Origin: Squalus acanthias
Lineage: Eukaryota
NCBI GenBank assembly: GCA_030390025.1
Contig: CM059432.1
Span: 38,566,001 to 38,630,000 of the forward strand
Reading direction: 5' to 3'
DNA length: 64,000 nucleotides
In this document: piece after piece, positions 1 to 64,000 of the stretch
Position numbering within the stretch: the first letter of the stretch is position 1
Layout of the letters: each line of letters begins with the position of its first letter
Notes under the pieces: model-generated
The model's database searches: none
The model's input: the letters and a program-made list of their open reading frames with translations, nothing else
Told to the model about the DNA's origin: nothing
Made by a program: the position numbers and the translations under genes

Positions 1-108
1 AGTTCCCCGTTTTCTCTCTCCCTCCTTTCTTAAATAGTGGGGTTACATTTGCCACCTTCCAATCCGCGGAAACCGTCCAGAATCTATGGAATTTTGGAAA
101 ATGACAAC
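1..108 (-). mobile_element. CR1 LINE ORF2 fragment (runs off window start)
   Basis: Near-identical to 9711-9819 inside the CR1 ORF2 ([18 protein letters not shown] region). Confidence 0.85.
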
Positions 109-1421
109 CGGAAGTGAAAATAACTTCTATTTTATATTGCTGCCTCAAAATACCTCATCATAATAGGGTGTGTTTCAAACTCGGGACGTGGATAAATGTT
201 TTTAAAATGGAAACATTTAAAGAGGTGTGAAGAAAGTGGGAACAAGTGAATAGCTTTTTCAAAGCACTGGCATGATGGGCCGAATGGCCTCCTTCTGTGC
301 TCTAACATTCAATGATTCAAACCAACCTTCACAATCAGCAAGTAGAAAGTTCTATCCAATTGATATGTAGCTCTTAGCACAAATCTATTATTTGCAAAAA
401 AAAGAAAATCTCTTGACAAATTTATTCAAGCATTTACAACTCTGACAGGTGATATCTGTTTTCTGTAAGTGAATAGTTTAGTCAGTGATAGCTTTGTGAC
501 GGGTCCCTTTTGGATCTAGTCATCTAGACAAGAATACCAGAGCTCTGCAAAATTCACATTTCATTAGCAAATCTGCATCCAGCAGGTTGGCACTGCAGTT
601 TGCTTTGTGGATCCTCATCCATAAAACAAGGGAAATCTGCAGCTATGCACTCTGCTTGCTGCTCCAGTCAGGCACCAGACCAGGGAAAATTAATGACATC
701 TAATGTACCAGTGACTGCTCATCAAGGGAAGCAAATGAGAGATTCCATTGTGGCTTCACTGCTGAGCTGAGTGAAGACTTTCACACAATGCCAAATCAGA
801 GATTTTATTTGTCACAAGCCCTGACACTAAAAATATGCTAAATTACCATATGTCCTTTACATTGTTTGAATAATCGGTGTCTGACAGCTAAAACAGAACA
901 ATAATCAGGTATCAGCTGGCTCTCTCCATAGACAGAGTGAAAATAAAATGTCAAAACACTGAGGGAAAGAGCTGGGAGCAGAGATTGTCATTTCACTAAT
1001 GTGGAAGGAAAGTTACAAGCAAATTGCAGATAGTTATTTTTAGTTATACCCACATTAGGGAAAATGTTCTGATTTCATGCTCCCTGGCAGGGAGCTTTGC
1101 TTGCCGAGAATGTATATCAGAAATTGTGGCTTGCGCTGCGCACAATTTTCCAACCATTTAAAATAATGGTCAAAAGATCGTGCACGCCTGAATTTCCAAC
1201 CTGCGTTCTCTGTGGGCAAGGCTCCCCACCAGAAGCACAAAATCTGAAAAGTATCCTACATTATGTCATAATCTCTAACTGCTTCCTTTCATTAAATTTT
1301 AAACCAATCCTGCTCGTTGAAATTAAATATTATTTTTCTTTTGCCAGCACCACAGCAGTGTAACAATCTGTAACGTGAAACAGTAGGACTTCGGCTCGTT
1401 CAAGCATCTTACACATAACAA

Positions 1422-2309
1422 AGACCAGAAATTCGGTATCGCCCCGTTTGGGCCGCAATTATCGGCCGGGCCCAAAGTTTAGCGCCTGGCGCTAATTATC
1501 GCCCCCGACTGCAAACTTGGCTTCTATCGCCCCTGGAGGTGATTCGAGCGCTAAATCAGGCACTACACACCTCTCTTAAGGCGCTAACGCCGAGGAGCGA
1601 GGTGTTACCTCAGAGTGCTGGCGAAGCTCATGTGATGTCAGTCAGCAGTGGAACACAGACACACTGGTGCCAGGCAGTTCTTAAAGGGGAGGGTCGATCT
1701 TGCTTTCCATCCACATCCTGCTCATTGCAGCCTTGAATCTCAGCCTGAGAGACCTGTACATCAAATCTGCTGGAAAGAACAATGGAGAGGCCCAGGGAAA
1801 GAGTTCAGAGTGCAGCCCCCATAGTCTCTTCTAAATCGATGCAAGGAAGGTCAAATCAAACTGAACCTGCAAAGTGCTGCTCAATACCCAAAACTCCTTC
1901 ACACAGCGTTGAATCTCTCCAGAAGTCTCTCTCTCTCAGAATGCGTGTTGCAAAAATGTCACCTACAAAAAAAGGCAGGAAGCGGTTGCCTTTAAGTAGC
2001 TCTCTCCCAGTCCCTTCCCAACTGCAAAATGCTCCCCTCAACCTGTCGTTGCTAGCGGCAGGCGGTAAGGCAGGGGGCGCCACTCAATATCCGGTCCGGG
2101 GCGCTACCAGGGCGCTGTACGCTCGACTGACGTCACGATCTGCGGGCGCAGGAGATCGTGGCAGAAGTGTTTAGCGCCGCCACAAAATGTCTGGTCAATT
2201 TCGCGAGTGGCGCAAACATCGCTGTGCCCGGGCGCTAGTTGCTTCGCTCCCCATTAGCACCCTCTTAGGGCGCTAACGGGAGGCACAAAGTAACCGAATT
2301 TTTCCCCCC
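1422..2309 (+). mobile_element. Non-autonomous Harbinger derivative (MITE family A), copy 1
   Basis: Colinear with 40869-41755 and 58036-58911; ends AGAAATTCGGT...ACCGAATTTTTCCCCC; many GGCGCTAA/TTAGCGCC subterminal motifs. Confidence 0.85.
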
Positions 2310-3751
2310 TGATCTTAGTCATGGTATGTGGTGGTTTAGTGCTTTCATATAGGGAGGGAATAACAGTGGGTGGGGGTAGGTGGCGGGGTACGGAGGGGGA
2401 GAGACTCAGGACAGCAGTTCTTGCTCACTTCTTTATAACTGGAACAAACATATCACAGACTTGGGATCAGGAAAGCCATCTGCTCACTATCCTGATTGTG
2501 AAAATTTACCTGTTTGGGCTGCTCTCTCCCACTGTTTTCATCTGGTGGGAAAGGCACAGCGGCTTCCTGCTCAGGCAATCATGTTAAAATTGCAGTCAGG
2601 TCCCAATGACATCATTAGGATGTGACATGTATATATAAAGAAGGACCCCACCGGCTTTGTACGGTCATCCTTGCCGCCTGCTCAGTGAAGCACATTAAAA
2701 TTCTGTACGGTTCGCTCCTGGCAGCTCCAGAGCAGGTAAATAACCTGGGCAATTTTAACTACCTACCTACTGACATGAATCTTGTCATTCATGTGGAAAT
2801 GACTTATGAAATAATACTGGGCGGCCTGCTGGTGGCGCTGTCCAGGGAGAGTATAAATACTCGGGCATGGGCCCAGCTTGCTCAGGACATTCTTTGACAG
2901 GAACTAGTGAAGGACACAACTAGATCTCCATGTTGAAAAACAGTTGATTAAAGCTTTGTTTAACGCTTAGACCAAGTGCCTAGTAGTTTTCTTACGTCAC
3001 CTACCTTCCTGGATTCTGCTGGGTAGGTAGGGTTAAAATTGCCCCCTGTACAGTTTATTCAACATTTACATATTATTAGAAATCTCACCTTTGCAGTACC
3101 GCCTGACTACAAACCCTTACTTCCTGTTGTCGATGTTTTTGTTACATTTTTGTGTCAATATTTTCCCTTATGAATTCTGTTGTCCACATTTATAATGGTA
3201 ATCACTTATGAAAACTTGTCACGCTGTCATTATACCCTCCAGCCAGTGGTAGTGCTGCACTGCCTTAGTTTTGATTCTCTTAAGCTCCTTGGTTTGCACT
3301 GCAGAGAAACTCCTATCCTCTGACCAACTCTATATTTCACTGCTTCCTAAATTGCTATTTACTATAAATAATTAGATAAATTAATATAATATAATTAAAA
3401 TTGCTACGAGAACTTTACAAAAGTTGACAGATAAATGCTGTTAAAAGATTATCCGTAGCATCTTGTTTATTTTCTCTCAAACTGAAATGTTTCTCTTCGC
3501 ATAGCAACTTTGTTCTATTTGTAATCACAGTGGAAATCTTAAATGTGCCTCCTGTACTAATCAAATGTCAGATCCCCTGAAGTGCAAAGTGAGGACATAA
3601 TGACTGACAAGCTAAAGCGTGAACCAGTGCAGCAATAAAAAGTGAATGCTTTAAAAATTGAATTCAGTAACCTTTCCATTGCAATTTCTCAGAATCTAAT
3701 AAGAATGAAAGACCACTTCTTGGCATAGTGGTTTATTGCACTGCTCTTTAA

Positions 3752-4207
3752 GGTGTCAGCCTTGACTCCGTGATAGCACTTTCACCTGAGTCAGAAGGTT
3801 GGTGGGTTCAATCCCGACTCCGAGACTTGAGCACATAATCTAGGCTGACACTTCAGTGCAATACTGAGGGAATGCTGTGCTGTTGGAGGTGCTGTCTTTC
3901 GGATGAGTTGTTAAATTAAGGCCTTGCCTGCCAACTTAGGTGTTTTGTAAAAGATTCAATGGTACTATTCAAAGAAGAACAGGGCAGTTGTCCTGGCCAA
4001 CATTTAGCCCTCAACCAATATCACTAAACTAGACTTTCTAGTTATTTATCTCATTGCTGATTTTGGGATCTTGCTGTGTAAATATTGGCTGCCATATTTC
4101 CCTACACTACAACAATGATAGCATTTCAAGAGTACTTCATTAGCTGTGAAGCACTTTGGGATGCTCTGAGGTAATGAAAGGCGCTATATAAATGCACGTT
4201 CTTTCTT
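3752..4207 (+). mobile_element. tRNA-derived DeuSINE-like SINE (SacSINE1-like)
   Basis: A/B-box-like head (TAGCAC...GGTTCAATCC); similar to 53053-53500 and 60271-60684; L2-like tail GGCGCTATATAAATGC. Confidence 0.65.
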
Positions 4208-4307
4208 TATAACCTCTAATATTTGGTTTTGTCCAGTCTAGACGGATGGGATAAAATCTCCCTCTCTCTACTGGCTGCAACATACAAGAAATAAGTTTAC
4301 ACAATCT

Positions 4308-5528
4308 TAGAAACATAGAAACATAGAAAAATAGGAGCAGGAGTAGGCCATTCGGTCCTTCGAGCCTGCTCCGCCATTCAATGAGATCATGGCTGATCCC
4401 CTATCTCAATACCATATTCCCGCTCTCTCCCCATACCCCTTGATGCCTTTTGTGTCTAGAAATTTATCTATCTTCTTCTTAAATATATTCAGTGACTTGG
4501 CCTCCACAGCCTTCTGTGGTAGAGAATTCCATAGGTTCACCACCCTCTGAGTGAAGAAATTTCTCCTCATCTCAGTCCTAAATGTCCTACCCCATATCCT
4601 GAGACTGTGACTCCTCGTTCTAGACCCCCCAGCCAGGGGAAACATCCTCCCTGCATCCAGTCTGTCTAGCCCTGTCAGAATTTTATACGTTTCAACGCGA
4701 TCCCCTCTCAATCTTCTAAACTCTAGTGAATACAAGCCTAGTCGACCCAATCTCTCCTCATACGACAGTCCTGCCATCCCAGGAATCAGTCTGGTGAACC
4801 TTTGCTGCACTCCCTCTATGACAAGTATATCCTTTTTTAGGTAAGGAGACCAAAACTGCACACAATACTCCAGGTGTGATCTCACCAAGGCGCTGTACAA
4901 CTGTAGTAAGGCATCCTTGCTCCTGTACTCAAATCCTCTTGCAATGAAGGCCAACAGACCATTTGCCTTCCTAACTGCTTGCTGCACCTGCATGTTTGCT
5001 TTCAGTGACTGGTGTACAAGGGCACCCAGGTCCCTTTGTACATCAGCATTTCCCAATCTAGCACCATTTAAATAATACACTGCCTTTCTGTTTTTCCTAC
5101 CGAAGTGGATAACTTCACATTTATCCACGTTATACTGCATCTGCCATGTATTTGCCCACTCACTCAACTTGTCTAAATCGCCTTGAAGCCTCTTTGCATC
5201 CTCCTCACAACTCACAATCCCACCTAGTTTCGTGTCATCAGCAAACTTGGAAATATTACATTTGGTTCCCTCATCCAAATCATTGATATATATTGTGAAT
5301 AGCTGGGGCCCAAGCACTGATCCCGGCAGTACCCCACTAGTCACCGCCTGCCACCCCGAAAAAGACCCATTTATTCCTACTCTCTGTTTCCTGTCTGTTA
5401 ACCAATTTTCAATCCATGCCAGTATATTACCCCCAATCCCATGTGCTTTAATTTTGCACTCTAACCTCTTATGTTGGACTTTATCAAAGGCCTTCTGAAA
5501 ATCCGAATACACCACATCCACTGGTTCT
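4308..5528 (-). mobile_element. 5'-truncated CR1 LINE; RT-domain ORF 4406-5521 uninterrupted
   Basis: [33 protein letters not shown] motifs; (TTCTATGT)n-type 3' tail. Confidence 0.95.
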
Positions 5529-7227
5529 TAATACAATCCTGAATGGATGTGGCTCTACAGCACGACAAAGTCTTCAATTTGGCAATTAGCGTGACACCTT
5601 CAAAGTGCTCCACATCTCAAGTCTTAACAGAATCTGCCTGCAAGATGCATGATCATTTACTGACACCCAGGTTTCAGTTGTGCATCTTGGAGATTTTGAT
5701 GCATGCTACACACGATTTTCTGAACAATTAAAATAATGGTTGGTTTGTTGTACGCTGTCCGCACTTGAATTTCCAATAGGCACTGATCGGAACGCAAAGG
5801 TCAAAAATTACCCCTTTAATACAAAGGAACAGACTTGGAGAAAGGCTCAGAAATGTAGCGGCCGTGAAACCCGGAAATGCGGGGAACGTGGAGGTCCTGC
5901 TGAATTTAACTGCAGGACCGCATTTGAAATTTTTTTCTCTGTTTCCCAGCTGGTAGCCAGCCAGATTAAGAGGCTGGCTGGCTGATGAGCTGGAAGGCCA
6001 CAGCCAGGGAGCGGAGAGGAGGGAGGGAGGGAGAGAGAGATCGCAGCGGGGAGGTTGAAGAGATTGTAGGTGGTGGTGGGGGAGCTCACAGAAGAGTTCA
6101 GATCACGGGTTGGGGGGTAGAATTACCATTTTTGCATATGTTCTCTCCTTAGTCTTCCTCCCAAAATATATTCACCTCACATTTCTCTGCATTAAATTGT
6201 GTCTGAGACTTATCAATCCAATCTACTAACTCTGGAGAAACGTTACTAGTTGTTTGTAAAGGTGATGATGTGTGTAATTATATTACTGATTAAAAATAAT
6301 CTCTTTGTAATTTCTTTTCAAGTTAAAGAAAAAGCCTGCTAAAGTCTGCATTATAATTATTCTGCGCTAGAATGGCAACTGCATCTGCTGCAGAGCAGGC
6401 ATTCCCAGTGGTTAGTACAGTGGGTGTGGAAACTAAGACCTGGATTATAATTGCCAGCTGATTTCCCACCCACCGGCAGGGCGGGTAGGGTTAAAATCGC
6501 TCCCTGAGGTTTCAAACCAGGTCATTATTAGCTGTTCCGTGACTGGCGTATCTGAAAAATGCCTGAGAGGATCAAGAGGGTAAAGGTGCCTCTAAATGTG
6601 ATACTAGGCCATACAAAGTTAACAGTTTTGAATCAAAGTCTGTACTGAAATAGTTGGTCGCAACTGGGAGAACAATTGGGGTGGTCTTGGAACCACTATG
6701 GTAGGGAAGAGAATAATCAGTCAGAAATCCCACTCCCGATTGCTATATATTAACTCATGCGAAAAAGTATGCAGTGCAGGGATTGGATGGAGACAGGGTC
6801 AAGTTTAGCTGTGATAGCTCTCCATGGTTGAATAACCTATCAGCACTATTGGATGAATGCCTGTTAGCTGCATTCCCATTAGCTCAATGATCTAATTAAT
6901 CGAATTGTCCTTATTGTCATCTTTGAAATGTTACAATGGCCCCATGATGCTTCTCCTAAGAGCAGCCCAAGGGCCAGTATCACAAGAGGTGGTTGGCTGC
7001 TCATGTTCTACTCACTGAGGGGGCATCCCTCTCATGGCAGCTTGTTCCTGGCAGGAGGCTTCTGCTGGCTGCATCTCTGGAGCTTGTTGCTGGGCAACCT
7101 GGTGTCGCCTCTCACATTCCACTGGTGCGGCGCTCTGAGGGGAAAGGCTGGAGGCATCGCTTGAGCTGCTGTCCTGAGTAGCAGTATCAGACAGCCGGGC
7201 AATTCCAGCTGTCACTATTCCACTGCG

Positions 7228-7524
7228 CACCACAGTGCAGATAGAGGCCATTTCGGCCCATCGAGCCTGCACCGACACATATCCCACCCTATCCCCGTAA
7301 CCCCACGTATTTAATCCCCCCTAACACTAAGGGTCAATTTATCATAGCCAAATCAACCTAACCCGCACATCTTTGGACTGTGGGAGGAAACCAGAGCACC
7401 CGAAGGAAACCCACGCAGACACGGGGAGAAGGTGCAAACTCCACACAGACAGTCACCCGAGGCCGGATTCGAACCCGGGTCCCTGGCGCTGTGAGGCAAC
7501 AGTGCTAACCACTATGCCACCGTG
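7228..7524 (-). mobile_element. tRNA-derived V-SINE (HE1-like)
   Basis: A box TGGCATAGTGG, B box GGTTCGAATCC, V-domain-like TGTGTGGAGTTTGCAC...CTCCCACAGTCCAAAGA, CR1-like 3' end; near-identical to 36901-37212. Confidence 0.85.
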
Positions 7525-8273
7525 TTGCACCGGATGTGTATCCCCATAAATGTTCCCCTTAATTTTTTTTTGGTGCGCGGCCCATTCACAGTTTCGTCCA
7601 TGCGCAAAACTTAACATTGAAAATGCCGGTCCCGGGCTGGGTGAGACCAGCGGCTGCGCAGCTTAGAGGGATCAATGATCCCCATTGATCACTGGAATGA
7701 CTGATATGATGGCAGCAATCAAATGCTGAAAGCCCTGAGACAGCATCCTGCATTGCGGCTGCCATAAGAACATAAGAACATAAGAAATAGGAGCAGGAGT
7801 AGGCCATTTGGCCCTTCGAGCCTGCTCCGCCATTCAATCAGATCATGGCTGATCTTCTACCTCATCTCCACTTTCCTGCACTATCCCCAGATCCCTTGAT
7901 TCCTTTAATATCCAAAAATCTATCGGTCTCTATCTTGAATATACTCAACGACTGAGCCTCCACAGCCCTCTGCGGTAGAGAATTCCAAAGATTCGCCACC
8001 CTCTGAGTGAAGAAATATCTCCTCATCTCAGTCCTAAATGGTCGACCCCTTAATCTGAGACTGTGACCCCTAGTTCTAGACTCCCCAGCCAGGGGAAACA
8101 TCCTCCCTGTATCTACCCCGTCAAGCCCTGTAAGAATTTTGTATGTTTCAATGAGATCACCTCCCATTCTTTTAAACTCTAGAGAATATAGGCCTAGTCT
8201 ACTCAATCTGTCCTCATAAGACAATCCCCCCATCCCAGGAATCAGTCTGGTGAACGTTCATTGCACTCCTTCT

Positions 8274-8810
8274 AGAACATAAGAAACAGGAGCAGGAGTA
8301 GACCAATCGGCCTCTCAAGCCTGCTCCGCCATTCAATAAGATCATGGCTGATCCAATCTTGTCCTCAACACCACTTTCCCGCTTTCTCCCCATACCCCTT
8401 GACTCCCTTGTAGTTCAAATGTCTGTCAATCTCCGCCTTGAATATATTCAGTGACTCCGCCTCCACAGCTCTCCAGGGTAGAGAATTCCAAAGATTCACA
8501 ACCCTCTGAAAAAGAAATTCCTTCTCATCTCCATCTTAAATGGGCGACCCCTTATTCTGAAACTATGCCCCCTAGTTCTAGATACCCCCACTAGGGGAAA
8601 CATCTTCTCAGCATCCACCCTGTCAATCCCCCTCAGAATCTTATATGTTTCAATAAGATCACCTCTCATTCTTCTAAACTCCAATGAGTATAGGCCCAAC
8701 CTGCTCAACCTTTCGTCATACGTCAACCCCTTCATCCCAGGAATCAACCTAGTGAACCTTCTCTGTACTGCCTCCAATGCAAGTATATCCTTCCTTAAAT
8801 ATGGAGACCA
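8274..8810 (-). mobile_element. CR1 3' fragment nested co-directionally in the older CR1
   Basis: Has its own 3' tail at 8274; host sequence GCACTCCTTCT (ending ~8273) continues as ATTGCAAGTAT at 8812; explains the apparent duplication of PYLRKDILA. Confidence 0.8.
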
Positions 8811-9850
8811 TATTGCAAGTATATCCTTCCTTAGGTAAGGAAACCAAAACTGTACACAATACTGGAGGTGTTGTCTCACCAGGGCCCTATATAATTAAAG
8901 TAAGACATCTTTACTCTTATATTCAAATCCTCTTGTAATAAAGGCCAACATACCATTTGCTTTCCTAATTGCTTGCTGTACCTGCATGTTAACTTTCAGT
9001 GATTTGTGTACAAGGACAGCCAGGTCCCTCTGAACACCAACATTTCCCAATCTCTCACCATTTAAAAAATACTCTGCTTTTCTATTTTTCCTACCAAAGT
9101 GGATAACTTCACATTTCTCCACATTATATTCCATTTGCCATGTTCTTGCCCACTCACTTAGCTTGTCTATATCCTCTTGAAGCCTCTTTGCATCCTCCTC
9201 ACAACCTAGATTCCCACCCAGCTTTGTATCATCAGCAAACTTGGATATATTACATTTGGTCCCCTCATCCAAATCATTGCTATAGATTGTGAATAGCTGA
9301 GGCCAAAGCACTGATCCTTGCGGTACCCCACTAGTTACAGCCTGCCAACCCGAAAATGACCCGTTTATTCCTACTCTCTGTTTTCTGTCCATTAACCAAT
9401 CCTCAATCCATGCTAGTATATTACCCCCAATCCCATGAGCCCTAATTTTGTTTAATAACCTCTTGTGTGGCACCTTATCGAATGCCTTCTGTAAATCCAA
9501 ATACCCCACATCCACTGGTTCCCCCTTATCTATTCTGCTAGTTACAACCTCAAAAAACGCTAACAGATTCGTCAAACACGATTTCCCTTTCATAAATCCG
9601 TGTTGACTCTGCCCAATCCCATTATTATTTTCTAAGTGTCCTGTTACCACGTCCTTAATAATAGATTCTAGCATTTTCCCTACTACTGATGTCAGGCTAA
9701 CTGGTCTGTAGTTCCCCGTTTTCTCTCTCCCTCCTTTCTTAAATAGTGGGGTTACATTTGCTACCTTCCAATCCATGGGAACAGTTCTAGAATCTATGGA
9801 AATTTGGAAAATGACAACCAATGCATCCACTATCTCTATAACCACCTCTT

Positions 9851-10396
9851 CTATAGCTGCCTCCGCAAGATCCTGCAAATCCATTAGCAGGATAGGCGCA
9901 CCAACGTCAGTGTTCTCGCTTAGGCCAACATCCACAGCATCGAAGTTTTGACCACGCTCGATCAGCTCCGATGGCCGGGTCACATCGTCCGCATGCCCGA
10001 TAAGAGACTCCCAAAACAAGCGCTCTACTCGGAGCTCTGACACGGCAAGAGAGGGTGGGCAGAGGAAACGCTTCAAGGACACCCTCAAAGCCTCCTTGAA
10101 AAAGTGCAACATCCCCACCGATACCTGGGAATCCCTGGCCCAAGACCACACAAAGTGGAGGAGAAGCATTCGGGAAGGCACCGAACACCTCGAGTCTCTT
10201 CGCCGGGGGCAAGTGGAAGCCAAGTGCAAGGAGCGCACAACAACCGAAGCACCCCACCCACCCGCCTCTTCAACCACCGCCTGCCCCACCTGTGACAGAG
10301 ACTGTAGGTCCCGCCTTGGACGAATCAGTCACCTGAGAACTCATTTTTAATGTGGAAGCAAGTCATCCTCGGTTCCGAGACACTGCCTAAGAGAGA
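9851..10396 (+). mobile_element. RTE-clade LINE 3' fragment
   Basis: CLRKILQI, QLRW.GHIVRM, RLPKQ, GGQRKRFKDTLK and C-terminal CPTC...HLRTH; imperfect ~11-bp TSD A(A/G)CCAC(C/T)TCTT. Confidence 0.85.
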
Positions 10397-10590
10397 GCCA
10401 CTTCTTTCAAAACCCTAGGATGTAGGCCATCAGGTCATGGGGATTTATTGGCTTTCAGTCCCATTAATTTCTCCAGTACTATTTTTTTACTAATACTAAT
10501 TTCTTTCAGTTCCTCATTCTCGCTAGACCCTTGGTTCTCCACTATTTCTGGGAAGTTTTTTTACGTCTTCTTCCATGAAGACAGACACAA

Positions 10591-12195
10591 GGCTTGGATT
10601 TTATTAATGGAGTAGGGTTGGGTGCGGGTCAGGTGGTTTCCGGCTTCTAGTCCCGTCCACGGACGTGAATTTGCCTTGATTGACATTGTTAAGCCCTCCC
10701 TGCGGGCTTGCCGGTCAATTAACAGGAAGCGGGTCAGATGACGTCATTTGATGATGCGTCATCTCCCGGTTTCCTTCAAGGGACCATGCACAATTTTATT
10801 TTGACAGTTGATTTCTCAGTGTTTGACAGCATTAAGGTGCTGCAAACACTGACAATCACTGCACAAAGGTGACCTCTTGCACCCAGACTCTCCAATGACT
10901 CCCTCCATAGGCTGGATAGATGGCAGCTGCAGGTGAGGTGACAGAAGCGATGTCACTGGTGAGAGAGGTTCGCCCAATGAGGTGGCACTGGACATGGATT
11001 TCAAAACTTGTAACCTAAAGATATGTGTAAATGTATTAAAAATGCAGTACCCAACAATGGCCCAGAAATTAAACATCGATGGTTCCCGCGGGGGTAAGGA
11101 TTCCCCGCGATATCGCACTCCGTGCCTACCTTTTTGTTTCGGGCCCACACGAACTTCAGTTTCAGGGCCTCTCCCTGTTGCAACCGTGCAGTGCTTGCGT
11201 GTCCCAGAGGCGCAATTAGTTCGTGCGAGCTCTGGGATCACGTGATTCAGTTAGAGCCAATGGCAGCACACCATCACTCATTCATAGTTTTCACAGCAAG
11301 GGCTGTCAAAGCTATGAATACTACAAGCCCCCAAAAGAACAGCTAAACCTCAATTAAATTTAAAAAAAAGCCATCACATTAATAAAATAACTATAGTTAA
11401 ATAAATTAACCACTTTAAACAAAAAATTAAATTTTTGAAAAAATTTAAAATCTTTTTAAAAGTTATAAAAATAAACTTACCTTTCTTTAAAGTCTCTAAA
11501 AAAGATAAACCTGTTGAAAAAAATTTAAAATAACACTTAATTAACTACTTACCTTGTTAAAAGGGGGTCTTACGCCTGCTTTCTTTATGTGTAAAATCTT
11601 CACCACTTACCTGCGCGTTCAAACCTGAAAAAAAAACTAAGTGCACTGCGTGCGCACAGCCTGTAGTGCGCACGCGGTTCACTTAGGAACCGCCCCCTTT
11701 GCAATACACGAAGTGCCGGTTTCCCGTGCATGCGCAGTGCATGCAGGAAACCGGCAATTCGGGACCTAATACGCGAGAGTACACAGTGCGTACTCTCGCG
11801 TATTAGGTCTAATTTTCGGGCCATTTTCTTTCATCTGAGACTCACCATGTGCAACATTGGATCCTGTCATCAATCCAGAAACATTACAGCAGACTCACAA
11901 CACGTCACACTTACCTGGCGTGGTGTCCGGACGTCGGGAAACCCGAGCCAGAAGCGGCAAAATTCAAAAATAGGCTGACAACTACTGGCAACTACCTGTT
12001 AATAGGCAACTAATTGCCTTTAATCCTCTTCCCGCCACTAGGTGTTGGGTCCATTCGCAAATCAGGGACCTGACACTTGGGAAAGCTGTTTGGAGGCAGG
12101 TTGATGGTGGGATCGCAACCCGCCATCAATCAAAATGATTTTAACCTATGACCCGCCTCCAAACCTGCCCTCTGAGCACTGGCAAAATCGCGGCC
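10591..12195 (+). mobile_element. Non-autonomous Harbinger derivative (family C), containing nested MITE B
   Basis: Imperfect TIRs GGCTTGGATTTT / AAAATCGCGGCC; interrupts CR1; 10730-10920 homologous to the reverse complement of 28600-28750 (Myb 5' remnant). Confidence 0.75.
11059..11822. mobile_element. MITE family B, copy 1 (Harbinger-type TIR/TSD)
   Basis: TIR GGCCCAGAAATT...AATTTTCGGGCC; flanks AAT/ATT; homologous to 17656-18421 and 51864-52626. Confidence 0.85.
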
Positions 12196-13021
12196 AAAGT
12201 ATTTGTTTAATTTCTCTGCCATTTCCTTATTCCCCATTATAATTTCTGTTGTCTCAGCCTGTAAGGGACCCACATTTACTTTCGCTAATCTTTTCCTTTT
12301 TACATACCTATAGAAGCTTTTATAGACTGTTTTTATGTCTCTCGTTCGTTTACTCTCATATTCTATTTTCCCTTTCTTTATCAATTTCTTGGTCCTCCTT
12401 TGCTGAATTCTAAAATCTTCCCAATCCTCAGGCTTACTATTCTTTTTGGCAACATTATAAGCCTCTTCCTTTGATCTAATACTATCTTTAACTTCTCTTG
12501 TTAGCCGCGGTTGGACCACTTTTCCTGTGGGTTTTTTGTGCCTTAAAGAAATGTATATTTGTTGTAAATTATGCATTAATTCTTTAAATGCTAGCCATTG
12601 CTTCTCTACCATCATACCTTTTGATGTAGTTTCCCAATCTACCTTAGCCAACTCGCCCCTCATACCTACGTAGTTTGCTTTGTTTAGATTTAAGAACCTA
12701 GTTTCGGATTTAACTAAATCACTTTCAAACTCAATATAAAATTCTATCATATTATGGTCACTCTTCCCTAAAGGCCGCTTTACTACAAGGTTATTAATTA
12801 ACCCTTTCTAGTTGCACAATACTAGATCTAAAATAGCCTGTTCCCTAGTTGGTTCCTCAACATACTGATCTAGAAAACTATCTTGCATACATCCCATGAA
12901 TTCGTCCTCCACACTATTACTGCAAATTTGGTTTGCCCAGTCTATATGTAGATTAAAGTCCCCCATGATTACTGTATTACCCTTGTTACATGCGCCTCTA
13001 ATTTCCTGATTTATACTCTGC

Positions 13022-13259
13022 TGTTGTGGCTGTCGCGAAACACGAATTAAGGCTGAATCCATGTGTGTTAAACAAGAGACTTTTTAATCACAGCATGGCA
13101 CAAAATGGCTGAACAGAAAAGCTCCCAGAATTCTCTGGGCAAACCCTGAGGCCCTGCCCACTCCTGCCTTAAAGGTAAGGTGCCTTAAAGGGAAGGTGCT
13201 GGATATTTGTCCACGGACGGAAGAGTAGAAAATGCCCGTTTAGGTGGCGATCCGCCACA
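13022..13259 (-). repeat. Gypsy 3' LTR
   Basis: Direct repeat of 17130-17367 (about 7 mismatches by eye). Confidence 0.95.
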
Positions 13260-13279
13260 CAGCTACCCCCAGAATCCGC

Positions 13280-16200
13280 TTAGGAGGTGTGGACGAGACA
13301 GTGCGGCGGTCTGATGGGCCGGCCAGAGCGGCTCTTGTAGGACGCCGGTGGATGTGGAACGGCCGGGCGTGGAGCAGCCGGGTGAACCGGCTTGAGGGCA
13401 GGTCGGCCGCGTGGAGGTGGATGAGCTACAGGGACCTGCTCACCGGGCTCCGAGTGTGCTGGCTTGAGTCGGTCAACCGACACTTTTTCGGTCCTGTCGC
13501 CCACTTGCAGGGTGAAAAATTTGTCCCCAGCCTGTAGCACCTTGTAGGGACCGTCATACGGGAGTTGAAGGGGTCCGCGGTGGGCGTCGTGCCGGATGAA
13601 AACAAACCGTGCCTGGTGCAAGCTTAGTGCGACGTGTGAGGTGGATTCGCCGTGTCGGGCAATGGGCACCGGGGCGAACTGCAGCGCCGGTGAGGCGAAG
13701 TCGTGGCGTTGCTGGTCGGCTGACCAGGGTGTCGTGGCGGTGGGCAGGAACTCGCCGGGTACGCGCAGCAGCTGACCGTACATGAGCTCTGCTGCCGATG
13801 CGTGGAGGTCTTCTTTAACCGCGGTGCGCAGGCCGAGGAGGACCCACGGAAGTCGATCGGTCCAGGCGCCATCTTGGAGGCTGGCTCGAAGAGATGCCTT
13901 CAAGGATCTGTGGAACCGTTCTCACAGTCCGTTGGCTTGCGGGTGGTACGCTGTGGTGCGGTGAATGGTCACCCCGAGATTGCGTGCGACGGCAGTCCAG
14001 AGTTCAGACGTAAATTGCAGACCTCTGTCCGAGGTCATGTCGGAGGGGACGCCGAACCGTGTGACCCAGGTGCTGACGAAGGCTCTGGCGATGTCGGCGG
14101 TGGTGGTAGAGGTCAGTGGAATTGCCTCAGGCCAGCGTGTGGTGCGGTCAACGATGGTCAGCAAGTGCGTGTGGCCTTGCGATGGCTGCAGGGGCCCGAC
14201 GATGTCCACGTGGATGTGGTCGAATCTCCGCGAGGGGACGGTAAACTCCTCGAGGGGTGCTTTCATGTGTTGCTGTACCTTGGCCCGTTGGCAGGCTAGG
14301 CAGGAGTTGGCCCAAGTACGCACATCCTTGCGAAGGCCGCGCCAGACGAAGCGGTTGGCTACCAATTTGATGGATGCGCGGGCACCGGGGTGGGAGAGGT
14401 TACGGAGAATGTCGAATACCCGGCGGCGCCAGGACGCTGGGACGACGGGCCGAGGTTGACATAGGGATATGTCGCACTTGACCGTGACTGCGGTCGGGCC
14501 ACAGGCGAGTCGGCCAGGCGTAGCCCTGGTAGGTTGGTGGGTACGGAGAGCAGATCAGGGTCGGTGATCTGATCTGCTGCGAGTTGAGCGTAGTCGACAG
14601 CTAGGTGTGCGGCGTGGATGGCGGGGCGGGAGAGGCAGTCGGCTACCACATTGTCTCGGCCGAAGACGTGTTGGATGTCCGTGGTGAACTCGGACACTGC
14701 CGCGAGCTGGCGCTGCTGCCTGGCGGACCAGGGGTCGGTTGTCTTTGCCATTGCGAATGTCAGGGGCTTGTGGTCGACAAACGCAGTGAAGGGGTGGCCC
14801 TCAAGCAAAAACCGGAAATGGCGGACCGCCAGGAACAACGCGAGGAGCTCGCGGTCGAAGGTGCTGTACTTGACCTCCGAGGGGCGTAGTTGGCGGCTGA
14901 AGAAGGCAAGTGGTTGCCAGGCGCCATCGACCCACTGCTCATACACGGCGCCGACCACGTGGTCGGAGGCGTCCGTGGTGAGCGCTACCCTGGCATTGGG
15001 CCATGGGTGCGCTAGCAGGGTGGCGTTGGCGAGCGCGGTCTTGGTGGAATCGAAGGCGGCGGACGCGTCTGCCATCCATTCGACCACCATCTTGCCGCTC
15101 CTGCCCCGGAGGGCTTCATACAGGGGCCTCATGAGGGACGCTGCTTTGGGGATGAAGTGGTTATAGAAATTCACCATCCCGAGGAACTCCTGGAGGCCTT
15201 TGATGGTGGTGGGGCGGGGAAATTGTTGGACGGCCTGCACCTTGGTGGGCAGGGGAATGGTCCCAGCATGGGTGATGTGGTGGCCGAGGAAGTCGATCTT
15301 GTCCAGGCCGAACTGGCATTTGGCTGGGCTGAGGATGAGGCCGTGGTCGCTGAGGTGCCCGAACAGGATGCGAAGGTGTTCGAGGTGTTCCTGCTTGGAG
15401 GAACTGGCTACCAGGATGTCGTCCAGGTAGACGAACAGGAACTTCAGGTCCCGAAGGACCGAGTCCATGAGCCGTTGGAATGCCTGGGCCGCGTTTTTGA
15501 GACCGAAGGGCATCCGCAGGAACTCGAACAGGCCGAAGGGGGTGATTACGGCCGTCTTGGGGACGTCCGCGGGGTGGACGGGGACTTGGTGGTAGCCGCG
15601 CACCAGATCGACCTTGGAAAAGACTGAGCGGCTGGCCAGTCTAGCCGAGAAGTCCTGAATGTGCGGCACGGGGTACCGATCAGGGGTGGTGGCATCATTG
15701 AGGCGGCGGTAATCCCCGCAGGGGCGCCAACCTCCGCCTGGTTTGGGGGCGATGTGGAGTGGGGAGGCCCAGGGACTGTTAGAGCGGCGGATGATGCTGA
15801 GCTGTTCCATGGTGGCAAACTCGGTCCGCGCGATCTCCAGTTTGGCCGGGTCCAGCCTGCGGGCATGGGCGTACACTGGGGGGCCTGTGGTGGGGATGAA
15901 GTGTTCCACCCCGTGTTTGGCGGCCTCCGCGGAGAAGGTCGGATTGGTAAGGGCCGGGAATTCAGCCAGGAGTGCCGAGTAGTCATCCGTGGCCTGGGCG
16001 TGGCACTGTGACGCCATGTCGGCGGGTTGATGGGGGGCCATGGCGCCCAGGATGGGGGACATGTTGTTCATGTCCACGAGGCGGTGATGAGGGATGTCTA
16101 CCAGTAGGCCGTGGGCGCACAGGAAATCTGCGCCGATGAGGGGGGAGAGCACCTTGGCAGTGATGAACTCCCATCGGTAGCGGTGACCAGCGAGGTCGAG

Positions 16201-17090
16201 GGTGACTGTCCGGGTGCCATACGACCGGATTTCCGAGCCGTTAGCAGCAGCCAGCGCCGGTCCTCGTTCGTCCTTTTGGATGTCGAGGGAGGAGGTCGGG
16301 ATGATGCTGTGCTGAGCCCCAGTGTCGCACAGGAACCGGCGGCCGGTTTTGTCATCCGTGACGAACAGCAGGGAGCCCGCGTGGCCCACGGCCATCGCGG
16401 GGGCTGGTACGGGGGCGGACTTGAAAGAGCAGGGAACTGTGCACCGTTGTGCCCTGGCGCCGAACTGTGCGTGGTAGTAACAGTGGCCCGGGTTAGTGGG
16501 GCGTGAAGGCCCCATGGGCCTGGTGGCAGGCCCTTGTGGCCGCGTGCTGGCCGGTGAGGGGCGCGCCCAGGCATTGGCTGCCAGGTCTGGAGTGACGTCG
16601 CGGCTGGAGTGAGCGGACAGCAGCTCGTCGGCCTCATCGGCCAGGGCTTCCAGGTTCGTGAGGCCGGACGCCACGATCGCTGGGCGGATGCTGAGAGGGA
16701 GCTGGCGGATGAACAGCGTGCGGAAGAGGGATCCGGGTGGGCTCTCGTCAGTGAGGGAGAGCATGTGGGAGAGGAGGTCTGATGGTGAGGCATCACCGAG
16801 GCCTGGGAGGTCGAGGAGGTGGCAGTGTCGCTGATATGCCGAGGCCGTAAATTTTTTAAGGAGCGCTGTCTTGAGATGTGCGTACTTGCCTTCCTCTGGT
16901 GGGTTCTGCAGCGTTGTCCAAACCTTCGAAACTGTGGCACTACCGAGTGATGTGACGAGATAGTCGTACTTCGTCCCATCTGTGGTGATGCGTTGCAGCT
17001 GGAAGCGCGATTCAGCTTGGAGAAACCAGGCTTCGGGTTGGTTTTCCCAAAACTCCGGCAGTTTCACGGAAACTGCGTTCGTCCGCCATT
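13280..17090 (-). pseudogene. Gypsy gag-pol polyprotein, slightly disrupted
   Basis: VKLPEFW gag, CYYH..FG..A..C knuckle, LCDTGA protease, YLDD RT, TTDAS RNase H, HVDIVGP/SDRG/YHPQANG integrase; frameshift near 14480 and in-frame TGA at ~13922. Confidence 0.9.
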
Positions 17091-17114
17091 GCAGTGCTCG
17101 GAATACGTTCTGAG

Positions 17115-17128
17115 CGTCGGGGTCACCA
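17115..17128 (-). promoter_or_regulatory. Primer binding site complementary to the tRNA-Trp 3' end
   Basis: TGGTGACCCCGACG 1 nt inside the 5' LTR; matches the start of the classical Trp PBS TGGTGACCCCGACGTGAT. Confidence 0.85.
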
Positions 17129-17129
17129 A

Positions 17130-17367
17130 TGTTGTCGCTGCCGTGAAACACGAATTAAGGCTGAATCCATGTGTGTTAAACAAGAGACTTTTTAATCACA
17201 GCATGGCACAAAATGGCTGAACAGAAAAGCTCCCAGAATTCTCTGGGCAAACCCTGAGGCCCTGCCCACTCCTGCCTTAAAGGTAAGGTGCCTTAAAGGG
17301 AAGGTTTTGGATATTTGTCCACGGACGGAAGAGTGGATAATGCCCGTTTAGGTGGCGATCCGCCACA
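17130..17367 (-). repeat. Gypsy 5' LTR
   Basis: Direct repeat of 13022-13259; followed by PBS on the minus strand. Confidence 0.95.
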
Positions 17368-17655
17368 CTGCCCTACATTACAACAACTGCTTGGGGGCCT
17401 ATAAACAACTCCCACCACTGTTTTCTGCCCCTTGCTGTTTCTTAGCTCCACCCAAACTGATTCTACTTCTTGATTTTCAGAGCCAAGATCCTTTCTCTCT
17501 ACTGACTTTATCCCATCCTTTATTATCAGGGCTAGCCCTTCTCCTTTTCCATTTTGGCTATCTCTTCTAAAAGTTAAGTATCCTGGAATATTTAGTTCCC
17601 AACCTTGGCCACACTGCAACCACGTCTCCGTAATGGCTATTAGATCAAAACTAAT

Positions 17656-18421
17656 GGCCCAGAAATTCGCTTCTCCAGCTTGCCGCGGGGGTAAGGATCG
17701 CGTGCGCTCTTACCTACCACACCTGCCGTTGTGTTCTGGGCCCACGGGAACTTCAGCTCCTGGTCCTGCTCCAAGAGCCGGCGCGCAGTGCTTGCGTGTC
17801 CCAGGGGCGTAGTTAGTGCGATGCGTCCCCTGGGATCATGTGGGCCATGGAGAGCCAATGGCAGCAGACCATCCTTCATTCATAGATTTGACAGGAGACC
17901 TGTCAAATCTGTGAATTGAAATCGGCCCCAAAAGAACAGCTAAACTTCAAATATTTTTTTTTAAAAACCCATCACATTTATAAAATAACTATAGTTAAAT
18001 AAATTAACCACTTTAAACAAAAGTTAAAATTTTTGAAAAAATTTAAAGTATTTTTTAAAAGTGATAAAAATAAACTTACCTTTCTTTAAAGTATCTAAAA
18101 AAGATAAACCTGTTGAAAAAAATTTAAAATTATACTTAATTAACCACTTACCTTGTTGAAAACGGGTCTTGCGCCTCCTTTTTAATAGCATAGTTTCTTC
18201 AATACTTACCCTCGCGTAGAAACCTGAAAAAAAATCTAAGTTTGCTGCGTGCGCGCAACCTCTAGCGCGCACGCAGTTCACCTGGGAACCGCCCCCTTCA
18301 CCATACCGGAAGTTCCGGTTTCCCGCGTATGCGCAGTGCATGCAGGAAACCGGCACTTCGGGACGCATTACGGGTGAGTACGGACTGTGTACTCACCCGG
18401 GAAGGGCCGAATTTTTGGCCC
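17656..18421. mobile_element. MITE family B, copy 2
   Basis: TIR GGCCCAGAAATTCG...CGAATTTTTGGCCC; exact AAT TSD; interrupts the CR1 endonuclease. Confidence 0.9.
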
Positions 18422-18816
18422 AATAATTTCTATCTGCGCTATTAATTCATCTATTTTGTTGCGAATGCTTCATGCACTCAGATATAGTGCCTTTAGTTTT
18501 GACTTATTTCTATTTTTCTCTGATGTCCCCTTAGTCACTGATGCCTTATTACCTTGTTACTCTCTCTGTCCCTTCCTGACTCACTCTGCTTATTTTTACC
18601 TGCCTGACTGCAGTCACACACTCCTGTCCCTGACCACTAACCAGACCTGTAACACGACCTAACCTAATGGGTGTGACTGCCTCCTGTCAGTTAACTCTCC
18701 CTTTCCCTGATGCCCCGCAATGTCTGCACCTCAGACTCCAACTCAAAAACTCTGAGCTGAAGTTCCTCAAGATGCAGGCACTTACTGCAAACATGGTTGT
18801 CACCCCGGTAGCACCC

Positions 18817-19525
18817 CAGTAGAAAAATTCCCCTTTGCTCCCTACAGTAGCGCCAGGTGAAGGTAGCAACTGCTGCAAGCGACGTGAGCAGGGCGGCCGG
18901 CCGCCAGCGGGCTGGAGGTTAAAGGTGACGTAGCTGGCCGCCCTGAAAAAAGTCAGCTTTTTTTAAAAAATTTCTTTTTGCTCTGGACGTGGGGTCCGTG
19001 CCGTGATCGGTCAGCCTGGCACTCTGCTTGAGTGCTGGGCTGATCACGTGGCAGCCCCGCTCCCCGGTGCTGCAGGTAAGTTAAAAAAACACTGCAGAGT
19101 TCGCAGCGTGGGGCCCTTCCCTTTAATTCAGGGAAGAGCCCCCGCAACGCATTAGCTGAGCCGTGCACCCCGGGTCATGAACATAGAAACATAGAAACAT
19201 AAAAGATAGGAGCAGGAGTAGGCCATTCAGCCCCTCGAGCCTGCTCCGCCATTCAATGAGATCATGGCTGATCATCCAAATTCAGTACCCTGTCCCTGCC
19301 TTTTCCACATATCCCTTGATCCCTTTAGCCTTAAGAAATATATCTAACCTCCCCCCCACTTGCGCTCCAAGAAGGAAGTGGAGTGCTTGATTTAGCGCTC
19401 CACTTCCCTCTTGGAGCAAAAAGTGGGAATTTTAGAAAGGCTGGACGAGGTTAGCGCCTGGCGCTAACTTTTCCAGCTTTTCTGATTTAGCACCCCAAAC
19501 AGGGCTCGATGGGAATTTCTAGCCC
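18817..19525. mobile_element. Probable Harbinger-type MITE interrupted by a CR1 3' tail (19178-19348, minus)
   Basis: AAAATTCCC...GGGAATTTCTAGCCC ends; TTAGCGCCTGGCGCTAA motif shared with family A. Confidence 0.5.
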
Positions 19526-19554
19526 TTATTTTTTTTTTAATTATTCATTTATGG

Positions 19555-20582
19555 GAGGTGGACGTCGCTTGCAAGGCCAGCATTTATTGCCCATCCCTAA
19601 TTGCCCTTGAGAAGGTGGTGCTAAGCCGCCTTCTTGAACCGCTGCAGTCTGTGTGGTGAAGGTACTCCCACAGTGCTGTTAGGGAGGGAGTTCCAGGATT
19701 TTGACCCAGCGACAATGAAGGATCGGCGATATACTTCTAAGTCAGGATGGTGTGTAACTTGGAGGGGAACTTGGAGGTCGTGGTGTTCCCATGCATCTGC
19801 TGCCCTTGTCCTTCTAGGTGGAAGAAGTCGCGAGTTTGGGTGGTGGTGCCGAAGAAGCCTTGGTGAGTTGCTGTAGTGCATCTTGTAGATGGTACACACT
19901 GCAGCCACGGTACGTCGGTGGTGGAGGGAGTGAATGTTTAAGGTGGTGGATGGGGTACCAATCAAACGGGCTGCTTTGTCCTGGATGGTGTCGAGCTTCT
20001 TGAGTGTTGTTGGAGCTGCACTCATCCAGGCAAGTGAAGAGTATTCCATCACACTCTTGACTTGTGCCTTGTAGATGGTGGAAAGGCTTTGGGGAGTCAG
20101 GAGGTGAGACACTCGCCACAGAATACCTAGCCTCTGACCTGCTCTTGTTGCCACAGTATTTATGTGGCTGGTCCAGTTAAGTTTCTGGTCAATGGTGACC
20201 CCCCCAGGATGTTGATGGTGGGGGATTCGGCGATGGTAATGCTGTTGAATGTCAAGTGGCAGTGGTTAGACTCTCGCTTGTTGGAGATCGTCATTGCCTG
20301 GCACTTCTGTGGCGCGAATGTTACCTGCCACTTATCAGCCCAAGCCTGAATGTCGTCCAGGTCTTGTTGCATGGAGGCATGAACTGCTTCATTATCTGAG
20401 GAGTTGTGAATGGTGCTGAACACTGTGCAGTCATCAGCGAACATCCCCATTTCTGACCCTATGATGGAGGGAAGGTCATTGATGAAGCAGCTGAAGATGG
20501 TTGGACCTAGGACACTGCCCTGAGGAACTCCTGCAGCGATGTCCTGGGGCTGTGATGATTAACCTTCAACCACCACAACCAT
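19555..20582 (-). mobile_element. L2/CR1-superfamily LINE (second family), 3' part
   Basis: [28 protein letters not shown] motifs; similar to 31505-32030 and 55265-57945. Confidence 0.85.
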
Positions 20583-21471
20583 ACTCTAGGAGCTTCACCC
20601 AATTTACAATTATTGACTCGGCTCCCCCGCTCCTGGTGATTAGCACCTATTGAAGACAATCACTTACAGCTGACTAACAGTTAACTGCTATTGGCAGGCA
20701 GCTTCTGTTAACAAATTTCTAAAGTTCTGGGTTAAAATCATAATGTTAAACTAAATTTCACTTTTTATATCTACTACTTACCCCAATACTTACCAGAAAT
20801 TCCCACTCTTCAAAGTTCCCAAATAAAACACTGTTTAAGTACACTCCATTTCAATCTGCTCTTTGCAGACCACTCTGTGCTCATGGTCTGGAAGCCAGCA
20901 GAATTTCCAATATGGTGTCTTGGCAGGAGAAACATGGGCCCCAATATTAATATAAAGGCAGCTTCCGAGCGAGGGGTGCAGGTGGAATTGCGTGTGAGAA
21001 ACCCGAAAGTTAACTGAGTGGGTCAGAATCTGCGATCTAAACTCAATTGTAGCAATGAATTTTGACTTCTGGGTTTAGCGTCTCCAAGCTGCGCAGCGGG
21101 CATGATGCGCACCCACAGGAAGTGACCTCAGCTCTATTTAAAGGGTCAGTGCACAAATGGAAACTGGAGGTGTTCAGGATGGTTCGTAGACATAGAACAA
21201 GGGCAGCACCAAGATTTAATGAGGCCTCTCTGGAATTACTGCAGGCTGCAGTCAGGAGGAGGAGGGACATACTTTTCCCAGGAATGGGAGGAAGAAACCT
21301 GCTGCTCTCACTAAGAAGGCATGGTTGGAGGTAGGTGAGGGGGTGGGCAGCAGGAGCGTTGTGCCCAGGTCATGGATGCAATGTAGAAAGCAATATAATG
21401 ACCGAACCAACTCAGGAAAAATGAGTGCATTTGCTGATTCAACTACCTAATGTGCTTTAAGTCAGCCCCCC

Positions 21472-21572
21472 TTTCTGACGAAGAGTCATCGACCTGAAAC
21501 ATTCACTCTGTTTCTCTCTCCACAGATGCTGCTTGACCTGCTGAGAATTTCCAGCATTTACAGTTTTTATTC
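21472..21572 (+). mobile_element. Short Penelope-related repeat with hammerhead-like core
   Basis: CTGACGA-A-GAGTC ATC GACCT-GAAAC then CTCTCTCCACAGATGCTG...CCTGCTGAG, similar to 49901-50000. Confidence 0.55.
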
Positions 21573-21576
21573 CCTT

Positions 21577-23301
21577 TCATTTAACAGGGTCATTCCTATT
21601 TCCTTTCTTGAAGAGAGGAACAACATTCGCCACTCTCCAGTCCTCTGGCACCATTCCCGTGGTCAGTGAGGACCCAAAGATCAAAGCCAGAGGCTCTGCA
21701 ATCTCCTCCCTTGCCTCCCAAAGAATCCTAGGATATATCCCATCTGGCCCAGGGGACTTATCGACCCTCAGGTTCTTCAAAATTGCTAAAACATCTTCCC
21801 TCAGAACATCTACCACCTCCAGCCTATCCACCTTTATCACACTCCCATCCTCAAGAACATGGCCCCTCTCCTCGGTGAACACTGACGAAAAGTATTCATT
21901 CATCACCTCTCCTATCTCTTCTGACTCCATGCACAAGTTCCCACTACTGTCCTTGACCGGCCCTACCCTCACCCTGGTCATTCTTTTATTTCTCACATAA
22001 GAGTAAAAGGCCTTGGGGTTTTTCTTGATCCGACCCGCCAAGGACTTCTCATGCCCCCTCCTAGCTCTCCTAAGCTCTTTTTTTAGCTCATTCCTTGCTA
22101 CCTTGTACCCCTCAATCGACCCAACTGAACCTTGTTTTCTCATCCTTACATACGCTTCCTTTTTCCTCTTGACTAGACATTCAACCTCTTTTGTGAACCA
22201 TGGTTCTCTCACTCGGCCATTTCCTCCCTGCCTGACAGGGACATACCTATCAAGGACACGCAGTAATTGCTCCATGAAAAAGCTCCACTTTTCGTTTGTG
22301 CCTTTCCCTGATAGTTTCTGTTCCCATCTTATACTCCCTAATTCTTGCCTAATCGCATCATAATTACCCCTCCCCCAATTATAAACCCTGCCCTGCCGTA
22401 TGGCCCTATCCCTCTCCATTGCAATAGTGAACGTTACCGAATTGTGGTCACTATCTCCAAAGTGCTCTCCCACATACAAATCAAACACTTGGCCCGGTTC
22501 ATTACCCAGTACCAAATCCAACGTGGCCCCAGCTCTTGTCGGCCTATCCACATATTGTGTCAGGAAACCCTCCTGCACACACTGTGCAAAAACTATCCCA
22601 TCCGAACTGTTTGACCTATAAAGGTTCCAATCAATATTTGGAAAGTAGAAGTCACCCATGACAACTACTCTGTGACCTCCACACCTATTCATAATCTGCT
22701 TTGCAATTTCTTCCTCCACATCTCTATTACTATTTGGGGGCCTGTAGAAAACTCCTAACAACGTGACCGCTCCTTTCCTATTTCTAACTTCAGCCCATAT
22801 TACCTCAGATGGCAGATCCCCCTCGAACTGCCTTTCTGCCGCTGTTAAACTATCCTTGATTAACAATGCTACTCCTCCACCTTTCTTACCAACTTCCCTA
22901 CTCTTACTGAAACATCTATACCCCGGAACTTCCAACAACCATTCCTGTCCCTGTTCTAACCATGTCTCCGTAATGGCCACCACATCGTAGTCCCAAGTAC
23001 CAATCCACGCTCCAAGTTCTCCTACCTTATTCCGGATGCTCCTTGCATTGAAGTAGACACACTTCAAGCCATCTTCCTGTCTGCCGGTACATTCCTGCGA
23101 CCTTGATACCCTCCTCAGTACCTCCCTACACTCACCACTGGCTCCTGGACTACAGCCCTTTTTCCCATCCCCCTGACAAATTAGTTTAAACCCCCCCGAA
23201 GAGCCGTAGCAAATTTCCCTCCCAGGATATTGGTGCCCCACTGGTTCAGGTGCAAACCGTCCTGTTTGTACAGGTCCCACCTTCCCCAGAATGTGCTCCA
23301 A
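21577..23301 (-). CDS. CR1 ORF2 N-terminal half: APE endonuclease and linker
   Basis: YFNARSIRNK, AITETW, GGGVAL, FYRPP, LDLVL, SDHN; no internal stops. Confidence 0.85.
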   Translation of the reverse strand: MEHILGKVGPVQTGRFAPEPVGHQYPGREICYGSSGGFKLICQGDGKKGCSPGASGECREVLRRVSRSQECTGRQEDGLKCVYFNARSIRNKVGELGAWIGTWDYDVVAITETWLEQGQEWLLEVPGYRCFSKSREVGKKGGGVALLIKDSLTAAERQFEGDLPSEVIWAEVRNRKGAVTLLGVFYRPPNSNRDVEEEIAKQIMNRCGGHRVVVMGDFYFPNIDWNLYRSNSSDGIVFAQCVQEGFLTQYVDRPTRAGATLDLVLGNEPGQVFDLYVGEHFGDSDHNSVTFTIAMERDRAIRQGRVYNWGRGNYDAIRQELGSIRWEQKLSGKGTNEKWSFFMEQLLRVLDRYVPVRQGGNGRVREPWFTKEVECLVKRKKEAYVRMRKQGSVGSIEGYKVARNELKKELRRARRGHEKSLAGRIKKNPKAFYSYVRNKRMTRVRVGPVKDSSGNLCMESEEIGEVMNEYFSSVFTEERGHVLEDGSVIKVDRLEVVDVLREDVLAILKNLRVDKSPGPDGIYPRILWEAREEIAEPLALIFGSSLTTGMVPEDWRVANVVPLFKKGNRNDPVK

Positions 23302-23505
23302 TTATCCACATAACTGAAACCCTCCCCGCTACACAATCCCTGCAGCCACGTGTTTATCTGCACTCTCTCCCTGTTCCTCAACTCGCTAGCACGTGGCACC
23401 GGCAACAAACCAGAAATTACAACATGGTTTGTACTGGCTCTCAGCTTCCAACCTAGCTCCCTAAATTCCTGTTTTAAATCCCCGTCCTTTCTCCTACCTA
23501 TGTCG
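23181..23505 (-). CDS. CR1 ORF1 C-terminal SGNH esterase domain (partial)
   Basis: DIGRRK, VVISGLLP and DGLHLN (SGNH block V) motifs directly upstream of ORF2. Confidence 0.8.
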
Positions 23506-23527
23506 TAGGCCGGTTAGTCTTACTTCG

Positions 23528-24799
23528 GTGGTTGGTAAGATAATGGAAAAGGTCCTGAGGGATAGGATTTATGACCATTTGGAAAGGGGCAACTTAATCA
23601 GGGATAGTCAACACGGATTCGTGAAGGGTAAGTCTTGCCTAACAAATTTGATTGAATTCTTTGAGGAGGTAACTAAGTGTGTAGATGAAGGTAGAGCAGT
23701 TGATGTCGTATACATGGATTTTAGTAAGGCATTTGATAAGGTTCCCCATGGTCGTCTCATGAAGAAAGTAAGGCGTTGTGGGATAGAGGGAAATTTGGCC
23801 GATTGGATAAGTAACTGGCTATCTCATAGAAGGCAGAGGGTGGTGGTGGATGGAACATTTTCGGACTGGAGACCAGTTACCAGCGGTGTGCCACAGGGGT
23901 CGGTGCTGGGTCCTCTGCTGTTTGTGATTTTTATCAATGACTTGGAGGAGGGGACTGAAGGGTGGATCAGTAAATTTGCTGATGACAGCAAGATTGGTGG
24001 AGCAGTGGATGAGGTGGAGGGCTGTTGTAGGCTGCAAAGAGACATTGATAGGATGCAGAGCTGGGCCGAAAAATGGCAGATGGAATTTAACCCTGATAAG
24101 TGCGAGATGATTCATTTTGGTAGGGCAAATTTGAAGAAGGATTACAGGGTCAACGGCAGGGTTCTGAGGAACGTGGAGGAGCAGAGGGATCTGGGGGTTC
24201 ATATCCACAGATCTCTGAAGGTTGCCACTCAAGTGGATAGAGCAGTAAAGAAGGCCTATGGTGTGTTGGCGTTTATTAACAGAGGGTTTGAGTTTAAGAA
24301 CCGTGAGGTTATGCTGCAACTGTACAGGACCTTGGTGAGACCACATTTGGAATATTGTGTGCAGTTCTGGTCACCTCACTATAGGAAGGACGTGGAAGCA
24401 TTGGAAAGAGTGCAAAGGAGATTTACCAGGATGCTGCCTGGTTTGGGGGGGAGGTCTTATGAGGAAAGATTGAGGGAGTTGGGGCTTTTCTCTTTAGAAC
24501 GGAGGAGGATGAGAGGCGACTTAATAGAGGTTTATAAGATGATGAGGGGGATAGATAGAGTGGATGTTCAGAGACTATTTCCTCGAGTAGAGGCAGCTGT
24601 TACAAGGGGGCATAACTATAAGGTGCATGGGGGGAGATATAGAAGGGATGTCCGAGGTAGATTCTTTACTCAGAGAGTGGTTGGGGTGTGGAATGGACTG
24701 CCTGCTGTGATAGTGGAGTCGGACACTTTAGGAACTTTCAAGCGGTTATTGGATAAGCACATGGAGCACACCAGAGTGATAGGGAGTGTGATAGCTTGA
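23528..24799 (+). CDS. CR1 ORF2 C-terminal half: reverse transcriptase
   Basis: [30 protein letters not shown]; no internal stops. Confidence 0.9.
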   Translation: MVGKIMEKVLRDRIYDHLERGNLIRDSQHGFVKGKSCLTNLIEFFEEVTKCVDEGRAVDVVYMDFSKAFDKVPHGRLMKKVRRCGIEGNLADWISNWLSHRRQRVVVDGTFSDWRPVTSGVPQGSVLGPLLFVIFINDLEEGTEGWISKFADDSKIGGAVDEVEGCCRLQRDIDRMQSWAEKWQMEFNPDKCEMIHFGRANLKKDYRVNGRVLRNVEEQRDLGVHIHRSLKVATQVDRAVKKAYGVLAFINRGFEFKNREVMLQLYRTLVRPHLEYCVQFWSPHYRKDVEALERVQRRFTRMLPGLGGRSYEERLRELGLFSLERRRMRGDLIEVYKMMRGIDRVDVQRLFPRVEAAVTRGHNYKVHGGRYRRDVRGRFFTQRVVGVWNGLPAVIVESDTLGTFKRLLDKHMEHTRVIGSVIA

Positions 24800-24961
24800 T
24801 CTTGGTCTCGGACAATGCTCGGCACAACATCGAGGGCCGAAGGGGCTGTACTGTGCTGTACTGTTCTATGTTCTATGTTCATTCTGTCTTGCTAGGTGTT
24901 CTCCATCATATCGCTCCACACACCCACTCAACTTTCAGCAGCACCAGCCTTCACTTTCATG

Positions 24962-26402
24962 ATTTAAAAAAGGTGGTAGAGAGAAAACGGGGAATTATAG
25001 ACCAGTAAGCCGGACATCGGTAGTGGGGAAAATGCTAGAGTCCATTATAAAAGATGTAATAGCAGAGCACTTGGAAAACAGTGACAGGATCGGACAAAGT
25101 CAACATGGATTTACAAAAGGTAAATTATGCTTGACTAATCTACTGGAATTTTTTCAGGATGTAACTGATAGAATAGATAAGGGAGAACCAGTGGATGTGG
25201 TGTATTTGGACTTTCAGAAGGCTTTCGATAAGGTCCCGCATAAGAGATTAGCATTCAAAGTTAAAGCACATGGGATTGGGGGTAAGGTACTGACTTGGAT
25301 AGAGAACTGGTTGGCAGACAGGAAGCAAAGAGTTGGAATAAACGGGTCTTTTTCCGAGTGGCAGGCAGTGACTAGTGGGGTACCGCAGGGATCGGTGCTA
25401 GGACCCCAGCTATTCACAATATATATAAATGATCTAGACGAGGGAACTTGATGTAATATCTCCAAGTTTGCAGACGACACAAAGCTAGGTGCGCGTGTGT
25501 GCTGTGAGGAGGATGCAGAGAAACTCCAGTATGATTTGGACAGGTTGGGTGATTGGGCAGATGCATGGCAGATGCAGTATAATGTGGATAAATGCAAGGT
25601 TATCCACTTTGGTGGCAAAAACAGGAAGACAGATTATTATCTGAACGGCAATAGATTGGGAAAAGGGGAAGTGCAATGAGACTGGGTGTCCTTGTGCACC
25701 AGTCGCTGAAGGTAAGCATGCAGGTGCAGCAGGCGGTTAAGAGGGCAAATGGTATGTTGGCCTTCATAGCGAGAGGATTCGAGTACAGGAGCAAGGATGT
25801 CTTGCTGCAGTTGTACAGGGCCTTGGTGAGACCACACCTTGAGTATTGTGTGCAGTTTTGGTCGCCATATCTGAGGAAGGATGTTCTTGCCATGGAGGGA
25901 GTGCAGCGAAGATTCACCAGACTGATACCTGGGATGGCAGGAATGACGTATGATGAGAGATTGGGTCGATTAGGCTTATAGTCGCTAGAGTTTAGAAGAA
26001 TGAGAGGGGATCTCATTGAAACTTTTAAAATTCTAATAGGACTAGACAGACTAGATACAGGAAGGATGTTCCCGATGGTGGGGCAGTCCAGAACCAGGGG
26101 TCACAGACTCAGGATAGGGGGTAAGCCATTTAGGACTGAGATGAGGAGGGATTTCTTCACCCAGAGAGTGGTGAACCTGTGGAATTCTCTACCACAGAAG
26201 GCAGTTGAGGCCAACTCATTAAATATATTCAAGAAGGAGTTAGATATATTTCTTAAGGCTAAAGGGATCAAGGGATATGGGGAGAAGCAGGGACAGGGTA
26301 CTGAATTTGGATGATCAGCCATGATCTCATTAAATGGTGGAACAGGCTCGAGGGGCCGAATGGCCTACTCCTGCTCCTATCTTCTCTGTTTCTATGTTTC
26401 TA
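24962..26402 (+). mobile_element. 5'-truncated CR1 LINE with stops and frameshifts
   Basis: RT motifs across ORFs 25023-26314; TTTCTATG tail; possible ATGAT TSD. Confidence 0.9.
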
Positions 26403-27192
26403 TGATGTCTGCCACCGCCTGATGTGACAACCTCAGCCTATGGAAGCACTGCTCTTCTGAGAGGTCAAGGAAACTGAGCCTCTGTCTGTAAACCCTGTGA
26501 TGTGGGTAGTATCTCCTGTGACCTTGGCTCCTCTCCTGTGCACCTCTCTCCTGTACACGTGCTGATCCCACCACAGCACTTCGTTGTTGCCGTGGATGGT
26601 GATGGTCTTCCTCTTCTGATGTGCTGTCAAACACATCCAAGGCGCCTCCCATCCGGCTCGTGTCAATTTGAAACCCTCCAAGGTTGAAAAAAGCTGTATC
26701 CACACAAGCACTCTCTGCCAAACGTTTACCAGAGGGAACTGAGACAGTGGCTGCAATAAGTGAGCTTTTATTCAGATGGGACAATAACAAGTTTAAATAC
26801 CCACCTAAGCTACTGCTCAAACCTCCCTCCATTTCCCTGGTCAGTTTCCCGAGCCCCGGGAAACCCGTGCTGCTCAGGTTAAATTTGAAGCCCAGTTAAA
26901 AACAATTTAAAAATACCTCATTAACATCTCCAAAGGATGTTAATTGTGCCAATAAGTGCCCGCCCACATCCAATGATGAAATCCCTGACTTCGGCGAGTA
27001 GGTTTCTCACCGGCATCAAAACCCACCTTCGTGAACTTGGAAGTCAAAAATTTTAACCCTCCCCCCCCCCACCCGTTCCCAGTCCACCTGTTCTTGGGGG
27101 TTAAAATTCCCCCCATGAAGTCAGAAAAGGAACCTTGTAATATCGTTTAACATCCAACAGAACAGGCAGACAAGGCCTCGATTTAACATCTC

Positions 27193-28882
27193 GGCCGGAA
27201 TTTTGCTGGTGCTCAGCGGACGGGATTGGTGGTGGGTCGGCAGTGAAATTTGATTTGATTGACAGCGAGTCGGGAACCCGCTGTCAAATCACACAAACTT
27301 GCCTTTCCCAATGTTGGGTCTGCCAGCGCTGAGCAGACCCGACCGGCAGTGGCGAGGGACCGAATATAAACAATTATTGGCTTGTTGACAAATCCTTTAG
27401 AGTGAATTTAACCTTACCTTTTGACTTTAACAGCTCGCCCACAGCTCCCACGCTGCTCCTGGACCCGGTCTGTTAATCTGAGGCAGAAGTTAAGTGGCCA
27501 TTGAATCAGCTAATGAGTGACAGCTTGAAATGTAGTATAAATGCTCCCACTTCACACCTGTTCACTTTCGAAGCACAGAGGCTGTTGCTTTCTCCCTTTG
27601 GAACACAGATTGAGCTTTATGCAGGCTGCAAGTGTTTGGAGCAAACTCTCCAGCCAGTGTCACCTCATTGCAGCAACCTCTCTCACCATTGACAGATTGC
27701 TTCTGTCATCTCAACTTCAACTGCTCTCTACTCCATCAGCATGGGTACCATTTACACTCTCTCACCTTGGTCCTCAGAATCTGACCAAAATGAGCCCCAA
27801 CACCAGCAGCAACAATAACAACACCAACCTTCTCCGCAATTAACTGATGCTGCACAGGACAGAGGGCATCAGCACCCGAGCACATTGCTGCCCGGGAGGC
27901 CAGGGATGGCCTCACCATGGCCAGATTTACTTCACTTGATGCTGTACACCCTGGCTGTCACATGATGCGCCAAGTTGGCACCACCCTGCACCAACACCAT
28001 AAAGCATCCCTACAATGCCCAACCCATTCCTTTCACATTCATCACCATTGCGGGGCTACCATTATGTCGCACCATTCACTGCAACTCACTAAGCCACTTC
28101 CAAAGGTGCACATAAATCTGTCCAAGAATGCAAAGTGTTGAAAATAAAGGCTTCAATGTTTGACACCACATTAACAGAAACTTGACATGAACATTGCATA
28201 AAACACCCAAGTGCCTACCCTTGTGTGTTGTTAATTGTTATGATTGGACTAGGATGAGGGTGAATGTGAGGGGTGGCTAGTGAGATGGGGATGTGATAAT
28301 ATAGATAGGGAGGGATGGGTGGAGGTCCAAGGTAAGTTGGTGTGAGTAAGGATGTGTAGGAGGAGGGTGGGGATGTGATGAGAGGCACAGCAGGATGAGG
28401 TTGAGTGTGGCTTTGTACTAACGTTTCGTGATCTACTGAGATCATTGAAATGTTTGTGGCACAGCACCCAGGTCCTCCTGACCACATCTCTGCTTGTGAG
28501 CTCCTCTGCAATGTGCAACCAGGCTGTGTTGATCTTCTGGGGAGGTCTCTTCCGCCCATGGGAAGGGAAGAGGAAGGACCTCCCTGCGTGGTGTGGCTCC
28601 TTCCATAAGCATATGAAGGGAGTCATGGGAGAGCCTGGGTGCAGTCATTGTTAGTGTTTACAGCACCTTAATGATCCCTTTAAGAAACTGGCTGATGACG
28701 CATCATCAAATGACGTCACCAGACCCACTTCCTCTAATTGGCTGGGAAACGCGCTGAGCGGGCTTAACAAGCCCAATCAAGCGAAAGTCATTTCAGACAG
28801 CGGGATGGAGCCAGTGGCAGGGCCGCGACCCGCCACCGACGTCGCCCGCCCCGGACCCGCCGAAGTCAGCAAAATCGCGGCC
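27193..28882 (-). mobile_element. Non-autonomous Harbinger derivative (family C) retaining a Myb/SANT exon remnant (28420-28648), inserted in a minus-strand DeuSINE-like SINE
   Basis: TIR GGCCGGAATTTTGCTG / CAGCAAAATCGCGGCC; exact CTC TSD; TAWLHIAEELTSRDVVRRTWVLCHKHFNDL. Confidence 0.8.
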
Positions 28883-29576
28883 CTCGCTTGCAGAATGGCA
28901 CTTCTGATATTGCAGCATTCCCTCCGTACTACAACAGGATGCCAGTGATGCAGTTAAGTATTGGAATGTGTCTTCAACCCATAACCTTCTGGTTGAGAGG
29001 TGAGACTTAGGCAATGTGCTGATGAATATGAAGGTGAGAAAATTGGAGAAAATAGAGTGGTTGCCCCCCCACCACAAAAAAATTAAAGAGTTGTTTTATC
29101 CCTAAATTTAGAAAATAGAAAACAATAAACATGCCTGTAGGGCAAAACGGAATGTAAAGTGCATACAGAAATCCAAACCGTTAAACTCAAACAATCATTC
29201 TAAATTAATACATTAGATGTAAGTATAGAGGTCACTCTATCTACGTGAGTGTACTCATTTAGCCATCTGCTATAGTTGATTCAAAAAGCAAATAAAATAT
29301 TTTTGGGAAATAGTCCAATATAACAAACGTAATCTACTGATGAAAGGACATTAATCTCTCGCCAGCAAAATAAGCAGATAAGCACAAAGGTCACTTCAAA
29401 CTAAACAATACTTGGAAACAGTGTCCCACTCCATAGAAATCTGCCGCTTGTGCTTTACACCACAAGCCTTTTTTGAAACATGGAGGCTTAAAGCCATGCA
29501 GCACCACCGTGTAGTGCAAAAACATTAACACCCGGAATTTCTTTGGGGGTTCTGCCGATAACTATGGGGATATTAC

Positions 29577-29815
29577 ATAGAATTACACCGAATTTACAGC
29601 ACAGAAACAGGCCGTTCGGCCCAACTGGTCTATGTGGTTGATTATGCTCCACACGAGCCTCCTCCACCCTGCTTCATCTAACCATATCAACATCTCCTTC
29701 TTTTCCTTTTTCTCACACGTACTTATCTAGCTTCCCCTTTCACGCATCCATGCTATTCGCTCCAACTGCTCCATGCGTAGTAGTTCCACAGTCTAACCAC
29801 TCTCTGGATAAAGGA
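29577..29815 (-). mobile_element. CR1 3' end fragment
   Basis: IQRVVRLWN and GGGCCGAACGGCCTG tail hairpin. Confidence 0.65.
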
Positions 29816-29849
29816 GTATAAAAGGTATTCTCTGCAGTTGCAATTGAAA

Positions 29850-30060
29850 CTCCACTGGGTTGCCAGGGTAAGAGAGATCTCAAAGTGGCTGGAAATTAAC
29901 TTGGAAAGGGAGGGGGAAGAAGCAGTTGTCGTGATGCATGTTGGAACCAACAACATAGGAAAGAACAGGGAGGAGATCCCGCGAAGAGATAATCAGGAGT
30001 TAGGTACAAATTGAAAATCAGGACCTCGAGGATGATAATCTCCGGATTACTACCAGAGAA
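29850..30060 (+). mobile_element. CR1 ORF1 esterase fragment
   Basis: VVVMHVGTNNIG and IISGLLP motifs. Confidence 0.6.
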
Positions 30061-30667
30061 CAGTAATCTCTGCATTAATACCCAAGGGTCAGTGAAGGGT
30101 GGGGGAGGGCCTGGGTGGAGATAATAGTAACCTAAAAATAAGAAAAAGAGAGCACTCTTTCAAATGGTTTAACTCCCCCACTAAAATAATAGGGAGAGGA
30201 ATGTCATCTGAACACTTTAAGGATTCACAGTCTAAGCAGCGGGGGGGCGGGGGGGGTATACTGGGCGGCCGATCTGATATCGCCCCTTTTACATTTCCGC
30301 CAAAGTTGAAAGTTCCACCCATGATATTTTTGTACAAAAGTACAGCATAATTTCTAAGCTGTTGCACAGATGGATTTGCTGCTGCAATAAAGAGTAAGGC
30401 CAAAAATAAAAAGATTATTTTTGTCATCCTTTGGGTCAGGCTATACTGGAACTCATGGATGCAAATATCTTAACAGTAACCACATACACTTATTGCCAAG
30501 CCAATTAGACTCAATGTTCGGCTCCAACAAATTTTTAACGTGCTGCCAGTGGAATGTTAGACATTTCAATTTGCTGTTGGTTGAAATAATTCAAATGTAT
30601 TGCTTTCATGGCCCACTTGACTGATGTAGGAGTTGTAAAGGATGGACAATCTTGCCACCCCCCAACC

Positions 30668-32183
30668 ATATATATATTAATGACTTAGACGTGGGAGTAC
30701 AGGGCACAATTTCAAACTTTACAGATGACACAAAACTTGGAAGTATAGTGAACAGTGAGGAGGATAGTGATAGTCTTCAAGAAGACATCGACAGGCTGGT
30801 GAAATGGGCGGACACGTGGCAGATTAAATTTAATGCAGAAAAGTGTGAAGTGATACATTTTGGTAGGAAGAACGAGGAGAGGCAATATAAACTAAAGGGT
30901 ACAATTCTAAAGGGGGGGGGGGCGGTGCATGAACAAAGAGACCTGGGGAAATATATGTGCACAAATCGTTGAAGGTGGCAGGGCAGGTTGAGAAAGTGGT
31001 TAAAAAAGCATACGGGATCCTGGACTTCATAAATAGAGGCATAAAGCACAAGGAAGTTATGATGAACCTTTATAAAACACTGGTTCAGCCTCAACTGGAG
31101 TATTGTGTCCAATTCTGGGCACTGCACTTTTGGAAGGATGTGAAGGCCTTAGAGATGGTGCAGAAAAGATTTACAAGATTGGTTCCAGGGATGAGGGACT
31201 TCAGTTACGTGAATAGGCTGAAGAAGCTGGGGTTGTTGTCCTTAGAGCAGAGAAGGTTGAGAGGAGATTTGATAGAGGTGTTCAAAATCATGAGGGATCT
31301 AGACAGAGTAGATAGAGAGAAACTGTTCCCATTGGCGGAAGGGTCGAGAACCAGAGGACACAGATTTAAGGTGATTGGCAGAAGAACCAAAGGCGACATG
31401 AGGGAAAACTTTTTTACGCAGTGAGTGGTTAGGATCTGGAATTCACTGCCTGAAAGGGTGGTGGAGGCAGACTCAATTGTGGATTTTTAAAATTTGTTTA
31501 TGAGATCAGGGCGTCGCTGGCAAGGCCAGCATTTATTGCCCATCCCTAGTTGCCCTTGAGAAGGTGGTGGTGAGCCGCCTTCTTGAACCGCTGCAGTCCG
31601 TGTGGTGATGGTACTCCCACAGTGCTGTTAGGTAGGGCGTTCCAGGATTTTGACCCAGCGACGACGAAGGATCGGTGATATACTTCTAAGTCAGGATGGT
31701 GTGTGACTTGGAGGGGAACTTGGAGGTGGTGGTGTTCCCATGCTCCTGCTGCCCTTGTCCTTCTAGGTGGAAGAGGTCGCGGGTTTGGGAGGTGCTGCCG
31801 AAGAAGCCTTGGCGAGTTGCTGCAGTGCATCTTGTAGATGGTACACACTGCAGCCACGGTACGCCGGTGATGGAGGGAGTGAATGTTTAAGGTGGTGGCA
31901 GGGTGCCAATCAAGCGGGCTGCTTTGTCCTGGATGGTGTCAAGCTTCTTGAGTGTTGTTGGAGCTGCACTCATCCAGGCAAGTGAAGAGTATTCCATCAC
32001 ACTCCTTACTTGTGCCTTGTAGATGGTGGAAATTTCAAAAGGGAATTGGATAAGTACCTGAAAGAAAAAGATTTGCAGGGCTACGGGGAAAGTGTGGGGG
32101 AGTGGGACTAGCTGAAGTGCTCTTGCAGGCTCGACGGGCCGAATGGCCTCCTTCTGTGCTGTAACCATTATATGATTCTATGA
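30668..32183 (+). mobile_element. CR1 RT and 3' end, interrupted by L2-like fragment 31495-32030 (minus)
   Basis: NDLD..FTDDTK, QLEYCVQFW; CR1 resumes TTTCAAAAGGGAATTGG at 32033. Confidence 0.85.
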
Positions 32184-32328
32184 TCCCGGAACCGTCAAGA
32201 TATGCTAGACTTTCTAGCATGTTGGGATAAGTGTGTACCCTCAAAGCGGTCCTAGTGGTATTGGTGCTTGCTCCACAAACTCCACAGGGTCAGTGGTGGA
32301 AGTTTTTTAGCCTCCACGTGTATAAAAT

Positions 32329-33138
32329 GGGGAGCAATTTTCAACTACCAGCTGCCCGTTTCTTGCCTGAAAAATGAGCAACTGGCAGAGGTAAGTGCTT
32401 GTGGGGACCTTGTATATCCATTTGCCCACCTGATTCAAAGGCCTTTAAGTGGGCGCACAGCACTCCCGCCCAAAATAGGCAGGCGGCTGTCTAAATATGC
32501 ACCAGTGGTTGTAGGACCCAGCTTGCAATTTCCATGAAGAAATGGGCAGAGCATGCAAAGTGCATGAGTTCCCCTACTGGCTCCACTGCTATGCCAGAGA
32601 CCATTGCTGGCTCCCAACCGATCAGCCCCCTTCCCTCCCTCCCAGTTGGTCCCTTCCCTTACTCCTGATTGGCCCGCTCCCTCCTGATCACTTCCTCCCT
32701 CTCCCAAACACTTTCCTCCATTTCCCCATCACCCCCCCTCCCCCGGCCAATTAGCTTCACCCCTCTCCCGGATACTCCCCACCTTCCCGATCACTTTCCC
32801 CCTCCCTCAGCACGGAATTGAAATCCTCTTTACCCATGAGAAACCTGGGGATGCCCAGCAGGCATCTGCAGCTCACTGGCCTTATGTAAATGATGGTCCA
32901 AACCCAATATTAGGTGTACCTTTACTAGCCATTCTGGTGTAGAGAACATTCCTTTCACCCTATTCGTGACACAGTTGCCTGCAAGTTAAATCAGTGAGCT
33001 GCCTGGGGATGTGCAGCAGGCGTCCATAGCTCGCGGACCAATTGAAATGAGGCCCGAGGCCCAATATCGAATGGGCCTCGGGCCTATTCCCTGCACCCAG
33101 TTAGCACCGGCAGGCTGGCACTATCCAACTTCATCCCC
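32329..33138. mobile_element. Possible old MITE
   Basis: GGGGA...TCCCC termini with AAT on both sides; internal palindrome 33050-33085. Confidence 0.45.
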
Positions 33139-33563
33139 AATAACTCATTGTTCTCCTGGGCATCCGGCAATCCCCTAGTCCGAACATTGACTTCATTAAC
33201 TTCAGGCTTTAGGTATGGCCACATTTTCAAACCTGATCCTCAGATTTTCCACATTTTCCATCTCTCCTATTCTTTCACATTTACCTCAGACCACTCACTT
33301 CCTTAGCTATTGACATGTTCTTTATTTCTTTAATGCTTCTATTACTTGACTAAGTTGGATCTGTTACATCATTTCACTGATGTTTCCTCTGTGTTTGTTT
33401 GCCTGTTCATGTCTACATACATATACACACACCAAAATAACACTGTGTTGTTCATAGGGTTGAAGAAACGAGATGTAGACATGGTCTAAAAATGATTATG
33501 GAAGGACAAGCCAGTGTAAGTGCTCTGAAAATAAAAATAGTTTGGCACTAGCATGAAAAAAAT

Positions 33564-34539
33564 GGGCAGAATTTGCGATGGGTGTGACGGCATACATGAG
33601 AGAACGCTGTCATACCGCCTTTCAAATGGACAGCAAGTTCAGGATTTCCGTATCCGCTTGCGCATGCGCTAAATCCCAAACTTGCACTCTGTCAAGTTCC
33701 GACTTGACAGACGATCCACACCAACGGGGAAATCCTCATTGCTAGCGCACAGTTGGGCTAATTGCCCAGCAATTACGCACAAAAATTTTACGGCTGATGC
33801 AAACTGGTGAAGGGCCTGTTTGCATCAGCGTAAGGGGATACCTCAAAAGATCCAAAGCATCGTTCGGCATGTTTTAACATTATTTACCTCACATAAAAGT
33901 GAAATTCAAACATTACCACAGATGGAAGCACTTGAGCTTGTTTGAATAATTTGGCCGTGAGCTTCGTAGAATTGCGAAGAGCTTTTTTTGTTAGTTTGTT
34001 TTAGTGTCTGTGTGTTTGCGTTCAATAAAGTTGTCAGAATAAGTATCAGTCTTGCCAAAGGGGGATTAGTAAAACAGTTTATCAATTGTTTCAATTTTGT
34101 TATTTAAAGGACACTCGCAATGCATTGGCTTGCTACCACGACCAGAGGGGGAAAGCAGAAACTTGGCGCTTCCACTGAGTGAGAAATATATTTATTTCTG
34201 AAGTTGTGCTGCTATTACCTGTCGGGAGATGGGAAATTTTGTAAAATCCAGCTGTATTTTAAACAATTATTGTATAGATGTTTATGCACATTTAAATCCC
34301 GGAAGGCTCTAGTAATGAGAGTTTAAATGAGTGAGAGACCTCCTGTTTCCTGATTGGAGCACCGACCCACGTTTCCGCTCATGCTGCGCCCCTGGGATTC
34401 GTGGCCATTGCGCTGCCCTCGAGTACACAGCGTCAAACAGCAAGTTCACGAAGGAGGCTCCCCATCAGGTAAATGCACATTCTATTCGGATGCCGGCGGC
34501 GTTCTCCGTAGTTACACCGCCGACCGCAAAATCCAGGCC
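33564..34539. mobile_element. Probable Harbinger-type MITE
   Basis: GGGCAGAATTTGCG...CGCAAAATCCAGGCC imperfect TIRs; internal TGCGCATGCGC. Confidence 0.5.
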
Positions 34540-36900
34540 AAAGACTACACTCTTTCTTCTGTGTCATACAATTTTACTATTAAAATATAATTCTGGATAT
34601 TCATAATTTTCTGAAACATTTAGCTTGTCTGAAAGTTAACAAAATTGTGGCAATAATATCAGCAAAGATATATAGTGTGACTGTAAAAGGTTGAAAGTTT
34701 TATATTTCTAGCTATTGTACAGATCATCCACTTTTTGTGCTAATGGCTGAAAAGATCTGTATGCTGCAAATGTTGGTGTCAGGAAATGACATTCAAATTG
34801 TGTATAGTTTTTAAAGCAATTTATTCCAAGCTAGTCTACGAAAGGCACACCAGTATCAATTATGTAACTTCACCAGGTTTACTGTGATAACAGCTCCTGT
34901 GTTGCAAGTAAAGGTCAAATCAAGGCAAACAGCTCTGAAGGTTACTCAAAACAAACTTCAGCAAAGAACTGCTGCATTTGTTACTGTTTATAGGATGAAA
35001 ATAAATCTACAGAAACATGGCTGTACCGTGTAATGCAGACAACAGTGACTTGATGCTCTGCTCTGACAATGAACTGATTCAATGAACCATTGCAGTTAGT
35101 CACTGCTAAGTCATGCAGAAAATTCCATGAAATGGCTTCCAAAGTAAACATTAACAAGCTCTATAATAACAAGTCTGCTAATGTATGTCCTCCTTTGAAC
35201 ATCTGTAGTGATTATCTTATTCTAAATACCCAAGCCCAATTTCAAATTACAACCCAAGCCAATCTATCAATGAAATTTGTATTTGTTGAATTATAAAATC
35301 ATCGCTGATGTTTTAAAGTATGTGTGGCAGGGCTTTATATCGTGTGTAATGCCAGAAAAGGGGTCCTGCTGGGATGAAACACTGGCAGCTGCTTTATCCC
35401 AAACAATTACAAAAATCATGTTGATCAATGGAATTGATGTCTTCAGACTCACAAAATACATTTGTGTCCTAATTTCTCCTTCTACAGCAGTGCCATTCAC
35501 AAACCACTAAGTAGCTGGGTCAGGCCGACTGATTTGTACTGAAGACTTCTCCGTGGCTTTTACCTTTGTGTTGCGTTGAGTGCCTTTATTTCTATGGCCA
35601 AGGAAGTGGGGGTGGGGGAAGGTCTATGAGACCAGTCTGGACATTCCTAGCTATATGACATATTGAAGCCATGGATACATAGCAAAATACTTCTCAACTA
35701 ATGAATTTACTATGATTGTCTGTAGTTTGAACTGCAGCAGAAGCACTTTGAAGCTCTTCTCCACGATGATACTCTTACTTGGACAGAAGATGCATCTAGT
35801 TACAACACAATTACAACATTTATTTAGCACCTTTAACATAGAAGAATGTCCACCTACTAAAAGGGGAAGCTTTTTAATAGATCTGGTATTTTATACTTTT
35901 CGAGATCATTATCCTACTAACATAGGATTTACTGGCTTCCAGGTTCCCCAACTCTTTAAATTAAAACAGAAAAAAGCAAAGACAGATTAACATTTCGGGT
36001 GGAGGCCTTAGGCTGAATTTTCCTCAGCACTGGTGAACGTGTAGCATAGCGGGACTTCTAAATTTTCTAATGTCAGCTTCATCTGGATAATTACGGTATT
36101 CCTGACTCCTATTGAGATGTCACGGCAGGGTCGAAAGGCCTGCAGCAGCGAAAAGAGCATCAGGATTCATTTTTGGTTGCAGCATTTAGAACTTGCAAGA
36201 GATAAGTGTCTGAAAGTTCATCTACAGGGCACAAAGCCCCCAAATTTTCAGATGCTTCAATTGAAGTGCTGCTGATGAGGAGAGAGGAACTGTTTGGGAT
36301 GCAGGGGAGAAGGGACTCGCAATAAATGCCACTTGCACAAAACTTAATAACCACATAAAATCGGGCAAGGTAAGGAAGAGTCAGCCACACCATCCAAAAA
36401 TGCCATTTACAACCAACCTTCCTCTCAGTGTGTTGAAGAGCTTCAATTGCTTACTATTAATATCCAGGAGGATTCACAGTACTCTTTACACTCTCAACCT
36501 TCACCTGCAAGTGTTCCTTTACTCACAGCTTGACATGTATGTAGCCCGGTAAAAGCTTCAAATGGTATTCCTGGTTTTTGCACCTCATCATCCTCATTTT
36601 CATTTGCCTGCTGGCATCTAGGTTTAACTCCATCTCGTAATAACCAGAGGGCATTCTCACTTTTTGCATTCTCCTTAAGGTAGATGAATGCAAGGGAGAG
36701 ATTGGCAATAGGTGGTGACCCGAACCTTAAGGATCTCAAGGGTGCTCCCTCACTGATATGCCTGACTCTAAACAGCAAGTGATTTCACTTGGATTGACTG
36801 CCATTTGCACACAGAATTATAGGCCTCAATGAAGACCCTTGAATGGCAAGCATGCTTGTCAGTGCACTTACCGCTGGCCGTACAGTTGACAGAACAGTTA

Positions 36901-37212
36901 ACACGGTGGCATAGTGGCTAGCACTGTTGCCTCACAGCGCCAGGGACCCGGGTTCGAATCCGGCCCCGGGTGACTGTCTGTGTGGAGTTTGCACATTCTC
37001 CCCGTGTCTGCGTGGGTTTTCTCCGGGTGCTCCGGTTTCCTCCCACAGTCCAAAGATGTGCGAGTTAGGTTGATTTGGCTATGATAAATTGACCCTTAGT
37101 GTTAGGGGGATTAAATACGTGGGGTTACGGGGATAGGGTGGGATATGTGTCGGTGCAGACTCGATGGGCCGAAATGGCCTCTATCTGCATTGTGGGGATT
37201 CTGTGATTCTGT
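36901..37212 (+). mobile_element. tRNA-derived V-SINE (HE1-like)
   Basis: Inverted near-copy of 7228-7524, with ATTCTGTG tail repeats. Confidence 0.85.
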
Positions 37213-37361
37213 GAACTGGTAGGACTTTGGGTGAGCTCCACATCCCACCAGTGCCGCCTCCTTAAGTAAGAGCACAATGGAGGATAGGTGAAAGAAACAC
37301 TCCCTCTCTCTCTCTCTCTCACACAAACACATACTCTCTCACACACACTCTCTCACACAAA

Positions 37362-38020
37362 GGGCTGGATTTTCATTGACACGTGGAGGCGGGTTTGGAG
37401 GCGTGTGGGGTGTTAAAATTGTGAAAAGTGGCGGGCGGGCACAAGTCCGCCTCCATCCCGCCTCCACGCAATTTTCATGAAATCGTGTCTGCTGGTCCCG
37501 ACTGCGTCCCGCCTTTAAGAGACGGGATAGGCTGTTAAGGCCCTTAACAAGCACTAAATTGGCTCTATAATGCAATTTTGAAAGGCCTTTGTGATTTTAA
37601 CCCTTGTTCTACGTGAAGCACGCCTGTTCTGAACCACGATTGTGAAACCTGGCGGGAGCACATTTGGCTGGATCCATCTCTCTCTCTCTCTCTCTCTCTG
37701 TGTGTCTCTCTCTCTGAGTGGTGGTGTAAAAATATGTGGGAGCAGACTTAGGGCTGCTGCTGCTCATTTTGCATCCAGGTCCTCTCACAGCAAAGGCCAG
37801 GCAGTCTCTGAAGACCTTCAATGCAGCAGCAATGATGACATCATCAGAGGCGACTTTCAGACTGAAAACACTAATTGGGTCATGGGTTCCCACATGCTGG
37901 AACTCAATTGCCCAATTAGGTGAAAATTGTATCAATCTCCCACATCCAATTGCAGTCGGGTGGATAACACGAAAAGTGGATGACACGACCCCAACCCACC
38001 CCAGTATCAAAATCCAGCCC
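37362..38020. mobile_element. MITE inserted in a microsatellite
   Basis: Perfect 12-bp TIR GGGCTGGATTTT; AAA TSD. Confidence 0.8.
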
Positions 38021-38023
38021 AAA

Positions 38024-38460
38024 CTCTCTCACACACACTCCCACACACACACTCCCACACACACACTCTCCCTCATACACACACTCCCTCACACACACTC
38101 CCTCACACACACTCCCACACACACACTCCCACACACACACTCCCTCACACACTCTCCCTCACACACTCTCTCTCACACACTCTCCCTCATACACACACTC
38201 TCTCACACACTCTCTCTCACACACACTCCCACACACACTCCCTCACACACTCACTCCCATACACACACTCCCACACACACACTCCCACACACACTCTCCC
38301 ACACACACACTCCCACACACACTCTCCCTCACACACTCTCTCTCACACACTCTCCCTCATACACACACTCTCCCACACACTCACTCCCACACACACTCCC
38401 ACACACACACTCCCACACACACTCCCTCACACACTCCCTCACACACTCTCCCACACACAA
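38024..38460. repeat. Compound (CA)n/(CT)n simple repeat (begins at 37300-37360, split by the MITE)
   Basis: CACACACTCC-type low-complexity array. Confidence 0.95.
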
Positions 38461-39694
38461 CCACATCTGCTCACTGTACGAACAGTCCTGCCTACCCCTC
38501 TAATCGCACTGCACAAGATTCCTGGACCCAAAACCCCCTCATTTCTGAGGGTCCCTATCTGAACCATTAACCTACCTTTTCGGATGATGGTGGAATTGTG
38601 TTGTGCATTTCCTGTTTTATTTCAGATTTGCAGTTTCTTTCCTTTTTGGCATCAGCTGGGTGCCTCGAGTCACCAAGTTGCTTGTATGGAACATCTTGTC
38701 CGCAAACCCACAACTGACATGAATAAGGCACTGTCCAGGCAGCTCAAGCTGGTCCAGTTGATATATAGAAAAGCATAGGCTGAGCCCAATTTTATTTGCA
38801 GGAACTTGAGCGATTACATCATTGCTCCTCAGAGAATCAATGTTATTTTCATAGTTCAGCTCTTTGAAGGGAAGGGGCACTGCCAGCCCTGGAGTTACCT
38901 GATCCCGAGCTATTTCTTTGGTGTTGAGACATCTCGGCTGAAATGGCCAAAAAAACAATTCATTTGGAGTCTTTCAAGTCTGAATTTATCGGTTCTGAAA
39001 GAGTACATTATTCAGTGAGCAACAGTTCAATTGATTCAAGTGAATATGGATTTTTGCCAGAGGTAACAACTTCACAATAAAACATAAAAGTTGATAATGG
39101 GCACAGTGCCAATGCTATTGTAGCTGCACTCACTGAGACTGTGAATGATGCTGAAGTAATCACAAATAGTTTGTAATAGTATAACACAAGAAATCATAGA
39201 ACCTGCACAAGTAGTATAGTTTGCCCACCAAAAGATTTTCTTGATGCAGCTGGGTTAAGTGAATTACTGGCACTTCAAATTTGTCCATCTACTTGAAGGA
39301 GACTTTAATTGGTATCCCAGTAGTTATGACAATGATCCAGGTTCAGACTTAGAATTCAGCAGCCTTAGCATCAGGCATTGCCTTTCTTTTCAGCTTGAAT
39401 TGCTCCCAGAACCGAATCACAGCACAAAATGTAACCTTTTGAGGGAGATTTGCTCTTCTTATCCAGGCAGGAAACTCAATTGTGTCCTGCACATTCATGG
39501 GGATGCATCAATGCAGTCACTTTGTGTGTGAAGCAGAGAGCACAACGTGCACTCGACTTCAGAATCAGTTAGCTTCTTGCTCTGGAGAGCACTTCATTGT
39601 GTTTGATGATTTATTTTATTTTGAAGGAGATTTGAACTATCCTTCTCCAATTTAGGAAGGATCGTGTTGCAGCCAGTGCAGGTTTTGAAACCAT

Positions 39695-39900
39695 GGGGTA
39701 GATTTCCGTCTGCTGCGCCTGGGCATGAGTTATCACCTGGCCAGATTGCCGGGAGGAAAATTGGTAACACAGCCCAGCTGATTTTCCTACAATTAAGTTA
39801 AACGAAGGGAAAATTGGGCAAATCTGTTACTGGTGTCTCCCCTACCCACCCGATTTTCTGTTCTGCACTTTACTCACAGGCACCAGACGAAATCTACCCC
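39695..39900. mobile_element. Small (~206 bp) MITE
   Basis: TIR GGGGTAGATTT(C)CGTCTG / CAGACGAAATCTACCCC. Confidence 0.7.
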
Positions 39901-40868
39901 GATTACTCTACTTTTTTGGGGGCTTTAAATTCAGATTGGCTATCTCACAGATATAAACAAAAACTACCAATAACATTTTCAGGGGTACAAAGAATAAAGA
40001 GCAGTTCAGAAATAGGAGGGATCATACGGGGGAAATGCGAGGCAGATAAGATGGGTATGGAGTGCATGTGTGTAAATGCACGGAGTGTGGGAAATAAAGT
40101 TGGTGAGCTGCAGGCACAAATAATGGGACAAATGGGCACTTAATAATTCTGGCTACAAGGTATTCAGGAAAGATAGGGAAGGTAAAAAAGGAGTGGGGTG
40201 GCCGTATTGATCAAAGAAACTATTATAGCACTGGAGAGCAATGATGTAGTTGAGGGGTCAAAGACAGAGTCTATTGGGTTAGAATTAAGGAACAATAGAG
40301 GAGCTATTATGCTGCTGGGTGTATACTACAGGTCAACAAATAGTGGGAAGGAGTTAGAGGAGCAAATTTGCAGGCAAATTGCAGAAAGATGTAAGAACTT
40401 TAGAGTAGTGATAATGGGGGTCTTCAATTATCCTAATATAGACTGGGAAAATAACAGTGTAAAGGACAAAGTGAGGGAGAAATTCCTGAAATGTGTACAA
40501 GAGAACCTTCTTGATAAGTATGTTTCCAGCCCAATGAGGAAGGAAGCAGCGCTGGATTCAGTGCTGGGGAATGAAGTGGGGCAAGTGGAGGTTGTTTCAG
40601 TGGGGGAGCATTTGGGAAACAGTGATCACAATACCATTAGGTGTCGAGTAGTTATGGAAAAGGACAAAGAAAAATCAAATGTGAAAATATTCTACTGGAG
40701 GAGGGCTAGTTTCAGTGAGTTGAAATGAGATCTGGCCCAGGTGGATTGGAATCAAAGATTGGCAGGTAAAACAGTAAATGAGCAATGAGAGGTCTTCAAA
40801 GAGGAGATAGTTCGGGTACAGACTAGACACATTCACATGAGGGGGAAAGGATGGCCATTCAAAACTAG

Positions 40869-41755
40869 GGGGGAGAAATTCGGTCTTGTCCCGTTTGCGG
40901 CGCAATAATCGGCCGAGCGCAAAGTTTTGCGCCTGGCGCTAATTATCGCCTCTGACTGCAAATTTGGCCTCTATTGCCCCTGGAGGTGATTGGAGCGCTA
41001 AATCAGGTGCTACACACCTGTCTTAAGGCACTAACGCCGAGGAGCGAGGCGCTACCTCAGAGCGCTGGCGAAGCTCAGGTGATGTCAGTCAGCAATGGAA
41101 CACAGACACACTGGCACTGGCCAGTTCTTAAAGGGGAGGGATGATCTTGCTCTCCATCCACACCCTGCTCATTGCAGCCTTGAATCTCGGCTGGAGAGAC
41201 CTGTACATCAATTTTGCTGGAAAGAACAATGGAGAGGCCCAGGGAAAATGCTCAGAGTGCAGCCCCCACAGTCTCTTCTAAATCGATGCAAGGAAGGTCA
41301 AATCAAAATGAACCTGCAAAGTGCTGCTCAGTACCCAAAACCCCTTCACACAGCATTGAATCTCTCCAGAAGTCTCTCTCTCTCTCTCAGAATGCGTGGT
41401 GCAAAAATGTCACCGACAAAAAAAGGCAGGAAGCGGTTGCCTTTAAATAGCGCTCCCCAAATCCCTTCCCGACTGCAAAACGTTCCCCTCTGCCCATCGT
41501 TGCTAGTGGCATGAGGAAAGGCAGGGGGCACCACTCAATATCCGGTCCAGGGCACTACCGGGGCGTTGCACGCTTGACTGACGTCATGATCTGTGGGCGC
41601 AGGAGATCGTGGCGGTAGTGTTTAGTGCCACCGCAAAATGGTCAATTTCACGAGCGGCGCAAACATCGCCGCACCCGGGCACTAGTTGCTTTGTGCCCCA
41701 TTAGTGCCCTCTTAGGGCGCTAACGGGAGGCACTAATCAACCGAATTTTTCCCCC
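40869..41755 (+). mobile_element. MITE family A, copy 2
   Basis: TIR GGGGGAGAAATTCGGT / ACCGAATTTTTCCCCC; clean interruption of CR1 (AAAACTAG|AGCTCCC). Confidence 0.9.
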
Positions 41756-41920
41756 AGAGCTCCCTGGATGACTAAAGATATGGTTAGCGAGGGAACACAG
41801 ACACACTGGCGCCGGACACTTCTTAAAGCGGGGGGGGCCACTTGCTCCCCAGCCACACCCTGCTCATTGCAGCCTTGAATCTCAGCCTGGAGAGACCTGT
41901 AATCCATTTTGCTGCCAAGC

Positions 41921-43940
41921 ATGGAGAGGGTGAGAGAACGCGCTCATCGCTTCACCGAGCGGGCCTTGGATGCTCTGGTTGACGCAGTGGAGCGCAGACG
42001 ATGCATGCTGTTCCCAGAGAGTGGCAGGAGGCCTTTGCCACGCGAGTTCAGAAGAAAGTGGAGGGAGGTGGCTCAGAGCGTCTCCTCCAGGAGCATGGTG
42101 CCCAGGACCCATGTCCAGTGCCGCAAAAAGTTCAACGACCTCACTCGGGTCGTCAGGGTGAGTGGCTTTTTCTCAATACCTCTCCATCCCTCCATCTCAA
42201 CCTCACTCTATGGCCAGAGGGTCTTAAAACCCCAATGCACAACACTCATCCAACACCTATGGCCCTTTCATCAAACACACACACACATTCCACACTTTGC
42301 ATACAGTAAGGGCTATTCACCTATGGGAGGCACATCAGGCAAGACCATGGCTGCATATTGTAAGGGCTATTCACCTATGGGAGGCACATCAGGCAAGACC
42401 ATGGCTGTATATTGTAAGGGCTATTCACCTATGGGAGGCACATCAGGCAAGACCATGGCTGTATATTGTAAGGGCTATTCACCTATGGGAGGCACATCAG
42501 GCAAGACCATGGCTGTATATTGACTCAGATGCTGTCCTTTTTCTTGCAGGCTAAGCTGGCTCATAATCGGAGACAGCAGCAACGGACGGGTGGAGGGCGG
42601 CTTCAGCTGCAACCCCTCAGCGATCTGGAGGAGCGCGTCCACAGGATTGTGGCAAGCCGGGTGATCGGTCCCGTCGCCACTGGAGACGCCGACCCCGTTG
42701 TGGACAGCAATGGTAAGGTCATCACCTTTTTGTCCTCTGTCCTTCCACTTGTCCCTCACAATACCAGCCTTTGACACTTTCAATCCAACTTGCTAACTCG
42801 CTGCACTTATTCCTCCCTTACTGCCACCCTGTCCTCACGCTAAAGCCACTCTTGTACCTCCCTGCTTTCAGATGGTGATTCACCAGCTGAGGAGATGGTC
42901 CCTGAAGCTGCCACTGGGAGAGATGCTGCAGCTGAGGAGGAAGAGGAAGCCGGAGCATCAGTGCCACCCTCTCCCGAGGAAGCCCATGGCCACACTGGGA
43001 ACACGCCTTCCCCGGAGGGGAGCAGGGGGGAAGGGGCTGATGATGGTGAAGTTCCAGGACCCAGCGGGCTGCAGCAACGCCATGGGGGGGGGAGGGAAGA
43101 ACGGGGGAGCAGGGGGGAAGGGGCTGATGATGGTGAAGTTCCAGGACCCAGCGGGCTGCAGCAACGCCATGGGGGGGGGGGAGGGAAGAACGGGAGCCTT
43201 CTCCCCAGAGGGAGAGTATGCCAGACACTCCTAATGCAATGGACGCAGAGGAGGAGCGGCTGATTGCAGAAATGAACAGCCAGGCGGTGGTCATGCACAC
43301 TGAGCTCATGGGTGCAGTGGGAAGGGTGCCCGAATGCATTGAGGCACTGGCAAGGAGTGTGGAGCACTTCGCTGTAGCACAGGCTGATGCCACACTAAAG
43401 CTTACTGCTGCAATTCAGTCACTGGCTGCCAGGAACCCATCTGAGCCTGCTCTCATGCAGACTCAGATTGAGGCCACGCGAGCACTGACTGCTGCCATCC
43501 TCGATGGTTCGTGCACATGTCCCCGGGGCTGTCACCGCGCCGCAGCAGGCCAGCAATCTGTTCTCAGGCAAATTGCTCCGGATGCTGAAGTGCTGCCCCG
43601 TGGGAGTGCCAGTGTGTCGGGCGAGCAGGGAGTTGCTGTCCTCTCTCACGATGACAGCATTCCTGCTGCCAACACTGTCACTTCTCCACTGCACTTGCCA
43701 CCGCCTGTAGGACAGACTGCTGCCGCCCATGCAGAGTTGGTGCAGTCTGCAGCCGGGCCCTCCAGGCCCAGAACTGGTCGAGGCCGTCCTTCAGGGGCAT
43801 CTGCAGTGTCAGGGTCTGACAAGCAGCAGCCTTCCACCAGCCTTGCTGCAGCCACTGAGGTCCCATTACGGAGGAGCAGTAGGGTTAGAAGGGGGGAAGT
43901 GCGCAAGGGAAGGAGATCACCCTCGAAGGGCAAAAAGTAG
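41921..43940 (+). CDS. Harbinger Myb/SANT-like DNA-binding protein; predicted exons 41921-42157, 42550-42712, 42872-43940, with a frameshift in a G-run at ~43171-43181
   Basis: RFTERALDALVDAV...W.EVA.SVS...RTHVQCRKKFNDL then RTGGG; GT-AG introns in compatible phases (AGG|GTGAGT, TTGCAG|GCT, AATG|GTAAGG, TTTCAG|AT). Confidence 0.85.
42306..42521 (+). repeat. 54-bp minisatellite x4 in Myb intron 1
   Basis: Units start at 42306, 42360, 42414 and 42468; nearly identical. Confidence 0.95.
43017..43194 (+). repeat. 87-bp coding tandem duplication
   Basis: SRGEGADDGEVPGPSGLQQRHGGG unit present twice. Confidence 0.9.
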
Positions 43941-44234
43941 GAGGTGTGCCAAAATGCTGGTCATTTTTTTATTAAAGGCCGAGGTTCATGGCCCAACTTT
44001 TGTTTAGTGTTTTGGACATTATCTCCAGGTTGTGAGAACCAGTTATGTTATTGACTGTTTTTTTGTGTTTATTTCTATGAGTTTGTCATGAGGAATTGAC
44101 ACACACAGAGTTTGTACAATAAATAAGTTTCTGTATTCAAAATATACATGGCTGGTGGTTGGAATTATTGGTGCCTTGGCCGGCTTAGGGGTTGCGTGCT
44201 GGGTTGATTCGTGTTTGTAGCACTGGCAGGGGCC

Positions 44235-45395
44235 CTAGAAGCGGCTTGCTATTAGTCGTTGACGGACGGCCCTTGCAGTTTGACCATTGTGGGCCGCCCT
44301 CCTGCCTTGGTGCTGCTGATGATCATCGTCCTCGGCCTGTTCCTCCTCTTCCTCCTCCTCCTCTTGTGGTGCTGCAAGGCCTGGTGGCATTGGCTGCGTC
44401 CTGAGGATTGCCATGTTGTGCAACATGCAGCACACCACTACGAATTTGGAAACTTGCTCAGGCGAGTACTGCAGGGCTCCTCCGGAATGGTCCAGACAGC
44501 GGAATCGTTGTTTGAGCACGCCGATTGTGCGCTCAATAATGTTCCTCGTTGCTTGTTGGCTTTCCTGGTACCGCAGCTCAGCAGGGGTGTTTGGCGCACG
44601 GAGCGGTGTCATCAGCCAGGTGCTCAATGCATACCCCTTGTCCCCCAGAAGCCAACCAACTGGCTGATGCGGTGCCTCGAAAATTTCTGCCACAGTACTC
44701 TGGCGCAGGATGAAAGCATCGTGGCAGCTGCCCGGATAGTGGGCATTGACAGCGAGAATCACCTGTCTGTGGTCACAGACCAACTGCACATTCAAGGAAT
44801 GGAACCCCTTTCTGTTCCGGAACTCCTCTGCATTCTCTCGCGGAGCACGCAAAGCCACATGCGTGCAGTCAATGGCGCCCTGCACCATGGGGAAGCCCGC
44901 TACCCTCGCAAAGCCCATAGCACGGTCATGCTGCTTGTCTGGGGTCATAGGGAAGGAGATGAAGTCTCGTCTCCTTGTGAAGAGGGCATTGGTGACCTGC
45001 CGGATGCAGCGATGCACCGCAAACTGGGAGATATTGGCGAGGTCCCCAACAGCAGCTTGGAATGAGCCAGTGGCGTAGAAGTTCAAGGCCACTGTGACCT
45101 TCACTGCCACCGACAAAGACGTCCTGGACCTCAGCTGAGGCTGCAGATCTGGCTGCAGCAGGTGGCAGAGCTCAGTGACCACCTCCTTGCTGAATCGCAG
45201 CCTTCGCAAACACAGCTCCTCGGACATGTGGATGTAGGAGAGCTGTTCACGATATACCCTGGGAGGGTAAGCTCTCCTGTACATGCGCCTGATGGGCCTC
45301 CTCCGTCTGGCCATCATTGCCACTCTCTGTCTGCGTCTCACTCTGCTCCGATTGAGCTGGAGCAGGACGACGCCCCCAATCATTGCAGCCCCCAT
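44235..45395 (-). CDS. PIF/Harbinger DDE transposase (HARBI1-like), intact 386 aa
   Basis: VALNFYATG, GAIDCTH, RNRKGFHSLNVQ, GSCHDA, LLGDKGY, IERTIGVLKQRFRCL, CCMLHN. Confidence 0.95.
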   Translation of the reverse strand: MGAAMIGGVVLLQLNRSRVRRRQRVAMMARRRRPIRRMYRRAYPPRVYREQLSYIHMSEELCLRRLRFSKEVVTELCHLLQPDLQPQLRSRTSLSVAVKVTVALNFYATGSFQAAVGDLANISQFAVHRCIRQVTNALFTRRRDFISFPMTPDKQHDRAMGFARVAGFPMVQGAIDCTHVALRAPRENAEEFRNRKGFHSLNVQLVCDHRQVILAVNAHYPGSCHDAFILRQSTVAEIFEAPHQPVGWLLGDKGYALSTWLMTPLRAPNTPAELRYQESQQATRNIIERTIGVLKQRFRCLDHSGGALQYSPEQVSKFVVVCCMLHNMAILRTQPMPPGLAAPQEEEEEEEEQAEDDDHQQHQGRRAAHNGQTARAVRQRLIASRF

Positions 45396-45950
45396 CTTCT
45401 CTTTGCCAGAAAAGTAATGAGGTACAGCAACGAAAGTAGCAGCAAAGTTAGGATGAACTAGGCAAAACTACCTCACAAAGCGTTGAGTCAATGTAGAAGT
45501 CTCTCTCTCTCTCTCTCCGAATCTCTCTCTCTCTCTCAGAACGAGTGGTGCATAAATGTCGACCACAGAAAAAGACAGGAAGAGGCCCCCTTTAAATAGC
45601 GCCCCCCCCAGCCCCAGACCGATTGATAACGTTCCAGTCTTCCGGTCGTTGGAAGCGCCAGGCGGTAAGGCAGGGGGCGCCACTCAATTTCCGCTCCGGG
45701 GCGCCCCAAGGGCGTTGCACCACGGACTGACGTCACAATCTGCGCGCGCAGGTGGTCGCAGCGGTAAGTTTTAGCGCCGCCGCACAAGATTAAAATGAAA
45801 CAGAAAAAGGACGCTTATGATAAATGTCGGGTTCATAATGCAGTAGAGAACCAAGCTGAATATAAAAAGTACAGTGGAGAACTGAAAAAGGAAATAAGAG
45901 GAGCAAAGAGAATGTATGAGAATAGATTAGTGGGCAACATAAAACATAAA

Positions 45951-46611
45951 GGGGGAAAAATTAGGTTGATTTGTGCCTCTCGTTAGCGCTAACGGGATGC
46001 AAATCCCCTAGCGCCCGGGCGCGGCGCTGCTGATGCCTCCCGCGAAATTCAGCAGGAGGTTAGCGGCGGCAGTAGCCTTTAGTGCCCTGCCGTGCGCAGC
46101 GCCCCGGCCACAAACGTCCCTTGCGCCCGCTGACCTAGCGCCGAACGATATGTCCGACAGGGTCAGGGGTCGTTTTCTCAGTGGCGGTGGCGCTAATAAA
46201 AGGAGCAGGTGTCGGGCGGCCATTTTTTTTTGGCTGACTGCCAGCACCTGCCCCCTTCCCCTTTTTTTCCTCGGGGTGCCGGCCGCGATCACTCAGCCCG
46301 GCACTCCTCTTGAGTGCCAGGCTGTTTTCATGGCACCCCGATCCCGGTGGTCTAGCAGAGGCGCGTGGGGAGGAGGCCTGCAATGATGTGGCGCTACATG
46401 CCATCGCACATGACGCTGTTTCACATAGCGCCGCGATCTTTAGTAGTAGCGCCCCAAGAAGGAGGTGGAGCACTTCCAGTAGCGCTCCACCTCCTGCTTG
46501 GGGTGCTACTACTGAATTTCCAGTGAGGGGGCGCTAACTTTTTCGGGGCGCTAAAATTAGCACCCCAGCGACGTTAGCACCCCATAAGGGGCACCACCCA
46601 ATTTTCCCCCC
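45951..46611. mobile_element. MITE related to family A
   Basis: TIR GGGGGAAAAATTAGG / CCCAATTTTCCCCC; AAA flanks; first ~100 nt resemble 58036-58150. Confidence 0.8.
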
Positions 46612-47240
46612 AAAATCTTTTATGAACATGTAAATAGTAAAAGAGTAGTCAAAGAAAGGATGGGGTTGATTAGGGAGCTAAAAGGAGATCTTCTTGTGGA
46701 GGCAGAGGGCATGGCTGAGGTACTAAATGTATACTTTGCATCTGTATAACTAAAGAAGAAGATGCTGCCAATGTTACAGTAAAGGAGGAGGTAGTAGAGA
46801 TATTGGATACGATAAAAATAGATAAAGAGGAGGTACTTAAAAGTTTGGCAGCGCTCACAGTAGAAAAATCACCTGGTCCAGATGGGATGCATCCTAGGTT
46901 GCTGAGGGAAGTAAGGTTGGAAATTGCAGAGGCTCTGGCCACAATCTTCCAATTCCCCTTAGATATGGGGGTGGTGCCAGAGGACTGGAGGATTGCAAAT
47001 GGTGCACACTTGTTCAAAAAAGGGGAGAGGGATAAACCTGGCTACTGTAGGCCAGTCAGCTTAACGTTGGTGGTGGGGAAACTTAATCCAGGACAAAATT
47101 AATTGGCACTTAGAAAAATATGGGTTAATAAATGAAAGCCAGCATGGTAAAAGGTAAATTGTGTTTCACTAACTTGATTGAGTTCTTTGAGGAAGTAACG
47201 GAGAAGTTGATTAGGGTAGTATGGTTGATGTTGTGTATAT

Positions 47241-47825
47241 AGGGGGAGAAAGAGATGACAAAATCTAAATTATTTTATTGTACACAAAAACTCAGTAAAA
47301 TAAATTAACAATCTCATCTGTTTTGCAAAGATTGCTTCAGAAGATAAATACAAAAATCTATTTTTTCTGAATCAAAATTACATGATGCTGTGTGACAGAA
47401 AGCAATTCACATGTGCATAAATTCTGGAGGAATTGCTATCTTATAAAGTAATTAAGTTCAGTGACTCTGGTAACTATATCACACGAGCCAGCCGACCAAT
47501 CGGGGGGAAAAGGAGGGGAATATGTGAGGGTTTGGTTGTCGAATGAGGCTGGGTCGGGAGTGCAGCCGAACTCGCTGACGACGCATGCTCACCCCTCGGC
47601 GCTGGATTGACATCGATGCTAACCAATAGACCAGCACCTTACAACACCGAGCCCGTTTCAAGGCTGGCCTCACGTCCAGCTGGTGCTCATGGTGGGCGTG
47701 ACTGACAGGGGGCGCCCAGGAAGGAATCGTGTAACCAGGGACTCTTCCGGGGACATTGTTGGCTCGGGGGTACATTACCTCATCCAGGGTCTGTCCCCGG
47801 AAAACAGGGATGTATGGTCACCCTA
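47241..47825. mobile_element. Possible hAT-like element remnant (one terminus)
   Basis: Ends TATGGTCACCCTA (reverse complement TAGGGTGACCATA, a hAT-type TIR); no matching left TIR found. Confidence 0.4.
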
Positions 47826-48117
47826 GTTAAAAAGGCATACAGGAGCCTTGGCTTTATAAGTAGAGGCATACAGCACAAAAGCAAAGAAATTAAGCCAAAC
47901 ATTGGCTATGCCCCAGCTGAAGTACTGTGGCCATCACACTTTATGAAGGATGTCAATGCCTTAGAGAGGGTGCAGAGAAGATTTAATAGAATGGTACCAG
48001 CGATGAATGACTTCAGTTACATGGAGAGACTAGAGAAACTGGGGTTGTTCTCCTTAAAGCAGAGAAATGTGAGAAGTCGCACAACACCAGGTTATAGTCC
48101 AACAGCTTTATTTGAAA

Positions 48118-48154
48118 TCACAAGCTTTCGGAGCGCTGCTCCTTCGTCAGGTGA
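48118..48154 (-). ncRNA. Minimal type I hammerhead ribozyme motif
   Basis: TCAC-CTGACGA-A-GGAGC AGC GCTCC-GAAAGCTT-GTGA. Confidence 0.8.
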
Positions 48155-49550
48155 AGTGAAGAGATGCATATAGGCACAGCATATATAGTCAGAGAACACT
48201 GCCAGATGATTACAGTTAATCTTTCTAACTGCCCTTTATCACACCTCGGCAGAGAGATAATCACGGCAATCAAAGGTGTGGATGGTGTCCAAACGGGTCA
48301 GTCAGGAAAACATTACATCAAAGACAATGAGGTGGGGTCACAAGGGGTCGAATGTGGCAGATGCTGGGGTCTGTATGGAAAACAAAAAACTGTTTTTGCT
48401 GGAAATCACAGCAGGTCCGGCTGCATCTGTGTAGAGAGAACAAGCCAACGACGACTCGAGTCTGGATGACTCCACGTCAGGTGGGGTTACATGTAGCGTG
48501 ACATGAACGCAAGATCCCAGTTGAGGCCGTCCTCATGGGTGCGAAACTTGGCTATCAGTTTCTGTTCGACGATTTTTCGTTGTCGTGTGTCTCGAAGGCC
48601 GCCTTGGGGAACGCTTACCCGAAGTCACATGAGTATGTAGCATGTACCTGGTGGGTGGTGTCCTCACGTGTGATGATGGTATCTGTGTCGATGATCTGGC
48701 ATGTCTTGCAGAGGTTGCCGTGGCAGGGTTGTGTGGTGTCGTGGTCGCTGTTCTCCTGAAAGCTGGGTAATTTGCCGCGAACTGTTTGAGGTTAGGCGGC
48801 AGTTTGAAGGCGAGTAGTGGAGGCATGGGGATGGCCTTAGCGAGGTGTTCGTCGTCATCGATGACATGTTGAAGGCTGCGAAGTACATGGTGTAGTTTCT
48901 CCGCTCCGGGGAAGTACTGGACGACGTAGGGTACTCTGTTGGTTGTGTCCCGTGTTTGTCTTCTGAGGAGGTCTATGCGATTTTTCGCTGTGGCCCGTCG
49001 GAACTGTCGATCGACGAGGCAAGCGTCATATCCCGTTCTTACGAGGGCGTCTTTCTGCGTCTGTAGGTGTCCATCGCGTTCCTCCTCGTCTGAGAAGATC
49101 CTGTGTATTCGCAGGGCTTGTCCATAGGGGATGGCTTCTTTAACGTGGTTAGGGTGGAAGCTGGAGAAGTGGAGCATCGTGAGGTTGTCCATGGGCTTGC
49201 GGTAGAGTGAAGTGCTGAGGTGTCCATCTTTGATGGAGATTCGTGTGTCCAAGAATGAAACCGATTCTGAGGAGTAGTCCATGGTGAGTTTGATGGTGGG
49301 ATGGAACTTGTTGATGTTATCGTGTAGTCTTTTCAGTGATTCTTCGCCGTGGGTCCATAGGAAGAAAATGTCATCGATGTATCTGGTATATAGCGTTGGT
49401 TGGTGGTCCTATGCAGCGAAGAAGTCTTGCTCGAACTTGTGCATGAAGATGTTGGCATATTGGGGTGCGAATTTGGTCCCCATGGCTGTTCCGTGTGTTT
49501 GGGTAAAAAACTGGCTGTCGAAGGTGAAGACATTGTGGTCAAGGATGAAG

Positions 49551-49890
49551 CGGTACATGGTACATACTCATGTGACCCGGCCAACGTTGTCTACCTCATA
49601 CGTTGCAGGAAAGGATGCCCCGGAGCATGGTACATCGGCGAGACCATGCAGGCACTGCGACAACGTATGAACGGACACCGCGCAACAATCGCCAGGCAGG
49701 AGTGTTCCCTCCCAGTCGGGGAACACTTCAGCAGTAAAGGACATTCAGCCTCCGATCTTCGGGTAAGCGTTCTCCAAGGCGGCCTTCGAGACACATGACA
49801 ACGAAAAATTGTCGAGCAGAAACTGATAGCCAAGTTCCGCACCCATGAGGACGGCCTCAACCGGGATCTTGGGTTCATGTCACACTACAT
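49551..49890 (+). pseudogene. Penelope GIY-YIG endonuclease domain
   Basis: VVY...YIGET..LRQRMNGHR...VGEHF; premature TGA at 49796. Confidence 0.85.
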
Positions 49891-50226
49891 GTAACCCCAC
49901 CTGACGTAGAGTCATCCAGACTCGAGTCGTCGTTGGCTTGTTCTCTCTACACAGATGTGGCCGGACCTGCTGTGATTTCCAGCAAAAAAAGTTTTTTGTT
50001 TTCCATACAGACCCCAGCATCTGCCACATTTGACCCCTTGTGACCCCACCTCATTGTCTTTGATGTAATGTTTTCCTGACTGACCTGTTTGGACACCATC
50101 CACACCTTTGATTGCCATGATTATCTCTCTGCCGAGGTGTGATAATGGGCAGTTAGAAAGATTAACTGTAATCATCTGGCAGTGTTCTCTGACTATATAT
50201 GCTGTGCCCATATGTATTTCTTCACT

Positions 50227-50263
50227 TCACCTGATGAAGGAGCAGCGCTCCGAAAGCTTGTGA
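50227..50263 (+). ncRNA. Minimal type I hammerhead ribozyme motif
   Basis: TCAC-CTGATGA-A-GGAGC AGC GCTCC-GAAAGCTT-GTGA. Confidence 0.8.
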
Positions 50264-51863
50264 TTTCAAATAAAGCTGTTGGACTATAACCTGGTGTTAT
50301 GCGACTTCTCACATTTGTCCACCCCAGTCCAACACCGGCATCTCCACATTAAAGCAGAGAGGTTTAGAGGAGATTTGATAGAGCTGTTCAAAATCTTGAA
50401 AGGCTTTGATAGAATAAATAAGGAGAAACTGTTTCCAGTGGCAGAAGGGTTGGTAACCAGAGGACACAGATTTAGGTAATTAGCAAAAGAACCAGAGGCA
50501 GCATGAGGGAAAAAAAATTTACGCAGCGAGTTATGATCTGGAATGCACTACCTGAAAGGGTGGTGGAAGCAGATTTAATATTAATTTTCAAAAGGGAATT
50601 GGATAAATAATTGAAGGGGAAAATTCGCAGGGCTAGAGGGAAAGAGCAGGGCAGTGGGACTAATTGGATAGCTCTTTCAAAGAGGCAGCACAGGCACGAT
50701 GGGCAGAATGGCCTCCTGTTCTGTATCATCCTATGATTCTATGATAATATGCTACTGAACCTATTAAATTTGATTTGGATGTGTGTGTCTATAATATATA
50801 TATTACACACACATATATTTAAATATATTTTTTTATTCAAAAAGTGAATTCAAGTGAAGAAAGAAAGAAAGCAGATAATAACCAGTTTATCTATTTTGGT
50901 TGTGTTGGTTGAGGGAGAAATGTTGGTTAACTGCCTTGCTCTTCTTCAAAAAGGGAATTTTATGTCCATCTGAACCCACAGACATAGCCTTGGTTTAATG
51001 TCTCATCCAAAAGTTGGCATGATAAAATTAAACTAATTTATTAAACACAGTTGAACTCTCACTATATTACCTTTCCCTGAAATTCCATGGGTTTCTCCCG
51101 GTCTTCTGGTGTTACTACAGCAGGAGATCAGCAGAATACCCAGGGAAATGGTGCAGCAGCCAATTTTCTCCGTGAACACCATTTCCCTGAAATCCTTGGC
51201 ATTCATAAGGAATTTCCTCAATGTTCCATTTAACCGATTGTCCAGTAACTACTTCTTGTGAAAGATGACTCAACCGGATTAGTAAAGCTCTTTGGGATAA
51301 TTTTATTTAAAATACGTCAAGCAAATAATCTTTCAAGTTATAAAAATGCAAGGTTCAAAATAGGATAGAGTTAAGTCGTGAAGAAATAAATGTTTGCATT
51401 CTTATAGCCTCGAACATAAAGCTTAGTTAAGCTTCTTCCCTGAACAACTCTTTCAAGGAAGTGAAAACTTCAGCAGCAAATTAAATACCCTTTGTGTCAA
51501 AACACGATTAGCAACAGGATAACTAATCCTCTCAAAAAAAGTCTCCAGCTACCAAGAGAGATCTACATAGTTAATGTCTTTGCTGCATTGTAGGCAGCTG
51601 CATTTGTATGGTACTTAGAGACTTTCCAGATTAGAGTATCTGAAGAGTGAACAATTATTAAGATTTGGTCACTTGTTACTCTTTATTTTTATAGATAGGT
51701 AATGATCAAAATAGATTGCTCATGTAAGGCCAATGTTGGACTGGGTGTTAAATGTTAAGGATTCCTTTCAAAACAACAAGATGGAAGAATTATATGGTTA
51801 ATATTGACTATGATTCTAACAGGAGATTATTGTATCAATTATTGGTGCGGCTGGAATAACAAT

Positions 51864-52626
51864 GGGCCAGAAATTCGGCTCTTGTCGGGTGAGTACGCGC
51901 TGTGTACTCACCCGTAAGGCCACCTGAAGTGTCGGTTTCCTGCATGCACTGCGCATGCGCAGGAAACCGGAACTTCCGTTCCCCTGAAGGGAGGGGTTCA
52001 GAAGTCGAACGCGTGCGCGGGAGAGGCTGCGCGCACGCAGCGAACTTCAGTTTTTTTTTCAGGTTTCTCCGGGAGGGTAAGTATGAAGAAGCTGCACTTT
52101 TAAAAAGGAGGCGCAAGGCCTGTTTTTAACAAGGTAAGTGGTTAATTAATTACAATTTAAACATTTTTTCAACAGTTTTATCTTTTTTAGATACTTTAAA
52201 GAAAGGTAAGTTTATTTTTAGCACCGTTAAAAAGTATAATTAATTTTTTCAAAAATTTAAATTTTTGTTTAAAGTAGTTAATTTATGTAACTTATAGTTA
52301 TTTTAAAAATGTGATTTTTTAAAAAATTTATTTTAAGTTTAAGTGTGGTTTTGGGGCCGATCTCTATTCATAGATTTGACAGGTCTTCCTGTCAAATCTA
52401 TGAATGAAAATGCCCTGCTAGGATTGGCTCTCCATGGCCCACGTGATCCCAGGGGACGCTTCGAACTAACTGCGCCCCTGGGATACGCAAGCACTGCGCG
52501 CCGACAGCTGGAGGAGGCCCAGGACCCGAAGTCCTCGTGGGCCCAAAGCACAACTGCAGGCGGGATAGGCAAGTACGCGCGCGATGCTTGCACCCGCAGG
52601 AACCCGGTAAGCCGAATTTCTGGCCC
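51864..52626. mobile_element. MITE family B, copy 3 (inverted relative to copies 1 and 2)
   Basis: Perfect 17-bp TIR GGGCCAGAAATTCGGCT; exact AAT TSD. Confidence 0.92.
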
Positions 52627-53052
52627 AATATTAACAGTCGGAGACTGATGGCTGTAGAATGTGAAATGAACTGGCAAGAAAGGAGTTATACTAAAGACTG
52701 CAAGGCGTTCTCTGTCCTCCAGCAGGAAGCTCTATGCAGCTGACTTATTCCGATGTGCAGAGCTCTTTGCACCGGCAGCTATTTTCCAATGATAGCAGAG
52801 CCGAATGGCAGCATCTGCTTTCTCATAACATGAAGGAAACTCAATATTAAGTATAAAGAGTGACCAGAGATCCATTTTTAAAACTTGGCTTCACTCTGGA
52901 TTGGAGTTATACTTCACCCTTTTTTGAAGCCATGTGAACTGACTGCTTCACACTACTTGGCTTTGTGTGCTTAGGAATCAGATAAGAACCTGTCTCTGAG
53001 TTATGTTGCTGTAAGAATGGCTTTCACAAAAGTGCTTTCATTGTCCTCCATG

Positions 53053-53500
53053 GGTGTCAGCGGTGGCACAGTTGGTAGCACTCTCGCCTCTAAGTCAGAA
53101 GGTTGTGGGTTCAATTATCACTCCAGAGACTTAAATACAAAATCTAGGCTAACGCTTCAGTGCAGTACCACTGGAGTTCTGCATTATCGGAGGTGCCATC
53201 TTTCAAATGAGACTCTAAACCCAAGGCCCTGTCTGCCCTCTCAGGTGGATGTAAAAAATCCCACAACACTATTTCAAAGAAGAGCAGGAGAGTTTGCCCT
53301 GGTGTCCTTCCCAATGTTTATCCCTCAACCAATATCACTAAAACAGACCAACTGGTCATTATCACATTGCTGTTTGTGGGAGCTTGCTGTGCACAAATTG
53401 GCTGCCATGTTACCTACACTTCAATAGTACTACATTGGGGTTGTAAAGCATTTTGGGACATCCTGAGGTTGTGAAAGGTACTGTATAAATCCAAGTTCTT
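53053..53500 (+). mobile_element. DeuSINE-like SINE
   Basis: Homologous to 3752-4207. Confidence 0.65.
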
Positions 53501-55264
53501 TTTTTCATAATGTGCACAGCTTTAATCCTCTCCAACCCCACCCACCATCTTCCCCCCTCTTTATAATACCAGGAGACCTTAAACTATTATATAAATAGTT
53601 TAAAACTTTCATTGCTCACATGCAAATTGATGCGGTGTTTCCCGACAGCAGTTACTGCATTTCATAAGTAACTAATTAGCTGTGAAGCACCTTTGGGAGG
53701 TGCTGAGGATGTGAATGATGCTACATAGAAAATAACTTTCATTTATTGGTTAGGAAACCATTCAAAATTATAGAATGCAATAAATCTGTCCTGGAACAGA
53801 ATTTAAAAAAAAATTTTCATTAATCTGTGAATAGAGTATACTTTTGTCCACAGCTAAGGGAATTAATAACAAAACTTACCAATAAGTGATACACTACAGA
53901 CAAAGTTTATCCTCCGACATAAAAGTAAACACTTAAGATTGCAAGTCACAACAATCCTTTTCTTCTCTACAATGGCTACAACCATAACGTTAGTGGTGCC
54001 TTTTATTCTATCGTTCTGCATAATCATTTCCTTATTTTTTGCCAACCCTCTGTAATGTGATCTCTAGGACCCACTTGCAATAATCTACCCTTAACTACTT
54101 TTACAACAATTTCTTTGGACATAAAGTTGCAATGTGATATTGCCTGAAGCCTTTCACGAAACATTAAACCAGTAATTAGGATTCAATTAAAATCAGATTT
54201 GGAGATATGAGGGTAAACAAGTTCAGCAAACGTTATTGATACTAACAGATAGGGGAAACCCTTTGTTCAGGGCAAACAAAAATGTAATTGTTATAGCTCG
54301 GTACCACCACGCCCGTCCCCCCCCCCCCCCACACCCCCTCCACCCCCAAACCTTTTCATGTTTAAATGTCTTGACAGTGTCCATAAGCAGAGCGAGGTCT
54401 CCCTAAGGGACACCCAACATGGTTTCATAAAAAGGTCATGTCTTACAAATCTAATTGTATTTTTTGAAGAAGTTTCAAGGTTGGTGGTTGAGGGAAGTCC
54501 AGTAGACTTCCAAAAAGCTTTTGATAAGGTACTGCACAAGAGGCTTCTTTATAAGATTGAAGCCTCTGGTATTAGTGGTAATATATTGAGCTGGTTTAAG
54601 AACTGGCTGGCAGGACGTAGGCAAAAAGTAGTTATAGATGGATTTGGATCTGTTTGGGGATCGGTCACCAGTGGTGTCCCATAGAGATCGGTGTTGAGAC
54701 CGTTGCTTTTTACTATTTTTATTAATGATCTGGATGTAGATGTTGGGGGCACCATCTACAATTTTGCAGATGATACTAAGATCTTTGCAAGTGTTAGGAC
54801 TGTAGACAATGCTCGTCTGCTTCAGGCAGATCATAGAATCATAGAACTTTACGGCACAGAAGGAGGCCATTCAACCCATCGTGTCTGTGCCGGCTGAAAA
54901 AGAGCTATCCAGCCTAATCCCACATTCCAGCTTTTGGTCCGTAGCCTTGTAGGTTACAGCAATCCAAGTACACATCCAAGTACTTTCTAAATGTGATGAG
55001 CGTTTCTGCCTCTACCATCCTAGCTCCCTAAAACCTGCCTGCAGGACCTCATTCCTCTTTCTACCTATGTCATTGGTAGAAAGAGGGATCTTAATGTGTT
55101 GGGAGATTGGGCTCATGACTGGCAAACGATATATAACTTGGATAAGCGCAGTGTTATGCATGTGGGCAGGACAAATGCTCAACATTCATACATCCTTCAG
55201 GGAAAAGCATTAAAGAAGGTGGAGATAGAGAGAGATTTGGGCATTCTAGCACATACATCTTTGT

Positions 55265-57945
55265 TTTTATTCGTTCCTGGGAAGTGGGCATCACTGTCAA
55301 GGCTAGCATTTATTGTCCATCACTAATTGCCCTTGAGAAGGTGGTGGTCAGCCAACTTCTTGAACCACTGCAGTCCGTGTGGTGAAGGTACTCCCACAGT
55401 GCTGTTAGGGAGGGAGTTCCAGGATTTTGACCCAGCGACGATGAAGGAACAGCGATATATTTCCAAGTCAGGATAATGCGTAACTTGGAGGTGTAACTTG
55501 GAGGGGAACTTGCAAGTTATGGTTTTCCCATGCTCCTGCTGCCCTTGTCCTTCTAGGTGGAAGAGGTCGCGGGTTTGGGAGGTGCTGCAGAAGGTGCCTT
55601 GGTGAGTTGCTGCAGTGCATCTTGTAGATGGTACACACTGCAGCCATGGTACGCCGGTGGTGCAGGGAGTGAATGTTTAAGATGGTGTATGGGGTGCCAA
55701 TCAAGTGGGCTGCTTTGTCCTAGATGGTGCCAAGCTTCTTGAGTGTTGTTGGAGCTGCACTCATCCAGGCAAGTGGAGAGTATTCTATCACACTCCTGAC
55801 TTGTGCCTTGTAGATTATCAGCAAAGTGATGGAAGGAAAGGCTTTGGGGAGTCAGGAGATGAGACACTCACCACAGAATACCCAGCCTCTGACATGCTCT
55901 TGTAGCCACAGTACTTATGTGACTAGTCCAGTTAAGTTTCTGGTCAATGGTGACTACCAGGATGTTGATGATGGGGGATTCGGCGATGGTAATGCTGTTG
56001 AATGTCAAGGGGCAGTGGTTAGACTCACTTGTTGGAGATGATGATTGCCTGGCACTTGTGTGCCGTGAATATTACTTGCCACTTATCAGCCCAAGCCTGA
56101 ATGTCGTCCTGGTCGTGCTGCAGTCGGGCATGGACTGCTTCATTATCTGAGGAGTTGCGAATGGAACTGAACACTGTGCAATCATCAGTGAGCATCCCCA
56201 CTTCTGACCTTATGGTGTAGGGAAGGTCATTGATGAAGCAGCTGAAGATGGTTGGGCCTAGGACACTGCCCTGAGGAACTCCTGCAGCGAAGTCCTGGGG
56301 CTGTGATGATTGACCTCCAACAACTACAACAATCTTCCTTTGTGCTAGGTATGACTCCATTGATTTCAATTTTACTAGGGTCCCTTGATGCCACACTTAG
56401 CCAAATGCTGCTTTGATGTCAAGGGTAGTCACTCTCACCTCACCTCTGTAATTCAACTCCTTTGTCCATCTTTGGACCAAGGCTGTAATGAGGTCTGGAG
56501 CCGAGTGGTCCTAGCAGAAACCAAACTGAGCATTGGTGAGCAGGCTATTGGTGAGTAAGTGCCGTTTGATAGCACTGTCGACGACACCTTTCATCACTTT
56601 GCTGATGATTGAGAGTAGACTGATGGGGTGTATGTGGTCGGATTGGATTTGTCTTGCTTTTTGTGGACAGGACGTACCTGGGCAGTTTTCCACATTGTCG
56701 GGTAGATGCCAGTGTTGTAGCTGTACTGGAAAAGCTTGGCTAGAGGCATGGCTAGTTCTGCAAGTCTTCAGCACGACAGCCAGGATGTTGTCAGGGCTCA
56801 TAGCCTTTTCTGTATCCAGTGCGCTCAGCCTTTTCTTGATATCACGTGGAGTGAATTGAATTGGCTGAAGACTGGCTTCTGTGATGGTGGGAACCTCAGG
56901 AGGATGCCGATATGGATCATCCACTCGACACTTCTGGCTAAAGATGGTTGCAAACGCTTCAGCCTTGTCTTTTGCACTCACGTGCTGGGCTCCGTCATCA
57001 TTGAGGATGGGGATATTCATGGAGCTTCCTCCTCCCGTTAGTTGTTTAATTGTTCACCACCATTCACGACTGGATGCGGCAGGACTACAGAGCTTTGATC
57101 TGATCTGTTGATTGTGGGATCGCTTAGCCCTGTCTATAGCATGCTGCTTCCTCTGTTTAGCATGCATATAGTCCTGTGTTTCAGCTTCCCCAGGTTGGCA
57201 TCTCATTTTTAGGTATGCCTGGTGCTGCTCCTGGCATGCTCTTCTGCACTCCGCATTGAATCAGGTTTGGTCCCCTTGCTTGATGGTAATGGTAGAGTGA
57301 GGGATATGCTGGGCCATGAAGTTACAGATTGTGGTGGAATACAATTCTGCTGCTGATGGCCCACAGTGCCTCATGGATGCTCAGTTTTGAGCAGCTAGAT
57401 CTGTTCTGAATCTATTCTATTGAGCACGGTGTTGGTGCCACACAACCAAATGGAGGGTGTCCTCAGTGTGAAGACGGGATTTTGTCTCCACAAGGACTGT
57501 GCGAGGGTCACTGCTACCAGTGCTGTCATGGACAGATGCATCTGCGACAGGTAGATTGGTGAAGATGAGGTCAAGTAGGTTTTTCCCTCGTGTTGGTTCT
57601 CTCACCACCTGTCGCAGGCCCAGTCTGCCAGCTATGTCCTTCAGGACTCGGCCAGCTTGGTCAGTAGTATTGCTACCGAGCCACTCTTGGTGATGGACAT
57701 TGAAGTCCCCCACCCAGAGTACATTCTGTGCCCTTGCTACCCTCAGTGCTTCTTCCAAGTGGTATTGAACATGGAGGAGTACTGATTCATCAGCTGAGTG
57801 AGGGCAGTAAGTGGTAAGCTGAAAAGTATGATTCTGTGAGTATGGCTATGTCAGGCTGTTGCATGACTAGTCTGTGGGACAGCTCTCCCAATTTTGGCAC
57901 AAGTCGGCAGATGTTAGTGAGGAGGACTTTGCAGGGTCGATTGGG
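55265..57945 (-). mobile_element. Long L2/CR1-superfamily LINE ORF2 (endonuclease to 3' end), decayed
   Basis: [45 protein letters not shown]. Confidence 0.85.
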
Positions 57946-58035
57946 TCGAAAGGTACATGAGCAATGCCGTGAAGCAAAAGCTAGAGCCAATAGGGTGTCA
58001 GGGTGTATCCATTGGACAATTCATTATAAGACAGA

Positions 58036-58911
58036 GGGGGAAAATTCGGTTGCTTTGCGCCTCCCGTTAGCGCCCTAAGAGGGCGCTAATGGGGCGCAAA
58101 GCAACTAGCGCCCAGGCGCAACAATGTTCGCGCCGCTCGCGAAATTGACCAGACATTCTGTGGCGGCGCTATACACTACCGCCACGATCTCCTGCGCCTG
58201 CAGATCGTGACGTCAGTCGAGCGTGCAATGCCCCGGTAGCGCCCCGGAGCGGATATTGAGTGGCGCCCCCTGCCTTTCCGCCTGCCACTAGCAACGACAG
58301 GTTGAGGGGAACGTTTTGCAGTCGGGAAGGGACTGGGGGAGCGCTATTTAAAGGCAACCGCTTCCTGCCTTTTTTTGTCGGCGACGTTTTTGCACCACGC
58401 ATTCTGAGAGAGAGAGACTTCTGGAGAGATTCAACGCTGTGTGAAGGAGTTTTGGGTACTGAGCAGCACTTTGCAGGTTCATTTTGATTTGACCTTCCTT
58501 GCATCGATTTAGAAGAGACTTTGGGGGCTGCACTCTGAGCTCTTTCCCTGGGTCTCTCCATTGTTCTTTCCAGCAGAATTGATGTACAGGTCTCTCCAGG
58601 CCGAGATTCAAGGCTGCAATGAGCAGGGTGTGGGTGGAGAGCAAGATCGACCCTCCCCTTTAAGAACTGTGTGTCTGTGTTCCATTGCTGACTGACATCA
58701 CATGAGCTTCGCCAGCGCTCTGAGGTAGCGCCTCACTCCTCAGCGTTAGTGCCTTAAGAGAGGAGTGTAGAGCCTGATTTAGTGCTCCAATCACCTCCAG
58801 GGGCGATAGAAGCCAAGTTTGCAGTCGGAAGCGATAATTAGCGCCAGGCGCTAAACTTTACGCCCGGCTGATAATTGCGCCCCAAACGGGGCGATACCGA
58901 ATTTCTCCCCC
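58036..58911 (-). mobile_element. MITE family A, copy 3
   Basis: Reverse complement of copies 1 and 2; TIR GGGGGAAAATTCGGT / ACCGAATTTCTCCCCC. Confidence 0.9.
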
Positions 58912-59005
58912 AAAGCATACTATTTTGTCCTTGTCTAAGACCTTGGTCAGGCCACACTTGGAATGATGTTTCCAGTTTTGTTCTCCTCACTGAGGCTTTG
59001 GAAAG

Positions 59006-59551
59006 GGTACAGTTTTGGTCTCCTTACCTAAGGAAGGATATACTTGCCATCGAGGGAATACAACAAAGGTTCACCAGACTGGTTCCTGGGATGGGGGGAT
59101 TGTCCTATGAGGAGAGATTGAGTAGACTAGGTCTACATTCTCTAGAGTTTAGAAGAATGAGAGGTGATCTCATTGAAACATACAAAATTCTTACAAGGCT
59201 TGACAGGGTAGATGCAGGGAGGATATTTCCCCTGGCTGGGGAGTCTAGAACCAGGGGTCACAGTCTCAGAATAAAGGGTCAACCATTTAGGACTGAGATG
59301 AGGAGAAATTTCTTCATTCAGAGGGTGGTGAATCTTTGGAATTCTCTACCCCAGAGAGCTGTGGAGGCTCAGTCGTTCAGTATATTCAAGACAGAGATCA
59401 ATAGATTTCTGAATATTAAGGGAATCAAGGGATATGGGGATAGTGTAGGAAAGGTGAGATGAGGTAGAAGATCAGCCATGATCTTATTGAATGGCGGCGC
59501 AGGCTCGAAGGGCCAAATGGTCTACTCCTGCTCCTATTTCTTATGTTCTTA
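59006..59551 (+). mobile_element. CR1 3' fragment
   Basis: QFWSPYLRKDILA...; TTCTTATG tail. Confidence 0.9.
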
Positions 59552-60270
59552 TTGTGCAGAAGAGGGCCACTAGACTAATTCCCAATTTAAAGCATCTTAG
59601 TTATCAAGATAGGCTCAAAGACTTGGGACTCTACAGTTTTAGAGAAGCGTAGACTTAGAGGTGATCTGGTTGAGGTTTACAAGATAATGAAGGGAATAGA
59701 TTGTGTCCTAATTAAATGGGTCACAAATTTAAGTTGTATAGGCCAGATCTAGGTTCGATGTCAGGAGATGGTTCTTTTCCCAGAGATTAGTGGACCTCTG
59801 GAACAGGCTGCCGCCTTGTGGGATGGATGCTGAGTCTCTGAATTCCTTCAATCGAGAGTTGGACCTATTCCTTGCTGGGGTGGAGATCACCTCTACTCTG
59901 TAGGTACTGCAGGGAATTCAGGGCCAGAATGATCTCCTGGACTAGTGTCGATCGCCTAGATGTGTCGGAGAGGAATTTCCCAGATTTTTTCCCCCAAGTT
60001 GGCCTGGATTTTTTTAATGTGTTTTAGCCTCTCCCAGGAGATCACATGGTTTTGGGTGGGGTGGAGTGTATATATTATGATACACAAGGTCTCACAATTG
60101 TGTGGGACAGGTTGATGGACCAGAGGGTCTTTACCTGTCCATCATTGTTCGTATGTTCGTAAGAATGGAAGTCTGTGTCTTTATCTTTGTCGTGTTTTGA
60201 GTTAGCATTGTAGGGGGCAATCTGTACTGGAAAATATGCAGGATCCCCACTACATCAGGATACCTACAAG

Positions 60271-60684
60271 TGGCAGCTTGGCTCAGTTAGTAGCACTTTC
60301 ACCTCTGCAACAAACACTCGTGGGTTCAGGCCCACCTATGAACTTGAGCACATAATCTAGACTGACACTTCAGTACAGTACTAAGGGTACTACACTATCA
60401 GAGGTGCGATCTTTTGGATGAGACAGTAAACTGAGGTGCCAAGTCACAGTTCTGGAGGATGTAAAAGATTGTTATTCGAAGAGGAATTCTCCTGGTATCC
60501 TAGTCATCATTCTTCCTTTGTGCAGCACAACTGAAAACAGAATATTTATGTCATTCATCTGCTGGTTGTGGGACATTGCTCTACACAAATTGGCTGTTAT
60601 ATTTTCCTGCATAACAACAGTAATGAATTGGCTGTAAAGTGCTTTGGGGCATCCTGAGGGCCCAAAAAAATCCACGTTCTTTCT
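60271..60684 (+). mobile_element. Degenerate DeuSINE-like SINE
   Basis: Similarity to 3752-4207 (CTTGAGCACATAATCTAG.CTGACACTTCAGT). Confidence 0.6.
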
Positions 60685-60698
60685 TATATCAATTATGA

Positions 60699-60908
60699 TG
60701 CGGAGATGCTGGTGTTGGACTGGGGTGGACAAATGTGAGAAGTCGCACAACACCAGGTTATAGTCCAACAGCTTTATTTGAAATCACAAGCTTTCGGAGC
60801 GCTGCTCCTTCGTCAGGTGAAGTGCCCGACGAAGGAGCAGTGCTCCGAAAGCTTGTGATTTCAAATAAAGCTGTTGGACTATAACCTGGTGTTGTGCGAC
60901 TTCTCACA
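60699..60908. mobile_element. 210-bp palindromic Penelope mini-insertion with a hammerhead motif (60784-60820, minus)
   Basis: Near-identical to the termini of 48066-50348; 14-bp TSD TATATCAATTATGA. Confidence 0.9.
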
Positions 60909-61029
60909 TATATCAATTATGACAATCCAGACAATGGAAAATATTGTACTGTTATACCAGTTTATAAGGGATAAATGGCTGTCCTAGATTTATGCAGAAA
61001 TAAAATGATACACAAAAGCAAAAACAACT

Positions 61030-61875
61030 TAGAATCATAGAATGGTTACAGCACAGAAGGAGGCCATTCGGCCCGTCGAGCCCGTGCCAACGCTCTGCAA
61101 CAGCACTTCAGTTAGTCCCACTCCCCTGCCTTTTCCCCATAGCCCTGCAATTTTTTTCCTTCAGTTACTTATCCAATTCCCTTTTGAAAGCCACGATTGA
61201 ATCTGCCTCCACCACCATCTCAGCCAATGCATTTCCGATCCTAACCATTCGCTGCATAAAAATGTTTTCCCTCATGTCGCCTTTGGTTCTTCTGCCAATC
61301 ACCTTAAATCTGTGTCCTCTGGTTCTCGACCCTTCCACCAATGGGAACAGTTTCTCTCTATCTACTTTGTCTTGGCTCATCATGATTTTGAACATCTCGA
61401 TCAGATATCCTCTCAATCTTCTTTGCTCTAAGGAGAACAACCCCAGCTTCTCCAGTCTATTCACGTAACAGAAGTCCCTCATCCCTGGAACCATTTTTAT
61501 AAATCTTTTCTGCACCCTCTCTGTGACCTTCAGATCCGTGCTAAAGTGCGGCGCCCAGAATTGGACACAATACTCCAGTCGAGGCTGAACCAGTGTTTTA
61601 TAAAGGTTCATCACAACTTCTTTGCTTTTGTACTCTATGCCTCTATTTATGAAGCCCAGGATTCTGTATGCTTTTTTAACCACATTCTCAACCTGCCCTG
61701 CCACCTTCAACGATTTGTGTACATATACCCCCAGGTCTCTCTGTTCCTGCACCCCCTTTAGAATTGTACCCTTTAGTTTATATTGCCTCTCCTTGTTCTT
61801 CCTACCAAAATGTATCACTTCGCACTTTTCTGCGTTAAATTTCATCTGCCACGTGTCCGTCCATTCCACCAGCCT
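61030..61875 (-). mobile_element. CR1 3' fragment
   Basis: WQMKFNAEKC, RLEYCVQFW; related to 30668-32183. Confidence 0.9.
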
Positions 61876-62729
61876 CTATCAGCATTTAACATAGTAAAAC
61901 ATCCCAAGGAGCTTCACAGCAGTATAATCAGACAAAACAAATTGGCACCAAGCCAAAGAAGGAGATAGGACAGGTCAAAAAGCTCGATGAGAAAGGTAGC
62001 TTTTCAGCAGTGTCATAAACGCTGGGAGGCTGGGGGTGGGAATTTCAGAGCTTAGGGCCTAAACGGATGAAGGCACTGCCAAAATTCATCAGTAAAATAT
62101 TAAGCAACATTACAGGAATTGATCCACAAAAAGTTAGTATATATACCCTTTTTAAAAAGTTGCCTTTTTTAAGCTTCTTGAAATGTTAACCCAATCAGTT
62201 GCGCCTTCTCTTTCCTTCATACAGTTTTGAAATCCTTGCCAGAACTAAAGACTAGCATCTATAATGGATAAATTTATTCCATGGACCCTCTTTAAGGTAA
62301 TGCATTTTTTTTTTGAAGTGTTAACAGTCTTCACATCTTGGTAGACAATGATGTTTTCACACGTGACCGCAATTGCAAAATGGCATACATGTCAGTCACA
62401 GCTACATCCATTAACATTTTAAACTTGCTGCCCAGCAAAGACTTTTATCTTAATTGGCTCCTGACAAAAATCATTTCCCTTTCTCACAGACTTGCTGTCT
62501 ACCATTTTGTACATAGTAAAGTGAGCATCTTCCCTCTATGTAGTCTCAGGTCAGGTATAACAGTTAGATACACAGTAAAGTTCCTTTGACTCTGCCACAG
62601 TAAAGTGCCAGCCCCAACCTCGGAAAACACATCCTGTGGCCTATCTGAATGAGATTATCAATTTTGTGCTGAGTTAGAAATAGCTTTGTTCTGTGGACTC
62701 ACAGTGACCAGAGACTAGATTGAGATTAC

Positions 62730-64000
62730 ACATAAGAACATAAGAACATAAGAAATAGAAGCAGGAGTAGGCCAATTGGCCCCTCGAGCCTGCTCCGCCA
62801 TTCAGTAAGATCATGGCTGATCTGATCCTAACTGCCAATCTACTATCACAGAACCATCTCCTGAACCTAACAGAATTGGACACATGAAATAGGAGCAGGA
62901 CCAGGCTACATGGCCCCTGGGCCCGCTACGCTACCCACAGGGCCATGACCGATCCGAACCTAGACTCATGTCCAAATTCCTGCCCGCTCCCCGTAACCCT
63001 TAATTCCCTTTACTTCTAGGAAACTGTCTATTTCTGTTTTAAATTTATGTAATGATGTAGCTTCTACAGCTTTTTGGGGCAGCATATTCCATGGACCTAC
63101 CACCCTCTGAGTGAAGTAGTTCCTTCTCATCTCAGTTTTGAAAGAGCAGCCCCTTATTCTAAGACTATGCCCCCTAGTTCTAGTTTCACCCATCATTGGG
63201 AACATCCTCCCCGCATCCACCCGATCCAACCCCTTCACAATCTTATATGTTTCAATAAGATCGCCTCTCATTCTTCTGAACTCCAATGAGTAGAGTCCCA
63301 ATCTACCCAACCTCTCCTCATATGTCCATCCCCTCATCCCCGGGATTAACCGAGTGAACCTTCTTTGTACTGACTCGAGAGCAAGTATGTCTTTTCTTAA
63401 GTATGGACAGCAAAACTGTATGCAGTATTCCAGGTGCGGTCTCACCAATACCTTGTACAACTGAAGCAATACCTCCCTATTTTTATATTCTATCCCCCTA
63501 GCAATGAAAGCCAACATTCCATTGGCCTTCTTAATCACTTGCTGCACCTGCATACTAACCTTTTGAGTTTCGTGCACCAGGACCCCCAGATCCCTTTGTA
63601 CTTCAGTACTTTCCAGTTTCTTGCCATTAAGATAATAACTTGCTCTACTATTTTTCCTGCCAAAGTGCATAACCTCACACTTTCCAGTGTTGTATTCCAT
63701 CTGCCAAATCTCTGCCCACTTACTTAGCCTGTCTATGTCCCCTTGCAGATTTTTTATGTCTCCTCACTCACTACTTTCCCTCCCATCTTAGTATCATCTG
63801 CAAACTTTGATATGTTACACTCGGTCCCCTCCTCCAAATCGTTAATATAGATTGTAAAGAGTTGGGGACCCAGCACTGACCCCTGCGGAACACCATTAGT
63901 TACTGATTGCCAGTCTGAGAATGAACCATTTATCCCAACTCTCTGCCTTCTGTTAGATAGCCAATCCTCTATCCATGCCAGAATATTACCCCCAATCCCG
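62730..64000 (-). mobile_element. CR1 3' tail (62730-62830) plus a CR1 RT and 3' region running off the window end
   Basis: (CATAAGAA)n tail; ORF 62966-63700 and upstream [17 protein letters not shown]. Confidence 0.9.

Follow-up and report, generated by a model that had tools for sequence, protein, structure and literature searches.

A Harbinger core lacking terminal inverted repeats within a CR1 element of Squalus acanthias: a candidate product of end-joining at a transposase-cut site

Within a 64,000-nucleotide stretch of Squalus acanthias DNA (assembly GCA_030390025.1, contig CM059432.1, positions 38,566,001 to 38,630,000; hereafter the window), a CR1 LINE is interrupted by a Harbinger body, the core, which holds a transposase gene and a Myb/SANT gene and has neither terminal inverted repeats (TIRs) nor a target-site duplication (TSD). 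With moderate confidence, we read it as a copy, truncated at both ends, of a two-gene Harbinger family that is abundant and likely young, end-joined into a CR1 site that a transposase had cut. In window coordinates, the locus is laid out as follows.

40186..40868, plus strand: host CR1 LINE, ORF2 endonuclease region, segment 1 (PF14529, E 5e-9; tblastn)
40869..41755, plus strand: MITE A, 887 bp, non-autonomous, Harbinger-type, with 16-bp TIRs (TIR pair 15/16)
41756..41782, plus strand: host CR1 segment 2, 27 bases that take in the right TSD of MITE A (CR1 alignment)
41783..45787, plus strand: Harbinger core, 4,005 bp, without TIR or TSD (limits of MITE A homology, empty-site joints)
45788..45950, plus strand: host CR1 segment 3, 163 bases (CR1 alignment)
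45951..46611, minus strand: MITE B, 661 bp, Harbinger-type, with TIRs of its own plus an internal hairpin of 36 bp (strand from likeness to the MITE A right end)
46612..47200, plus strand: host CR1 segment 4 (tblastn)

The CR1 ORF2 runs continuously and in register through all three insertion points when aligned by tblastn with another CR1 ORF2 of the window, and its first segment probably starts to the left of 40186. A first-pass annotation had placed CR1 sequence against both core ends, which the CR1 alignment and the empty-site joints confirm, and had put the end of a MITE just upstream, where we find a gap of 27 bases (41755 versus 41783). It had also reported a related MITE about 165 bp downstream; the position is right (163 bases after the core), while the relatedness is loose, MITE B resembling MITE A at ~70% over ~110 bp at one end only and in reverse orientation there. 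MITE A, of which two further copies occur in the window (89–93% identity), occupies the target AAAC-TAG-AGCT, and an empty-site joint in run X2 reads 40867>41758; MITE B occupies ACAT-AAA-ATCT, with AAA on each side.

Homology of the core to MITE A begins at 41783 (MITE position 41088) and ends at 45787 (MITE position 41638), leaving it short of 219 bp on the left and 117 bp on the right, both TIRs included, in line with the ~220 and ~120 bp of the first-pass annotation; no inverted repeat exists between the first 40 bases at the two core ends. The reported absence of a TSD likewise stands, as the empty-site joints show no duplication. Empty CR1 sites read 41781 + AG + 45787 in four contigs of run X1, six of X2 and two of X17, and 41783>45787, with the letters in between not known, in three contigs of X1 and five of X2; from these two forms of joint, the host lost 0–2 bp at the core. 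The right core join overlaps the host by 1 nt and the left join probably does so too, depending on the CR1 variant at this locus, and such 1-nt overlaps are a weak sign that often arises by chance.

Other copies of the family run past both breakpoints into MITE-like ends, seen as subterminal continuations and not directly as TIRs. Beyond 45787, the family continues in one common sequence (16 contigs of X1 and 13 of X2, at 96–97% agreement) that rejoins MITE-A-like right-end sequence at 41647, and one X4 contig extends 79 letters to the left of 41783, the 30 letters shown matching MITE A 41058–41087 at 21/30 (by eye). Because copies continue into MITE-like ends and the core has no TIRs, it is a defective copy of such a family and not an autonomous member. 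A subfamily with its own ends at 41783 and 45787 was considered and rejected: the loose ends at 45787 lead into a single shared continuation, not many flanks, and on the left side the rejection rests on one shown contig.

Could the core simply have been mis-joined into CR1 during assembly? The locus consists almost entirely of repeats, which speaks for an artefact, but it would take two mis-joins, each with a single base in common between the joined ends, and together they would have had to keep CR1 in register to 0–2 bp; such errors typically arise where long repeats are shared. We consider such an artefact very improbable. None of the 32 contig pieces listed (134,234 further) spans either core junction, a count without weight either way since the contigs are short and filtered.

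Plain cut-and-paste does not account for the core as it now stands, without TIR or TSD, and with its introns kept the core is no spliced retrocopy; both points had been made in the first-pass annotation. RNA-mediated insertion was rejected because of the kept introns and because both core ends lie outside the TATA-like motifs. The host site offers a further clue, since both breakpoints fall within the three-base centre of an A-N-N-Y-[3 nt]-R-N-N-T motif. This motif occurs on both sides of the core, at 7/7 half-sites in copies of MITE A or B, and at 9/15 of the window's TIR half-sites that were scored, the background rate being 0.13 (P 2e-5; these 15 half-sites being the whole test, with the six misses all outside the MITE A/B group), and it fits the zebrafish Harbinger3_DR target as quoted in PMC3016246. 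Random cut points fall in such a motif centre 7% of the time, and for the core the argument comes down to a single event of ~7% probability.

That chance bears directly on an unlikely alternative, in which a random double-strand break in CR1, not due to transposase, was filled with 4 kb copied or captured from within a distant family member and the motif is coincidental. The missing TSD, the 0–2 bp loss and the minimal overlaps do resemble transposon-interrupting repair-mediated duplications as described in PMC2671141, and an abundant family makes donors plentiful. However, both breakpoints would lie in a motif centre by that 7% chance, the captured DNA would happen to span a Harbinger nearly end to end, and the 64-kb window contains no donor (best other matches 77–83%); moreover, the largest proximal and distant cases described there are 619 and 3,424 bp, against 4,005 bp here, and their microhomologies are 2–9 nt. 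A proximal donor was accordingly rejected, no match elsewhere in the window exceeding 83%. As for the earlier suggestion of templated break repair next to the MITE, the involvement of break repair stands and the neighbouring MITE as template does not: the core ends match neighbouring MITE A at 85.6% and 77.0% and two distant copies at 85.5–88.8% and 79.2–80.1%, and since they are no closer to the neighbour, we rejected templating by it.

Considering the motif, one may also ask whether a full-length element first inserted normally, generating a 3-bp TSD, and each of its ends was later removed by a separate deletion starting from the TSD, for example after single-end cleavage. The site is a Harbinger-type target with both host breakpoints within its three central bases, and the MITE ends 27 and 163 bp away could have provided a partner end for the second cut. 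Yet two rare events, each leaving the host flank almost untouched, would have to fit within the short time that 0.5% divergence allows, and we regard this course as quite unlikely.

The divergence figure comes from five X4 contigs (six pieces listed) that cover 3,596/4,005 core bases and differ from the core at 18 of 3,654 letters compared (0.5%), X4 being a very shallow run of 184 contigs from which 23 records were compared. A core that differs by ~0.5% from contigs of so shallow a run is therefore likely to be young and to belong to a high-copy family. Two deep runs returned 52,691 and 84,227 contigs matched to the 6.5-kb stretch; 20 of the 24 listed public runs carry part of it and four were compared, with depth sums not taken as copy numbers. 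The family seems both young and abundant in its host, a cartilaginous fish. Instead of the single copy expected of a domesticated gene, there are tens of thousands of contigs over the stretch, and the 184-contig run covers 90% of the core. The parts of the locus differ in age: MITE A differs from X4 contigs at 17/217 and 21/216 positions (8–10% versus 0.5% for the core) and is, on these distances, the older of the two.

This age gap counts against a 5.7-kb composite transposon moved by outer TIRs at 40869 and 46611, an idea raised in the first-pass annotation. The outer ends are indeed alike in 13/16 first bases and oriented as for a TIR pair. Nevertheless, the outer CR1 continues in register through the pieces between the inserts, so that the cargo is not foreign to its flanks, and the outer trinucleotides differ (TAG on the left, AAA on the right) and provide no matching TSD. 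In addition, a target motif of its own surrounds each of the three inserts (the two MITEs and the core), which are therefore separate insertions. The composite is strongly disfavoured at this locus, to the point of being scarcely credible, and its future mobilisation as one unit is possible.

The coding capacity of the core is carried by the following features.

41921..42157, plus strand: Myb/SANT-like exon 1, 79 codons (PF13873, E 2e-9; GT donor at 42158)
42298..42522, plus strand: 54-nt tandem repeat, ~4 units, in Myb intron 1 (repeat search)
42550..42712, plus strand: Myb exon 2 (AG/GT ends; homologs, e.g., P0124, join exon 1 directly to exon 2)
42872..43940, plus strand: Myb exon 3, frameshifted as assembled, with 252 C-terminal codons out of frame
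43017..43192, plus strand: 87-nt tandem duplication, the frameshift site (second unit 89 nt)
44235..45395, minus strand: Harbinger DDE transposase ORF, 386 aa, open (PF13359, E 5e-38; D176/D252/E288)
45591..45735, no strand assigned: TATA-like motif (45591) and TGACGTCA motif (45728) upstream of the transposase (common to MITE A)

The transposase is intact, as first annotated, with all three catalytic residues kept, and its best relatives, 65% identical, are shark and ray proteins named “putative nuclease HARBI1”. In 1,500 neutral simulations at 0.5% divergence, an ORF of this size stayed open in 83% of cases without indels and in 52% when indels were allowed, and an open transposase therefore needs no selection; it is likely open because the copy is young, and the differences at the locus are too few for dN/dS. 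Metagenome scans returned 0 loci for a 25-nt pattern and, for the transposase, 595 pattern matches with 0 relatives. The Myb gene, in turn, was previously taken to be intact and is not so as assembled: its exon 1 matches both PF13873 and PF13837, homologs align to all three exons and its introns are of the GT-AG type (42158–42549 and 42713–42871), but the spliced frame reaches a TGA at 43261–43263, codon 264. The description “coding-competent” is thus true, as assembled, of one of the two core genes, the transposase. Homologs P0122, P0124 and P0125 switch to the other frame at about 43170–43180; the G-run at 43171–43181 has 11 G in the second unit of the duplication versus nine in the first, which accounts for the 89-nt length of that unit, and X4 contig 29 is two letters shorter than the window over 43163–44305. 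The frameshift may be genuine or may come from an assembly error in the homopolymer. An extra intron bypassing it was rejected, as homologs align on both sides of the G-run with no gap needing one. Searches with Myb exon 1 gave one match in one and 67 in another, and a search with the Myb C-terminal ORF gave none. In run X17, which is only guessed to be RNA, two listed contigs cross Myb intron boundaries unspliced, and 0/15 joints shown (of 281) match an intron. A TATA-like motif also lies upstream of Myb, at 41820; the TATA-like and TGACGTCA motifs are putative promoter elements.

These features bear on the earlier proposal of an immobile helper or early domestication stage, a core kept open by selection that supplies transposase (and Myb, if the G-run is wrong) to MITEs in trans. 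An open transposase with its full catalytic triad, motifs kept upstream of the genes and a sole detected Myb break in a homopolymer, where assemblies err, would all suit it. On the other hand, Myb stops early as assembled, the transposase survives neutrally in 52–83% of simulations, near-identical copies are so abundant that the core is no special source, and domesticated Harbinger genes, as portrayed in PMC9392472, are single-copy, syntenic and under purifying selection. These comparisons do not support the proposal, and we hold it to be highly improbable.

Under the end-joining explanation that we favour, a Harbinger would first have occupied the preferred CR1 target; transposase would then have excised it by staggered cuts in the TSDs, as in the superfamily model presented in PMC4561436; and a free element body, trimmed by 219 and 117 bp, would finally have been ligated into the break via 1-nt overlaps, and this body could be the very molecule that was excised or a different member of the family. 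A literature search, with subscription papers mostly outside it, found no paper on a re-ligated, doubly trimmed Harbinger or an earlier copy that had lost both ends, and the last step therefore rests on general end-joining knowledge. Under uniform insertion, three inserts this close are expected at ~0.006 per window (a rough figure), so that some local clustering of insertions must be assumed. Without TIRs the core would be immobile, and with its Myb gene frameshifted as assembled it would not supply both proteins. A more specific version, which we treat as a long shot, is self-immobilisation in one step, whereby an excised Harbinger loses both TIRs and is religated into the site it had left, its promoters and genes undamaged. 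If this were true and the G-run an assembly error, the core would be a fixed, excision-proof source of both proteins; such a state could be the starting point for co-domestication of HARBI1/NAIF1-type gene pairs, and copies of this kind should recur genome-wide in the motif.

Among known systems, the core recalls zebrafish Harbinger3_DR (PMC3016246, PMC9179366) and the NuwaI group (PMC4482050), which, as described there, pair a DDE transposase with a Myb/SANT gene; it would measure ~4.3 kb with the missing ends added, and the MITEs related to it have GGG-starting TIRs. Unlike those elements, it lacks TIRs and TSD and its Myb gene is frameshifted as assembled. The NuwaI group is described with a CWG TSD, whereas the core has none and its neighbours show TAG/CAG, AGA/AAA, AAA/AAA and one CTG, not consistently CWG. 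At the DNA level the core matches no named family, and the best protein identity is 65%. With the repair-mediated duplications reported by Pace et al. (2009; PMC2671141), it shares an insert interrupting a transposon, no TSD, a tiny or absent host deletion and short overlaps, but it is longer (4,005 bp), has 1-nt overlaps only, and lies at a break in a Harbinger target motif; unlike their proximal class, whose donors are within 5 kb, it has no match above 83% elsewhere in the window. As in mPing excision, staggered cuts in 3-bp TSDs would leave one target copy, which the split three bases suggest (PMC4561436). In the accounts of mPing, TIR bases are needed for mobility and sites usually close precisely, whereas the core site holds 4 kb of element body (PMC4561436, PMC9921582). 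The sea krait element Harbinger-Snek is likewise described as a vertebrate Harbinger of young age and high copy number, many of its copies being intact or having a single ORF, although its variants lose a gene by large deletion and the core lost its ends (PMC8437027). For now, the core is a single defective copy, unusually clean in its joins, of an abundant transposon, and its value is that of a lead. If doubly end-trimmed, TSD-less bodies were found enriched in the motif genome-wide, they would document an outcome of excision repair that removes both TIRs at once and spares both genes, a plausible first step towards co-domestication of a two-protein system. The domesticated HARBI1, NAIF1 and MSANTD1-4 genes, as treated in PMC9392472, are similarly Harbinger-derived coding sequences that no longer move, but they are ancient, single-copy, syntenic and under purifying selection, while the core lies ~0.5% from a multi-copy family in a lineage, the cartilaginous fish, for which PMC9179366 called for more sampling.

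The Harbinger core at 41783–45787 (4,005 bp) is very probably a member of a multi-copy family with both ends truncated, inserted independently of the neighboring MITEs. As the first-pass annotation had it, about 220 bp on the left and 120 bp on the right are gone: measured against MITE A (40869–41755, left of the core, with two further copies within the window at 89–93% identity), the core starts at 41783 and stops at 45787, with 219 and 117 bp absent at the ends. Its claims that TIRs and a TSD are lacking also hold, as comparing the core ends with each other reveals no shared inverted repeat and host loss at the joins is 0–2 bp. In Logan contigs from four of 24 listed public runs, other copies extend beyond 45787 with one common sequence (16 and 13 contigs, 96–97% agreement) that rejoins MITE-A-like right-end sequence, and on the left one contig continues 79 letters beyond the core end, agreeing with the left subterminal region of MITE A at 21 of 30 displayed letters by eye. 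Judging by these subterminal continuations, rather than the TIRs themselves, the family has longer ends and this copy is truncated. The very shallow run X4 yielded 184 contigs; five of these together span 90% of the core and differ from it at 18 of 3,654 bases. We infer that the family is young and, since only abundant DNA assembles at this depth, very high-copy. Parts of the stretch 41740–45960 are present in runs under eight organism codes, and six further codes (C–H) hold 0.47–0.53 of its sampled words; if the run matches are real, the family is common to several species at high identity. The core is real but ordinary in kind, a transposon copy with its ends cut short, and we consider its creation by the assembly very improbable.

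MITE A itself retains both TATA-like motifs and, back to back at 41229–41275, the starts of the Myb and transposase genes (41921 and 45384–45395 in the core); it therefore derives from a sister family by internal deletion. Its copy at 1427–2308 lacks the first five bases of the left TIR.

The core was described as coding-competent, with an intact transposase and a spliced Myb gene. The transposase stands:

44235–45395, minus strand, Harbinger DDE transposase ORF, 386 aa, open, PF13359 match

Catalytic D176, D252, and E288 are all present, the glutamate being absent from most of 13 annotated relatives aligned with it; among the best 120 of 371 matches, the nearest relatives come from sharks and rays and reach 65% identity at most, which makes a cartilaginous fish the likely source of the DNA. 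The Myb gene does have two GT–AG introns, but its spliced frame ends in a stop at codon 264, and homologs switch to the frame of a 267-codon ORF at ~43170–43180, where an 87-nt duplication has two G more in its second unit than in its first; 252 C-terminal codons are thus out of frame as assembled. Over 43163–44305 an X4 contig falls two letters short of the window sequence, the gap lying somewhere within that span, and the two extra G may be a homopolymer error. Neutral simulations at 0.5% divergence, run 1,500 times each and scoring stops and indels alone, left the transposase ORF open in 52–83% of cases, so selection is not required to explain it; with the Myb gene out of frame as assembled, the idea of a selected helper, an immobile protein source, has very little left to recommend it.

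The first-pass annotation further suggested that the core could be cargo of a 5.7-kb composite using the outer TIRs at 40869 and 46611. Once MITE A, the core, and MITE B (45951–46611) are removed, however, the host is a single CR1 ORF2 that aligns across all three insertion points (346 aa, 41% identical to another CR1 in the window), and joints in public contigs from other CR1 copies pass over MITE A (40867>41758) and over the core (41781>45787, AG between; or 41783>45787). Outside the outer TIRs stand TAG on the left and AAA on the right, and divergence from X4 contigs is 8–10% for MITE A versus 0.5% for the core. These observations speak against the composite, to which we assign a very low probability. 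The three elements are separate insertions into one CR1, MITE A being older than the core, these two being the inserts that could be dated. A triple this close is expected ~0.006 times per window under uniform insertion; 12 TIR-type elements picked by hand leave 11 gaps, 5 of them <400 bp (some bounds are approximate, and Harbinger identity comes partly from TIR-like motifs), so clustering is general in the window. At 45934–45950, beside the left end of MITE B, the CR1 has a 7-nt tandem duplication and is a few bases shorter than other copies. MITE B (at 46439–46516) and a related element at ~18820–19525 (at 19364–19417) have in common an internal hairpin with 24–36-bp arms and a 6-nt loop.

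The window is nearly all repeats, comprising CR1-type LINEs, an LTR element, another reverse-transcriptase fragment, and many TIR elements. Features noted in it are:

14359–17154, minus strand, LTR retrotransposon-like element, 931-codon open frame
48062–50319, inverted repeats of 563 bp (96%) flanking a reverse-transcriptase-like ORF (48533–49408)
11059–11823, 17656–18421, and 51864–52626, second MITE family, GGCCC/GGGCC-type TIRs, AAT duplications
21182–21420, 26404–26511, and 28429–28599, decayed remnants of Myb and transposase genes from other Harbinger families

The LTR element looks young, and its direct repeats (13022–13263 and 17130–17371, 242 bp) are 96.7% identical. A 90-bp hairpin at 60728–60914 is built from the same end sequence as the 563-bp inverted repeats.

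The Harbinger target motif tested, A-N-N-Y-[TSD]-R-N-N-T, fits 7/7 half-sites in copies of MITE A and MITE B, and 9/15 of all half-sites examined (background 0.13). In the second MITE family the inner Y/R fits and the outer A/T does so less often; an additional right end at ~11810 misses the motif by eye. At the MITE B site, 10 of 12 flanking bases agree with the zebrafish Harbinger3_DR consensus as quoted in PMC3016246. The core site, ATAT-[3 nt]-GATT, fits as well, and both breakpoints lie within its central three bases, as is the case for 7% of random cut points; the curious detail of the core is that both ends were lost inside a preferred target. The A at 45787 is compatible with both element and host, as is the G at 41783 if the host CR1 had the GG variant known from other copies; position 41782 does not belong to the element. 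Templated repair on the adjoining MITE, suggested earlier, finds no support, as the core ends are no nearer to that neighbor (85.6% and 77.0%) than to distant copies (85.5–88.8% and 79.2–80.1%), and the 64-kb window contains no donor for the core. For the PIF/Harbinger superfamily, excision through staggered cuts in the TSDs with end-joining repair is proposed in PMC4561436; breaks can capture DNA without a TSD and with minimal overlaps (described in PMC2671141), and mobility depends on TIR bases (as stated in PMC9921582). We lean toward a sequence in which a Harbinger would have occupied the target in the CR1, its excision would have left a break, and an end-trimmed element body would have been ligated into it. 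Capture at a random break is a less likely possibility, and two separate end deletions at this one site are unlikely. A bolder reading, one-step self-immobilisation with both genes intact, is improbable.

The core derives from a two-gene PIF/Harbinger family. A search of mainly open-access literature yielded no paper on exactly this outcome. In gene content and target flanks the family is like Harbinger3_DR and NuwaI, as far as these are described in PMC9179366 and PMC4482050. The core differs from autonomous PIF/Harbinger elements in having no TIR, no TSD, and, as assembled, no pair of open ORFs, and is thus a defective copy; unlike domesticated Harbinger genes, which are single-copy in the account of PMC9392472, it is multi-copy. 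In its working it may resemble repair-mediated insertions, but it is longer and has no proximal donor.

Follow-up and report, generated by a model that had tools for sequence, protein, structure and literature searches.

The 64-kb window, by which we mean the whole stretch of DNA analysed here, is repeat-rich, vertebrate-like DNA that contains three copies of a non-autonomous Harbinger-type element of 763 to 766 bp (family B; Table 1), and all copy counts and alignment statistics given for this family refer to these three copies of the window. Their colinear layout and pairwise identities (84, 75, and 79%) indicate a single origin, and since the copies are related by descent, the triplet of splice donors that they share does not amount to three independent occurrences. 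All three carry short, 12-bp TIRs starting with GG, flanked by a target-site duplication that is exact in two of the three copies and has one mismatch in the third. The length of this duplication was set at 3 bp because the empty-site spacing of the CR1-like sequence around the 17656 copy fits only after removal of 3 bp, which recovers the 16-residue spacing between two anchors of a paralogous CR1. An LTR retrotransposon (positions 13022 to 17371), whose 242-bp repeats are 96.7% alike and whose 931-aa frame includes reverse transcriptase and RNase H domains, adjoins a CR1-like fragment. The 11059 copy, judging by eye, is apparently nested inside another Harbinger-like element (positions 10586 to 12195), which has strong inward-facing donors of its own at 11914 (minus strand) and 10933 (plus strand).

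Table 1. Family B copies, the two-gene Harbinger element, and features of family B in coordinates of the window (invariance counted in alignment columns of the three copies)
Feature	Position	Strand	Description
Family B copy 1, 763 bp	51864..52626	+	12-bp TIRs; flanks AAT/AAT at 51861-63 and 52627-29
Family B copy 2, 766 bp	17656..18421	-	84% identical; sits in CR1-like LINE coding region; flanks ATT/ATT
Family B copy 3, 764 bp	11059..11822	-	75% identical; flanks AAT/ATT, one mismatch
Two-gene Harbinger, Myb/SANT on +, DDE transposase on -	41903..45467		PF13873 E 1.5e-08; PF13359 E 6e-38
Subterminal palindrome	51886..51914		Two compensatory changes; either strand donor-like in 2/3 copies
GC-rich block with the highest conservation; NRF1-like and ETS-like sites within palindrome	51933..51978	+	40/46 invariant
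Acceptor-like a1 (T9 + CAG)	52051..52062	+	11/12 invariant; no yTnAy upstream in 3/3 copies
Donor 1	52077..52082	+	6/6 invariant; predicted U1 duplex -11.9/-11.9/-13.2 kcal/mol
Donor 2, immediately 3' of AAG	52134..52139	+	52128-52139 12/12 invariant; predicted U1 duplex -11.7/-11.7/-12.2 kcal/mol
Branch-point-like TTAAT, 31 nt 5' of a3	52141..52149	+	9/9 invariant; at -31 in 3/3 copies
Acceptor a3	52164..52175	+	12/12 invariant; 99/100/100 nt from donor 1
Candidate 30-nt exon, includes weaker acceptor a4 at 52190	52176..52205	+	28/30 invariant; equal length in 3/3 copies
Donor 3, then minus-strand AATAAA	52206..52220	+	15/15 invariant; antisense AATAAA there in 3/3 copies
AT-rich block without splice motifs, internal control	52242..52300	+	53/59 invariant
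18-bp perfect inverted repeat that holds a TGACAG/CTGTCA pair	52366..52405		Palindrome; candidate site of protein binding
CCAAT-box-like and E-box-like motifs, right GC-rich arm	52423..52446	-	CCAAT in 3/3 copies, E-box in 2/3

Family B showed no tblastn match to five Harbinger proteins from the window; for its longest frame, 122 aa in the 17656 copy, no protein homologue was found (0 of 3 candidates of near length scored), and Rfam gave no match at gathering score across the whole window. Pattern scans for further copies gave no match in metagenome or viral contigs, collections in which vertebrate repeats would hardly be expected. Nearby lies a near-complete two-gene Harbinger element (positions 41756 to 45787), with an intron-containing Myb/SANT gene on the plus strand, a 410-aa DDE frame on the minus strand, a 54-bp tandem repeat within Myb intron 1 (42298 to 42522), and a copy of another family, family A, at its left end. 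The TIRs, the 3-bp duplication, the lack of a coding remnant, and the nearby two-gene Harbinger together identify family B as a non-autonomous PHIS/Harbinger element. The duplication, AWT (AAT, ATT), differs from the TWA given for the PIF/Harbinger group proper (Han et al. 2015) and is compatible with the ANT given for the Pangu group in the relevant passage of PMC4482050, the transposase criterion of Pangu being inapplicable to a non-coding element. Short GG-starting TIRs, a 3-bp duplication, and a non-coding interior are likewise described in passages on mPing, Harbinger3N_DR, and short Harbinger-Snek variants (PMC2836001, PMC8437027, PMC4482050). The nearby two-gene element (Myb plus DDE) of the same superfamily is a trait shared with non-autonomous PHIS/Harbinger and Tourist-like MITE systems as those passages present them, but a classic MITE is shorter than the ~765 bp of family B. 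Short non-autonomous Harbingers have also been reported from sea kraits, in a paper whose main text does not contain "splic" (PMC8437027), and in a passage of PMC9179366 no Harbinger was found in elephant shark and other cartilaginous fish were recommended for checking. The two-gene Harbinger of the window has no significant match to either family B profile; it is the kind of element that could mobilise family B. Family A (~890 bp; positions 1423 to 2313, 40869 to 41755, and 58027 to 58911), the TIRs of which resemble those of family B, is a deletion derivative of the two-gene Harbinger type that retains the Myb 5' region with its start codon as well as the transposase-side upstream region, and it is without the donor cluster described below.

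The observed/expected CpG ratio is 1.04 to 1.11 in family B versus 0.51 for the whole window, and CpG-type changes make up 20 of 211 private differences in family B versus 36 of 106 in family A, which has undergone more CpG decay. Because the CpGs of family B were kept, its divergence looks lineage-level rather than the result of ordinary decay. Double-sided changes are present in the palindromes of the arms (7 among 144 predicted pairs and 9 among 86). We infer that the differences between the copies accumulated in replicating or unmethylated lineages, in which case conserved blocks can reflect constraint.

Within copy 1, the initial annotation had noted three GTAAGT motifs, starting at 52077, 52134, and 52206, and had described both motifs and spacings as retained in the two minus-strand copies. 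The motifs are indeed all present there (at 18209, 18151, and 18079 in the 17656 copy and at 11610, 11552, and 11480 in the 11059 copy), the 14-nt and 15-nt spacings are identical in all three copies, and the 14-nt segment itself differs between the copies in just the three forms that had been written out, with 8 of 14 columns invariant. Donors 1 and 2 lie 57 nt apart in copy 1 and 58 nt apart in copies 2 and 3, and the T-run ahead of donor 2 differs at one position in the 17656 copy. To these we add a fourth acceptor-like motif, a T-run plus CAACAG ending at 52175 (a3), which had gone without mention. At least three GTAAGT motifs on one strand occurred in 20 of 20,000 dinucleotide shuffles of positions 51864 to 52631 and in 1 of 20,000 shuffles of positions 52047 to 52219. 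Predicted duplex energies with U1, for which we used what we take to be its 5' end sequence, range from -10.6 to -13.2 kcal/mol across the donors (perfect site, -14.0) and are -11.2 and -8.5 kcal/mol for two donors of the window's Harbinger Myb gene, the introns of which were placed by eye. The three donors are identical from -1 to +6 and differ at +7, and donor 1 retains strong predicted U1 pairing by two different routes, which constitutes one event only.

Across the three copies, the donors are invariant in 18 of 18 columns and the splice-critical columns as a whole in 30 of 30, versus 171 of 224 for the other core columns (Fisher P = 5e-4); when only G/C columns are counted, the splice sites have 14 of 14 invariant versus 29 of 51 in the rest of the core. 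Random block placement gave a P value of 0.003 with the six blocks taken together and of 0.017 with just the donors, values that apply to sites chosen after the alignment had been viewed and to three related copies with few independent events. Within positions 52047 to 52220, conservation follows the splice signals: between donor 1 and a3, the donor, branch-like, and acceptor blocks are fully invariant, while the interior is invariant in 26 of 45 and 7 of 14 columns. The comparison of GTAAGT and AG with neighbouring sites, put forward in the initial annotation as a check on its idea that the motifs are under selection, came out divided. The motif columns are invariant, but the whole cluster (136 of 173 columns) is no better conserved than the adjacent AT-rich block (70 of 86), the internal control without splice motifs is close behind the motifs (Table 1), and a rigidly slid mask, which scored 30 of 30 only at its true place, reached 29 when shifted by +217 or by -1, among 612 offsets compared. 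Motif-specific selection on the splice sites is thus weakly, at most moderately, supported, because AT-rich sequence free of such motifs is nearly as conserved.

The internal donor-acceptor distances are 57 to 58, 99 to 100, 114, 42, and 57 nt, and donor 1 and a3 (52077 to 52175) form the sole internal pair that combines a workable length with a branch-point-like TTAAT at -31 and a tract plus CAG in all three copies. A U2-type intron has a donor, a branch-like motif 18 to 40 nt 5' of YAG, a pyrimidine tract, and a minimum length, all of which this pair provides, making it a plausible candidate mini-intron of 99 to 100 nt that would leave a 30-nt exon up to donor 3. The branch-like block also resembles a trihelix GT box. 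The more specific proposals of the initial annotation, namely, microexon use of the 14-nt and 15-nt segments and recursive splicing at donor 2, draw on real likenesses: vertebrate microexons of 3 to 27 nt lie between AG and GT, as do the spacings of family B, fixed in all three copies, and recursive sites juxtapose AG and GT, as donor 2 does with the AG directly 5' of it. However, family B differs from both in frame, intron length, branch point, and -3 base. The 14-nt segment, variable between copies, would not preserve the frame and lacks a branch-point-like motif in each of the three, and the internal introns next to the 15-nt segment and the AG|GT site would measure just 42 and 57 nt, with a 57-nt interval preceding the 15-nt segment; vertebrate introns are rarely shorter than ~65 to 70 nt. 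At donor 2, the -3 base is A rather than a pyrimidine (AAG, not YAG), the tract is interrupted by AACA, and the corresponding intron would measure 57 nt (58 nt in the other copies); recursive splice sites are located in very long introns. Because of the frame, the missing branch-like motif, the intron lengths, and the AAG after a broken tract, both proposals fit poorly, and we regard regulated microexons or recursive splicing as highly improbable here.

Conserved splice signals in a non-coding element do need an explanation, since DNA transposons have no RNA intermediate. The reading that we favour, with a probability of roughly 0.4, is that the cluster belongs to a promoter plus first-exon/intron module, in which the donors would act as promoter-proximal U1 sites on transcripts from the left arm. 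The left half of family B would then have the anatomy of a gene 5' end, with an inward-facing, CpG-rich, promoter-like arm that gives way to T-rich sequence holding three co-oriented strong donors and one putatively spliceable mini-intron of ~100 nt, after which come a 30-nt exon and the first part of an intron that is cut short. Such a module may have been derived from the first exon and intron of the parental Harbinger gene or from a captured host promoter. Transcripts begun in the left arm would bind U1 at the donors, and the promoter-plus-U1 arrangement may have been retained during lineage diversification, probably because copies that carry it stay transcribed and accessible. On this view, the 14-nt and 15-nt spacings would be by-products and not microexons. 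Consistent with this reading, all donors lie on one strand, just 3' of the most conserved GC-rich block, and the GC content falls at the donors from 62% in the left arm (observed/expected CpG, 1.1) to 26% in the core, a drop that appears as at a first exon-intron boundary. The NRF1-like match in that block is present in all three copies and the ETS-like match in two, both being short motifs in palindromes; these labels, like those of the CCAAT and E boxes, presumably correspond to the accepted consensus sequences. Two other Harbinger-like elements each have a strong inward-facing donor 260 to 280 bp from an end (19076 and 11914). Against the promoter module, a1 and donor 2 are without a role in a simple model, and the conservation of the NRF1/ETS block may stem from its being palindromic. 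No parent was found in the window, where the full Harbinger and its family A derivatives keep their promoter ends without a donor cluster.

In host genes, a comparable arrangement is known. NRF1, ETS, SP1, and NFY are given as leading initiation motifs in human cells (10.1101/2024.05.28.596138, in the passage concerned), and U1 that sits on 5' splice sites keeps transcription from ending early (PMC10760643). A GC-rich NRF1/ETS-like block followed by sense donors, together with the restriction of AATAAA to the antisense strand in the 51864 copy, would give family B a likeness to the U1-polyadenylation axis at CpG-island promoters (Kaida 2010 and Almada 2013, as cited in PMC10760643); unlike in that axis, which is known from host genes, the antisense AATAAA of family B lies downstream and not upstream. 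A further step would be that the lineage was selected to mimic a host-gene 5' end, with a CpG-island-type promoter, clustered U1 sites, and a mini-intron keeping copies transcribed, unmethylated, and transposase accessible, and that several Harbinger derivatives share this trick; we consider this extension doubtful. Were a promoter and U1 sites selected on the element itself, MITEs would thereby have a way around silencing, and each copy would carry a portable promoter and first exon that could splice into host genes; should the signals instead be a relic or boxes for a protein, family B would be an ordinary MITE whose sequence usefully records where it came from.

That the signals are such a relic, without function, is quite possible. 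They could have been inherited once or have arisen by short duplication, and would persist only because the AT-rich core as a whole is slow to change, constrained at the DNA level, or homogenised through conversion between lineages, and the similarity between positions 52051 to 52069 and 52164 to 52182 is in keeping with duplication. The similar conservation of cluster and adjacent block, the 29 of 30 columns reached by the slid mask, and the post hoc choice of sites all agree with a relic as well, but the complete invariance of the splice-site G/C columns, the block permutation P values (0.003 to 0.017), and the way in which conservation tracks the signals within 52047 to 52220 do not. We find it unlikely that the motifs are instead DNA-level boxes (GGTAA/GGTTAA) bound by the element's Myb/SANT-trihelix protein, with an incidental likeness to donors. 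Harbinger Myb-like proteins with a trihelix motif are described as binding terminal or subterminal DNA in passages of PMC9392472, PMC2836001, and 10.64898/2026.05.26.728016, and plant trihelix factors as binding GGTTAA, GGTAAT, and GGTAAA in 10.1101/121319. The core has five to seven GGT(A/T)(A/T), all of them on the same strand, and inverted pairs of GGTRAG are found close to the ends as well. However, these subterminal pairs vary between copies and the central donors do not, and the latter are distant from the TIRs, are co-oriented, and reach positions +5 and +6 of the U1 register, while the pyrimidine tracts and AG would be left unexplained. A better candidate for protein binding is the inverted TGACAG/CTGTCA pair, which is common to three Harbinger-like families (B, C, and D) and may be a candidate binding site of transposition proteins; such pairs recur at 52376 to 52395, 17888 to 17906, 33689 to 33710, and 27259 to 27287.

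A trap for host transcripts is very unlikely in our view. Intronic copies in sense orientation would, through a1 and donor 2 or 3, yield poison exons of 71 or 143 nt at a cost to the host. The exon sizes are ordinary, stops are present in all three frames, and a1 has a nine-T tract, but a1 has no upstream branch-point-like motif, the conservation would go unexplained, and there is no host exon by which to orient the copies: none of the 149 scanned of 231 non-repeat candidate ORFs scored above the Pfam cut-off, and two matched weakly below it. Two further ideas were rejected. Splicing out of the whole element, in the style of Ds1 or Introners, was dismissed because the end-proximal sites are not common to the copies, the donor missing from one of the three and the acceptor being present in only one. 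Introners have their splice sites at the ends and are removed by splicing. Maize Ds1 is reported to be, like family B, a DNA transposon with splice sites, but its sites are terminal and serve to remove the element, whereas those of family B are central. An RNA fold that hides or presents the donors was rejected as well; in the consensus fold, double-sided changes were restricted to the GC-rich palindromes, with none in the core. Intron-based protection from HUSH (PMC8770142) would offer a possible reason for a mobile element to resemble an intron-containing gene. In the passage concerned, however, spliced stuffers with a donor, a branch point, and an acceptor around them gave no protection, and a donor-deleted intron did; because splice signals alone failed to protect there, HUSH evasion would not be a good fit for the family B cassette.

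Internal splice-signal cassettes are absent from the passages on known PHIS and Tourist-like elements in PMC2836001, PMC8437027, and PMC4482050, and no comparable cassette in a vertebrate Harbinger MITE was found in the titles and abstract openings of the largely open-access literature covered. Within the window, Harbinger-like DNA holds 11 of the 11 AGGTAAGT and 15 of the 19 GGTAAGT motifs, of which 7 and 9, respectively, belong to family B. Outside family B, 6 of 11 strong donors, as defined by predicted energy, lie in Harbinger-like DNA, which makes up ~25% of the remaining DNA with boundaries drawn by eye, and one of these six is an ordinary Myb intron donor. Since most matches are those of family B itself and the outside count is 6 of 11, a general enrichment of donors in Harbinger-like DNA is at most suggested.

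Several other elements of the window deserve mention. Two Harbinger-like elements, at positions 18815 to 19525 and 32329 to 33138, have one strong donor each (19076 and 32391), and the first of them is broken by a CR1 tail. Family C, a Harbinger-like MITE (33564 to 34539), contains weaker donor-like motifs; its left arm includes an NRF1-like site, and its right arm resembles that of family B, with a profile match that is not significant (E 0.85). On the minus strand, positions 26392 to 28885 hold the remnants of two Harbingers, one recognised by eye from a Myb-like first exon and the other from a transposase-like N-terminus, neither with a Pfam match. A 563-bp inverted repeat pair, 96% alike, surrounds a frame, presumably Penelope-like, at 48062 to 50319, and a related 177-bp palindrome lies at 60733 to 60909. 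A 297-bp tRNA-like SINE, which we take to resemble the elasmobranch HE1, is present in two copies that are 97% identical (7230 to 7526 and 36900 to 37195).
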